Virus record (IMG/VR): IMGVR_UViG_3300029194_000001
Coordinates: 68,238 to 132,237 of that record
DNA from: a virus
DNA: 64,000 nt
Strand: one strand, 5' to 3'
Shown: piece by piece, positions 1 to 64,000 of the stretch
Layout of the letters: each line of letters opens with the position of its first letter
Numbering within the stretch: position 1 is the stretch's first letter
Program-made: the position numbers and the translations under genes
Notes under the pieces: model-generated
Seen by the model: only the letters and a program-made list of their open reading frames with translations
Databases searched by the model: none
Told to the model about the DNA's origin: nothing

Positions 1-208
1 GCTTTAGTGTAAATGAAAATGGAGTTCTAATATCAAATCCTGCGCTAAACTTTGTAGCTCTTGTAGGTAACTCTAATCCATAATACATACTTTCAATTTC
101 TTGTCTGAGTCTCTTAGATGTATCATCACCTGCAAGTCCAAATGTATCTAAATAATCTTTTTCAAACTGCTTATAGCTTACTTTCTCAAATTTTGCTACC
201 CTCTTCAT
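1..208 (-). CDS. dut: dUTP diphosphatase (dUTPase), N-terminal fragment; the gene continues past the left edge of the window
   Basis: Minus-strand translation from the ATG at 206-208 gives MKRVAKFEK...LPTRATKFSAGFDIRTP. This matches dUTPase motif I (P.RAT.GSAG.D). The frame is open to position 1. The ATG overlaps the stop of the upstream gene in TAATG. Confidence 0.55.
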   Translation of the reverse strand, partial: MKRVAKFEKVSYKQFEKDYLDTFGLAGDDTSKRLRQEIESMYYGLELPTRATKFSAGFDIRTPFSFTLK

Positions 209-843
209 TAATCTTCATCCTCCTCGTCCCATGGATCATATTCATCGCAACATTCACAATCACCGTTGCAATGCAATTCTTTATTTGGATTAACTCTAAA
301 CATATATTTAAGAATTCTGTCTTCACCAATAGTTTCAATCGCATCGTAAGCTATATCTCCATTAGAGAACAGTACAGTACCTACCGGTGGAAGAAATGAA
401 TCGTTCTCAACAGTAATTGACATGTCGTCTTCATCAAGTGCAAGCCAGAATGCGTACGATGGATGGGCGATTTCTCCATTGTGTTTATCTGCATAGTTCT
501 GAAGTTCTGCCATGATTTTTCTACGCTCTACCTCAAATTCTGCGTCTTCTTTGGTTCTAAAAACATTTCGAAGACCATAGCGTCCTTTATCTGCTTTATT
601 TTCAGTCCAAATAACAGAATCGACATCTCCATTACTATAAGTAAAAAAATATTTTTCACTAGTAATCGGTTTCCAGTGATTCTTAGTCTCTTTCTTCTTT
701 TGTTCTTCTTTATCTGTTTCAATTACTTTCCGCAGACTATCGAATGTATTCTGAAGTGTTTGCATAACAACATTTGTCACTGCTGGACTGCAATCAGCAA
801 GATTAAGACTAAAATTTACAGTATCTGTTTTAACTTCTCTCAT
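208..843 (-). CDS. hypothetical protein with an acidic C-terminus
   Basis: 211-aa ORF in the codirectional minus-strand block; no recognisable motif. Confidence 0.45.
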   Translation of the reverse strand: MREVKTDTVNFSLNLADCSPAVTNVVMQTLQNTFDSLRKVIETDKEEQKKKETKNHWKPITSEKYFFTYSNGDVDSVIWTENKADKGRYGLRNVFRTKEDAEFEVERRKIMAELQNYADKHNGEIAHPSYAFWLALDEDDMSITVENDSFLPPVGTVLFSNGDIAYDAIETIGEDRILKYMFRVNPNKELHCNGDCECCDEYDPWDEEDED

Positions 844-845
844 AA

Positions 846-1517
846 TTATTTCTCCTTGTAAAATTTCTCAATTTTTTCTTCTAAATATTTCAAATATTCA
901 TCCCACATATTTTTCGTGTAGATATACTCTTTAGTCTGACGCGCCATCATTAACTTTTTCATATCAGTTTTATAATCAAATGGTTTATTTCTACGACCAA
1001 GCTTTTTTGCAAGAACATCATATAAAAATGACTGTGTAAATCTTGAGAAAGTTAATAAGTCTTCTTTCTGAATAGCAGCGATTATTTTCTTATATTCATC
1101 CATTTTATCCGTTGGTATTGTAACATTTGCTTTTGGGAAATTTTTTAGACTATAAGGCGTGATATCAGCACCAAATGATGATGCTTTTAATAGATTTGCA
1201 ACTGCATTCATATCGGCAGTTTTAAATTTGAACTCTACTTCACTATCATAAATGTGTGGATCTGAATATGGAATATTTGTTTCATCAAGTTTCTTTAAAA
1301 TATTTTTCCCACGAATAATGCTTGGGATGTAAGCTACAAAAGTACCTCGACCATAATAATAAATTTTATTACCGAATTGGCATTTAATATATAGGTCATC
1401 ATAACTTTTATCAACTGTTCCATCTTCTTCTCTTGGTACATCATGGCTTTCCGGTGATAACTCAGGTACAATTCTGTATTTACCTTTAAAATGCTGTGTT
1501 AAATAACTCATAGGCAT
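846..1517 (-). CDS. hypothetical protein
   Basis: 223-aa ORF tightly packed against its neighbours. Confidence 0.45.
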   Translation of the reverse strand: MPMSYLTQHFKGKYRIVPELSPESHDVPREEDGTVDKSYDDLYIKCQFGNKIYYYGRGTFVAYIPSIIRGKNILKKLDETNIPYSDPHIYDSEVEFKFKTADMNAVANLLKASSFGADITPYSLKNFPKANVTIPTDKMDEYKKIIAAIQKEDLLTFSRFTQSFLYDVLAKKLGRRNKPFDYKTDMKKLMMARQTKEYIYTKNMWDEYLKYLEEKIEKFYKEK

Positions 1518-1522
1518 TCACC

Positions 1523-1795
1523 TCAATATTCTTCGTAGTAAGTTTCTTCACTTACTTCTACCTTATTTTTCTCTGCAGCGTGAAGCGTATCTAATGCTTC
1601 TTTACGAGTTTGGAATACATAATCGCCAAGAGCGTTATATCCAAATAAGTATGCACGTTTATCTTTTTTATCAACTCCGCAAAAGTAATCTTCTCCAACT
1701 GTTCGAACTTTTAATTCGCACAGATCATAAGTACCATTCTTTTTCTGAATCCTGGCATAATAAACCATGTCACCTTTATTTATTGTGCTGTACAT
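1523..1795 (-). CDS. hypothetical protein
   Basis: 90-aa ORF in an operon-like array. Confidence 0.4.
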   Translation of the reverse strand: MYSTINKGDMVYYARIQKKNGTYDLCELKVRTVGEDYFCGVDKKDKRAYLFGYNALGDYVFQTRKEALDTLHAAEKNKVEVSEETYYEEY

Positions 1796-2153
1796 GTTTT
1801 TTCTTCCTTTTCTTTTCTATATTCCATAGGATTTTTTGAGTGCAGAGGGAATCAAGTGTAGCAATGACATTCTCGATAACCTCTTCAAGTTCATAATTTT
1901 TACCACAATCCCAGTTGTAAATAGGAAAATATATCTCATCATGGTCCATATCTGTAACTGTGAGTGTATATGTATTATCTGACAAATCAATGTCAACTGT
2001 TAACCTATCAATGTCTTTATATACAAATTTGTTAAAATATGCGTGGTCACCATAAATTTTAAAGCCATTATTTCGAAGCTTATTAAAATCCATCTTGTTA
2101 TGAATAATATATTTTTCGTGAATGTCATTAATATTCATCTTGATTTCCTCCAT
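1776..2153 (-). CDS. hypothetical protein
   Basis: 125-aa ORF whose ATG is preceded by GGAGG. Confidence 0.4.
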   Translation of the reverse strand: MEEIKMNINDIHEKYIIHNKMDFNKLRNNGFKIYGDHAYFNKFVYKDIDRLTVDIDLSDNTYTLTVTDMDHDEIYFPIYNWDCGKNYELEEVIENVIATLDSLCTQKILWNIEKKRKKKHVQHNK

Positions 2154-2191
2154 ATAAGGGGGAGCCGGTTAAGACTCCCATAATTATTTAC

Positions 2192-3658
2192 TTAATCACA
2201 CTTACTCCAACCACAATCTTTACATGTATTGCAACCACCTTCAAAAACTAAATTTCCACCGCATTGAGGACATTTTGCTGTTTTTGATTTATCAACAATG
2301 ATTTTCTTTTTGGGCTGTTTTGGTGTATCAATTATCTCTTCTGAATCATCAGAAATTTCATCCTGCATTTCTTTGTACATATCAATAAGAGCATTTCCGA
2401 TAGCAACAGGACAACAAGATCCTTTTGATGTATCGTGTTTTGTTGCTGTTCTTACTGCATATGACGGACATGTTCCACTTGACTTAAGCTGATCAATGAT
2501 TGAATAAATATCAATTCCACCTCTTGCTGCAAGAGAAATCATTCTGGAAAGCCCGATCATAAACTGGTTGCAGCCGCCCGAAGATCCCTTACTTAAATAT
2601 GTTTCAAGAAGTTCTCCAGTATCTGGATCAAAGAATGCTTCGCAATGCAATGTTCCACATCCAGTCTGTAATGTACGTTTCTTACCAACACAGTTGTCAT
2701 CAGCTTTAATGATCATTCCTCTGCCAAGAGTTGTTTTAGGCTTTTCAGATGTTTCATCATCTTTTTTACTATCTGACGTTGTAAGAATTCCTGCACGTTT
2801 ACATCCATCACGGAAAATTGTGACACCTTTAAGTCCTGCTTCCCAGGCTGTCATATATAATCCTTCAACCTGTTCTACTGTAAAATTATTTGGTACATTT
2901 ACCGTAGAACTAATTGATGCATCAATATGTGTCTGCCAAATACTCTGCATATAGATACGATTCTTATAATCAAGTGTCTGTGCAGTTACAAAATAATCTG
3001 GTAATTCAGAATCGTCTTTTAGATTATTTTTTTCCATATAATCTTTTACGATTGGGGTATACACTTTGTAATACTCATCATGTCCTTTAAGAGATTCTGT
3101 TTTTCTTGTATAATAGTTTGCGAAAATTGGTTCGATTCCACCAGATACTCTAAGCATTGTAGAAAGTGTTCCGGTTGGAGCAATTGTAAGAAGTTGAGAA
3201 TTTCTAAGACCATACTCTTTTACAAGCTGTTTTGTTTCACCAAGAGCATTTTTTGAATAATAAGCAGATTGCTCAACTGCTTCCGGATTATATTTTGGAT
3301 ATGGACCATACTCTTTTGCTAATAAAGCAGATGTTTTAAGTGCTTCATCAGCCATTGCATGACCGATCATATCACATAAATCAATAGCTTCAGGACTTCC
3401 ATATTTAATACCCATCTTAATAAGTAAATCTGCAAGACCAAAAATTCCAAGTCCAATCTGTCTCCAATCTCTTACAGAATCTCTCTGTTCCTGTAATGGA
3501 TGTAATGGTAATCCCTCGTCAAGGACTTCGTTTAATCCGATTGTTGCAATATGTACTGTTTTTCTAAAATCATCAAAATTAAATCCATGTGAAGTTGCAA
3601 ACTCAGCTAAATTAATACTTCCGAGAAGGCAGCTCCCACCTGCTGGAAGTGGTTCTTC
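2192..3658 (-). CDS. nrdJ: ribonucleotide reductase, exon 2 (C-terminal 488 aa); class II (NrdJ)-like with a C-terminal CxxC...CxxC zinc ribbon
   Basis: The frame of the 2192..3415 ORF stays open upstream to 3658. The translation starts EEPLPAGGSCLLGSINLAEF, the RNR active-site continuation after NPC. The C-terminus CPQCGG...CNTCKDCGW is a zinc ribbon typical of class II/III RNRs. No glycyl-radical motif is seen. Confidence 0.75.
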   Translation of the reverse strand, partial: EEPLPAGGSCLLGSINLAEFATSHGFNFDDFRKTVHIATIGLNEVLDEGLPLHPLQEQRDSVRDWRQIGLGIFGLADLLIKMGIKYGSPEAIDLCDMIGHAMADEALKTSALLAKEYGPYPKYNPEAVEQSAYYSKNALGETKQLVKEYGLRNSQLLTIAPTGTLSTMLRVSGGIEPIFANYYTRKTESLKGHDEYYKVYTPIVKDYMEKNNLKDDSELPDYFVTAQTLDYKNRIYMQSIWQTHIDASISSTVNVPNNFTVEQVEGLYMTAWEAGLKGVTIFRDGCKRAGILTTSDSKKDDETSEKPKTTLGRGMIIKADDNCVGKKRTLQTGCGTLHCEAFFDPDTGELLETYLSKGSSGGCNQFMIGLSRMISLAARGGIDIYSIIDQLKSSGTCPSYAVRTATKHDTSKGSCCPVAIGNALIDMYKEMQDEISDDSEEIIDTPKQPKKKIIVDKSKTAKCPQCGGNLVFEGGCNTCKDCGWSKCD

Positions 3659-4782
3659 CTGTTTTATTACCCTATAGGCTTTTTATCCTATAGTTCTGGG
3701 GATTTCTCCCATATCCATAAAGCGCAAGTAAAACATTACGGAATACGTCTGTCAATTCAGACCAGCTTAGCATACATTTTCTTCGGGGATAATATTTTGT
3801 AATTCTATTAAAAATGATTTCATATTATGTACGTTGTCAAAACAAGTAAATAAACTTCTAAAATCCTTTATTTCATATTTTTTGTTAATTATATTGATTA
3901 AACTTGATAATGTTGCTCTTATTTTATTTTTTGGACAATTTAATACTAAATTTTTATTTTGTAATACCCATTTTTCTATATCTTTTTTTATTTCTTTTTT
4001 ATGAATAATATTATTTTCATGATTTTTCTTCGCTGCAATATCTACACCTTTTTGCCAAGTTTTAGCATTTGTAGCACATTGATCACTACAATAAATTCTT
4101 CTGTTAGTTTCCCATGTGCTCAAAACAATTTCTTTTCCACAATATGCGCAAGTAAGTACTTTTGTTTTTTTAGGTTTACTCTTTTGTGTTTCATTTCCTT
4201 TTCGTAATCCAGCCAACATTTTCTTTGATGTTTCAGGATTTAGCCATTTTATCTTAGTAGTCTCACTTATTTTTCTTTTGGTCTCTTCAGATTTTTTTCC
4301 GCCATTACATCCTCCAGAATCAAGATTGTATCCAAATACTTTGTAATTGGAGTTGTAATATTTAATCCAGTATCTTTCTTTTTCATTCAATTCTTCAATA
4401 TTATCTGCGGAATCTATTTCTTCAAAAGTAAAGTTATTTTCTCCATATTTGTTTATAGCGTTGTGAAAATAAACAGATTTTCTTTTTTCGCACTTTGCTT
4501 CTCTAATATGTTGATTTTTTCTATATTCTAAGGAATTAGTAGTTTGTCCAATATATATTTTGTTGTTAATTAAATTTGTTGCTTTATAAATAATCAGATT
4601 TATTACCTCCTCTGATTATCCCCTACTGATCCGTACTCGTGGATGGATTATTGCTAACATAACGCTCACCATCTATGCGTTACAATCCCCTATGTTGTAG
4701 TAGGATCTCGGTATTCCCATATCCTAAGACTTAGGGTTCACCGATTTTACGGAATGTTTTACTTGCGCCCAAGAACCCAAGC
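3659..4782 (-). mobile_element. group I self-splicing intron (1124 nt) inside the RNR gene, carrying a GIY-YIG homing endonuclease ORF
   Basis: Exon 1 ends ...AAT CCT TGT (NPC) on a U. The intron starts GCUUGGGUUCUUGGGCGCAAG. GCAAG can pair with exon CUUGU as P1, with a G-U wobble at the splice site. The adjacent GGUUCUU is the exact reverse complement of the exon-2 start AAGAACC, which is P10. The intron ends ...AAAACAG with a terminal G. Removing it gives an in-frame NPC-EEPL join that restores the N-x-C-x-E catalytic motif. Confidence 0.75.
3767..4597 (-). CDS. GIY-YIG homing endonuclease, intron-encoded; non-ATG start likely (CTG, ATT or ATA after GGAGG)
   Basis: Minus-strand translation upstream of the 3767..4390 ORF continues in frame. 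It gives IYKATNLINNKIYIGQTTNSLEYRKNQH, the GIY...YIG motif. GGAGG lies 8 nt upstream of the CTG at 4597. A C-terminal zinc-finger-like CAYCGK...CSDQC region follows. Confidence 0.7.
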   Translation of the reverse strand: MIIYKATNLINNKIYIGQTTNSLEYRKNQHIREAKCEKRKSVYFHNAINKYGENNFTFEEIDSADNIEELNEKERYWIKYYNSNYKVFGYNLDSGGCNGGKKSEETKRKISETTKIKWLNPETSKKMLAGLRKGNETQKSKPKKTKVLTCAYCGKEIVLSTWETNRRIYCSDQCATNAKTWQKGVDIAAKKNHENNIIHKKEIKKDIEKWVLQNKNLVLNCPKNKIRATLSSLINIINKKYEIKDFRSLFTCFDNVHNMKSFLIELQNIIPEENVC

Positions 4783-5595
4783 ACAAGGATTAGTTCCGGC
4801 ATAATGAAAATTATTGTCACAACTAAGTAAATTCCAGTTTTCGATTCTGTCCCAGAAAAGCATTCCAGGCTCTGCATAATCCCAGTTCATTTCACATAAT
4901 TTGTGGAACATTTCATATGCATCAATTGTTTTAGTAATAGTTTCACCTGTCTCAGCTCTAGTAAAGTTAAGTGTAAATGGCTGTTTATTTTTTACTGCGG
5001 CCATAAATTTGTCTGTAATACGAACAGAGATATTAGCTTTTGTTACTTTATCAAGATCTGATTTAATTCCAATAAATTCCTCAAGATCTGGATGTTCGCA
5101 GGACAAGCTAATCATTAATGCTCCTCTACGTCCCTGTTGACAAATTAATCCAGTGATCAAAGAGTATAAATCCATAAAACTAACTGAGCCTGTTGTGGTT
5201 TTTGCAGAGTTTCTTACTACAGACCCTCTAGGTGCTAACTTGCTAATATCGATTCCACATCCACCACCATAAGAATATGTACGTGCAAGTTTCTTTGCAC
5301 AATCAAAAATAGATTCAATGTTATCCTCTGGAGGTGTAATAACATAACAGTTGCTAAGTGTGGTTTTTACATACTTATCGTTACTGACATCAATATCTTT
5401 GTTTACACCTCTGTTAGCAAGGATTCTCCCACCAAAGAGAAATTTCTTATCCTTAATTAACTGTTTTACTTCCTCATTCCAACCAGAAACTCTATCAAGC
5501 CACTGATCAAATGTTTCTCCATTAAACTGATACTTTCTCTCCCAGATATCCTGTCCCAGTTTATTGTCTTTTCCTAACCATTCTTGTACAGTCAT
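4783..5595 (-). CDS. nrdJ: ribonucleotide reductase, exon 1 (N-terminal 271 aa)
   Basis: Translation MTVQEWLGK...LSNCYVITPPED...GTNPC ends exactly at the catalytic NPC. The in-frame stop that follows belongs to the intron. Confidence 0.75.
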
Positions 5596-5607
5596 TTTGT
5601 CACTCCT

Positions 5608-6030
5608 TTACTCTAAATAAAAATCATTAATATAATCAATCGCTTCATTAATACCTTTGAAAATCACATCACAATCTTCTGGCAGCCATTCATAACTGTC
5701 ATAATCGTTGAATCCAATAATGGGAATGTGGTTATCTACTGCGAATTGCAGTTCTTGAGCTGTTCCAATAGAAGTGTTTGTATGTTCCAAATTTACAAGG
5801 ATTAAATCACATTTTCGAATACGTGATAAATAGAATTGTTTTACTTGTTTATTAGTGATTGCATTGCCACCATCACGATCAAAATAACGTGTTGGATTGA
5901 TTACTTTAATAGTTACATCTTTAGCTTCTGAAATATTTTTAAAAATATTCTCAGCTTTTAATCTCCATTCTTTTCCACCGTCATGCATTCCTCTACATGC
6001 ACCGGCGAGATATACTGTTAGTTTTTCCAT
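5608..6030 (-). CDS. nucleoside 2-deoxyribosyltransferase-like protein (YtoQ/Nuc_deoxyrib_tr superfamily)
   Basis: The N-terminal VYLAGA..., the central CDLILVNLE and TSIGTAQELQFA all resemble the deoxyribosyltransferase fold motifs. The gene sits in the nucleotide-metabolism context. Confidence 0.4.
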   Translation of the reverse strand: MEKLTVYLAGACRGMHDGGKEWRLKAENIFKNISEAKDVTIKVINPTRYFDRDGGNAITNKQVKQFYLSRIRKCDLILVNLEHTNTSIGTAQELQFAVDNHIPIIGFNDYDSYEWLPEDCDVIFKGINEAIDYINDFYLE

Positions 6031-6041
6031 GTTACTACCTC

Positions 6042-7352
6042 TTAAATAAGTCCAGCTTCATCATCTGCTAATACCTTATCATAATCTTCTCTGAAGCAAA
6101 TAAATCCTGCAAACTGTAAACTTGGAAGTCCAGTATTTTTATCTTTTGTTTCTTCCTTATATTTAATATCAATGAGTTTGCCAATAAGCTCATCTCGTTT
6201 TTCCCAGAGATCTTTTCTCATTTGATCTGAATATCCATATCCAACACCAGATTTTCCATCTTTATATTTAACGATTAACGATCCAAGTGCTCCTTTGTTC
6301 TTGCCAGACCCTTCTTCGTATCCAATAACTCTTAAAGTCGCATCATAGAACTGTTTTACTTTAATAAGACTTTTGGTTCGTTTGCACTCATATGGCTTGT
6401 CAAGATTAATGCAACATCCTTCCCAATCATTATCTTCTGCGTACTGAAGCCATTCCCAAATTTTACTGTGGTCGTAACCATGATATACTCTCGGAACAAC
6501 TTCAATATTGTCTGTTGGATGGAATTTAAGTTTTTCTTCCAATTCATCTAAATCTTTGCTTCTAATGGAGTATGGTTCTTTAGATTTTCCAGACCAAAAT
6601 TCTTTAAGGGGGAACATATCGAATACAACGAATTTTAATTGAGATTTGTCACCAGATTTGCTATTTGCGATTCCTGTACCTTTTTGAAATGCTTCAGAAT
6701 CGGATAATCCTTCTTTATTTTTATAGAGAAGTTCACCGTCTACAAACATATTGTCATAGCCCATTGCTTGTAGATCTTTAATAATATGATCGACACCATT
6801 AATTTTCTTATTCTGTCTAGTTCTGCACTCAGTTCCAATGTATGCACATCTGAGTCCATTTAGTTTGCGGCTAATATAAATCAGCTCATTACCTTTCAGC
6901 TTAACTTTTTCAATTGAAGTACCAAGCTGTACATTAAATTCTTCAATCAGTCCTGGAATAGCTTTATTGATAAGCTTGGAGTCTGCACCTAATCTAAACT
7001 TCTTTGTTACCATTTCTTCATAAAACTGACATTCAGCTTCAGATTTAGAATTATTGCAAATAAACTTTCTGACAGTAGCGACATCTACATCAGTACCTGT
7101 ATTATGAGTTTTTAGGTAATCAATAACTTCTGAGAAGTTTTTTGGCTCAAATGTTGCATAATTTGCAGCTTTTGAAATGGTCATTTTATCGATCTTTTTT
7201 GTGCTGATTCCTGTTACAGTATTACCGTCCAGTAAGAACACCAGACACTTTTTAAGAAGCTCATTATCCTTGTTTTCTCTAAGGATACGCTGCTTTTCAT
7301 TCAGACTCGATGTGTTCTGAATGAGTTTTAGAATTTCAATTACTTCTTCCAA
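6042..7352 (-). CDS. ATP-dependent nucleic acid ligase (DNA ligase-like nucleotidyltransferase)
   Basis: Motif I-like SRKLNGLR (KxNGxR variant), motif III FVDGELL, motif IV-like EGCCINLDK and motif V SLIKVK. Confidence 0.65.
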   Translation of the reverse strand: MEEVIEILKLIQNTSSLNEKQRILRENKDNELLKKCLVFLLDGNTVTGISTKKIDKMTISKAANYATFEPKNFSEVIDYLKTHNTGTDVDVATVRKFICNNSKSEAECQFYEEMVTKKFRLGADSKLINKAIPGLIEEFNVQLGTSIEKVKLKGNELIYISRKLNGLRCAYIGTECRTRQNKKINGVDHIIKDLQAMGYDNMFVDGELLYKNKEGLSDSEAFQKGTGIANSKSGDKSQLKFVVFDMFPLKEFWSGKSKEPYSIRSKDLDELEEKLKFHPTDNIEVVPRVYHGYDHSKIWEWLQYAEDNDWEGCCINLDKPYECKRTKSLIKVKQFYDATLRVIGYEEGSGKNKGALGSLIVKYKDGKSGVGYGYSDQMRKDLWEKRDELIGKLIDIKYKEETKDKNTGLPSLQFAGFICFREDYDKVLADDEAGLI

Positions 7353-7356
7353 TAAA

Positions 7357-7584
7357 TTAATCCTCCAATCTTCCGATTACTTTTATATGTTCAGTGAACA
7401 GTAATGTTAACTGTCCACTGCTATTTACTTCTTCAACCGAAATACAGTTATTACAAAAACCGATATCTGCAATACATCCTATAATATTGCTTTTATAGTT
7501 ATCATCCATAATAAAAACGCAACAGTCACCGATTCTATGTACAACATTATCATCATCTACAAGAGTGTTATCTTTGATGTACAT
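7357..7584 (-). CDS. hypothetical protein
   Basis: 75-aa ORF. Confidence 0.35.
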   Translation of the reverse strand: MYIKDNTLVDDDNVVHRIGDCCVFIMDDNYKSNIIGCIADIGFCNNCISVEEVNSSGQLTLLFTEHIKVIGRLED

Positions 7585-7588
7585 TTAA

Positions 7589-7951
7589 TTAATCACCACC
7601 CTCTTGTAAGTCGATTGATGTATGAAGAAGTTCACTAATTGATTTTGTATTTTTATTAAAATATTTCATAACCTCAATTGCAGGTTCGATGTCTTCAAAA
7701 AATAAACCAATATATTCATATTCATTTTTCTTTATAAACTTTTTAATTTTATTTAATTGCTTAAGATCGATGTAACAATTTTCAATCAGTCCATCATAAA
7801 CAATTTTTATATACTCTCCCTTTAATGGATATAACCCTAAAAGTTCTGAAATAGTGATATAAACCTTAACAGTTATTGGATCAATTTTGATTTTATATTC
7901 TCTACCATACTTCTTCATAATCTGAGAAATATCATTAATAAGTTCTATCAT
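7589..7951 (-). CDS. hypothetical protein
   Basis: 120-aa ORF. Confidence 0.4.
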   Translation of the reverse strand: MIELINDISQIMKKYGREYKIKIDPITVKVYITISELLGLYPLKGEYIKIVYDGLIENCYIDLKQLNKIKKFIKKNEYEYIGLFFEDIEPAIEVMKYFNKNTKSISELLHTSIDLQEGGD

Positions 7952-7952
7952 A

Positions 7953-10295
7953 TTATTTCCCCTTTCTTTTAATTGTGCTTAACCACGTATTTCTTGCATT
8001 ATTACTTGTATTTAGACATTTGTAGAATGCCTGTGGTTCAGCACATAATAAACATCTTTTCTTTGCTCTTGTAAGCATTGTATATAACATACAGTTGTCC
8101 AATAATTTATAATGGGTATTATCAATTACACAAATAACTGTTTTCCTGGAAGATCCTTGCATTTTATGAGTTGTTAAAGCATAAGCCATATCTAAATCTG
8201 CAAGTTCACTTCCTTCGTACCTGATCACTTTATCTTGTTTTTCATAAATTATATTGTTATCTTCATCAAAAACTAATCCAACGTCTTTTTCTACTTTGGG
8301 ACCAAACGACTGATAGGTAACTTCGCAATAAGTCACTGGCTTTTTACCACTCATATCTTCTCCGATAAATGTGATATAACCAATCTCACCATTAAAGACA
8401 TTTCGATCATAATCATTTACAGTCTGTACAACTTTACATCCAAGTTTAAATTCTTTCTCTCCAAATGAGATTGACTTCCTTTCATCTTTAAGAAGCACTT
8501 CTACAATATCCCTATTTAATTCGTATGCACTGTTTAAGCATCCTTCTCTACGAGGTACAGCGATGCCAACATTGTCAACACCATCTGATTCGACCGCTGA
8601 AAAGAACATTTTTAATGCAAGCTGGTGAAGTGAGTCTCTTGTATCTCTGAACATGTAATACATATCCTGCAATTCACCATGAACCAATTTTTTTGACGTA
8701 AGAACTTCTGTAATGGGATTTTTATTATCTCGAATGAGATTTGCATCGGTAAGAATTCCAGATTTTTCTGCTTGACGCATAACTTTTGTAAGTTCGTTGA
8801 TGTTTTCTTTTGGTAGACAATGAATCAGATCAGAGAATATATTTCCAAATCCAATTGGCGGTAACTGTTTATAGTCTCCACAGATTATGATTTTTGTATT
8901 ATCATCTATAGCTTCAAGCCATGCTAAGAAGATTTGCACATTTACCATAGATGCCTCATCCATTAATACTACTGGAGATATAAGTTTGCAGTCCTTATTA
9001 TAATCAAACTTATTTGGACCATGACATCCTAGTGTTCTATGAATCGTCATTGCAGGATAATCTGTAGCTTCTGTAATACGTTGCGCTGCCATTGCTGATA
9101 ATGCACAGGCTGAAATATTATGATTTGCCAGAGAATACGCACGAATAATTCCACGTAAAATTGAACTTTTACCGGTACCGGCTTTTCCTGTAACGAAGCT
9201 AATACTCTGCGTTAGTATAGAGCGTATAATTGCCTTTTGTTCATCGGTATAAGAAAATCCTTGCTCTTGTTCTGCTTTAACGATTCCTGCCTCTATTTCA
9301 TCGTTTTCTATAGGCACTGGTGACGGTTTATTCAATCTTTCTTGAATGATAGACAGGATCTTCATCTCAAGATTGTAGTATAGCTTAAGTCCAACTCTAT
9401 CTTCATACTGATGTAAAAATGAATTATTTTCAAGAACTCCATCAAATACATCTATACACTCTGGAGCTGAATCTTCAACTGCAGCTTTTAAAATATCTAC
9501 ACTACAATAAGTATGTCCATCATTCTCACCAATTTCAGTAAGGTAATAGGAAATAAAAGCAATACATCTTTCTCTGGATTCAAGAAGTTCAGGTTTTAAT
9601 TTAAGTGCCAATTTATCTACCTTCTTAAAACCAAACCCTTTCATAGAACATAAGTAGTATGGATTATTTTCAATTTTCTGCTTTAATAATCCAGGGTTTG
9701 GTTCATTGCTAAGAAGGTTTTTAATCATTGTGAATGTAACACCTAACGGTTTTAGTAATGTGATAATATCTGAAATAAGGTAATTATCAATTATCTTGTC
9801 TTTTATTTTCTTCCATGTTTTTTCACGAACACCTTTAACTTTTGAAAAATCAATTGTATCTAATTTACCGTCAGCTACATCATTTACAACATTTGGATAT
9901 GCAGCAAGTAATGAATCTGCAACACTCTCAGGGATAAGTGATTTAAGAAAAACTTTAGAATCTTCCACAGTCTGCGGAGCCAATGCATAAACTGTGATTG
10001 GTACATATTGTGCCCCATATTTTTTATCATCTTTATATGTTGCAGTAATATTATATTCTGAACCAACACACAGTTGCTGCATTCGTCCGGCTAAAGTTCC
10101 GACAAAAGTATCACCATGCTCGTCTCCGAATAAATCTTTATGAGCAGTTATCTTCTGACAATTAGGAAGCTGATCAGTTGTATTAAATGAATAAACTCCC
10201 CAAGATGTATTTTCACTGTAGAAGCGCTCATATGAAATTCTGGCTGTAAATTCAAACTGCTGATCATCATTACTAAATTGTTCTGAATAACTCAT
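7953..10295 (-). CDS. RecD/Dda-like SF1 DNA helicase
   Basis: Walker A VTGKAGTGKSS, Walker B VLMDEASMV, IICGDYKQLPPIG and the C-terminal YALTTHKMQGSS helicase motifs. Confidence 0.8.
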   Translation of the reverse strand: MSYSEQFSNDDQQFEFTARISYERFYSENTSWGVYSFNTTDQLPNCQKITAHKDLFGDEHGDTFVGTLAGRMQQLCVGSEYNITATYKDDKKYGAQYVPITVYALAPQTVEDSKVFLKSLIPESVADSLLAAYPNVVNDVADGKLDTIDFSKVKGVREKTWKKIKDKIIDNYLISDIITLLKPLGVTFTMIKNLLSNEPNPGLLKQKIENNPYYLCSMKGFGFKKVDKLALKLKPELLESRERCIAFISYYLTEIGENDGHTYCSVDILKAAVEDSAPECIDVFDGVLENNSFLHQYEDRVGLKLYYNLEMKILSIIQERLNKPSPVPIENDEIEAGIVKAEQEQGFSYTDEQKAIIRSILTQSISFVTGKAGTGKSSILRGIIRAYSLANHNISACALSAMAAQRITEATDYPAMTIHRTLGCHGPNKFDYNKDCKLISPVVLMDEASMVNVQIFLAWLEAIDDNTKIIICGDYKQLPPIGFGNIFSDLIHCLPKENINELTKVMRQAEKSGILTDANLIRDNKNPITEVLTSKKLVHGELQDMYYMFRDTRDSLHQLALKMFFSAVESDGVDNVGIAVPRREGCLNSAYELNRDIVEVLLKDERKSISFGEKEFKLGCKVVQTVNDYDRNVFNGEIGYITFIGEDMSGKKPVTYCEVTYQSFGPKVEKDVGLVFDEDNNIIYEKQDKVIRYEGSELADLDMAYALTTHKMQGSSRKTVICVIDNTHYKLLDNCMLYTMLTRAKKRCLLCAEPQAFYKCLNTSNNARNTWLSTIKRKGK

Positions 10296-13200
10296 TATAC
10301 TTTTGCCCCTTTCTTACGCATTTGCTCAAGCCACATATTATATGTTTTTATTTTTTCAACAAAAAAATGTTCTTCTCTTTTTCTTCCTAATATTGCAAGA
10401 CAGCTTCCTTTTTTTATATAGTCAGAATACTCTTTTAGCTGACTAGACCATATTGTCGCTTCAATAATTCCATATGGAGTATATAAATCAAGATATGCAA
10501 ACTGATTTCCATTTTTATCTTTTTTCCTTTTGACATCAACAATCACACAGAACAAAACTGTTTTGTCGCCATCCATTACAAGGTCCCAATCAATTTTAGT
10601 ATATTTATAAGCATCTTTTAACGGATCATTAGTTAAGAACATTGATAAAGTATCAAATTCCCATAGATATTCATCTTTAGCGTATTTTTCTTGAAAATCT
10701 TCCATATGCTTTTTATATTTTATGTTTTGTTCTTCTAAAAACTTTTTCTCTTTTACTTTATTATAGTCATTCAAAAGTTTTTCTTTGTTTACTTTTTTGC
10801 CATCTCTATAATCTTCTACGTTTAATCCAAATGGAATTAATTTAGAATATGGAGATGGAGTTGTTGTAACAGGTTTGTATTCTTTTCTAACAAACGTGGA
10901 ACCTGCATATTTTTTCAATGTTGACATCTTATTTTTAGTTGGAATACCGCCAGCTTTAATAAGGGTGATAATCGCTGTTTTGTCCTGCACTTTTTCGATG
11001 AAATCATTTAAATTCTTGTAAGGTCTAAAATGTATAATTTTGTCAACAATACTGTCACCAAGACCTTTTACTGCCAATAATCCAAACAAAATTTCATTGT
11101 TCTCTGCAATTGCAGTAAATGATTTGTTCGATTTATTTACATTTGGTGGAGAAACTTTTATTCCAAGACGTTTGCAATCATTTATTACAATACTAATTTT
11201 TTCTACTTTGTCTGATTTTGACGTAAGAAGCGCAGCCATAAAATAAACTGTATAGTGAACCTTTAGATATGCCGTAAGATAAGATAACAAACCATATGCC
11301 ACAGCATGACCACGATTAAAACAATACTCTGATTGTTTTAGCATTAGCTGCCATATTTCAGATAACTCATTTTCTGTCCAATTTTTCTTTTTCAATCCAG
11401 ATCTAAAGTCTTTTTCGAGACCAGCCATTTTATCTTTTAATTTTTTGCTTATTGCGCGCCTCGCATTGTCTATGTCTTCTTCTGGAAATCCTGCATATCT
11501 AAACAGTTGAAGAGCTTCTTCTTGGTAAAGTAAAACTCCTTGAGTTGTTATAAATAGCGTTTTTAAATCTTCATGTATTGTTTGTGCACTTTCCGGATGC
11601 AATTTATTTTGACAGTATATAGGAAAGCTATCTTTTGTACCAGGTCTATTAGCAGCGTTTACTACGATAATATCCTCTACATTGTCTGCTTTAGCTTCAA
11701 TACACATTCTCCTTGCTTCTGCAGATTCCATCTGGAATATGCCAACAGTGTGACCTGGTTTATAAACTTGATCGTAAACATTTTTGTCTGAAAGATTCAA
11801 ATGGTTGATATCTACATCTTCCCATGTAATTCCTGCCATATTTAACGTATCGTCAATAATATCAAGTGTTTCAAGTCCAAGGTAATCCATTTTAATCAAT
11901 CCAAGATCATCCATCGCATTATGCATCTCGAACTCAATCATAATGTTTCGTTCTTTATCATAACAAAGTGGCGCATAATCTGTTACAGGAGTTGGTGTAA
12001 TTAAAGTACCTGCGGCATGTCTTCCCATTGATTTCGGAAGTCCTTCTACATCCATTACATACTTGAACCATAATGGGAATTTGTTATATATCTCATCAAG
12101 CTTTGGATTTTTACTTAGAATGTCTTTTAGAAGAACATCTTTTTCTTCTTCCTCTCCAAGATCATTGAGTGTTTTGATTGTTGGAATCATTTTTGCAACA
12201 TCATCTCTTAATTTATAAGGGATTTGTTTATAATATGGAGAGTCTTCTTTTTCATCAAGAACCTTTCCAATATCTCTAATCGCAACTTTCGTACTTAAAG
12301 AATTGAATGTACAAATTGGTGCAACATTTTCTTTACCAAAAAGTTCTTCTGATATCTCAACCATTTCTTTTCGTCTACGCTTTGAAATATCCCAATCAAA
12401 ATCTGCCATAGACTTTCTTCCAAGATTGGCAAATCGCGAAAAGTCAAGTCCCCATCTTACACTATCAATCTGTGTGACGTTAAGCATGAATAAACATAAG
12501 CAATTGGCACCAGACCCACGAGAATATCCTATAGGAATTTTTCGTCTTCTTGCTTCTTTTGCAAGCATATACAGCATAATAAAATAGTCTGTATAATCGA
12601 CTGCATATAAAACTGGCAGCTCTGTTTCAAGACGTTTTTTTCGTTCATCTTGATCCTCTTTTGACATATGACCAAATTTTTCTTTGAATGTTTTAAAAAC
12701 TAAATATCGTAGATATTCTTCGTGATTTTTATATGGACCATCAATTTTGACCTTCGGCATAATATTGCCTTTATTTAGCCCAATATCAATATCTTCAATA
12801 ATAGAAGAAATATTATTACTTTCTTGCAAACCTTTATCAATTACAGCTTTTGGGAACTGATAAGATAATTTCTGATATATTTCTAATTCTTTCTGAAGGT
12901 AACAATCAATATAACTTTCTCCAACTTCACGTCCTTCACCAATTTCTACAAACATTGCATGAGAGTCAATTAGAGAATCACTTAACATATGCGCATCTGT
13001 TGTAATAGTATATGGAAGATTATGTTCATTGGCGAAATCAAAGATAAGTTTATTTGCTTCTGCCTGTGCTTCTGTAGTATGTGACTGTAATTCACAAACA
13101 ACGTAATCAAAAATATCCTTAATGTCCTGGATAAATTGTTCTGCCTCTTTATATCTTCCATCAGTCAGATATCTGCTAAGTCTACCGGCTTGGCAAGCAG

Positions 13201-13612
13201 TTAAGCAAATAATGCCTTTGCCAAGATTGTTGTCTTTGATATATTTCATATCAATTCTTGGCTTTTTATATAAGCCTTCTGTTTTAGATACCGATGTTAT
13301 CTTTAGTAGATTTTTATAACCTTGCTGAGTCCTAGCAAGAAGCACCATGTGGTAGCGTGGTTGCTTATAATCTTTTGTATCAGCCTTCCACGTCATATCA
13401 TCTACTTCGTATATCTCGTTTCCGATTATTGGCTTTATTCCTTGCTTTTTGCACTCTTTCACAAAGTTTACAATATTTGACATTGAACCATGATCTGTTA
13501 TAGCCATTGCCTTCATTCCATTATCTTTTGCAAATTTTACTGCTTCTGGTACTTTTAAAATAGAATCAAGTAATGATCCTTGCGCAGTGTGCATATGTAA
13601 CGAACTGTACAT
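10295..13612 (-). CDS. dnaE: DNA polymerase III alpha subunit (PHP domain plus polymerase core; DnaE/PolC family)
   Basis: N-terminal PHP motif HMHTAQGSLLDS...AITDHGSM. Length 1105 aa. GIICLTACQAGRL region. Confidence 0.8.
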   Translation of the reverse strand: MYSSLHMHTAQGSLLDSILKVPEAVKFAKDNGMKAMAITDHGSMSNIVNFVKECKKQGIKPIIGNEIYEVDDMTWKADTKDYKQPRYHMVLLARTQQGYKNLLKITSVSKTEGLYKKPRIDMKYIKDNNLGKGIICLTACQAGRLSRYLTDGRYKEAEQFIQDIKDIFDYVVCELQSHTTEAQAEANKLIFDFANEHNLPYTITTDAHMLSDSLIDSHAMFVEIGEGREVGESYIDCYLQKELEIYQKLSYQFPKAVIDKGLQESNNISSIIEDIDIGLNKGNIMPKVKIDGPYKNHEEYLRYLVFKTFKEKFGHMSKEDQDERKKRLETELPVLYAVDYTDYFIMLYMLAKEARRRKIPIGYSRGSGANCLCLFMLNVTQIDSVRWGLDFSRFANLGRKSMADFDWDISKRRRKEMVEISEELFGKENVAPICTFNSLSTKVAIRDIGKVLDEKEDSPYYKQIPYKLRDDVAKMIPTIKTLNDLGEEEEKDVLLKDILSKNPKLDEIYNKFPLWFKYVMDVEGLPKSMGRHAAGTLITPTPVTDYAPLCYDKERNIMIEFEMHNAMDDLGLIKMDYLGLETLDIIDDTLNMAGITWEDVDINHLNLSDKNVYDQVYKPGHTVGIFQMESAEARRMCIEAKADNVEDIIVVNAANRPGTKDSFPIYCQNKLHPESAQTIHEDLKTLFITTQGVLLYQEEALQLFRYAGFPEEDIDNARRAISKKLKDKMAGLEKDFRSGLKKKNWTENELSEIWQLMLKQSEYCFNRGHAVAYGLLSYLTAYLKVHYTVYFMAALLTSKSDKVEKISIVINDCKRLGIKVSPPNVNKSNKSFTAIAENNEILFGLLAVKGLGDSIVDKIIHFRPYKNLNDFIEKVQDKTAIITLIKAGGIPTKNKMSTLKKYAGSTFVRKEYKPVTTTPSPYSKLIPFGLNVEDYRDGKKVNKEKLLNDYNKVKEKKFLEEQNIKYKKHMEDFQEKYAKDEYLWEFDTLSMFLTNDPLKDAYKYTKIDWDLVMDGDKTVLFCVIVDVKRKKDKNGNQFAYLDLYTPYGIIEATIWSSQLKEYSDYIKKGSCLAILGRKREEHFFVEKIKTYNMWLEQMRKKGAKV

Positions 13613-13616
13613 CTAG

Positions 13617-15449
13617 TCACCAACTTTCATTTTCGTCTTCATCGTTGTCTTCTATATCTTCGAAAGAAGTACTTAAAACATCTACGTCATCAATAACAAA
13701 CTGTAATGTTTTAATTCCTTGATACTCACTAATGCATGGATTTCCAACAATATTGATTTTTGCAACATTATCAAATGAATTTTTGAGCCAATCCATAACA
13801 GAATTATCATCTTTACATTTAAACTGTACAAACTTAATCTCACCAATTGTAAAGCAATAAGAATCTTCATTCTTGCCCTGAATGGTAATATCGTCTCTAT
13901 TTACTTCAATATCTGTAATAGCAATCATTGGTTCTTCAATGCCTTGTCCAATCAAGTCTGTAAATTTTGTCATTTCATAAATGATGCTTTCATTTACATC
14001 GTACTCTGGAATGATATAATCACATAAATAGACTTTAGTGAAATCTTCATCTTTTAATTCATCATTGAATATTTCTTTAGCTTTTTCTACGTTATCAACT
14101 GGGATTTCAATACCGAATGCAGATTTGTGCCCCTGGGCAAAATTGAATTGATTGTTAGACTCTACAAGATCTCTGAAACTTTCAATAGGACTATGGTTTA
14201 TATTTCGTCCACTACCACCAAATACAATGGTATTTGTTTTATAATCATAATGTTTCTTTAATAATAAACACGGTCTGTTGTACTTCTCAGCTACTTTGAT
14301 TGCACATACTCCTGTCATTCCACCATCAAGAAGTTCTGATACATCACACATGATTACTTTATCATTAGGATTTTCTCCAATCTGATCAAATATCATTGGT
14401 ACACTTTTTTCACGGCTCTTATCCTGTCTTGCTTTTGCATTCTTTGCAAGTCGTGCAGCTCTATCATAAATACTTTCCTGGATAACCTCTGCAGGTTTAT
14501 CTTTTGTGGCACGTTTCTTATATTCAAACCATGCATCCTGTTCAATGAAAGCTTTAAACATAAGTTCTTTTTCTTCCGGTGAACCGAAGCGAGTACATCC
14601 GTTTAAAATTGGTGTCACATAAAATTGGACATTATGTATATTCACCACTCCACCCATACTATATTCCTGGGTATTTATAAGTGCTTGGAAGAATTTATTA
14701 CTTATATTGTGTAATCCAACATCTACGAGATATTTTGTTTCAGGTGAACGCATATCCATTACATCTGAAATATTTGCTAAAGCAACCAAATCTAAAAAGT
14801 CATCTGCATATTCACACCATAAAAAATCATCTAATGCTTTTAAGAATTTATATACAATCCCAGCTCCACATAAGCTTTTATTTGTATAAAACTCACTCAT
14901 CTGATTATTTACGATTAATGCATATGGATTGTCTATTAAGTTTCCTTCTTTATCTTTTGCTTGTTCGTGATGATCTAAAATAAGAACATCAACTCCACGA
15001 TCTTTCAATGTTTTACATGCTTCTACATCATTTGTTCCTGCATCCGGAACAATCAGCAATTTTGTATCTTTATCAACAATTACATCATCATCTAATCCCT
15101 CAAGACCATGTGCTTTTGTTCTCTTGTGAAGGATATATCCAACAGGATAATCCTTATTTAATCTTTTAATATACGAATACTTCATTGCTGCACAACAATT
15201 TCCATCTACATCTTCGTCTATAAGAATCTGTATTTTATCGTTATTATCAAAATGACTTAAAAATAATTCAACAGCTTCACCGATATTATCAAGTAATCCA
15301 TAATCAAGCTCTGCAGAGTGATCTAATGATAAATACTCTTTTGGATTCTCAATATCTCTATTTTTCAGAAAATCAATCTGAATATTCTTTAAGTCATTAT
15401 ATTTATTTTCCGAATTTTTATATAACTTAAACTTCAACTTTCCAATCAC
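13617..15449 (-). CDS. recJ: RecJ-like DHH-family single-strand DNA exonuclease
   Basis: DHH motifs DEDVDGNCC, PDAGTND and VLILDHHE. Confidence 0.7.
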   Translation of the reverse strand: MIGKLKFKLYKNSENKYNDLKNIQIDFLKNRDIENPKEYLSLDHSAELDYGLLDNIGEAVELFLSHFDNNDKIQILIDEDVDGNCCAAMKYSYIKRLNKDYPVGYILHKRTKAHGLEGLDDDVIVDKDTKLLIVPDAGTNDVEACKTLKDRGVDVLILDHHEQAKDKEGNLIDNPYALIVNNQMSEFYTNKSLCGAGIVYKFLKALDDFLWCEYADDFLDLVALANISDVMDMRSPETKYLVDVGLHNISNKFFQALINTQEYSMGGVVNIHNVQFYVTPILNGCTRFGSPEEKELMFKAFIEQDAWFEYKKRATKDKPAEVIQESIYDRAARLAKNAKARQDKSREKSVPMIFDQIGENPNDKVIMCDVSELLDGGMTGVCAIKVAEKYNRPCLLLKKHYDYKTNTIVFGGSGRNINHSPIESFRDLVESNNQFNFAQGHKSAFGIEIPVDNVEKAKEIFNDELKDEDFTKVYLCDYIIPEYDVNESIIYEMTKFTDLIGQGIEEPMIAITDIEVNRDDITIQGKNEDSYCFTIGEIKFVQFKCKDDNSVMDWLKNSFDNVAKINIVGNPCISEYQGIKTLQFVIDDVDVLSTSFEDIEDNDEDENESW

Positions 15450-16483
15450 ATCCTATCTGTTAACGGATATACATTATTTCCCAATAAGTATTCCCATCTA
15501 TCTTTATTATCCGATGGAGATTCTTTCTCACCTGTTAACTGATTGTCTTTGTCGAACATATAATACGCTGGAATGCCATCTGGTAATCTATCCGAAATTC
15601 TCAGTATATCATCCAAAACAACATCTTTATCAAAACAAAATACAATCTTAACGCCAAGTCTAATCAGCATATCTAACTGATGTCTTGAAATATTCTTTCC
15701 TCCTGTAGATACTGCATTTTTATATCCATAGGACCATAGCTGCATTACACCTTTTTCTGATTCAACAACATATACGACTCCTAACCTTTTTATATATGGA
15801 AGCGTTTTATTCAATCCGAATAGAATTTTTGATTTTGCACATTTCTCTAAATACAAATATTTACATTCAGATTCATCAACCTCTTTTTGAAATAATCGAC
15901 CCTTCACTCCGACTAAATCGCCAATTTCTGAATATATTGGTATTGTTATTCTATTTGTTTCGGTATCATAGCCAATCTGAAATTCTTTCTGGGTTGAATA
16001 ACTAATTCCATCTTCATAAAATAAGTCATTCACGTAAGGTTTATAGTAGTCAAGTATTTCAACAGGTATTGGTTTTAATGGAACTTCTTTCTCATCAGTT
16101 TGCTCTGTAGACATTTCATTAACTAATTTCAATATCTTTAAACTCTCAGGTATATCTGATTCAAAGTCATGATAATAAGAAATTCCAACCTCTTGACATA
16201 TAAATTTCAGTCCTTCAGGAAATGATAGTTTTTCACAAAAGCAAACTAAATCAATAATATCAGTAGCTCTGTCAGTTTCAACCATTTGTCTCGTATAGTT
16301 TGTACATGATAAATTTTCTGTATTATATATTACGATTGCACCGGTATTATCACCGTCTGGATTTCCGCAGGTCCAATAATCTCCATGAAATTTAATATGA
16401 TGGCAGTGAATCGCATCAAGAATCTGTTCCACATAATTATTTTCTAATATATATTCCTTTAATTCTCTAGCATCCACTGCCAA
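15446..16483 (-). CDS. dnaG: DnaG-like DNA primase (zinc-binding N-terminus plus TOPRIM)
   Basis: N-terminal CHH..F..YWTCGNPDGDNTGAI matches a CHC2-type zinc finger. TOPRIM signature VVESEKGVMQ...FCFDKD. Confidence 0.65.
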   Translation of the reverse strand: MAVDARELKEYILENNYVEQILDAIHCHHIKFHGDYWTCGNPDGDNTGAIVIYNTENLSCTNYTRQMVETDRATDIIDLVCFCEKLSFPEGLKFICQEVGISYYHDFESDIPESLKILKLVNEMSTEQTDEKEVPLKPIPVEILDYYKPYVNDLFYEDGISYSTQKEFQIGYDTETNRITIPIYSEIGDLVGVKGRLFQKEVDESECKYLYLEKCAKSKILFGLNKTLPYIKRLGVVYVVESEKGVMQLWSYGYKNAVSTGGKNISRHQLDMLIRLGVKIVFCFDKDVVLDDILRISDRLPDGIPAYYMFDKDNQLTGEKESPSDNKDRWEYLLGNNVYPLTDRM

Positions 16484-16495
16484 TCACCTCACTAA

Positions 16496-18058
16496 TTATT
16501 TTTGTCTTTGTATCAACTGTCCAATATTTATCCAAGTATTGTAATCAAGATTAATTTCGAATAACATGATCTTGTCCTTACTTCCAGCTCTGTTTTTATC
16601 AATTTTAATTGCAAAATATTGCTTACCTAAATCCAAATCAGATATTGTAGGATCACCCCATCCAGGAGTGTCGCATATCATCTGATATTTGTGGTACTCA
16701 CTCTTTTCAATCATCTTTCCAAGAGTAAGCGTATCAGTAACATGCTTAATACCTTTACTAGATGCAATATTCATCGAACTCAATTGAAAAACATCTGTAA
16801 ACTTACTATCGTCAGATAATTGGAATACTGCAAATCCAAACATTTTAAGCTCTTTCGTAATCTCTTTTAATTTAGTTGCAATCTGTTTTAACTGCGCCCA
16901 ATCTTCTACTTGATAGTTTTTTAATGTATCATAACCATAATAGGTTACTTCATTTACAAGCTTCGCCTTACGTAATTCAAACTCAATACGTTCCATGGAG
17001 TAGTCGTCCTGGACATCTTTGTACAAAAGCTTACCTTTTGTATTCTCATCAATCCATTCTCCTACTTGAACGATTTTGTGATACTCATCTGAATCACGTT
17101 CAACTCTTTCTATGTACTCTTCTTCTGACTCTGTGTAAATGCCATTCTCATCTATATGCCTACGAATTATCTCACCGTTTCTATCTCTGTACGCACCCAA
17201 AACAATCTCACGTTCTGGCTTCTTGATCTTAATACCATGCAATTCTTGATATTCTTTATTATTTATTACAGTAACAATCATACAGTTTTTAAGGTCATCT
17301 TCGTCCATCTCATTAGACATAAGAAGAAAGTTTTCATGCTGTACCAAAGTCACATAAGCTGCTAATGCGATAAGTTTTCGAGATTTACCACCATTTGAGA
17401 TAAAGCCCTCAAAGTGCGTTTTACCCTCTCGCATTCCAAGAAAGAATTCGTTGTACATTGGCCAAGGATACGGAAGTCCAAAGTTTGGTTTCTTCAAATA
17501 CCTTTTAATCTGATCAGCATTACCTTTTGTAAGCTCTACTGCTTCTTCACCGGCATTGATTACAGTGTGAATCTTATCAGCTTTAGCTCTTATAACCCTG
17601 TAAATATCGTTGGCTGTCATTTTATCAAAATTCTTATGAGCAAGAATCTTATCGACAGGATAACCGTTTCTTCCGTATTCCCTAACAAGTGAATATTTCT
17701 TTACTGTATCAAAATAATTCTTAGTGTCATTCGGATCTGCCAAACGCATAAATTCACTAATTGTCTTCCAACCATGATATTTCTTATAATTACTCATTCG
17801 CTCGGCATCCTGTGACATAAATACATTTAGTTTTGTTTCATCAACTGTTTGGGAAAATTTAAGATAGTAAATTTCAAGACATTTATAAAAGAAATAGACC
17901 ACTTCATCAGAAAAGTCATATTTAGGTCTCATAAAATTACCATATGTAACATACAGGTCCGGAGATTTATACAATGCTCCAACGAACATAATCTCAGATT
18001 GTACATTGCATACATTATTAATTTCTTCCATCTGCCACTCCTTATCCAAAAATATCAT
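16496..18058 (-). CDS. DnaB-like replicative helicase
   Basis: The N-terminal EIMFVGALYKSPDLYVTYGNFMRPKYDFSDEVVYFFYKCLEIYY resembles the DnaB N-domain. Walker A-like NGGKSRKL. Gene sits next to the primase. Confidence 0.55.
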   Translation of the reverse strand: MIFLDKEWQMEEINNVCNVQSEIMFVGALYKSPDLYVTYGNFMRPKYDFSDEVVYFFYKCLEIYYLKFSQTVDETKLNVFMSQDAERMSNYKKYHGWKTISEFMRLADPNDTKNYFDTVKKYSLVREYGRNGYPVDKILAHKNFDKMTANDIYRVIRAKADKIHTVINAGEEAVELTKGNADQIKRYLKKPNFGLPYPWPMYNEFFLGMREGKTHFEGFISNGGKSRKLIALAAYVTLVQHENFLLMSNEMDEDDLKNCMIVTVINNKEYQELHGIKIKKPEREIVLGAYRDRNGEIIRRHIDENGIYTESEEEYIERVERDSDEYHKIVQVGEWIDENTKGKLLYKDVQDDYSMERIEFELRKAKLVNEVTYYGYDTLKNYQVEDWAQLKQIATKLKEITKELKMFGFAVFQLSDDSKFTDVFQLSSMNIASSKGIKHVTDTLTLGKMIEKSEYHKYQMICDTPGWGDPTISDLDLGKQYFAIKIDKNRAGSKDKIMLFEINLDYNTWINIGQLIQRQK

Positions 18059-18884
18059 TTAGTAAATCGTCCAAGGAGTCATCACTATTATTATTTGTTT
18101 CAATTGTTTTTGGCTGTGGAGCAGTTGTTAATATTAATTTTTCATCAGTTTTATCTGATTGAGCTTCTGCCTCTAAGATTTTCTGTTTCTCAAGGAACTT
18201 CAGATAAGAATCATATTTGTTATATAAGACTTTTAAATCATATTTAACTCTTGATACACCTGTTATCTCCTTACCTTTAGCAATATTCTGTGCATTAATT
18301 TTATCCAGATAAGATTGTTTACGCACAAACATATCATATAAGTGCTCTGGTGGAATTTTGACACCATATCTACCATCATATAGTGCTGCTATAGAATCCC
18401 ATGGAACTGTATGAATATCATATTGTTTTCGTATATAATCATTAACAAGCTTTTCGTCAAAGATTCTATCTACCTCTTTAACGGCTGCCATCTTATATTC
18501 ATTTAACTTTGTAATATCCTTTTTTCTTCCATTAAAAACACCTACAATCTTTACATACGCATCTTCTTTGTACTCTGGAATATTTTCCATAAATATTGGT
18601 TTATCTGAATATTTTTTTTTAAAACAATCTTCATGCCAATATTTATTTTTAAATACAAGAATATCTTCCTGATCTGCATCCTCAATAATAATATCTTTTG
18701 AGCAGCCACCACATTTTCTGTGGAATCCTGCAGACTCTTTAAAGCACTTTTCGTGATAGAAAAGTCCATCAAAGAATACTACATTTTCCACAGATTTATT
18801 TCTTTCAAAATGAATGTGGCGTTGGCAACAATGACAAACTCTATCAAATTCATTAACTAAATTATCATTCTTTGCTCGTGCCAT
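18042..18884 (-). CDS. zinc-finger protein, function unknown
   Basis: CHCCQRH...HEKCF and CGGCSK...HEDCF cysteine/histidine clusters. Confidence 0.45.
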   Translation of the reverse strand: MARAKNDNLVNEFDRVCHCCQRHIHFERNKSVENVVFFDGLFYHEKCFKESAGFHRKCGGCSKDIIIEDADQEDILVFKNKYWHEDCFKKKYSDKPIFMENIPEYKEDAYVKIVGVFNGRKKDITKLNEYKMAAVKEVDRIFDEKLVNDYIRKQYDIHTVPWDSIAALYDGRYGVKIPPEHLYDMFVRKQSYLDKINAQNIAKGKEITGVSRVKYDLKVLYNKYDSYLKFLEKQKILEAEAQSDKTDEKLILTTAPQPKTIETNNNSDDSLDDLLNDIFG

Positions 18885-18895
18885 AATTTATCCAA

Positions 18896-20068
18896 TCAAT
18901 TTTTCATTGTTTCAATAACTTCCTGTAAAACAGAAATATCATTTACATTCTTGTATGCAGTTGGTAAACCTTTTGCTTCAAGTTTTTCTTTAAGGGATTT
19001 TTTTGCGACTGGAGAAAGAGAATTTTTAATAGATACGATTTCTTTACGAAGATCATCTGGTGTTGGTGATGTGGAAGTGGATGTGTCGGATGTTGTTATA
19101 TTCTCTGTGACAGGATCACCAACCTTTCCAAGAACTTCCTTAGCATATAGATCCTGCTCAACTTCGACTGCCTTTACAAGATCATTTTTTAGTACAAAGT
19201 CTTCTTTATCTTTAGTCCTTTCAAGTGCAACCTGCCAATCAAGTAATGATGGGTCCTCAATAATTTCACCTTTTTTATGTACATGAGTACGGTCTTTTTC
19301 AACCTTTGCACAAATCTGTCCAGTCTCTTCATCAAAGAATGTTCTTAATACAGTGTTTGTATTATAATCAAGTCCTTTAAACCCATCTGGGATTTTTTTA
19401 CCTGTTGCAACAGACTGAAACTGTCCATCCTCTGTTTTTACACTGATTTTTTCATCAGCTTCTCGGCAAGTTGTGATGCAATTAACTCCAGAAGACATTA
19501 AATCAAGAATAAGATCCTGTCCTTTAAATTTAATAGTGTTCCAGTCTTTTATCTCTAATGAAGCGCCTTCAATCTTAACAAGTCGTTCATCCCCTAATAG
19601 CCCAGCTTTATCAGCTTTTACTTTGTTACGTTTCTTAGAAAATTCTACCAGCCCAGATTGTGTTGTTAAGTTTAAGATTGTTGCACCATCTACAATAATT
19701 GCATCCGCCCTAAAAGGTTCACCGTATGCATCTTTTACAACTTCATCTGTTTCAACTCCATCATCATCAAGTTCGTAAATATCTTCGTTATTTTTTACTT
19801 TTGCAATATACTGTCTTACTTCTGTAAGTGACTGAGTATATAAGATATAAATATTATCAAGGTTAATTCCTGCTGCTTCCATATCATCTAAATAACTATC
19901 AAGTCCACCAGATTCTGCATCAATGTATAATACTCTGAATGGAGTACCATCTTCACGCTTATAATAGGCAATCTGTGATGCTAATGTTGTTTTGCCTGTG
20001 AAAGTATCTCCATAGATAATCATGTTAAGTTTTGTTTTTGCCTGTTTTGCTTTTCTACCTTTTGCCAT
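18896..20068 (-). CDS. RecA-superfamily ATPase (AAA_24/Sak4-like) with a low-complexity Ser/Thr/Pro-rich C-terminal half
   Basis: Walker A IYGDTFTGKTTLA, Walker B IIVDGATIL. Located in the replication/recombination block. Confidence 0.45.
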   Translation of the reverse strand: MAKGRKAKQAKTKLNMIIYGDTFTGKTTLASQIAYYKREDGTPFRVLYIDAESGGLDSYLDDMEAAGINLDNIYILYTQSLTEVRQYIAKVKNNEDIYELDDDGVETDEVVKDAYGEPFRADAIIVDGATILNLTTQSGLVEFSKKRNKVKADKAGLLGDERLVKIEGASLEIKDWNTIKFKGQDLILDLMSSGVNCITTCREADEKISVKTEDGQFQSVATGKKIPDGFKGLDYNTNTVLRTFFDEETGQICAKVEKDRTHVHKKGEIIEDPSLLDWQVALERTKDKEDFVLKNDLVKAVEVEQDLYAKEVLGKVGDPVTENITTSDTSTSTSPTPDDLRKEIVSIKNSLSPVAKKSLKEKLEAKGLPTAYKNVNDISVLQEVIETMKN

Positions 20069-20082
20069 TTAATATATGCTCC

Positions 20083-20841
20083 TTAATCTGTAATTTCAAT
20101 TCTGTAATTTACAATTGCTTCATAAACTTTTTGTGGAATTATATTCTTATAAGAATCTGCAACTTCTTTAATATATTTTTCTTTTTCTTTTTTGTAAGTT
20201 GCAAATGCAAGATTTGAATCAGTAAAAAGACCTAAATACTTAACTCCGGTTGATGTAGATAAAACTGATGCATATTTTCCATCGCTTGTATGCTTTTGAA
20301 CTCCAATAGGCAGATCTCCGCGTCTTGCGTATTCTTTGATAAACAACAAATTTATTCGTTGCGGAACTAATATGCATGTGTCTGATGAGTATATTTTATT
20401 TCCATGAATCAAAATATCTTTATCAACGCATAGCGGTTCATTATTGCAAGAATATTCATTCTCGCAATACCATTTTGCAAAATTTTGAAAGTTCATCCAT
20501 TCATTACAGACTTCGCATTCAACGTATGATTCAGTGCTTTTATCTGCCATCGGATTTGTGCACCTTTGCAACATAGCCCTCCATTTTGCATAAGCGACTT
20601 TATGGTCTTTAGAGCTGTAATCACCTATACCTATAAAGCCAAGTCCATCTTTACTTCTACACTCATATGGATTGGTAAGTTGACCTCTTTGAAAATTTCC
20701 ATAACTTGTCCAATACCGATACTTATACTTATCATCAAATTCCACTAAAATTTTATGAGTATTCACATATTCAATAATCGTGGCTTTGGTGCCATTTTTT
20801 GTATATGACACCTCGCCAACTCTATTCTGAAAATCACTCAT
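20083..20841 (-). CDS. HNH-like (AP2/HNH) free-standing homing endonuclease
   Basis: KVAYAKWRAMLQRCTNP...CEVCNEWMNFQNF and CVDKDILIHGNKIYSSDTCILVPQRIN, which resemble phage HNH_3-type endonucleases. Confidence 0.5.
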   Translation of the reverse strand: MSDFQNRVGEVSYTKNGTKATIIEYVNTHKILVEFDDKYKYRYWTSYGNFQRGQLTNPYECRSKDGLGFIGIGDYSSKDHKVAYAKWRAMLQRCTNPMADKSTESYVECEVCNEWMNFQNFAKWYCENEYSCNNEPLCVDKDILIHGNKIYSSDTCILVPQRINLLFIKEYARRGDLPIGVQKHTSDGKYASVLSTSTGVKYLGLFTDSNLAFATYKKEKEKYIKEVADSYKNIIPQKVYEAIVNYRIEITD

Positions 20842-20853
20842 TTACATCAACTC

Positions 20854-30013: not shown

Positions 30014-30765
30014 ATCCTCACAATCTGGTGATATAGTAAAATTTCTTTATCATTTATCTGCTTATCATCATGTAAGTGTCCGAAGAACCATTTCTTAAAT
30101 TCACACTTATATTTAATTTCTTCTAAATATGCATTTAGTTCATCTGTCTTAAAAGACCCATGACTATACAAAGCTTTTGTACTTGAAGTACAGTCATGTG
30201 TAATTATATAATCAACTTTCCAGTTGTTATTTTCTAAATTATCTAATCCAATTTGCATCTCTTCTTGAGTTGGCATTTCTTCTTCCCACCATGAGATGCC
30301 TTTTACTCTATAAAATAAATTATCTTTTCTAAGTTGTTTTTGTTTCTCTGTAAAGTCTGGATCATCTAAATCAAGCAAATTCTCAATATCATGGGATCTT
30401 GCACCACCAAAAGTAAATATTGTGCAGCCATCAATATTAAAAACTTGTCCTCTCATCAGATGCAATACATGTGGTCTAATCTCATGGACCAGTCCACTAT
30501 TCCATTCTTTTACAGGATAGTCTGCAAGTCTAGGATGACAATCGTGATTACCATCAACAAAAAGAGTTGTAAACTTTTTATTCTCAAGCCAGTTAAGCCA
30601 ATACTTTTCTGAATGTGTTTCAGTTAGATAATTCCAAACCAATCCGAAGTCACCACAAATAATTACATAATTTTCATTTTGATCGGTAAACGTTTTCTGC
30701 TCTGGAAAATTATCCATACTTAGTCTTGTTACATCACCATGCGTGTCACCTGTTATATAAATCAC
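30007..30765 (-). CDS. calcineurin-like metallophosphoesterase
   Basis: GDTHGD, ICGDFG, GNHD and GHLHD metal-binding motifs in canonical order. Confidence 0.75.
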   Translation of the reverse strand: MIYITGDTHGDVTRLSMDNFPEQKTFTDQNENYVIICGDFGLVWNYLTETHSEKYWLNWLENKKFTTLFVDGNHDCHPRLADYPVKEWNSGLVHEIRPHVLHLMRGQVFNIDGCTIFTFGGARSHDIENLLDLDDPDFTEKQKQLRKDNLFYRVKGISWWEEEMPTQEEMQIGLDNLENNNWKVDYIITHDCTSSTKALYSHGSFKTDELNAYLEEIKYKCEFKKWFFGHLHDDKQINDKEILLYHQIVRIW

Positions 30766-31022
30766 TGCTTTTCTCCAATTAATTCTTTATATTTTTCAAT
30801 ATCTACAACTGCATATTCACCGACTTCATATTCAAAATCATTTGTACAATTTGCTAATTTATGTACATCATTAAACTGAGTGCAACGTTTTTCGCACATA
30901 TATCGGTTTTTATAAAATGATCCGCCCTTGCATTTTGTTGCTCTGACAATTTTTTTAGTTTTTTTATCTCTTAATGCGTATAAAACCTCGTAATCCTTAT
31001 TATTTTTACTCATAAGATCCAT
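30762..31022 (-). CDS. small Cys-rich protein, with the start moved to the internal Met
   Basis: The track ORF 30762..31127 overlaps the upstream gene by 100 nt. Starting at MDLMSKNNK (31022) removes the overlap. Confidence 0.35.
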   Translation of the reverse strand: MDLMSKNNKDYEVLYALRDKKTKKIVRATKCKGGSFYKNRYMCEKRCTQFNDVHKLANCTNDFEYEVGEYAVVDIEKYKELIGEKQ

Positions 31023-31026
31023 CCTT

Positions 31027-31302
31027 TTACCATTTTCTCCAACCACCGGCTCCATCAGATACAATATCGCATCCGCAAATTTTACATTTCTTCCGAACAC
31101 CTTTTGAAAAATGATGATATACTCCACTTGGCTTATGCCAACCTAGAATGTCATGACATAATCTTTTTAATGGATCAAATGGTGTAAACATCCAGATCAT
31201 TGCCAATATCCATGTAAATAAGCAAATCGGAAATACTACACATAAAATCAACATAATAAATGTTTTAATTATTATCATATCTTCTCCATTTCTCTGGTCC
31301 AC
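31027..31302 (-). CDS. small membrane protein with a C-terminal CxxC
   Basis: One TM helix (IIKTFIMLILCVVFPICLFTWILAMIWMF) and CKICGC. Confidence 0.4.
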   Translation of the reverse strand: MDQRNGEDMIIIKTFIMLILCVVFPICLFTWILAMIWMFTPFDPLKRLCHDILGWHKPSGVYHHFSKGVRKKCKICGCDIVSDGAGGWRKW

Positions 31303-31330
31303 CGGTTAAGGCAGACCAGATTGTTATTTA

Positions 31331-31522
31331 TTACCAAACTTCATAAATTTTCTCTAAAACATCTTTAAACGATTCGGCTTTATCAATGTAAATACCACAT
31401 TCGCATAAGATATTAATAGACTCATTTACACTATCAGCCTCGGTTAAAGCGTAAATAATATTATTATGTAATTCTCTTTTATCCATATTATTTCTCTTCT
31501 TCGACAGTTGTTTCATTGGCAT
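31331..31522 (-). CDS. hypothetical small protein
   Basis: 63-aa ORF. Confidence 0.3.
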   Translation of the reverse strand: MPMKQLSKKRNNMDKRELHNNIIYALTEADSVNESINILCECGIYIDKAESFKDVLEKIYEVW

Positions 31523-32507
31523 CGTCTGTCATATTAATAATTGTTCCGGAAGATCCACTAACCATTGGAAGTTCGCCATTCCAACGCTCCATCTTAATTT
31601 TCTCAATAAGTTCTGGAGTTAAGCTCTCTGCAATCTTCTTGTTTGCTTCTGCTTCGGCTTCTGCAGCAATCTTAGTAGCTTCTGCCTGACCTTCTGCTTT
31701 GATTTTTGCCTGTTCAGCATTAATCTGTGCGGTTTCTTTATTCTGCTCTGCTGTGATAAGAGCAACTTCTTTCTCTTTTTCAGCATTAATCTTCGCAGTC
31801 TTAGCTTCAATTGTTGCAAGCTCCTGATCCTGCTGTGCTGTTACCTTTTTCTGAATTGCAGCTGTAGTCTCTTCATCTGTTTCAATTCTTGTAAAGTTTA
31901 CAGTATCAATAATAATTCCGTATTTGTCGAATTTTGCTTTGAGATAATCATCAAGTGCCTGATTAAGCTCCTGCCTTTTATCACCAAATACATCAGTTAC
32001 AGGATATTTTGCAGATACTTCCTGAGACCACGCAATAATCTTAGGTTTAATGAATGTATTTTTAATACTTTCACCACTCTTACCTTTAAATGTTTTGAAA
32101 ATTTCTGTAATTCTATCCTCATCAAAACGATATGAGAATTCCACATCTACATTGATTGATTTTCCATCAGATGTTGGAATATTAAAGCTTTCGTCTTTAT
32201 CAGAATCCCCCTTATCATCTTTAGTAAGATAAGACTGCTCGAGGGCGATTGAATATTCCGTTACTTTCTGTGTAGGCGTTTTAAAGTTCCATCCCTCTTT
32301 CATAGTTTCGCCATTAACTCCACCATGAGTAGCATCGTATATAATCCCAATATAACCAGGGTCAATCTTAACTGTGTTTAAACCACCCAATGCAAGTCCA
32401 CCAACAATAACAGCTCCAGCAATAATTCCACCAGTTCTTTTTTTACTCATCTTTTTTATCCTCTTTGTTTTCATTTTCTTTATCTTCCATTGCATCTTTA
32501 ACACCAT
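31488..32507 (-). CDS. SPFH/band-7 (stomatin/prohibitin/HflK-like) membrane protein
   Basis: N-terminal TM helix (IIAGAVIVGGLALGG), an SPFH core, and a long Ala/Glu/Lys-rich coiled-coil tail (AEQNKETAQINAEQAKIKAEGQAEATKIAAEAEAEANKK). Confidence 0.7.
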   Translation of the reverse strand: MVLKMQWKIKKMKTKRIKKMSKKRTGGIIAGAVIVGGLALGGLNTVKIDPGYIGIIYDATHGGVNGETMKEGWNFKTPTQKVTEYSIALEQSYLTKDDKGDSDKDESFNIPTSDGKSINVDVEFSYRFDEDRITEIFKTFKGKSGESIKNTFIKPKIIAWSQEVSAKYPVTDVFGDKRQELNQALDDYLKAKFDKYGIIIDTVNFTRIETDEETTAAIQKKVTAQQDQELATIEAKTAKINAEKEKEVALITAEQNKETAQINAEQAKIKAEGQAEATKIAAEAEAEANKKIAESLTPELIEKIKMERWNGELPMVSGSSGTIINMTDDANETTVEEEK

Positions 32508-32628
32508 TACTTAAATGTGATGAAATCCATCCGATAAACTTGAATGTACCGATATTTGCAAGTAAAATCCATAATAAAATTGCTCCAATAATTACTAAAA
32601 TGTAGAACGAAATCATACTAATCCCCTC

Positions 32629-32847
32629 TTATTTTGTCCAATCGCCTGCAAATGCTTTTGGCTTCTCTGTCTTGATTTTCTGGATAGCTCTTCCAAAAGC
32701 AATCTCCTTCTTACCAGGTTTCATCCCAGACTGTGCAAGAACAGTCACATTTTCAGTAACTTTTGTCCATTTACCATCTTCACCTTTCACCTTGTAAGTT
32801 TTTTCTGTTTCTTCATAAACTTTGTTCCATGCATTTTTCTTTGTCAT
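32629..32847 (-). CDS. hypothetical small protein
   Basis: 72-aa ORF. Confidence 0.3.
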   Translation of the reverse strand: MTKKNAWNKVYEETEKTYKVKGEDGKWTKVTENVTVLAQSGMKPGKKEIAFGRAIQKIKTEKPKAFAGDWTK

Positions 32848-32908
32848 GTTTTCACCTCATATTGATATAATTGTTTTATGATATATAGCACAAAAGCTAT
32901 AAATTTTT

Positions 32909-33325
32909 TTACATAAGCATTTTTGCCAAAGCTTCAAGTTCAAGCTCTGTACGCTTATCATCAGATAAAAGCTTATTCAAAGTGTTTTCTGTCTCTTTTA
33001 ATTTCTTCTCTTTTTCTGCTCTAGTTAATACAGAAATCTGCATATCAATATCATGCATCCATTTGTCAATAGTAAATCCAGAAATTGTAAACTCATCAAG
33101 ATCCATATTTAAATCAAGTGCTGCCATCTTATAAGTATGTAATTTTACCTTTAATAATTTAAGCTGTTCAACACTCATTACACGAAGATTCATATTTTCT
33201 GTATCAGGTCTAAACACAGTAGAAGTTTCAGACTGCAGTGATCTTGGAAGCTTCGCAAGTTCTTCTCTCTGTAATTCTACCTTCTTTTTTAATAATAAGA
33301 TTGTTTCGTCATTTTTGTTTGCCAT
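32909..33325 (-). CDS. hypothetical protein
   Basis: 138-aa ORF. Confidence 0.4.
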   Translation of the reverse strand: MANKNDETILLLKKKVELQREELAKLPRSLQSETSTVFRPDTENMNLRVMSVEQLKLLKVKLHTYKMAALDLNMDLDEFTISGFTIDKWMHDIDMQISVLTRAEKEKKLKETENTLNKLLSDDKRTELELEALAKMLM

Positions 33326-33345
33326 AGTTTTATCTCCTTTTTTAT

Positions 33346-34467
33346 TTAATATATATTTTTGGCATAATCATGGAATTCTTTACCATCCAGATGCTTATAT
33401 ATTCTATATTTTGGTTTTAATAAATTATATAATTCTGATAATAAATAGTCTTTTTTATTGTATTTAAACAATCCAGTTTCACGATTTTTATACGCTTCAA
33501 AGTAATTTAAATCTTTATCGTATGCATCCATTTTATAAAAATTTTCAAAATTTGTTATTTCCAAAAGTTTTTCATAAGATAAATTAGCATATGTCATAGA
33601 ATTATAATCTATTGGGTTATAGCTAAAGTGATTATTCTCAAGATCAGAAAACATTTCAGAATACTTTTGATTTGGTTTTTCATCAATGCAATCAATCAAT
33701 ATGTCTCCAATACTTTTTCTACTCTCAAAAGTATAATTTTGATATCTACACCATCCATTATTTTTACCTGTACAGAACCAATAATATTCCCCTTTATTTA
33801 TTTGTTTGTATGCACTATGTTTATCATCGTTTCGTATGGTCCATGTATCATCTAATGATTCAATCCAATATCCACCACTTTCTCGCCAATAAGTATGGTA
33901 TCTGTTAATTTCAGTATCCCATTTATCGAATCTACCCATATATATCCATTTTCCATTGTTCTTTGTCAGATACGTTGCTCCAATAATAAGATCTTTACCT
34001 TTAAATTTCTTCCCATTTTGAATCTTTTCTGTATAAGCTTTTATTTCTCTATAATCCGGAGAATCCACAGGAATGAGCACTAAATCTTTACCATCCCAAC
34101 CATATACAAATTCTCCGTCAAGTCCCTTACCTTTTAAGCAATCCGCATGTTCCAAAATGAAAAGCAAATTTTCAATTGTAATCTCAAACTCAAATCCTCT
34201 TGGATCGTAAATTCTACAATATGCATGTCGGTGTTCGCCCCAACTGCCACCATAGTCGCCAACCTTTTTATTTAATACAAAACCTCTGGTTGGTTCGTTA
34301 TCAAAATCATTTGGATCGATTGTATTATCTCTCCAACCATTCCAACTCTTCTCCTTACGCAATTTATTCTTCTCATCATAATAAATTACATACGCAAGTT
34401 TTCCTGTATAAGTATCACTACGATCCTGATACCCCACTTTAATCTTCTTAGGAATATAAATACTCAT
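33346..34467 (-). CDS. hypothetical protein (W/Y/G-rich)
   Basis: 373-aa ORF. Confidence 0.45.
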   Translation of the reverse strand: MSIYIPKKIKVGYQDRSDTYTGKLAYVIYYDEKNKLRKEKSWNGWRDNTIDPNDFDNEPTRGFVLNKKVGDYGGSWGEHRHAYCRIYDPRGFEFEITIENLLFILEHADCLKGKGLDGEFVYGWDGKDLVLIPVDSPDYREIKAYTEKIQNGKKFKGKDLIIGATYLTKNNGKWIYMGRFDKWDTEINRYHTYWRESGGYWIESLDDTWTIRNDDKHSAYKQINKGEYYWFCTGKNNGWCRYQNYTFESRKSIGDILIDCIDEKPNQKYSEMFSDLENNHFSYNPIDYNSMTYANLSYEKLLEITNFENFYKMDAYDKDLNYFEAYKNRETGLFKYNKKDYLLSELYNLLKPKYRIYKHLDGKEFHDYAKNIY

Positions 34468-35132
34468 TCACTGCTCCTCTTATTGTCACTGTAATACCAT
34501 TTTCGATCAATCAAATCCTTGATAACACCACTTTGTTCCATTTCAATCCACTGGTCCAATGTAAGTGGTTTATAATCAGATAACATGCAAAAACAATCAA
34601 TCATCTGTACCGGAATTGTTTTTGATTCATTATCATATTTTGATTTACGTAATGTACTTCTCGTTATGTCTTTGAACTGTTCCACTAATTCCTGATCTTC
34701 CGTAAGATGAGTGTGTCCATGCAGCATCCAGGTAATGGGTTTACCATCTTTATCAGTACGAAACTGTCCATTATAGCAAAATATTGGATAGTGACATAAG
34801 ACTACTTTTCTTCCATCATCATGCATTTCTGCATAAGGCTTAATCCACTGAAATAGTGACTGGTCAAATTTCCTGTCTTGTAAAAACTTGTCATGTCCAC
34901 CATTTACTAAAAACTTCTTCCCATTTAACTGACGAAGTATTCCATTTGTTTCCTCACCCTTCCCAAGTGAAAAATCTCCAAGGATTACAACTTCATCGTT
35001 CTTTCTTACAACAGAATTCCACTGCTTAATCATGTAATCATGCATTGCTTCCAGTGATTCAAAACCACGTTTATCCATAGCAGTATTCATTTTTGCATGA
35101 TGAAAATGATTGTCTGCAATATAAAATCTCAT
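34464..35132 (-). CDS. metallophosphoesterase (second MPP paralogue)
   Basis: DNHFHH, GDFSLG, NGGHD, CHYP and HGHTH motifs. Confidence 0.7.
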   Translation of the reverse strand: MRFYIADNHFHHAKMNTAMDKRGFESLEAMHDYMIKQWNSVVRKNDEVVILGDFSLGKGEETNGILRQLNGKKFLVNGGHDKFLQDRKFDQSLFQWIKPYAEMHDDGRKVVLCHYPIFCYNGQFRTDKDGKPITWMLHGHTHLTEDQELVEQFKDITRSTLRKSKYDNESKTIPVQMIDCFCMLSDYKPLTLDQWIEMEQSGVIKDLIDRKWYYSDNKRSSE

Positions 35133-35356
35133 TAAATTCCTCCAATTGAATCTTTACAAGTTTTTGTAACATTATCATAATTTAGTTTGTCGCTATATTT
35201 CATCCACTCTTGCAATTCAGAATAGCCACATGAACACTCATGTACAACAATAGGGTGTCCATAATCGTATTTAATTGCAGAACTCATATATTGACCACAT
35301 TTAGGACATTTCCTCGTCATTACCTTCTTCTCTTTCTGCAAATAATTTAGCCTCAA
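35132..35356 (-). CDS. zinc-ribbon small protein
   Basis: CPKCG...HECSCG. Confidence 0.4.
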   Translation of the reverse strand: MRLNYLQKEKKVMTRKCPKCGQYMSSAIKYDYGHPIVVHECSCGYSELQEWMKYSDKLNYDNVTKTCKDSIGGI

Positions 35357-36680
35357 TATCGTTTAGAATATCTTCTTTGCCGTTATCCAACCTGTCATTA
35401 ATTACTTCCTCTAATGCATATTTAAGCCATTTTCCGACATCTGGTCCTTCCGGTACGCCAAGTTCCATAATATCCTTCCCATTTATAGCCAAATCTTTTA
35501 TAGAAAAACACTTCGCTTCTGCCAGAACTTCATTTAATATTTCTTCTGCACGAAAAATTTCCCATAGACGATCTTTTGCATAATACGGATTGTGTGCCAT
35601 AATATCGCAGAATCTTACATCTAACAGTCTTCTAAGTTGTGCTTCACCAAGTTTATTCAGATATTTTTTAATTTTATTTGGTTTTGGTACAATTTCCATA
35701 TCATGACTTGCTACAAGTTCTACTACAGATTCCCTAATCTCGTTGGAAAATTTTAGTCTACGAAGTAGTGATTCAGTAATCTCTGCACTTTTAACAGCAT
35801 GTCCATAGAAGTGCTCAATTCCTCGATCTACAGTTTTTGATTCTGGTTTACCAATATCGTGCAATAAGATAGCAAGTCTGGTCTCTAATTCATGTATTCT
35901 ACAAGCTGTTAATGAAAATCTGGTGTGATTCCATACATCATAAATGTGATACATGTTATTTTGAGAGCATCCCATCATCTTACTTAACTCAGGAATTGCC
36001 GGTGAAATATCAATATAATAATCAAGTACATACTCAGGATGATCTGAAATAAGAATCTTACACAGCTCTGATTGTATTCTTTCTGCAGAAATCTTTGACA
36101 AACCATCATTTGTTTGTACCATTGCAATATTGGTATAGTTTTCAATATGGAATCCTAATTGGGCGGCAAACCTTACAGCTCTCATAATACGTAACGGATC
36201 TTCTGTGAATCTATCAACAGGTGTGCCTACACATCGTATAACTTTATTCTCAATATCTTTTAGTCCATTGAACGGATCAATAAATCCATCATCGTCATTA
36301 TAAGCAATTGCATTCATTGTAAAATCACGTCTTGCTAAATCTTCGTGAATACTTCCGATAAATTTTACAGAATCTGGATGGCGACTATCAGTATATTTTC
36401 CATCAGTTCTATAAGTAGTTATCTCGTATCCACGATAATTTACCATGACAGTTACAGTGCCATGCTGCAAGCCTGTTTCTACTACACGAAATCCTTTACT
36501 ACGGAATAATTTACATACGTCTTCCGGCAAGGCATTTGTGCAGATATCCCAGTCGTGTACAGGTAATCCTATAATAGAATTTCGTACAGCTCCACCTACA
36601 AGATAGGCTTCATAACCATTACGATTAAGTACGTAAAATATAGATTTTACGGACTCTGGTAATACAATACCCTCTATCAT
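35301..36680 (-). CDS. cca: CCA-adding tRNA nucleotidyltransferase with an HD domain
   Basis: Head-domain motif LVGGAVRNSIIGLPVHDWDICT and HD motif LAILLHDIGKP. The start is set at MIEGIVLP (36680), which follows a GAAAGGAG SD. The track's longer ORF has no RBS. Confidence 0.8.
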   Translation of the reverse strand: MIEGIVLPESVKSIFYVLNRNGYEAYLVGGAVRNSIIGLPVHDWDICTNALPEDVCKLFRSKGFRVVETGLQHGTVTVMVNYRGYEITTYRTDGKYTDSRHPDSVKFIGSIHEDLARRDFTMNAIAYNDDDGFIDPFNGLKDIENKVIRCVGTPVDRFTEDPLRIMRAVRFAAQLGFHIENYTNIAMVQTNDGLSKISAERIQSELCKILISDHPEYVLDYYIDISPAIPELSKMMGCSQNNMYHIYDVWNHTRFSLTACRIHELETRLAILLHDIGKPESKTVDRGIEHFYGHAVKSAEITESLLRRLKFSNEIRESVVELVASHDMEIVPKPNKIKKYLNKLGEAQLRRLLDVRFCDIMAHNPYYAKDRLWEIFRAEEILNEVLAEAKCFSIKDLAINGKDIMELGVPEGPDVGKWLKYALEEVINDRLDNGKEDILNDIEAKLFAEREEGNDEEMS

Positions 36681-36714
36681 TTTTATTCTCCTTTCTTTAA
36701 GATTTAATGTGCAG

Positions 36715-36733
36715 ATAGGGATTTGAACCCTAT
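36715..36733 (-). promoter_or_regulatory. tRNA T-arm-like hairpin (AUAGGG-UUCAAAU-CCCUAU) in the 5' leader of the CCA-enzyme gene
   Basis: A perfect 6-bp stem with the canonical T-loop heptamer lies 35 nt upstream of the cca start codon. There is no acceptor partner, so it is not a tRNA. Confidence 0.35.
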
Positions 36734-37155
36734 ATAAGCAAATTTTATCAATTTTGTTTACTGACATAAATTCGCCATTATAATATGCCTAATTTTGTAA
36801 ATAAAGCATTATTATACGCATATGTCCATTCTGCCACTGCACGACCTAATTTTTTAAATGCATCTAAAATATTAATAGTGGTGTGCTATTACGCCAAAAG
36901 GGGACTTGTCCTTACCTGTTAAGGGGTGACGTATCATAACTCTTTACATCCTATTCTCTTACTCGTTTATCTTCGATTGAAGTTTTTCATACCTTTAGAC
37001 TTAAAGCCCTACTCCTTAGATGATGGCTGCTTCTAAGCCAACATTCCACTATTCAACTTCTTAATTCTTTTTCTTCTTTACTTTTCCAGTGCAGAAACCT
37101 ACAATAAAAGCTGTTGCAATACAAATGATAAATGCCCCGATATTTATAACAATCA

Positions 37156-37923
37156 TTATTTGTTGTTTCTCCTTCGTTTCATCTCAGCAAGTACTTCATC
37201 AGCCGCACGATTTCTTTCCTGTGTTTCCATTCTGCGATCCATTGCCTCTGTACTTGTGTCATAAGCAATCTGCGCTCCTGCTGCACGTTCTCTTGTTTTC
37301 TTCGCACCCTCGCGCACTCTTTCAAGCATACGGTCACTTTCGTTTGTGCTTGCACTTGCATTCATGCCCTCATGCAGAGAAATAATCTGCTGATCTGCTT
37401 CCATTTGATAAACCGTTCTTTCTTTTTCCTCTTTGAGTTCATCGAGTTCCTGCTTAATAGCACTACGGATTTCATTCTGCTGCTCTTTTGCTTTTTTGTA
37501 TTCTTCAATAGTATCTTTCAACGTCTCAATCTTACCCTGAATAGTAATCTTCTTCATAGCATACTGTCTTGCAGTATCATCATCACCAGAATCCAGACAA
37601 TTATTGATAGACTTATCAATCTTCATAAGTTCTTTTTTGAGGTCGTACTGTTCTTTTTCTGCTTCATCCAGTTTACCGGCAATCTCTGTATAAGACTGTT
37701 CTGCTTTGCTGTACAGAGTCTCTTTTTCTCTGATCGCATTATTGAAATAATCTCTTGCACCATCCGGCGTAGAAGCGTCCTGTCTTGCGATTTCTTCCGT
37801 TCTTCCTCTGAACTTAATTACGAGTTGCTTGAAAAATGTTTTGTTTAAAATCAGTGCCGCAATAATAATTACTCCCAAGATTGAGAGACAAAAGATAACT
37901 ACATTACTTGTTCCTACTGTCAT
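37156..37923 (-). CDS. PspA/IM30-like coiled-coil protein with an N-terminal TM anchor (tentative)
   Basis: N-terminal TM (VVIFCLSILGVIIIAALIL) then about 220 aa of charged heptad repeats. The segment order and spacing resemble PspA/LiaH. It lies immediately upstream of the TerD genes. Confidence 0.4.
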   Translation of the reverse strand: MTVGTSNVVIFCLSILGVIIIAALILNKTFFKQLVIKFRGRTEEIARQDASTPDGARDYFNNAIREKETLYSKAEQSYTEIAGKLDEAEKEQYDLKKELMKIDKSINNCLDSGDDDTARQYAMKKITIQGKIETLKDTIEEYKKAKEQQNEIRSAIKQELDELKEEKERTVYQMEADQQIISLHEGMNASASTNESDRMLERVREGAKKTRERAAGAQIAYDTSTEAMDRRMETQERNRAADEVLAEMKRRRNNK

Positions 37924-37924
37924 T

Positions 37925-38503
37925 TTATTCTACCTCTACTTCAAATTCTTTGCACAGTTCTAAAAGACCGCCATCCCGTCCTTCTCCTACTGCATGAAAC
38001 TTCCATTTTGATTCATCACGATAAATTTCACCAGCAATGATAGCTGTAGAATTTCCGAACTTCTCTTTGAGATCGTATCTCATAATTTCGTTTCCAGTTA
38101 CATCATCTACAATACGGATATATGAGTTTTCCACCATGCCAAAATTCTGCATACGGCGTTCTGCCTCAAAAATGGTCACACAAAATACTACTCTGTCCGC
38201 ATATTTTGGAAGTTTTTCAAGATCCACTTTGATGACTTCATCATCACCCTCTCCAAAGCCTGTTAAATTATCTCCGCTATGGATTACTCCACCACTCGGA
38301 TGTTTCAGGTTATTGTAAAATACAAAATCATTATCAGATCTTGTTATACCAGCTTTGGTAACAACAAATGCAGAAGCATCCAAATCAAAATCTCCATCAT
38401 CATCATACTTTGCTGTGTCCCAACCAAGGCAAACGGAAATTCTATTTACAATACTGTCCTTTGACAGTGCAACTTTATCTCCCTTTTTAAGACTTACTGA
38501 CAT
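37925..38503 (-). CDS. terD: TerD-domain protein (tellurium-resistance TerD/TerE/TerZ family)
   Basis: KGDKVALSK...GWD...DLDASAF...GDNLTGFGEGDDE...FGMVEN...IIAGEIYR, the diagnostic TerD Ca-binding motifs. Confidence 0.9.
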   Translation of the reverse strand: MSVSLKKGDKVALSKDSIVNRISVCLGWDTAKYDDDGDFDLDASAFVVTKAGITRSDNDFVFYNNLKHPSGGVIHSGDNLTGFGEGDDEVIKVDLEKLPKYADRVVFCVTIFEAERRMQNFGMVENSYIRIVDDVTGNEIMRYDLKEKFGNSTAIIAGEIYRDESKWKFHAVGEGRDGGLLELCKEFEVEVE

Positions 38504-38533
38504 ATCACTTTATCTCCTTCATTATTTCCTTCG

Positions 38534-39187
38534 TTATTTGTATCTTTTTGCCATATCAGAAATACTACCATCCTGTGTTCCCTCACCGATAGCTTTAAAC
38601 TGCCATTCATCATTTTCGTCACGATACAGCTCTCCAACGATAAGTGCTGTACATTTGTCATAACCATCTGTAAGATTGTAGCGACAAATTTCTTCTTTGG
38701 TTGCATCATCTACAATTCTTGCATAACAGTTTTTGATCATTCCAAAATGCTGCCCCTTAACTCTACAGTTGTAGATATTCACAACCACTACCAACTTCTT
38801 AATATCCGGCGGCATTTTCTTCAAATCAATCGCAATCTGTTCGTCATCATTTCTTTTGCCCTTTCCACCAACAAGATTGTCACCCCTATGTTTAACGCAA
38901 CCGCTATCATGTGTAAGATTTCCATAATAAATAATATCATCAGATCTTGTCAGACTACATTCTGTAACTTCATCTGTTTCTACCTTTGAAAAAAGTCCGA
39001 ACAGTCCAGATTTCACTTTCTTTGAAATTCGTTTTGTGGATTCACGAAGTACAAATACAGAAGAATCACAATCAATTCTGCTTCCGCTCTGTGCCATATC
39101 CCATCCAAGTCCTACAGTTACATTTGCCAGTTTCTCTACTGCTTTTGAAAGATTTACTTTTTGCCCTTTTGTTAAACTTACTGCCAT
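38534..39187 (-). CDS. TerD-domain protein, paralogue 2 (longer, with an insertion)
   Basis: KGQKVNLSK...GLGWD...DCDSSVF...GDNLVGGKGKRNDDE...FGMIKN. Confidence 0.85.
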   Translation of the reverse strand: MAVSLTKGQKVNLSKAVEKLANVTVGLGWDMAQSGSRIDCDSSVFVLRESTKRISKKVKSGLFGLFSKVETDEVTECSLTRSDDIIYYGNLTHDSGCVKHRGDNLVGGKGKRNDDEQIAIDLKKMPPDIKKLVVVVNIYNCRVKGQHFGMIKNCYARIVDDATKEEICRYNLTDGYDKCTALIVGELYRDENDEWQFKAIGEGTQDGSISDMAKRYK

Positions 39188-39205
39188 TATTTATTTCCTC
39201 CTACA

Positions 39206-39772
39206 TTAAACTCCAAAACTACTGCAAAGTGCCTGTAAACCACCGGAATATCCCTGTCCAATAGCATTGAATTTCCATTCTCCGTTGTGGCGATACAGTT
39301 CGCCAAGAACCATTGCTGTTTCTGTGGAATAATCTTCTCCCAGGTCGTAGCGGATCATCTCTTCATCATTGTCTTTGTTTACCATTCTAATGTATGAATT
39401 GGAAACCATACCGAAGTTCTGCAGTCTCTCTTCTGCCATATAGATAGTTACTGTAAATGCAATTTTTTCAACATCAGCCGGAATCTTTGTCAAATCAACG
39501 ATAATCTGCTCATCGTCTCCATTGCCTAAACCAGTAAGATTGTCACCCATATGCTGAACTGCACAACTTGAATGTTTGAGATTGTTATAATATACGAAAT
39601 CATCTGAATTTCTTACTTTTCCATTTGTTCCAAGAAGAAATGCTGCCGAATCCAGATCAAAATTATCACCATCGTACTTATTTGCATCCCATCCCAAACC
39701 AACGATAATCTGCTTTAATCCTGCGTTTCCTTTTGTAAGATCTACTTTCTGTCCTTTTACTAAACTTACCAT
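39206..39772 (-). CDS. TerD-domain protein, paralogue 3
   Basis: KGQKVDLTK...GLGWD...DLDSAAF...[13 protein letters not shown]...FGMVSN. Confidence 0.9.
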
Positions 39773-39786
39773 AATATTTTCTCCTT

Positions 39787-39975
39787 TTATTTTCTAGGAG
39801 TGGCATTTTTACCACTCCATTTATTATCTACTACTCGAAATGAAATAGGATATGCCATAACAGTTAAAAGGATAAATGGCAGAAACTTTGTTGCACATGC
39901 AAGCCCCAGCCCTACGGCGTAACAACACAAGGTTATATTTTCAATTTTCTTGTACTCTTTATCTCTTTTAACCAT
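39787..39975 (-). CDS. small membrane protein
   Basis: 62-aa ORF with two hydrophobic segments. Confidence 0.35.
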
Positions 39976-39983
39976 ATACTTTC

Positions 39984-42611
39984 CTACTTTCTTTTAATTT
40001 TTATAACAGCTTTTCGTACTAAATCAATTGGGATAATCATAAATGCCAAAACAACTGTTACACCCCACTGCATAAGCGTCATTGCTGTACATCCCATAAT
40101 ATCTCCCCCGAACTGTGCCAGAGCAAATGTTAAGGCGAAAATTACAACTGCAATTTCGATGAAAAGTTTATTTTTGCCGATACCCTTAAACAGATTGAAT
40201 CCGTCTGTTCTAATATTAAATCCGTTGAATGTTGCCATCATAATGAGTAGTGCAAATCTGACTGTGGCATAAACAGACTCATTGTTTCCGAAAATTTTCT
40301 GTACCGGTGGTAATAAAGTAATACCAAAGATTCCAATAAATGCCACAACTGATACTGCAATCTGACCGATAGTTTCTTTTGAAAGAAGTTTTGATCCTTT
40401 CGGAATAGGCTTTTCTTTCATATATTCATCTTTCGCCGGTTCTCCACCAAAGGAAAGTGAATTAAGAGAATCCATAACAATGTTAATTACAAGAATCTGT
40501 ACTGCTGCGACTGCTTCTACAGCCATGATGATCGGATATAAAATACTTAGAATTACCAGACCTACATTGATAGGCAATTGGAATTTCAGGAACTTCATAA
40601 CGTTGTGCATGAATGTTCTTCCAAGAAGAACCGCATCTGTGATAGATACAAAGTTGTCATCTGTGATAATAATATCTCCAGCTTCTTTACATACGTCTGT
40701 TCCAGATCCCATTGAGAATCCAACATCTGCAGCTTTCAGTGCTGGTGCATCATTTGTTCCATCGCCAGTCATACCTACACAAAGACCAAGTTCTTGAGCT
40801 AAACGTACAATTCTAAGTTTAGTGTTTGGTGTTGCTCTAGCAATAACTTTAATATAAGGAAGTTTTTCTTTTGCCTCTTCATCTGACAATGCATCAAAGT
40901 CAATAGCAGACATTGCAATATCAGATTCACTTGTGATCAATCCAGCATCTTTTGCGATAGCTTTCGCTGTGTCGATAACGTCGCCAGTTACCATCATTAC
41001 TTGGACTCCTGCATCGTGCATTTTTGCCACTGCTTCTGGTACTTCCGGACGAACATCATCACGAATTGCAACCAAAGATGTAATAATAAGATCATTTGGG
41101 AATCCATCTTCTGGAAGCTTAGAAGAACTATAACCAGTAGCAATTACTCTCATTGCTTTAACGGTATATGATCTTACAATCATTTTAAGTTTATCTTTAT
41201 CAATAGGCTCAAGACCGTTTAGAGTCACGCATTTTGTTGCTGCATCAATCAATCTCTCTGGAGCACCTTTATAATATGTAAATGTCTCACCGTTATATTC
41301 TGTTTCAACAGCACTAAATTTATTTGCACTATTAAAACTCTTCTTGTTTACAATAGTTGTAGATCCAGTGATTTTCTTATACTCATCTGCATTAACTAAA
41401 GAAAGTAATGCTCTCTCTGTGGCATTTCCACCAACAATTTTATTATTTTCATCAAACATTGCACTACTATTTAAGATGACATTATATTTAAACAAATTAT
41501 ATGTATTTTCATCTTCTATAATAGATTTTCCATCACCCATTACATTCTCTACTGGAACAAGTTTCCCAACTGTAAGCGTTCCTGTTTTGTCGGTACAAAG
41601 TAACTGAATATTACCTGCTTCTGGAATCTTGTTAGTGTGTTTAGCTAGGACATTGTGTTTAATCATTACTTTTGCATTCTGCGCGGTAATAAGGTTAATA
41701 ATCAACGGAAGTCCTTCTGGTACTGCTGCGACAATAATGGTAAGCGCAGTTACTGCAATGGTAAGAATATTTTTCAAAATACCAATCCAACCCATTCCAA
41801 AGTATTCAGCGATACCGCCGTACTGGATAATGTTTGTGATAATCAATGCTACAACAATGATTAAAGCTCCGATATACCCGAATTTACTAATCTGTCCAGC
41901 AAGATCCTCCAACTGGATTTCCAGGGAAGTCTTTGTTTCTTCGATTTCATCAATGGTCGAAATTGTCTGACCGTTTACTGTGTCAACACCAACATTAGTT
42001 ACGATCATCTTTCCTTCACCGTCTGTTACCGTTGTTCCGGAAAACAGTGCGTAAGAATTTGTATAATCACTTGAATCCGCTTTTCTCTGACCACCAAATG
42101 CGATAGGTGAATCTTCTTTATCCCATGCTGTTTTTTTGCAAGGCTCTGACTCTCCATTCAATACAGAGTTGTCAACTTTTATATTTCCTTCTACCAGATA
42201 ACCATCTGCATGAATGGCTTCTCCGGACTGAATGATAACCAGATCACCGACAACCAAATCATTTGTATTGATATGCTCGATTTTTCCATTTCTGATTACA
42301 TTACAATAATGAACTGATGTCCTATCCTTCAACTCTTTTGTACTTTTCTGGCTTTTCAGTCCGGTGTTCATTCCTAACAATGCGATTGCCAATAATACTA
42401 CTGCTACACCAATCGGTTCTGAATAAGATCCCTGTCCAAACACTGCAATAACTGTAAATACAATCATCATTGCTAATAGAATCTGATTTATGTGATCTTT
42501 AAATGTTTCCATAAAGAACTGAAACCATGTTTTCAGCTTTTTCTCTGGCAGTTTATTACTACCATACTTTTCTCTCTGCTTTTCTACTTCACTACTTTTT
42601 AAACCGTACAA
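39984..42611 (-). CDS. P-type ATPase, Ca2+-transporting type (P2A/P2B-like)
   Basis: Phosphorylation motif CTDKTGTLT, TM4 PEGLP, MVTGDVIDTAKAIA, hinge GDGTNDAPALKAADVGFSMG, and about 10 TM segments. Confidence 0.88.
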   Translation of the reverse strand: MYGLKSSEVEKQREKYGSNKLPEKKLKTWFQFFMETFKDHINQILLAMMIVFTVIAVFGQGSYSEPIGVAVVLLAIALLGMNTGLKSQKSTKELKDRTSVHYCNVIRNGKIEHINTNDLVVGDLVIIQSGEAIHADGYLVEGNIKVDNSVLNGESEPCKKTAWDKEDSPIAFGGQRKADSSDYTNSYALFSGTTVTDGEGKMIVTNVGVDTVNGQTISTIDEIEETKTSLEIQLEDLAGQISKFGYIGALIIVVALIITNIIQYGGIAEYFGMGWIGILKNILTIAVTALTIIVAAVPEGLPLIINLITAQNAKVMIKHNVLAKHTNKIPEAGNIQLLCTDKTGTLTVGKLVPVENVMGDGKSIIEDENTYNLFKYNVILNSSAMFDENNKIVGGNATERALLSLVNADEYKKITGSTTIVNKKSFNSANKFSAVETEYNGETFTYYKGAPERLIDAATKCVTLNGLEPIDKDKLKMIVRSYTVKAMRVIATGYSSSKLPEDGFPNDLIITSLVAIRDDVRPEVPEAVAKMHDAGVQVMMVTGDVIDTAKAIAKDAGLITSESDIAMSAIDFDALSDEEAKEKLPYIKVIARATPNTKLRIVRLAQELGLCVGMTGDGTNDAPALKAADVGFSMGSGTDVCKEAGDIIITDDNFVSITDAVLLGRTFMHNVMKFLKFQLPINVGLVILSILYPIIMAVEAVAAVQILVINIVMDSLNSLSFGGEPAKDEYMKEKPIPKGSKLLSKETIGQIAVSVVAFIGIFGITLLPPVQKIFGNNESVYATVRFALLIMMATFNGFNIRTDGFNLFKGIGKNKLFIEIAVVIFALTFALAQFGGDIMGCTAMTLMQWGVTVVLAFMIIPIDLVRKAVIKIKRK

Positions 42612-42613
42612 AA

Positions 42614-43666
42614 TTAAATTTCTCCTTTCACAATTCTTTCGTTTACAGACATAACAAACTCATTGATTCTTTTATAATCCGGACTGTCTGGAAGTGATGT
42701 GTTTTCTGCATCATATTCCAGTCTCTTTTCCAACTCATTTACCATCTCAAAGAATTCTGGAATTGGCTGTTTGTTTTCATCTAAATATTTACCATTTCTA
42801 ATGTCCATCAACAAATAATGTTCTTTTTCTCTGTATGTAATAATCTTCTCATTTTCCAAAATATCAAAACACATATAGTACAGGCGAACCAAATGCATCA
42901 TGTGCTTACCTAATTTTCCATGCTCTACCGCATGTTTATTACGCTTACCAATTTTCGAGTAATCTTTAACAATATTATTCATTTCGGACCACATAGATTT
43001 ATAGTCACGTAACGGATAATGCTTTAGATTAATATCCATAAATACTTCGGTATCATAGTCTTCTTGAACCGCCTTATCTACATATAGTTTTATAGAATCA
43101 TCCGGAAATGTAAAATATTTTGTAGGAAAAGTATAAAATGCATTGTTTATCGAATTTAAAATATGTTGTTCACGCTCTGTTTGTCCTACTAAACGAGCTG
43201 CCTTGTTATTTGTTCTTCTTAATTGTTGCGAGGCATAACCACCAAATGAATGAATTGCCCTTTTAGATAAAAACATATGTGCATTATCTAATATTTCTTG
43301 TCCAATTGGATGAATATATAAATAATGTTCTGGTTTAAGCCCTCCTAGCTCAATAACATTAGGGTTGCAAGCTGCCATAAGATAAATAATCTTATTAAAC
43401 GCATAAATAGTTGTATCTGTATCTTCGTTGATAAATTGTTCAAAATTCTGGTTAGTAAGAATTTCATGCTTTTTATTTAAGCAAATTCCCCTCAAATCCA
43501 AATCGCTCGTTCCGTCAGATTTTTGAGTACCATAGCTATAGCTTCCACCTAACCCCAACAAAATAATGTTGGAGCCAAGGTGTTCATTGTTTCTCAGAAA
43601 ATCATAGTCCGGACCAGCTACTTTTTTCTTAATCTCTTCAATGTTCATATCAGTCAAACCTATCAA
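42614..43666 (-). CDS. Pol-beta-superfamily nucleotidyltransferase (MNT/ANT/CD-NTase-like fold; subclass unresolved)
   Basis: LGLGGSYSYGTQKSDGTSDLDL matches the G[GS]x9-13[DE]h[DE]h signature. It is followed by a helical C-terminal domain of about 200 aa. Confidence 0.6.
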   Translation of the reverse strand: MIGLTDMNIEEIKKKVAGPDYDFLRNNEHLGSNIILLGLGGSYSYGTQKSDGTSDLDLRGICLNKKHEILTNQNFEQFINEDTDTTIYAFNKIIYLMAACNPNVIELGGLKPEHYLYIHPIGQEILDNAHMFLSKRAIHSFGGYASQQLRRTNNKAARLVGQTEREQHILNSINNAFYTFPTKYFTFPDDSIKLYVDKAVQEDYDTEVFMDINLKHYPLRDYKSMWSEMNNIVKDYSKIGKRNKHAVEHGKLGKHMMHLVRLYYMCFDILENEKIITYREKEHYLLMDIRNGKYLDENKQPIPEFFEMVNELEKRLEYDAENTSLPDSPDYKRINEFVMSVNERIVKGEI

Positions 43667-45698
43667 TCTTAATCATTTTTACAATGTTGCCGGTAGTCAC
43701 TTTTACAATCAGATTCCACTCTTTATCTTTACTGTAGCCAACACCACAAGCACTTGCTTCATCTTCACCTTCAATAGGTGTTGAAGCTGTATATGCCTCA
43801 AGTGTTTTTCTAATTTCCTGTAAATCACCCTTAAGCATTTCAGTAAAGAAACCACGTCCAACTCCGCCTGTCATATCTTTGCAGTCTTTCAATAAGAAGA
43901 AAGTATGTTCACCAGATCGTTTATATGGATTTTCTCCCCACATGTTTGGAGACGGAATAATTGCAACAACTTCTGAGAATCCGTTGCTAATTCCCCAAGT
44001 TTCTTTAGTTTCTGTCTTTTTAGAATTTGCAGTAAACTTAGGATCTTCGCCATGACAATAATCAAATTCAAATACTACGTCTGTATTTTTTCTACAACTA
44101 TCACTTATAAGATTTCCATCATAAGTATAAATTTTTCCATTTACTTCAAGCTCTAATTTATATGGATTCTGGGTTGCTCTATTTGTATAGTTATTAACAA
44201 AGAATTTATAACGTCCTTCTGGAACTTTACCAAGTGGCCAACGAATGTTCTCAACAGGTGTTACTGTCTCACCATGAACATTTGCATCAACATCCAATGA
44301 ACCATATCCGTGATTCTTATGTCCAAAATAAATTTCTACTCCATCAGGACAAATACAATGCAAATCTAAATCTGTTCGTGTATTCCAGATTAGAGAGCAT
44401 CTGATCTCACAACCTTCATATTTTGCACCTTTTGCTTCAAGTCGCTCACGAATCACAGAATCAATACCACTCTGATAATACCAAGAAAATGGATTATCCC
44501 AGTTCATAATATTTTCAGATTCCGGAACCGCAGCTGTTACCATTCCCATAAGATGAGTTGTTCCATCAACCTTTACTTCCAATTTATCTGCGGTAGGAAG
44601 AATTGTTTTTCCGAATTTATCCCATGTCATAGTTACCTGTGGAATTACAGATTTTGTTTCATTACTATCTACAGCTTTAGTCTGAACTCCTGCAAATACT
44701 CCAGTCTTTACTTCATCTTTCTTTTCAGTTTTACTCTTCCAAATAAATTCATTCTCAGGAAGCTCATCCAGTTTTGCATATCTTCTTCTAAGTGAATCTG
44801 CAAGACCAAGTTTTTCAATAAGTTTTTCAGCACTTTCAACAGCTCTCTGAGTAGGTGCAGACTGTGAACGTCTATAATTCTCGGCACTCATATTAGTCTC
44901 AAATTTACGCTTGATAGTATCAAAGTCATCACCATCTACAATATAGTCAAGTAATGTACCTAACATACTTCCGGAAATGTGAGTAAATCCATTTGGAGCT
45001 GTAGCAGCATATTTCCAAATCATATTAGTGTGCTGTGGCTGATCATTGATAGAAGCAATCTTCTCTTTTGTTTCCTTAAACCATTTGCACATTGCTACAT
45101 AGCTGCTACCTCTATATAAACTTCCGGATTCTAATAAATTAAGTGCCTGATCAATCTGTGGCATGGAATACTTCTCAAGTGCTCTTTTCAGCATTCCATA
45201 ATCTTCAGCTTTCTCAGCAGATACCTGTGATGCATTTTTTACTCTTGATGTATTGATCATTACTCTTGGAAGTTTTACAGAAAAATGATGGAATCCATTA
45301 GTATCATATGTTCCAAGATCCACATAGTCTGATACGAATATATCCTGGACCTGTGCAGATTCAACAATCTCTTTCATCTGTGTAATTGGCTCAATAAACA
45401 TTCCAGGAATATTTTCAACATTCCAAATAGCAGACTCAGTTGTTCCATCTTCTTTAATAAATACAAGTCCACCAAATCGATCTACAAAGTGTTTACAAGC
45501 TCTACATGTATATTCCTGTTTGCAAGCATCTGGAAGATAGTAAAGAAATGTGTCAAATAAGTCAGATACGCTTGTTCTGAATAATGGTGTTTTTACATTG
45601 TCTTTCAATTTTGATGCAAAAGTTTTCTTAATGTTTTCAATAAGTTCCTCATATCCATTGTTCTCATTTTTCCAGATTTCCGGATCATACATCTTCAT
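43650..45698 (-). CDS. large hypothetical protein (682 aa); last gene of the Ter-like cluster
   Basis: A long, uninterrupted ORF that overlaps the NTase gene by 17 nt, which suggests translational coupling. No motif recognised. Confidence 0.5.
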   Translation of the reverse strand: MKMYDPEIWKNENNGYEELIENIKKTFASKLKDNVKTPLFRTSVSDLFDTFLYYLPDACKQEYTCRACKHFVDRFGGLVFIKEDGTTESAIWNVENIPGMFIEPITQMKEIVESAQVQDIFVSDYVDLGTYDTNGFHHFSVKLPRVMINTSRVKNASQVSAEKAEDYGMLKRALEKYSMPQIDQALNLLESGSLYRGSSYVAMCKWFKETKEKIASINDQPQHTNMIWKYAATAPNGFTHISGSMLGTLLDYIVDGDDFDTIKRKFETNMSAENYRRSQSAPTQRAVESAEKLIEKLGLADSLRRRYAKLDELPENEFIWKSKTEKKDEVKTGVFAGVQTKAVDSNETKSVIPQVTMTWDKFGKTILPTADKLEVKVDGTTHLMGMVTAAVPESENIMNWDNPFSWYYQSGIDSVIRERLEAKGAKYEGCEIRCSLIWNTRTDLDLHCICPDGVEIYFGHKNHGYGSLDVDANVHGETVTPVENIRWPLGKVPEGRYKFFVNNYTNRATQNPYKLELEVNGKIYTYDGNLISDSCRKNTDVVFEFDYCHGEDPKFTANSKKTETKETWGISNGFSEVVAIIPSPNMWGENPYKRSGEHTFFLLKDCKDMTGGVGRGFFTEMLKGDLQEIRKTLEAYTASTPIEGEDEASACGVGYSKDKEWNLIVKVTTGNIVKMIKIDRFD

Positions 45699-45717
45699 AA
45701 TTTTTTCTCCTTATTTT

Positions 45718-46152
45718 TTATTCAAAATATTTTTTAATGAGTTTCTTGGCAGATTTATCAGGAAGTAATTTTATAAGTCTGATAATTTCTTTAGTACATT
45801 CTCTCTCAAAATCATTGTCTGAGTCCTGTACCTCTTTATTGAATTTATCAATATATGAATTACTTACTTTCTGCCCCTTAATACTTTCTTCTCTCTTTTC
45901 TTTCATTTCATTCTGAATTTTCTTTGCTCTTTCAATATAGTCATCTGCAAGAAAATCGTCATACTGCATACTTACAGCATCTCTGATCTTATTTGTGAGA
46001 TCCACTGAAAGAATTGTTACAGCACCCATCGTTGGACGCATAACTGAGAGAAGTCCTTTTTCACTCATTCCTAACTTCTCATAAACTGTTTTAGCTCTAC
46101 TGAAAATTTCTCTATCTGTCATTTCATAGAAAATTAATTCTGCTTTTGTCAT
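45718..46152 (-). CDS. hypothetical protein
   Basis: 144-aa ORF. Confidence 0.4.
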   Translation of the reverse strand: MTKAELIFYEMTDREIFSRAKTVYEKLGMSEKGLLSVMRPTMGAVTILSVDLTNKIRDAVSMQYDDFLADDYIERAKKIQNEMKEKREESIKGQKVSNSYIDKFNKEVQDSDNDFERECTKEIIRLIKLLPDKSAKKLIKKYFE

Positions 46153-46172
46153 ATATATTCTCCTTTTTAAAA

Positions 46173-46340
46173 CTAATCAATTGCTATAAAATCAAATTCT
46201 TCTACTTTATAATTATCGCTCTCATAATGACGCAAATTAACTTCTAAATCATCAAATGGAAGACACGCAGATGCAACACGCATGTTCTGAGGATAATCTT
46301 TCAGAACATCAATTAATTCTTTTACAGTTTTTACCGTCAT
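46173..46340 (-). CDS. hypothetical 55-aa protein (too short for the ORF track)
   Basis: ATG at 46338-46340 is preceded by AAGGAG. Translation MTVKTVKELIDVLKDYPQNMRVASACLPFDDLEVNLRHYESDNYKVEEFDFIAID. Confidence 0.4.
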   Translation of the reverse strand: MTVKTVKELIDVLKDYPQNMRVASACLPFDDLEVNLRHYESDNYKVEEFDFIAID

Positions 46341-46517
46341 TTGTATACTCCTTTATTGATTTTTCAAGAGAATTGTATTACAGTTATCAATTAAGATATT
46401 AGTAGTTCCATGGATACCACACCAGGAACGTTGCACGCTACTGTATCCTGGTGAGGAACCTGTGGGAGTGCTAAAAGCACGTTTTAACATATGAATAAGA
46501 AAGGACAGAACGTTATA

Positions 46518-46700
46518 ATGACGATATTATTATATGGTAGTTTTGGAATTGCTATCATTTATGCTATTTGTCATATTACTTCTGTAGTCGGAAAGTGCTA
46601 TTTGGTGCACAAAGTCACTGAATCCAACTTGTCTGATGAACAAGTGAAGTCAATAGCCAAAATGATGTCCAAAGATATAAATATTAATATCCCAAAATAA
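46518..46700 (+). CDS. 60-aa small membrane protein on the plus strand; start moved to the second Met, which has an SD
   Basis: AAGGA sits 13 nt upstream of ATGACG (MTILLYGSFGIAIIYAICHITSVVG...). The first ATG of the track ORF has no SD. A structured leader lies upstream. Confidence 0.4.
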   Translation: MTILLYGSFGIAIIYAICHITSVVGKCYLVHKVTESNLSDEQVKSIAKMMSKDININIPK

Positions 46701-46806
46701 CGCTGTCTTGATTGAACATATGTTTCTCCTTTTATGAGGGCTGGTCATCACGACAGTCCTCTTTTATTTTTAATAGCAAATGGTGCTTGCTCATAAAACC
46801 AAACCT

Positions 46807-47016
46807 TTATCGTTTCCATTTGTAATGACCTGTTACTGCAATAATCACAAAAATAAGGAAAATCACAAATATTCCAAGACTAATCCATAACGGAATTAGA
46901 ACAACTGGCCACGACCATGTGATCAGTCCGGTAAGCTTAAGTACCAGAAACACAATCTGCAAAACACCTAAAATTCCCATACCACTTGAACTGCTACTAT
47001 TTCTTTTATTGTTCAT
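46807..47016 (-). CDS. small two-TM membrane protein
   Basis: 69-aa ORF, strongly hydrophobic. Confidence 0.4.
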   Translation of the reverse strand: MNNKRNSSSSSGMGILGVLQIVFLVLKLTGLITWSWPVVLIPLWISLGIFVIFLIFVIIAVTGHYKWKR

Positions 47017-47296
47017 TTTTCCATTCCTCCTCTTGGTGATCCATGTCCTCTAATTGTTGTTTGTCATGCTTTTTCCAATCCATACCAACACCATATCCAA
47101 AATTTGTTCTCCAATTTGCATGTCGCTTTTTCCAATTGGTTTTTTTCTTTGTATAACGAAATGCATTCATCTCATTATTGTTTTTTAATTTCCCATCACA
47201 TAGAGAATCATCTGAATTATGTTGGTATGCTTTTAACTTCCTTTTTCTCTGCCTAATTACTCTAAAAGTTTCCTTACGTCTTTCTGCTCTATCCAT
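47006..47296 (-). CDS. hypothetical basic protein
   Basis: 96-aa ORF. Confidence 0.35.
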   Translation of the reverse strand: MDRAERRKETFRVIRQRKRKLKAYQHNSDDSLCDGKLKNNNEMNAFRYTKKKTNWKKRHANWRTNFGYGVGMDWKKHDKQQLEDMDHQEEEWKNEQ

Positions 47297-47303
47297 TCAT
47301 TAC

Positions 47304-47681
47304 CTACTTCCAAAATAAAACTAAAAATGTTGCAGCAATTTGTGCTAAATGAATTAACTGATCCTGAATCAAATTAATCTCTTTCTTATTGGCTTTCATA
47401 TTATCAGTGATCATGTGAATTATTACATTAAGCACAAACACTAACGGATAATAATGTCCACCAAATATAATTACATACAATGTTGGTGCAAGCATCATCA
47501 TAAATGTCCAGCTAAAACTATGCATAAATAACGCCATCAGATAATCATGCTTATATAAATCATCTGGAGCATTTTTCTTCCACCACGATTTTTGTTTCGC
47601 AGACGCTAACCATCCTTGAAGATAATAGTCATCCACTATATGGCAAAAAATCATAGTGATTAAAATAATGAAATATTTCAT
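47304..47681 (-). CDS. membrane protein
   Basis: 125-aa ORF with multiple TM segments. Confidence 0.4.
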   Translation of the reverse strand: MKYFIILITMIFCHIVDDYYLQGWLASAKQKSWWKKNAPDDLYKHDYLMALFMHSFSWTFMMMLAPTLYVIIFGGHYYPLVFVLNVIIHMITDNMKANKKEINLIQDQLIHLAQIAATFLVLFWK

Positions 47682-47752
47682 CTACAATACCTTCTTCCCT
47701 ATTCAATTTTTATTTATTCTGGAAATTAACTGCGGAATCGCAGCTATAAGAA

Positions 47753-48142
47753 TTAATCCCAGGAGATTTTATCTCCATCTATTTTGTATCTTTTGTAATA
47801 TTTCATTCCCATGTCAAACAAAATTTGTCTATATTGCTTCTTATACGTATTCCATGGATTAAAATAATATTCATCGTTTGCAAATATAAATATTGTATGT
47901 TTTTTACCTTCCATCATTGCCATAGATATTCTTCTATTTTGGTCATAAACAGCACTATTAAATACATCTTTTATACGTTTATTAATTTTGTAACATTCTA
48001 CTTTTTTAGTAATAAAAGGAATTTTATATATACTTTTTTCAATTTTTTCTTGCAGCATTAAACATATAAGAAAAATTATTAAAATGGTAAAAACCATAAT
48101 ACCAATAATAGCTATAATTGTACTGAACATAAATTTCTCCAA
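47753..48142 (-). CDS. membrane-anchored hypothetical protein
   Basis: 129-aa ORF with an N-terminal TM. Confidence 0.4.
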   Translation of the reverse strand: MEKFMFSTIIAIIGIMVFTILIIFLICLMLQEKIEKSIYKIPFITKKVECYKINKRIKDVFNSAVYDQNRRISMAMMEGKKHTIFIFANDEYYFNPWNTYKKQYRQILFDMGMKYYKRYKIDGDKISWD

Positions 48143-48155
48143 TCAAACTAAATTT

Positions 48156-48530
48156 TTATTCGATTAAAAAATTCTCTACTCTATTAATCTCTTCTTTTAA
48201 TCGTTTAATTCTATTCTGAATAAGGATATTAAAGCCTTCTACCGCTTCCTCATATGTATCTGCATATATTCTGGCTCCAATACCTACACCATTTTTCTTT
48301 AATTCACCATTCTTTTTATACTCAAAAAACATATAACCATCTATTCTACCTTTTACTGGTTTACAGAAAAAATTGGTCGCCCTTTCATCTTCTAAGTAAG
48401 CAAATGCAAAAACATCTCCATCTTTAATTTCATCTTCTCTATATTGCAATCCTGTCTCTTCAAAAATTTTATGAGTATAATATTGAAGCGTACCGCCAAT
48501 AGTATATTTATCAACTTTATAATGTAACAT
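48156..48530 (-). CDS. hypothetical protein
   Basis: 124-aa ORF. Confidence 0.4.
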   Translation of the reverse strand: MLHYKVDKYTIGGTLQYYTHKIFEETGLQYREDEIKDGDVFAFAYLEDERATNFFCKPVKGRIDGYMFFEYKKNGELKKNGVGIGARIYADTYEEAVEGFNILIQNRIKRLKEEINRVENFLIE

Positions 48531-48556
48531 AATAATTACCTCTTAAGCTTTCTATG

Positions 48557-49381
48557 TTATTCAATTTGATATAGCAAATACTTTAATTTATTAAATTTTT
48601 CTTCTGAAATACAATTTTTAATTTCTTTTAATTCAGTCTTTGTCATTTTAATTTCTTTTATTTTTTCCGAATCTGCAGTCCAAGCCTGATAAATCAAAAA
48701 TGCGCAGCTCCTTAAATATTGATACCCATAAGCAACATAGTATTCTGGTACGCCAGCCCTTTCTGCAAGATATTTTATCCACTCTTCTGTACTTATTGGA
48801 ATTTTCTGAGTATCACTCCTATATTTTACATATTCATAAAACTCATCAAGAAAAAGTTTCATAGGAACTAATAAAAAGATTGAAAAAATATCTGCAATCA
48901 AATCGTAAGAATTTGCTGGAAGTATGGGCATTACAAAATAATTTTCATATATCTTTTTATCATCTATATGTAGTATATATTTTGCTATTTCATTTGTTAC
49001 TGCATATCTTTTTTGTAAAGTTGGTATGTTCTTGTCAACATAAATAATCACTTCGTTTTCCTGTGTAATAGGGTTCTTCTCTATCAATAACTGAGAAACT
49101 TTACGATTTGGTCTTTTAATATTATCATTTGAGAAATCTTTCATATCTACTTGCCCAGTAAATATTTTTAATTTGTTTTCTATTTTATCAAGATCAATAG
49201 GTAATGAAAGTGGTTCATCTCCATAACAGTATTCTAATAATTTCTCTGCATATATATTTGAACGCCAACAACAAGACGCTATACTTTTCTTATTAAAACA
49301 TGATGATAAACTCACTGATATTTTATTTAACAGAGTATATAGTTCATCATTATACCTTACAACAGAATTATTTTTACTCAT
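48557..49381 (-). CDS. hypothetical protein
   Basis: 274-aa ORF. Confidence 0.45.
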   Translation of the reverse strand: MSKNNSVVRYNDELYTLLNKISVSLSSCFNKKSIASCCWRSNIYAEKLLEYCYGDEPLSLPIDLDKIENKLKIFTGQVDMKDFSNDNIKRPNRKVSQLLIEKNPITQENEVIIYVDKNIPTLQKRYAVTNEIAKYILHIDDKKIYENYFVMPILPANSYDLIADIFSIFLLVPMKLFLDEFYEYVKYRSDTQKIPISTEEWIKYLAERAGVPEYYVAYGYQYLRSCAFLIYQAWTADSEKIKEIKMTKTELKEIKNCISEEKFNKLKYLLYQIE

Positions 49382-49574
49382 TTTTCAAAAACTCCTTACC
49401 CATATCTTCTTTGATTTTATCAATCTGGCAATAACGAAATGCATTATTCAACGAATATCCTTCATCGCATTTCTTCATAACCTTGCTAAAGAAACTCATA
49501 AACTCTTCTTCGTTGTAATCATTAAAGCACTCTTTATAACACTTCTGTACTTGCTGCTAATAGTCAATTTTCTT

Positions 49575-49841
49575 TTACTCATAAGTGTCTCCTATATCAA
49601 AATATTGCCATTCTATATAGAAACAATAAAACTCATTTCCTGTCTCACAAGAATGCAATCTAAGTTCACCATTTATGCCTTTTGAAAATCTTCCTACATA
49701 GTATTTGCAGTTATCAAAATTGTGGATAAGGACAGGGATATCCTTTTCCGGAAGATTTATACCATTATTCAAATTTTGATTATATGTAAGATATTTATTC
49801 CATTGTTTTAAATCAAATCTATTCCACATTTTAATCTCCAT
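49575..49841 (-). CDS. hypothetical protein
   Basis: 88-aa ORF. Confidence 0.35.
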   Translation of the reverse strand: MEIKMWNRFDLKQWNKYLTYNQNLNNGINLPEKDIPVLIHNFDNCKYYVGRFSKGINGELRLHSCETGNEFYCFYIEWQYFDIGDTYE

Positions 49842-49853
49842 AAAAACTAAATT

Positions 49854-50120
49854 TTACCACAACATTTCTGAAATGAGCCAAGCCGGTCCATCATCAGGTT
49901 TGATCTGCCTACAACTCACAGCATGATAATAAGCCTGTTCTCTATTCAGAAATTCTCCATCAGTTGTTATAAATCCTTGCTCAAGTTCTTTGTATCCTAC
50001 TTTTGGTTCAAAACCAAGTGCTGCCAATTGCCTAAATGGAGCATCGTGTCTCAATCCACATAGGATAACCTCTTGATCAGTTTTCTCAATATAAAATTTA
50101 ACTGCAGCTGCTATAATCAT
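49854..50120 (-). CDS. hypothetical protein
   Basis: 88-aa ORF. Confidence 0.35.
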   Translation of the reverse strand: MIIAAAVKFYIEKTDQEVILCGLRHDAPFRQLAALGFEPKVGYKELEQGFITTDGEFLNREQAYYHAVSCRQIKPDDGPAWLISEMLW

Positions 50121-50472
50121 TTTTACCGTATCTCTCCTTAAGTTTATCTGTTAGTGTTACTGCCACAACATGTGTTCCAAGGTAATAATTAAGGGCAGTA
50201 CCGATTAGATCATATCCCTCATCTACAAGGATATTCTCAGGCAATCTGATTCCCCTTGATTTAATGTCATTCTCAGTTAACGGTACCGGAATACACAAGT
50301 CTAAGTCTTCAGCCATTTTTAGCAAATTAACAGCCCTATCTTTTGTTTTGGTTAATATAGGATATTGAGTTGTTGCGCTTGTATAAAGTAACTGTGCACT
50401 CTTTCCGGTACCTCGATCTTTGATAATCAAATTTGTACTCATATATTCTCCTTTACAATCCAAGTTCTTCAA
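50098..50472 (-). CDS. hypothetical protein
   Basis: 124-aa ORF. Confidence 0.35.
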   Translation of the reverse strand: MKNLDCKGEYMSTNLIIKDRGTGKSAQLLYTSATTQYPILTKTKDRAVNLLKMAEDLDLCIPVPLTENDIKSRGIRLPENILVDEGYDLIGTALNYYLGTHVVAVTLTDKLKERYGKNDYSSCS

Positions 50473-50806
50473 TTACCGGCAATACCTTATCTGTTAATTC
50501 TGGATAAAATTTTGCTAACGTCTCTCTAGCATTTAATGGCTTGTCTGGTTTTGTATATCTTGCACACTCCCAGTCAATTACCATTTGTATAAAATCAGAA
50601 TGTGTTTTTGCTTTAACATTATGATGAGGCATATGGAGTCTGTGCCAATAGCGTACTTTCTTATAATCAAAAAACATATATAAGAACATTTTATCTAAAT
50701 CATGAAATAAGCTTCTAAAAGTATTATATCCCAATAACTGTTTCTCAATTTTTCTAAAAGCTTTTCTATGATCTGATGTATATTTGATTCTATCCTTATT
50801 CTTCAT
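50453..50806 (-). CDS. hypothetical protein
   Basis: 117-aa ORF. Confidence 0.35.
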   Translation of the reverse strand: MKNKDRIKYTSDHRKAFRKIEKQLLGYNTFRSLFHDLDKMFLYMFFDYKKVRYWHRLHMPHHNVKAKTHSDFIQMVIDWECARYTKPDKPLNARETLAKFYPELTDKVLPVIEELGL

Positions 50807-51618
50807 TTTTCTTCTTTCTTTCCAGTTTTATCATACCAATAATAATTAGATTTCTTCTCGTCATTCTCAGTACCTTTTTCTTTTATCCAATGATACTGCC
50901 CTTGATCACGACAAGCCATTTTACAAGCATTCATAATAGTTGTAAAATTATTTGATTTTAACATCAACAATTCCATATCAAAAACTTTGAACTCTCTAAT
51001 TAGTTCTGATTTTTCCATGTCTTTTTCAGACACCAAATAGATACATATTGTATGAGTCCACTCATAATATTTGCATTTATTGCATATAGAAATTAAGCTA
51101 TTATCTTGAGTGATTCTATTAATAAATCCATTTGCAATCTTAGTCAGATATTCCTGGTTGAATGAAGAAACAACATCATCATTTATTTTGTATGTAATTT
51201 TATATGTGCCTGTTGGACCTTCACCATATTCCCCATAATACTCATTTACAGTTTTAATACCTGCAAGCATTTTAATTGGTCTTGGATTATTAGCAACAAT
51301 TCCAACTTTCTTAGCGTATTCTAATAGATTAGGATATTTATCATAGTTCCCAAATGGAATGCCGCATTGAACTGTAAAAGCAACTCTAAAAACTAACCAA
51401 GTTTGTCTCATATTTAGTTTACCACTAGGATCTATAAATACATTTTCTGTCTCTCCATTTTCGTATAGTTCCTTAATTTCATCAGGACTGTAATATTTTC
51501 TTCCATTAGAGTCGTACCATCCAATGACATCAGTGTTTCCACTATACGAGTCCATTTCATCAGTTATTATATAAATTTTATCAACAAAACGTTTTTTTTC
51601 ATTCTTTAATTCTTCCAT
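50803..51618 (-). CDS. hypothetical protein
   Basis: 271-aa ORF. Confidence 0.45.
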   Translation of the reverse strand: MEELKNEKKRFVDKIYIITDEMDSYSGNTDVIGWYDSNGRKYYSPDEIKELYENGETENVFIDPSGKLNMRQTWLVFRVAFTVQCGIPFGNYDKYPNLLEYAKKVGIVANNPRPIKMLAGIKTVNEYYGEYGEGPTGTYKITYKINDDVVSSFNQEYLTKIANGFINRITQDNSLISICNKCKYYEWTHTICIYLVSEKDMEKSELIREFKVFDMELLMLKSNNFTTIMNACKMACRDQGQYHWIKEKGTENDEKKSNYYWYDKTGKKEEK

Positions 51619-51771
51619 TATTTATCTCCGATAAAAAGTTTATTCTATACTCCCATAGCAATCATTGGAAATGCAAATGCCCATAAACAAATTGGATTTT
51701 TTGTAAAATATAACGCTACAGATATTGCTATTGCAGTGCCAACCCATGCTGCTACCTTACTTACTGTATTA

Positions 51772-52062
51772 TTATTCATTATTTTTCTCATTTCTTTCTA
51801 ATTTTCTTCCACAATACGGACAGTATATAAAATTATCAATATTTGAAGTTAGCTTAATTAACCCTTTTTCTTCTGCCTCTCTATATAACTTTAGTTCTTT
51901 CAGCCATTTAATGAGTTGCCAATGTTGTATCTCTATTATTTTGCAATTTGATTTTATATCATTATCAATAGAATCAACTGACTCAAAATTCATAGCGCTA
52001 CGTGCTCTTTCCACTATTTCTTCTTCATAAGCAATTGCTTCATCTAGCGTTATTCTTAACAT
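51772..52062 (-). CDS. hypothetical protein, paralogue A of a duplicated pair
   Basis: Shares M.R.TLDEAI... and the ...W.LIKWLKELK.Y...EE.GL motifs with the 52267..52692 protein. Confidence 0.4.
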   Translation of the reverse strand: MLRITLDEAIAYEEEIVERARSAMNFESVDSIDNDIKSNCKIIEIQHWQLIKWLKELKLYREAEEKGLIKLTSNIDNFIYCPYCGRKLERNEKNNE

Positions 52063-52277
52063 TTTTTCTTCATCTCCTCTAACTTCTTCTCTATCGGATT
52101 AATAATCTCTTCCAATACCTGCTGCTCGTAATTTTCTTTCCAAAATTTCTCTCTTTTCCAAAACGGAACTTTTTTAACTTCACCTATTAAATCAATACAC
52201 GCCATAGCTGTCAGTGTTCCCCAGCATCCGTCACATGCTCTTTCATTGCACCAGTTTACAAATTCTTTAAATTTCAT
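52056..52277 (-). CDS. hypothetical protein
   Basis: 73-aa ORF between the two paralogues. Confidence 0.35.
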   Translation of the reverse strand: MKFKEFVNWCNERACDGCWGTLTAMACIDLIGEVKKVPFWKREKFWKENYEQQVLEEIINPIEKKLEEMKKKC

Positions 52278-52692
52278 TCTTCATCTTCTCCAATTTCTTC
52301 TCAGCTTCTTCACGAGAAAAATAAACCTTTGCTTCTTGCTTCTTTTCTAAAACTCCGTTAATAATTTGTAAATGAAAGCCTTTTTTATCAATATGAAAAG
52401 CATCCACTTTGTGTTCTACAATTCTAAGAGGTTTTCCTACAATATCATACATTGTATCTCCAACCTTACACGGCAATCTCACAAGCAAGCCCTGTTCTTC
52501 CAAGTCTTTGTAAGATTTTAATTCTTCAAGCCACTCCGCAAGTTGCTCATGTTCTTCTGCACATTTTATACAATTAGCCTTCATATAATTTTCTACAGAA
52601 TCATTTGAGTCAAATTTTTCTGCGTCATTATAATTCATATCTGCTACTTCTTTTGCGTGTTTAATAGCTTCATCAAGTGTTAATCTCTCCAT
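52267..52692 (-). CDS. hypothetical protein, paralogue B of the duplicated pair
   Basis: MERLTLDEAIKHAKEV... and EEHEQLAEWLEELKSYKDLEEQGLL align with paralogue A. Confidence 0.4.
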   Translation of the reverse strand: MERLTLDEAIKHAKEVADMNYNDAEKFDSNDSVENYMKANCIKCAEEHEQLAEWLEELKSYKDLEEQGLLVRLPCKVGDTMYDIVGKPLRIVEHKVDAFHIDKKGFHLQIINGVLEKKQEAKVYFSREEAEKKLEKMKNEI

Positions 52693-52786
52693 CTACTTCA
52701 CCTCTTGAAATCTTCTCATAAAATGAGCTTTCCATGATTCGTCTACTTCCACAAAATTTTCTTTTTCATACTCTGCAATCGCATTT

Positions 52787-53215
52787 TTAAGGTTCAAAAA
52801 ATTCTGGATTATCAAAAATGTTCCCAACTGGCATAGCGTATACCATGTCAATCCAATATCCTAAATCTTTTCTAAGGCATTTGCTGCCCATCCAATCTAC
52901 ATAGAATCCGACATGTTCTGTTTTCTGAGAATCAAAACAATTTTGATAATATCCATATTTGATTGGAGCATAGATTTCTCCGAAATGATATTTGATAATA
53001 TCATTTTCCCAAATCTTGTTTCCGTTTTTGCCAGTCAGACCTGTGAACTGGCAGAGGGTTTCTGGAACAATTTCCGCATATTCCCACACTTTATAACTAT
53101 CAGCATGGAAGATTAAATGTTCTTCATTGCCTAAAAGGTCATATCTTTTCTGATAATATCCCTCAATCCATTTGCCGTCATCTTTCCGCTTTGCCTTGAA
53201 AAGAATTTCTCTCAT
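52787..53215 (-). CDS. hypothetical protein
   Basis: 142-aa ORF. Confidence 0.4.
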   Translation of the reverse strand: MREILFKAKRKDDGKWIEGYYQKRYDLLGNEEHLIFHADSYKVWEYAEIVPETLCQFTGLTGKNGNKIWENDIIKYHFGEIYAPIKYGYYQNCFDSQKTEHVGFYVDWMGSKCLRKDLGYWIDMVYAMPVGNIFDNPEFFEP

Positions 53216-53523
53216 TCAACTCCACCGCCTTTCACGATTTCAAGTGCTAATGCAATTGCCTGTTCCATACCTATGTATTTTTTTATCTCAGTATTATCTC
53301 TAAATATAAGTGACAGTTCGGAATATATACCCTTTGTTTCTTCTAGCTGCTCAACAATTCTATTAACATCATAGGCTGTAGGCTGTTTCTGAACAGTTGT
53401 AATTGCAAGATGTGTAAACAAGTCCATTGGACTTATATCTTCTTCCGTAGCTTTCTGCCTTTCTTTATCCCAGTACCATTTTGACATTTCTTCGATTAAT
53501 AAGTCTGCATCTATCAGTCTCAT
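53212..53523 (-). CDS. hypothetical protein
   Basis: 103-aa ORF. Confidence 0.35.
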   Translation of the reverse strand: MRLIDADLLIEEMSKWYWDKERQKATEEDISPMDLFTHLAITTVQKQPTAYDVNRIVEQLEETKGIYSELSLIFRDNTEIKKYIGMEQAIALALEIVKGGGVE

Positions 53524-53867
53524 ACCTTTACCTCATTATCATTTGGCATCTGGAATACTACAGTTTCTTTTAAAACATTTTGTGCTTTCGTATATATTTT
53601 ATCTATATCGTTTGATTCATTAATGAAAAGTGACATTGTTGCAAGACAGTTTGTAACAGTATGTGTTGTTTTATAATCGACATATCTTTTCTGTATCATA
53701 TCAAGCGCTTTTATGGCTTTTGCTTCTGTAGAATATTTTCCAAGTGTATACGCGTCTTCAAAATCGTTATATACAATAGCAAAATCTTTATTAATTTTTT
53801 CCACGTAAATTGCAGTTAAATTATTAAAATTTAATAAAAATGCTTTATCTTGACTTCTAATTAACAT
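53520..53867 (-). CDS. hypothetical protein
   Basis: 115-aa ORF. Confidence 0.35.
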   Translation of the reverse strand: MLIRSQDKAFLLNFNNLTAIYVEKINKDFAIVYNDFEDAYTLGKYSTEAKAIKALDMIQKRYVDYKTTHTVTNCLATMSLFINESNDIDKIYTKAQNVLKETVVFQMPNDNEVKV

Positions 53868-54154
53868 TTTGTGCTCTCCTTATCAAACTTACTCTTTAAC
53901 ATTCCAGCTTTAATCAATTCATAAATAATATCTAGATATGTTCTTTTATCTCTGTATCTGCAATTTGGTTTTTTATGAATCCTCGGATCATCGTCTCTCC
54001 AAGCATTTACATCAAAATATTTATTACTCACGAAAAGCATTTTGGTTCCTCTGGCGACACAAAGGTAATAACATTCTGATTTTCCATACTCTCCTACACA
54101 TTTTTTGAAACCAAATTTTTTAAATTCTTTAGCCGGTACTGTTGGTATTAACAT
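53861..54154 (-). CDS. hypothetical protein
   Basis: 97-aa ORF. Confidence 0.35.
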   Translation of the reverse strand: MLIPTVPAKEFKKFGFKKCVGEYGKSECYYLCVARGTKMLFVSNKYFDVNAWRDDDPRIHKKPNCRYRDKRTYLDIIYELIKAGMLKSKFDKESTKC

Positions 54155-54411
54155 TTTGTATTCTCACTCCAATCAAGTTTCTGTCCACAATAAAAGCAGT
54201 ATTTCATATTATTAGAGCAGCTAAATTCAAATCCACATACAGGACATTCTCCACGTTTATATACTTCATTTCCATTAAAATCTATAACAGGACGCATCTT
54301 TGATACTTTCTTCTCAGTTTGCTTATCAAGTGCTTCTGAAATAGTCTTTAATTGTTTAAGTAACTCTTCTTTTTGATTAACACCTGTTACTCCAAAATTC
54401 ATATCTACCAC
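54148..54411 (-). CDS. zinc-ribbon protein
   Basis: CPVCGFEFSC...CFYCGQ. Confidence 0.4.
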   Translation of the reverse strand: MVDMNFGVTGVNQKEELLKQLKTISEALDKQTEKKVSKMRPVIDFNGNEVYKRGECPVCGFEFSCSNNMKYCFYCGQKLDWSENTKC

Positions 54412-54758
54412 ATCACCTTCTCAGCATTTCTAAATTCCGGAAATAAATTATCACTAATAATATCATCCCAGTATGTAATTCCTTGCTCATGATCTCTCAT
54501 CCAATTTATAAGCTCATGCAGTATATTAAAAAAATCTTCTTCATTTTGCATTCTATAAACATATGCATAACCAAAGTTATCATATCCACAAACATGCATA
54601 TAGATTTCGTATGGACCATACCATTCTGAAATGGCATCTTTATATGCACTTAATGTTATATATGGTCTTTCATAAATACCAATATGGTTACCAAGAAATA
54701 TTGATGATTGCACAAATAATCTTTCGTATGTTTTTGACACATCCTTTTTAATTATCAA
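54405..54758 (-). CDS. hypothetical protein
   Basis: 117-aa ORF. Confidence 0.35.
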   Translation of the reverse strand: MIIKKDVSKTYERLFVQSSIFLGNHIGIYERPYITLSAYKDAISEWYGPYEIYMHVCGYDNFGYAYVYRMQNEEDFFNILHELINWMRDHEQGITYWDDIISDNLFPEFRNAEKVMW

Positions 54759-54761
54759 TTT

Positions 54762-55214
54762 TTATTCACCTACATTTTTTTGAAAAACAATTTCTAAGCT
54801 TCCATCTTCTTTTTTAGTTATATCTGAACGTTCATCTTTATCTAAGGTTATTTTTTTGACATCTCTTAATACGTCATAATTAATAAAGAATTCATTACAA
54901 TCGACAACAGTAGAAATATAAACTCTATATTTATTTTCAGATATTTTACTTATATTAAAATAGATATTATTTTTAAATATAAGATCATCTCTACTACATT
55001 TAAAGTAATCTATATGGGCTAATATCTTAATTGAATTTAATAAAATATCTTTGTCTTCCAAAGTATATTCGTTTCCACTAAATTTTTTACACTTATGTAC
55101 TATTTCTTTACATTCTTCTATTTTCATTCCAATTTTCTCCCATAAAATGTTTCTTTTATCCAATTTAAAGAAACTATCGTATATAGCCATAAAAAAGTGT
55201 AACATAAGCTCCAA
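54762..55214 (-). CDS. hypothetical protein
   Basis: 150-aa ORF. Confidence 0.4.
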   Translation of the reverse strand: MELMLHFFMAIYDSFFKLDKRNILWEKIGMKIEECKEIVHKCKKFSGNEYTLEDKDILLNSIKILAHIDYFKCSRDDLIFKNNIYFNISKISENKYRVYISTVVDCNEFFINYDVLRDVKKITLDKDERSDITKKEDGSLEIVFQKNVGE

Positions 55215-55797
55215 AACCGTCTTTTTTATCTTTAGACTTAAAATTATACACTGCGCAAACTATTGAGCAAATTAATCCCAATATTTTAATTATAAGTAAT
55301 AGCATATTTTACATCCTTTCCTTATATAAAAAACAATTTATAATACAACTAAAGATAAAATAATAATAAAAATCATGGTGCTAAAACAGACTATAGTTAA
55401 TGATGGCCAAATAATTGACTCTGGATTATCATAAGAATCATAATGTGAAATAACTAATGAAATTATAAATAATATTACCATAATGATTATAAGAATAATC
55501 ATCTTTTTTCTCCGAATACTAGATATGTTGTATTTCTTTTAGTAATAAAAAATATATCCATATCAGGTGCATACCCAATTATATATGGTCTTTTTTCTTT
55601 ATTCATATTTCACACCTCATCTACAAAAATCTAATTTAAGCATCAAGAAAAATATTTCTGCCCAAAGAGCTGCACTTGCAAACCAACCATTTCTAGCATA
55701 TGTATTATGTCTCTTATGAGCTTTAACAGCACAGACTACGCAGCCAATCGGTCCTGCGATATTTACAACTGTATCAATTACATAAATAGCATTCACA

Positions 55798-56181
55798 TTA
55801 AATCCTCATTTCATATCCATCTATATAGTCTCTAAAAGCAGTTCCAAATGGACTATCCACCATAACTTTCTTCTTATTAAATCGGTTTATAAAACTTTTT
55901 ATATCTCGTGCTTCAGCTCCAGTTAAATCAACAAATTTTACATATTCAGGTCTACCATCAATACATATAACAGCCCAAGAATGCCTATTATAATCGACAT
56001 CAACACCAACATTAGTGATTGACTGATATAATAATTTCATTTCATCGACTTCATGTAATGCGCGATCACTGTGAGCTGATGCGTTCATACACTGTAATTT
56101 CATAAATCTGAAATTTTCAAGTTCTTCCTTAAATACTTCTTCTCGAAGCCAATTTTTTATCTTACATTTTAACCAACCCAT
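55798..56181 (-). CDS. hypothetical protein
   Basis: 127-aa ORF. Confidence 0.4.
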   Translation of the reverse strand: MGWLKCKIKNWLREEVFKEELENFRFMKLQCMNASAHSDRALHEVDEMKLLYQSITNVGVDVDYNRHSWAVICIDGRPEYVKFVDLTGAEARDIKSFINRFNKKKVMVDSPFGTAFRDYIDGYEMRI

Positions 56182-56189
56182 AAATTACA

Positions 56190-56438
56190 TCATATCCTTT
56201 TAAAATCTGCTTTTTCAAATATTCCTTTTAACTCAGTACACTCACTATATCTGATAATCTGTTTGCAATTTGGGCAGTAAATACTACATTGTTCTGGTTT
56301 TGGATTTATACATCTCGGCACACTTCCTTCATGCTCCTGAAAAATAAATTTTGTTCCACAATTTTTACATCTACATCCATATTCTTTTTCTCCACCCTCT
56401 TTATAAAGATGGTTATTTTTTATCTGTACAATTTCCAT
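56190..56438 (-). CDS. zinc-ribbon protein (two CxxC pairs)
   Basis: CRCKNCG...CPNCKQ. Confidence 0.4.
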   Translation of the reverse strand: MEIVQIKNNHLYKEGGEKEYGCRCKNCGTKFIFQEHEGSVPRCINPKPEQCSIYCPNCKQIIRYSECTELKGIFEKADFKRI

Positions 56439-56443
56439 TTTAT

Positions 56444-57328
56444 TTACCTCGCTCCATTAAAATATTTTACAATCTGACTTCCAACCCAGCGTCCCATTGG
56501 AACGGCAACAGCATTACCAATCTGTCTATAAGCATCACTATCACTTCCACAAAATTCAAACCAATCTGGAAAACCCTGTAGTCTTGCATACTCTCTGACT
56601 GTATATGGTCGGATTCTATTACCGTCTTTAATTAATCTAGTTCCTCTATCTTTTGAATAGTGTGCTACACATGTTGGTGCAAGATCATCACATTCAGGAT
56701 CAGAAACAATTGGTTTATCTCTGTAATTACCATTAATACGATTTAACACATACTGCGGAATATTTATTTCACTATCTGTTTGAATAATATCTTTCAGTCG
56801 TAATGGAGTTTCATCTGGATAATCAAGATTAGTTAACGGCTTTTTACTACCAATAAGAATTAATCTCTTACGTTCTTGTGGAAGCCACATATTTGCGTTC
56901 ACAGGACATTCAATTCTTACATAATAATCTGGCAATTTAGTCAACGCCTCCATAACTACTTTAAACTTAATCATCCCAGGAACATTCTCAACTATATACA
57001 TTTCTGGTTGTGCCAATGCAATATGCCTAAAGAAATGAAGAAATAAATCATCACCGGTTCTTGTACCATTAATATCTGCAGCAATCGAGTATTTTGTACA
57101 TGGAAAAGTTCCAATATACACATCTGCATCTTGCTGATCAAGAACTGTAATTTTAGTAATATCAGCTTCGTTAACCTTGTGCTTAAAATTTTTTCTTAAC
57201 GTATCACAACATTTCTTATCAATTTCGTATGATTCAAGAATATTGATCCCTGCTTCTTCAATTCCAAGATCCATTCCACCTGCACCACTAAAATAGCTTT
57301 TCGCTGTAATCTGCATTTTATTTTCCAT
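56444..57328 (-). CDS. DNA (cytosine-5)-methyltransferase
   Basis: Motif I FSGAGG, motif IV PCTKYS (the PC dipeptide with catalytic Cys), and motif VI ENVPGM. Confidence 0.88.
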   Translation of the reverse strand: MENKMQITAKSYFSGAGGMDLGIEEAGINILESYEIDKKCCDTLRKNFKHKVNEADITKITVLDQQDADVYIGTFPCTKYSIAADINGTRTGDDLFLHFFRHIALAQPEMYIVENVPGMIKFKVVMEALTKLPDYYVRIECPVNANMWLPQERKRLILIGSKKPLTNLDYPDETPLRLKDIIQTDSEINIPQYVLNRINGNYRDKPIVSDPECDDLAPTCVAHYSKDRGTRLIKDGNRIRPYTVREYARLQGFPDWFEFCGSDSDAYRQIGNAVAVPMGRWVGSQIVKYFNGAR

Positions 57329-57400
57329 CCTTTATTGTTTGATATTGCTTACTTCTAATTTTCCAGATCTTTTAATCCAGATAAAATCCAGATTCTATTG

Positions 57401-57685
57401 TTACTCTACTGAATGACTTGTATTCACAATCTTCTTATAAATACCTTCGTATAAGACTCCATCATTACCATTGTACGTATATTCTGCTAAGATGGCTGCA
57501 GCACTAGTACCTATAATACATTTATAGTTCTGCGGAGTCTTACACAACCAACTTACAAATACGTCATCGACACCAATTTCCTGGATGTCATTTGGTCCTT
57601 TATTGGCATAACTGCTTTTGTTATACCATTCTACAAATTTGTTCTTACATACATTCTGAAAATGATTCATTGATTTAATTGTCAT
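57401..57685 (-). CDS. hypothetical protein
   Basis: 94-aa ORF between the two methyltransferase genes. Confidence 0.35.
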   Translation of the reverse strand: MTIKSMNHFQNVCKNKFVEWYNKSSYANKGPNDIQEIGVDDVFVSWLCKTPQNYKCIIGTSAAAILAEYTYNGNDGVLYEGIYKKIVNTSHSVE

Positions 57686-58473
57686 ACCTTTTCACTTCCT
57701 CTTAATCTTTCTTCTGCAATATCACAATATTCTTTACTAATCTCGAATCCAATATAATTTCTATCAAGCTCAATGGCAGCTTTTGCAGTAGTTCCGCTTC
57801 CAATAAACGGATCAAGAATTAAATCACCAGGATTTGACCATGATAAAATATGATCTTTCGCCAATTGTTCTGGAAATACAGCAGGATGCCCTGATTTTCC
57901 ACCACCAATACTATACGTAAATATATTATTATGTATCTTTTCTGACTTTACTGTGTATAAATCTGTCGTCCTGTCCCTACGACATTGATTATCATCCATA
58001 ACAGTTTTTCTATCTCCCCAATTAAACACTTTTCCGGCATTTTTAGTTGGAACCTTTATTGGATTAAATGTACTTGGCTTACCCTTACTAAATACAAACA
58101 TATACTCAAAACATTGCTCGTAACGATTATGATTTTGCGGAATTGGATTGGTTTTTTCAAAAATCATAGTATCATGCAACTTAAATCCAACTTTCATAAA
58201 CTGTAACGCCTGTTTAAACGAGGTCCCTGTTTCAGATCCATTCTTAGTCTTATCTCCAACAACCCAAACCAAAACACCACCTGGTTTAGTTACACGGAAT
58301 AACTCATAAGAAATTGCATCAAAATCAAATGAATATCCATTATATTTTCTCAAATCATCATATGGCGGGCTTGTTACTGTAAGATCAACTATGTCTGAGT
58401 CAAGTTTTTTTAATCCAATAAGGCAATCTTCATTATAAATTTTATTTATTTCTAACATTTTCATACGGAGCAA
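57682..58473 (-). CDS. DNA N6-adenine or N4-cytosine methyltransferase (beta-class)
   Basis: The catalytic SPPY comes before the AdoMet motif DPFIGSGTT, which is beta-class order. Confidence 0.82.
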   Translation of the reverse strand: MLRMKMLEINKIYNEDCLIGLKKLDSDIVDLTVTSPPYDDLRKYNGYSFDFDAISYELFRVTKPGGVLVWVVGDKTKNGSETGTSFKQALQFMKVGFKLHDTMIFEKTNPIPQNHNRYEQCFEYMFVFSKGKPSTFNPIKVPTKNAGKVFNWGDRKTVMDDNQCRRDRTTDLYTVKSEKIHNNIFTYSIGGGKSGHPAVFPEQLAKDHILSWSNPGDLILDPFIGSGTTAKAAIELDRNYIGFEISKEYCDIAEERLRGSEKV

Positions 58474-58538
58474 ACCATGATTTTATCGCTGCAGCAAATC
58501 TCACTACTCCTTATTTTTTATATATTTCTAAAATACTC

Positions 58539-58781
58539 TTACACCATTTCCGGATTTTCTTTAAACATCTGTAAAAACTTCATTTCATCTTCTTTGCTAG
58601 TACACCACAGCTCCAGATCTTCGCCATGATCACCGATTAGAGCAGAAACTGCTATATACTGTGTTAATTTAGATTTAAGATTAAACTTATCTCCGTAAAC
58701 GGATGTTAAAGTAACGTCACCCTTACACTCATCTACTACTTTAAGAAATGTTTCTACATCTTTAATGTTTTTAATTTTCAT
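58539..58781 (-). CDS. hypothetical protein
   Basis: 80-aa ORF. Confidence 0.35.
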   Translation of the reverse strand: MKIKNIKDVETFLKVVDECKGDVTLTSVYGDKFNLKSKLTQYIAVSALIGDHGEDLELWCTSKEDEMKFLQMFKENPEMV

Positions 58782-58844
58782 TGCACTTACCTCTTTTCTC
58801 TATTCAATTTTCAAATAAAACGTGGATTTTCTGACAAGAATTTG

Positions 58845-59147
58845 TCAGATTAGAAAATGTAAACCTTCATCTTTTAACGGAATTTTTAATCCTTTAGTTA
58901 ATGTTTGAATCATCTGAAGTACATCATTGTTATCATACACAGTGAACCAATCATCATCTCTGTATTCATCAATATTCCAATCAAAATCGAATACTTCTCC
59001 TTCGTATGGAATTACTTCTGTTGCACCAAACGGACCATCTGTGACCATAAGATTTCTTTCATCAACTGCTGTAAATACAATTCCACCTTCAGGATACTCC
59101 TGCATTAATTTCTTAAATTCATCTTTATAATATTCTTTCATTATCAT
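58845..59147 (-). CDS. hypothetical protein
   Basis: 100-aa ORF. Confidence 0.35.
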   Translation of the reverse strand: MIMKEYYKDEFKKLMQEYPEGGIVFTAVDERNLMVTDGPFGATEVIPYEGEVFDFDWNIDEYRDDDWFTVYDNNDVLQMIQTLTKGLKIPLKDEGLHFLI

Positions 59148-59518
59148 TCCTCATCTGGAGTCCAGTGCGGATCATACCCAATAATTCCACTTGGATAATA
59201 TACTTCATCCATATTGAAATCTGGTTCACAATCTGCTAATGCCCATGATAGACAATTAATCATTTTCATAACTTCGGCTTTACTGAACGCTGCAAATAAA
59301 TCACCTTCGTCATAATCTACTTGAATATTTAGATCATCAGTTGCCCAATTAGTTTCTTTATTGGTTTTATTAACCCAATCAAAACCTGGAATCAAATCTA
59401 AATTACAATTATTTTCAACTTTAATCTTAATTTCTCCATCTGTTATTTCAGGTGTATATCTTACATAAACAGTACCGGATGGAGCCTCAAGCAATTCTTT
59501 TTTAGTTAAAATTTTCAT
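59144..59518 (-). CDS. hypothetical protein
   Basis: 124-aa ORF. Confidence 0.35.
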   Translation of the reverse strand: MKILTKKELLEAPSGTVYVRYTPEITDGEIKIKVENNCNLDLIPGFDWVNKTNKETNWATDDLNIQVDYDEGDLFAAFSKAEVMKMINCLSWALADCEPDFNMDEVYYPSGIIGYDPHWTPDEE

Positions 59519-59551
59519 TTATTCTCTCCAATAAAAAACATATTTTATGTA

Positions 59552-59821
59552 TTACTGCATTGCCTCTTTCAGAATCTCTTCTGCATTCTCTTTCATGTAA
59601 TTGGCAGTCTTAATGTACCCCTTGGTATTGGTCTCGTGTGTAAATCCTCTATATTTTACTCTAGCAGGACACACGCTAATAATATTTCCATCTGCATCCT
59701 GGTCAATAGCAATAGACCATCCAAACACCTGTAAAATTGTATTTGCCATCCATAACATTCCGCTTTCCTGGAACTCTTTCCAACTTTTTTCTTTTACTAC
59801 CGTTTTATCGCTCATTTTCAA
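59552..59821 (-). CDS. hypothetical protein
   Basis: 89-aa ORF. Confidence 0.35.
   Translation of the reverse strand: MKMSDKTVVKEKSWKEFQESGMLWMANTILQVFGWSIAIDQDADGNIISVCPARVKYRGFTHETNTKGYIKTANYMKENAEEILKEAMQ

Positions 59822-64000: not shown

Follow-up and report, generated by a model that had tools for sequence, protein, structure and literature searches.

Ca2+ P-type ATPases, TerD proteins and PspA-like proteins have been described in phages before. The gut Jug phages of Bacteroides/Phocaeicola (Sci Adv 2026) possess a Ca2+ P-type ATPase, three terD genes and a terD-pspA-like operon (PMC12880540). Their Ca2+ ATPase is highly transcribed, along with a small protein encoded in the same transcript, and the genes are inferred to have been acquired from hosts; the pump is mentioned there for just four smaller phages, and no cassette is described (PMC12880540). 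Ter genes had been reported in jumbo phages earlier (PMC7824862).

The DNA analyzed here is a window of 64,000 nt (positions 68,238 to 132,237 of IMG/VR record IMGVR_UViG_3300029194_000001). Its genes for DNA polymerase, RecJ, DnaB, RNR and ligases, its five tRNAs and the location of its genes on one strand indicate that it is from a phage, as the initial annotation had proposed. That annotation also reported three TerD proteins, a Ca2+ pump and a PspA-like protein carried by this phage, and all the ORFs it described are present, on the minus strand, at the coordinates given below. The locus combines a bacterial-type operon of a Ca2+-ATPase and three TerD genes with a PspA-like family that was seen in our survey only on phage or phage-like contigs.

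Genes of the cassette

The functional unit is probably a cassette of six genes, possibly seven. In the direction of transcription it would consist of a PMCA-type Ca2+ pump, a 62-aa peptide, three TerD proteins, a TM-anchored PspA/ESCRT-III-like protein and perhaps a 31-aa peptide. Intergenic spacing is tight (1-30 nt) and Shine-Dalgarno sequences are present, which fits co-translation of the genes.

The first gene (39984..42611, minus strand) has a TTG start preceded by the Shine-Dalgarno sequence AAAGGAG. Its 875-aa product matches the Pfam families E1-E2_ATPase, Cation_ATPase_N/C and Hydrolase, and scores 514.9 bits against TIGR01517, the NCBIfam equivalog for PMCA-type Ca2+ ATPases, only just clearing the cut-off of 507. 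The closest solved relatives are ACA8, LMCA1 and PMCA, and the catalytic and Ca-site residues are all aligned (PEGLP, DKTGTLT, TGDGTNDAPAL, the M5 Asn and the M6 N...D). These features uphold the earlier assignment to the Ca2+-type P-type ATPases. The protein is a predicted Ca2+ pump, ion specificity not being provable from the sequence of a P-type ATPase.

Between the pump and the TerD genes the ORF list contains a 62-aa peptide (39787..39975, minus strand) with a hydrophobic stretch. It matched no family in domain and family searches, but tblastn places a homolog at the same position in 54 of the 84 related loci described below, and it is possibly a small pump-associated subunit.

The three tandem TerD genes were correctly recognized, and all are on the minus strand. 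The first (39206..39772, 188 aa) encodes the canonical form: it matches PF02342 with an E value of 7e-85, aligns over its full length with the solved TerD of Klebsiella, 2KXT (E 1e-71), and has intact DxD, GDN.TG and GDDE Ca-binding motifs. The second (38534..39187, 217 aa) matches PF02342 in two stretches (E 1e-62); it has an insertion of about 25 residues that includes SGLFGLFSKV, and DCD replaces DLD. A comparable insertion, GLFGALFG, is found in a TerD paralog of the bacterial ter locus L004. The third (37925..38503, 192 aa; PF02342 E 1e-72) ends in a TAA stop 1 nt ahead of the ATG of the PspA-like gene. The Ca-binding motifs are conserved among the paralogs.

The PspA-like gene (37156..37923, minus strand) encodes a 255-aa protein that matches phrog_33389. 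It had been described as PspA/IM30-like and membrane-anchored. Prediction supports the anchor and the fold; the match to the Pfam family is weak, PF04012 scoring 22.4 bits, below the gathering cut-off of 33.9. In an AlphaFold model (pLDDT 81) an N-terminal TM helix is followed by a long helical hairpin and two more helices. The 14 best Foldseek matches to this model in the PDB are all Vipp1/PspA, with TM scores of 0.5-0.65, although their rmsd is high and long helical hairpins match easily. A hydrophobic N-terminal TM anchor is present in 36/36 homologs. A profile of the family retrieved only 238 representatives, and canonical PspA was not among them. The protein is best described as a membrane-anchored, PspA/Vipp1 (ESCRT-III superfamily)-like protein.

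Members of the family also occur in a second membrane cassette, composed of SPFH, ABC transporter, PspA-like and OmpA/MotB genes, in Bacillus phage G and three further loci (L099, L100 and L102). An SPFH gene lies 5 kb from the cassette in the window. Together these neighborhoods point to a membrane role for the family. In the locus of a divergent family member, L103, a TerD gene also precedes the PspA-like gene.

A further hydrophobic peptide ORF of 31 aa (MIVINIGAFIICIATAFIVGFCTGKVKKKKN; 37061..37156, minus strand) was read from the sequence. Its ATG overlaps the PspA-like stop codon (TAATG), and a 29-aa ORF is called at the same place in locus L005. We tentatively regard it as the last gene of the cassette. 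Neither small membrane ORF appears in the initial annotation.

Conservation of the cassette and its variable neighbors

The locus was compared with 84 related phage loci, 80 from IMG/VR and 4 from metagenome look-ups. All come from a single broad group of gut phages with low GC, and common descent accounts for some of the synteny. The contigs bearing the cassette are about 90-215 kb long and have 33-38% GC. The three TerD genes and the PspA-like gene are present in 84/84 loci, and the ATPase in 78 of the 79 with enough flank. The gene order is always the same, while identity falls to 51% for the PspA-like protein and 45% for the ATPase; the ORFs that flank the cassette in the window are found in only 0-20 loci. 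In locus L076 the pump and two TerD genes have been lost.

Loci L013 and L011 carry a clade-B ATPase that is 45-48% identical to that of the window; their adjacent TerD and PspA-like genes share 82-96% identity with those of the window. ATPase alleles have been exchanged between loci without loss of the cassette architecture, and the flanking genes turn over.

The three TerD genes, the Ca2+ pump and the PspA-like gene are thus a conserved unit. The initial annotation had included two further genes, for a nucleotidyltransferase and a 682-aa protein, in one self-contained operon of seven genes. The search for the same order in other phages recovers the core (ATPase, 62-aa peptide, three TerD proteins and PspA-like protein) but not these two genes, whose positions vary, and comparison with the 84 loci cuts the system down to that core. 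The two genes were also said to lie downstream of the ATPase, whereas both are upstream of it in the direction of transcription, and the 17-nt overlap taken as translational coupling needs an unsupported TTG start: there is an ATG at 43648, 1 nt beyond the stop codon (TGA) of the 682-aa gene.

The nucleotidyltransferase (42614..43648, minus strand, 344 aa; to 43666 and 350 aa with the TTG) is of the Pol-beta superfamily, as had been stated. It matches phrog_388 and PF10127 (RlaP), the latter with 51.9 bits against a Pfam cut-off of 23. Members of the RlaP family act in RNA repair, extending damaged 3' ends of RNA by 1-2 nucleotides (NMPs) (PMC12776372). The 682-aa protein (43650..45698, minus strand) has no match in the local Pfam copy and is a DUF8224 protein, whose N-terminal half is of alpha/beta type and contains Cys, and whose second half is rich in beta structure. 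In the latter there appears to be a divergent TerD-like beta-sandwich (approximately residues 430-550; motifs TDLDLH, LDVDAN and PVEN).

If all seven genes formed one system, the nucleotidyltransferase could make a nucleotide-like signal that is sensed by TerD and, with the 682-aa protein, controls the pump and a PspA-like effector. The possible TerD-like sandwich would suit such a system, and the 682-aa gene, the nucleotidyltransferase and the ATPase are contiguous, with gaps of 1-2 nt, both here and in the three phages most closely related to this one (L009, L013 and L040). The 682-aa gene abuts or lies near the cassette, on either side, in 18 loci, but these are only 18 of 84. DUF8224 is a widespread phage and bacterial protein: its genes stand alone in bacteria, and most of its 544 phage records lack the cassette, hundreds of them being from phages without TerD neighbors. 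The nucleotidyltransferase gave no CD-NTase, SMODS or PADLOC signal. Of 58 loci, 54 have it downstream of the cassette and 4 upstream; in relatives it is typically several genes downstream, often beside a CCA-adding enzyme (within 200 nt in 12/49). An RNA ligase and tRNAs also occur in the window, and homologs of the canonical Ter metabolite-synthesis genes (StiP, PRTase, C-C lyase) were not detectable there. A seven-gene signaling system is therefore highly improbable, being largely refuted by the variable positions of the two genes. By its family the nucleotidyltransferase appears to be an RNA-repair enzyme belonging to the RNA-repair set of the phage, a neighbor and not a constant member of the cassette; the 682-aa protein is likewise a neighbor here and not a constant part of the unit.

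A putative role at the membrane

The proteins can be assigned to families and folds, their catalytic and Ca-binding residues are conserved, and so is the order of their genes. On this basis we consider protection of the membrane and Ca2+ balance of the infected cell to be the most likely function of the cassette, though with somewhat less than even confidence. The earlier suggestion of a role in Ca2+ and membrane homeostasis, or against abortive infection, is plausible. The cassette would act at the cytoplasmic membrane of the infected cell. We infer that the pump exports Ca2+ in vivo, and it could remove the Ca2+ that enters through an envelope disturbed by genome injection, other phages, pore-forming abortive-infection effectors of the host or premature holin action. 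The soluble TerD proteins may bind Ca2+ as buffers or sensors and may interact with the PspA-like protein or the pump. The PspA-like protein may polymerize on the inner leaflet and stabilize or seal the bilayer. The net effect would be a cell that stays energized and low in Ca2+ until phage replication is complete.

Relationship to known systems

The classical ter/yce operons (terZABCDEF of IncHI2 plasmids and E. coli O157, yceCDEFGH of B. subtilis, and L004) share with the cassette tandem TerD genes with intact Ca motifs, a Gly/Phe-rich insertion in one TerD paralog and an association with envelope stress. They differ in having TerB, TerC, TelA, YceG, TerF/vWA and the PRTase/StiP/C-C lyase metabolite module, in place of which the cassette has a Ca2+ pump and a PspA-like protein. 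TerB and TerC were not present among the ORFs scanned, TelA and YceG homologs were not detectable in the window, and TerF/vWA was not found; the locus is not an ordinary ter operon, and the initial annotation was right on both points.

Ter operons, including those of plasmids, have been linked with phage inhibition and with resistance to (pore-forming) colicins (PMC8123226), and according to a proposal by Iyer et al. the Ter components of jumbo phages are directed against superinfecting phages (PMC7824862). The cassette could thus be a device for superinfection exclusion or inter-phage competition that changes the state of the membrane and of Ca2+, preventing injection by later phages or killing by bacteriocins and so protecting the investment of the resident phage. 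The cassette has three TerD genes at its conserved heart, and the placement of its pump and PspA-like protein in the membrane would suit an envelope block. However, the presumed membrane-acting components of classical Ter systems (TerC, TelA and TerF) were not found here, nor was the TerB sensor, and no protein matched a PADLOC defence model. This explanation, which overlaps in mechanism with membrane and Ca2+ protection and differs mainly in who benefits, seems to us rather unlikely.

A bacterial counterpart is a chromosomal Ca-ATPase-TerD-TerD-TerD-AIM24 operon, located beside the S10 ribosomal operon in a gut bacterium with 59% GC (L095 and L096; fragment L003). Its existence indicates that the link between pump and TerD is of a host type. 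The pump and three TerD genes have the same order and orientation as in the phage, but an AIM24-family gene takes the place of the PspA-like gene, the third TerD has a Pro-rich extension, and there is no 62-aa peptide. The cassette might accordingly be a moron copied from such an operon for host fitness, serving Ca2+ physiology or tolerance of stress, xenobiotics or antimicrobial peptides in a lysogen or pseudolysogen, with no specific lytic role. The phage TerD proteins are 51-67% identical to the bacterial L004 paralogs, and the Jug authors read their pump as manipulating host Ca2+ and metabolism for a competitive advantage (PMC12880540). The phage ATPases, however, are only 34-39% identical to that of the one bacterial operon found, which argues against a recent capture, and the PspA-like partner is from a small family of which our survey found members on phage-like contigs only. 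The genes surrounding the cassette are for replication and RNA repair and run in its direction; this is not the kind of boundary at which morons lie, and no integrase was seen near the cassette. We regard this origin and role as improbable.

Protection of the membrane, which we prefer, draws on the resemblance of the last large gene product to PspA, Vipp1 (IM30) and LiaH. They have in common the predicted helical-hairpin architecture, the best fold matches and a weak PF04012 match. In the phage protein a true N-terminal TM helix replaces the amphipathic helix alpha-0, its score is below the Pfam gathering value, the family profile misses canonical PspA, and PspB, PspC and PspF partners are not present. 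The recurrent SPFH/Band-7 neighborhood of the family is reminiscent of PspA-YdjI of B. subtilis. In Bacillus phage G (gp243-gp250), also a large phage, a TM-anchored member of the same family (25% identity, E 1e-19) directly follows a membrane transporter module, as here; that module is an ABC system where the cassette has a P-type pump, TerD genes are absent, and the genes that come next encode OmpA/MotB proteins.

Eukaryotic cells repair the plasma membrane by a Ca2+-triggered ESCRT-III pathway (ALG-2/ALIX/CHMP). The comparison is one of working principle only: in both, Ca2+ clearance would accompany a protein that binds Ca2+ and a polymer of the ESCRT-III superfamily. Homology does not extend to the Ca2+ sensors (a beta-sandwich in TerD, an EF-hand in eukaryotes), and the cassette has no Vps4-like ATPase.

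The Jug phages possess the same three kinds of protein and are also gut phages. In their genomes of 360-402 kb the pump and the terD/pspA-like genes belong to different operons, each transcribed independently, which suggests that physical linkage is not obligatory. Because publications of 2025-26 describe these phage Ca-ATPases and terD/pspA-like operons, as separate units, and the bacterial operon exists, the locus is only partly undescribed, contrary to the initial annotation. What is new is the fusion of pump, TerD and PspA-like genes into a single invariant block.

Gene order and conservation of the cassette

The window has a GC content of 33%, and essentially all of its genes are on the minus strand. 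They encode DNA polymerase, RecJ, a DnaB-like helicase, an exonuclease V/Dda-like helicase, ribonucleotide reductase, and DNA and RNA ligases, a gene content that marks the window as the part of a large phage genome devoted to replication and nucleotide metabolism. ARAGORN finds four tRNAs, to which Rfam adds a fifth. At about 96% identity, the window matches IMG/VR contigs 57 kb and 213 kb long; megablast of the 8.5-kb region around the cassette found no match among GenBank phages.

In the direction of transcription, the minus-strand genes are those for a 144-aa ORF, p144 (46152-45718), a 682-aa protein (45698-43650), a nucleotidyltransferase (NTase; 43648 or 43666 to 42614), a P-type ATPase (42611-39984), a 62-aa membrane peptide (39975-39787), TerD1 (39772-39206), TerD2 (39187-38534), TerD3 (38503-37925), and a PspA-like protein (37923-37156). 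Intergenic gaps in the string are 1-30 nt. A hydrophobic ORF of 31 aa (37156-37061, minus strand) follows, its ATG overlapping the PspA-like stop codon (TAATG); at the same position in a comparison locus (L005, 10753-10842), which has a PspA-like protein of 73% identity, a 29-aa ORF is called. A non-coding stretch of about 290 nt (36770-37060) then separates the cassette from the gene of a CCA-adding enzyme (36767-35301, minus strand). Rfam has no match in or beside the cassette, including this gap. A scan for promoters and terminators was uninformative, with fewer sites than in shuffled sequence and no terminator 3' of the cassette. The only plausible plus-strand gene nearby is a 69-aa hydrophobic ORF with a clear ATG (46491-46700), which probably marks the upstream end of the minus-strand string that holds the cassette. 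The genes from p144 to the 31-aa ORF may well form one transcript in this phage. As one functional system, the string was rejected on comparative grounds.

PspA-like homologs were traced to 4 metagenome loci, 80 IMG/VR loci, and 5 contigs of metagenome-assembled genomes (MAGs). The cassette is present in at least 111 IMG/VR stretches, of which 80 loci were examined. Window proteins were mapped onto the metagenome and IMG/VR loci, and the counts pertain to these 84 loci, the MAG contigs lying outside the count. Three TerD genes followed directly by the PspA-like gene are present in all 84. The ATPase gene is directly upstream in 78 of the 79 loci with enough flanking sequence, the one exception (L076) being truncated, and the 62-aa peptide is detectable between the pump and the TerD genes in 54 loci. 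The NTase gene follows the cassette in 54 loci and precedes it in only 4. The 682-aa gene is near the cassette in only 18 loci, on the downstream side directly after the PspA-like gene in 15 of them and on the upstream side in 3, and the other flanking ORFs of the window are present in 0-20 loci. These counts show that the order ATPase, small peptide, three TerD, PspA-like persists while its surroundings turn over. The initial annotation had grouped the ATPase, TerD, PspA-like, NTase, and 682-aa genes as a seven-gene system whose order might recur in other phages. That order is kept from the ATPase through the PspA-like gene, but the positions of the NTase and 682-aa genes vary. Since the functions of two of the seven genes lie elsewhere, the locus illustrates how gene strings from one genome can mislead.

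The lowest identities across loci are 51% for the PspA-like protein and 45% for the ATPase. The ATPases form two clades with 45-50% identity between them. Three loci, L013 (5505-8135) and L011 and L012 (5552-8128), carry an ATPase of the other clade (clade B in L013 and L011), 45-48% identical to that of the window, and TerD and PspA-like proteins that are 82-96% identical to the window's. The pairing of the other pump with window-like TerD and PspA-like proteins, as in L013 and L011, indicates that alleles have been exchanged without disturbing the architecture. A PspA-like profile search of genome contigs found only the five MAG contigs, labeled Treponema, Clostridiales, Eubacteriales, and Lachnospiraceae, and no bona fide bacterial PspA-like/TerD locus. 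All five have the full cassette and a GC content of 33-38%; they are therefore probably phage contigs mis-binned into MAGs.

Several other features of the window were recorded. The ARAGORN tRNAs (Leu, Met, and two Gln) lie between 23682 and 26890. The fifth tRNA, missed by ARAGORN, is at 25502-25570 on the minus strand (Rfam, 39 bits), and a RAGATH-27 RNA is located within the tRNA cluster at 25908-25993 on the minus strand (85.4 bits, gathering score 76.1). The ribonucleotide reductase large subunit is apparently split, with the N-terminal part of the barrel at 4759-5595 and the C-terminal part at 2192-3415, both on the minus strand; an unassigned 207-aa ORF lies between them (3767-4390, minus strand), an arrangement that may point to an intron or homing element. 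A microbial-type poly(ADP-ribose) glycohydrolase (29231-30013, minus strand; PARG_cat_microb, E 2e-29) could counter ADP-ribosylating host defenses. Two DNA methyltransferase genes, one C5-cytosine and one N6/N4, are at 56444-57328 and 57682-58473 on the minus strand.

Proteins of the cassette

The ATPase scores 514.9 bits against TIGR01517, the NCBIfam model for PMCA-type Ca2+ pumps, whose equivalog cut-off is 507.05. It passes no other NCBIfam cut-off, and the next models, PMR1 and SERCA, are far under theirs. The closest solved structures are plant ACA8, Listeria LMCA1, and PMCA1/2. The PEGLP sequence (PEGL of M4), DKTGTLT, TGDGTNDAPAL, the M5 Asn, and the M6 N...D all align with ACA8 and LMCA1. 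The residue at the position of SERCA E771 is non-acidic, as in single-site pumps. With the cut-off passed and the key residues aligned, the assignment of this 875-aa protein to the Ca-type P-type ATPases stands, and it is predicted to be a PMCA-type pump that transports Ca2+. Its start codon is TTG, preceded by the Shine-Dalgarno sequence AAAGGAG.

The three TerD assignments were likewise borne out by PF02342, whose full-length domain model matches the ORFs at 283.6, 208.2, and 240.7 bits (gathering cut-off 25.3; Pfam E-values 7e-85, 1e-62, and 1e-72). TerD1 aligns end to end with the solved Klebsiella TerD (2KXT). The Ca2+-binding motifs (DxD, GDN.TG, and GDDE) are invariant in an alignment of the three phage and three bacterial paralogs, with D39, D41, G76-D77-N78, and D86-D87-E88 as the invariant residues. 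The motifs are as in the Klebsiella TerD, and the phage TerD proteins are predicted to bind Ca2+. In TerD2 the DxD motif reads DCD, and an insertion carries a GLFGLF-type motif; one bacterial paralog has a similar insertion.

The likeness of the last protein to PspA holds at the level of fold but not of the Pfam threshold. Its PF04012 (PspA_IM30) score of 22.4 bits is under the gathering score of 33.9, and some homologs carry a precomputed match to this family. An AlphaFold model built on 36 homologs (pLDDT 81) begins with a helix at the N terminus, followed by a long hairpin of helices and two more helices; model helices span residues 53-111, 115-191, 195-223, and 225-253. Its 14 best Foldseek matches in the PDB are all Vipp1 or PspA, with E-values down to 5e-4 and TM scores of 0.5-0.65. 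The modeled protein is thus predicted to have the ESCRT-III-type fold, with the long alpha1-alpha2/3 hairpin followed by alpha4 and alpha5. Canonical PspA binds membranes peripherally through an amphipathic helix, alpha-0. In contrast, all 36 homologs have a strongly hydrophobic N-terminal segment (Kyte-Doolittle 19-residue mean 2.4-3.7), which is predicted to be a transmembrane (TM) anchor in place of that helix. Of 1.84 billion representatives, the family profile retrieves only 238, most of them (nearly all) 240-260 aa long, and it does not draw in ordinary PspA. The TM-PspA-like family is a small, distinct branch.

The NTase and 682-aa neighbors

The NTase had been regarded as a possible maker of a signal molecule. 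Its sole Pfam match is RlaP (PF10127, 51.9 bits, gathering score 23), it matches phrog_388 at an E-value of 2e-50, and PADLOC returned no matches. A CD-NTase or SMODS signaling enzyme was therefore rejected. RlaP enzymes add one or two nucleotides to damaged RNA 3' ends and are needed for heavily damaged tRNA to regain function (PMC12776372). In jumbo phages, RlaP enzymes are distributed like RNA ligases and occur together with CCA-adding enzymes (PMC7824862). The tRNAs, CCA-adding enzyme, and RNA ligase (62533-63783) of the window fit this role in RNA repair, and the NTase gene is within 200 nt of the gene of the CCA-adding enzyme in 12 of the 49 loci that have both. The 17-nt overlap initially reported with the 682-aa gene is an artifact of choosing the most upstream TTG; the most probable start codon of the NTase is the ATG lying 1 nt past the TGA of that gene.

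The 682-aa protein has no match in NCBIfam or in a local copy of Pfam that lacks the DUF8224 model, and PDB sequence searches with it and with the NTase found no match. It corresponds to phrog_1735. Homologs that are 34-97% identical over 93-100% of the query carry precomputed PF26675 (DUF8224) matches. Foldseek of its model against the PDB returned only generic beta-sandwich matches with E-values above 0.02; residues of about 430-550 were the region compared with TerD in structure and sequence. DUF8224 proteins are present in 544 GenBank phage records, including Ackermannviridae and Caulobacter, Bacillus SP-15, and Brevibacillus Sundance phages. In the two phage examples inspected, the DUF8224 gene has no TerD genes nearby, and stand-alone chromosomal DUF8224 genes are found in Cytobacillus and Aneurinibacillus.

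Possible function and relation to known systems

PMCA-type pumps export Ca2+, TerD proteins bind it, and PspA and Vipp1 polymerize on stressed membranes and stabilize them. From these family properties we infer that the cassette most likely acts upon perturbation of the infected cell's envelope, keeping the membrane sealed and cytosolic Ca2+ at a low level. The TerD proteins would be Ca2+ buffers or sensors and the anchored PspA-like protein the membrane effector. The beneficiary could be the phage's own lytic program, including resistance to pore-forming abortive-infection effectors. Alternatively, the cassette may exclude competing phages and bacteriocins, as has been proposed for the Ter genes of jumbo phages (PMC7824862) and as the phage-inhibition and colicin-resistance phenotypes of ter operons (PMC8123226) suggest. 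It may also contribute to host fitness.

A more specific mechanism, which we regard as improbable, would make TerD the Ca2+ sensor of a membrane-damage response. Ca2+ entering through a lesion would load TerD, which would then recruit or activate the anchored ESCRT-III-type PspA-like polymer there, and the pump would clear the Ca2+. If true, phages would carry a bacterial and viral equivalent of the Ca2+-triggered ESCRT-III membrane repair of eukaryotes, with survival of their host as its purpose. TerD, annotated for decades as 'tellurite resistance', would gain a mechanism, and the phage-inhibition and colicin-resistance phenotypes of ter operons would be explained. TerD proteins are very common. 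Here their genes are flanked by those of a Ca2+ export pump and of an ESCRT-III-type membrane protein, an order kept in more than 100 phage contigs, and a bacterium also keeps the pump with three TerD genes. The arrangement leads to the concrete hypothesis that TerD acts in Ca2+-linked membrane protection. In large gut phages, a compact membrane and ion-homeostasis module would join the known host-takeover functions.

The pump and TerD arrangement also occurs in bacteria. A 4.5-kb record labeled 'Bacteriophage sp.' (L003, 59% GC) has a Ca-ATPase gene followed by three TerD genes, and its ATPase is that of an abundant gut bacterium, represented by 191 contigs of up to 2.3 Mb. In two chromosomal loci of this bacterium (L095 and L096, 10001-15864; 59% GC), the order Ca-ATPase-TerD-TerD-TerD-AIM24 lies directly upstream of the S10 ribosomal-protein operon. 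The third TerD is 297 aa long with a Pro-rich N-terminus. A PspA-like gene is absent from this operon, and the 370-aa gene that follows AIM24 is not PspA-like. The bacterial operon is the likely source of the phage cassette.

The TM-anchored PspA-like family pairs with different transporters. A second conserved cassette, with a distant member, has the order SPFH, ABC permease, ABC ATPase, 177-aa protein, PspA-like, and OmpA/MotB. It was recorded at loci L094 (Bacillus phage G, gp243-gp250), L099, L100, and L102, and one of the phage contigs that carry it is 144 kb long. In L103, which has a divergent member, a TerD gene precedes the PspA-like gene. An SPFH/Band-7 gene is also located 5 kb downstream of the cassette in the window (31488-32507, minus strand), and SPFH recurs beside TM-PspA-like genes in L071 (about 10965, directly after the PspA-like gene) and in the ABC-type cassette (L099, 5227-6093).

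The classical ter cluster of bacteria, represented by L004, consists of YceG, TelA, three TerD, a C-C lyase, StiP, and a PRTase, and none of the partners of TerD is detectable in the window. There was no tblastn match to TelA or YceG of L004, and the best match to its PRTase_2/TRSP, StiP, and C-C lyase had an E-value of 0.019 over 43 residues. TerB, TerC, and TelA have no Pfam match in the cassette, 10 flanking ORFs, or 10 further ORFs of at least 200 aa, small ORFs being only partly scanned; the reported absence of TerB and TerC is confirmed for the ORFs scanned.

A full-text literature search found one directly relevant work, on the Jug phages, Bacteroides phages of 360-402 kb (bioRxiv 2025, Sci Adv 2026; PMC12880540). 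It describes Ca2+ P-type ATPases that are highly transcribed and were 'not detected previously in phages', together with three terD genes and an operon of terD and pspA-like genes; beyond the Jug phages, it mentions the pump for 81 further huge phages and for four smaller ones. Iyer et al. described Ter components of jumbo phages in 2021 (PMC7824862). The individual parts and the general idea are thus already published, and the system cannot be called undescribed as a whole. The Jug study treats the pump and the terD/pspA-like genes as separate operons, whereas in the window they form one fused cassette. What appears to be new is this invariant fused cassette, in at least 111 IMG/VR stretches; the identification of its PspA-like component as a TM-anchored family, here only on phage or phage-like contigs and common to the ABC-transporter cassette; and the bacterial pump-TerD operon as its likely source.
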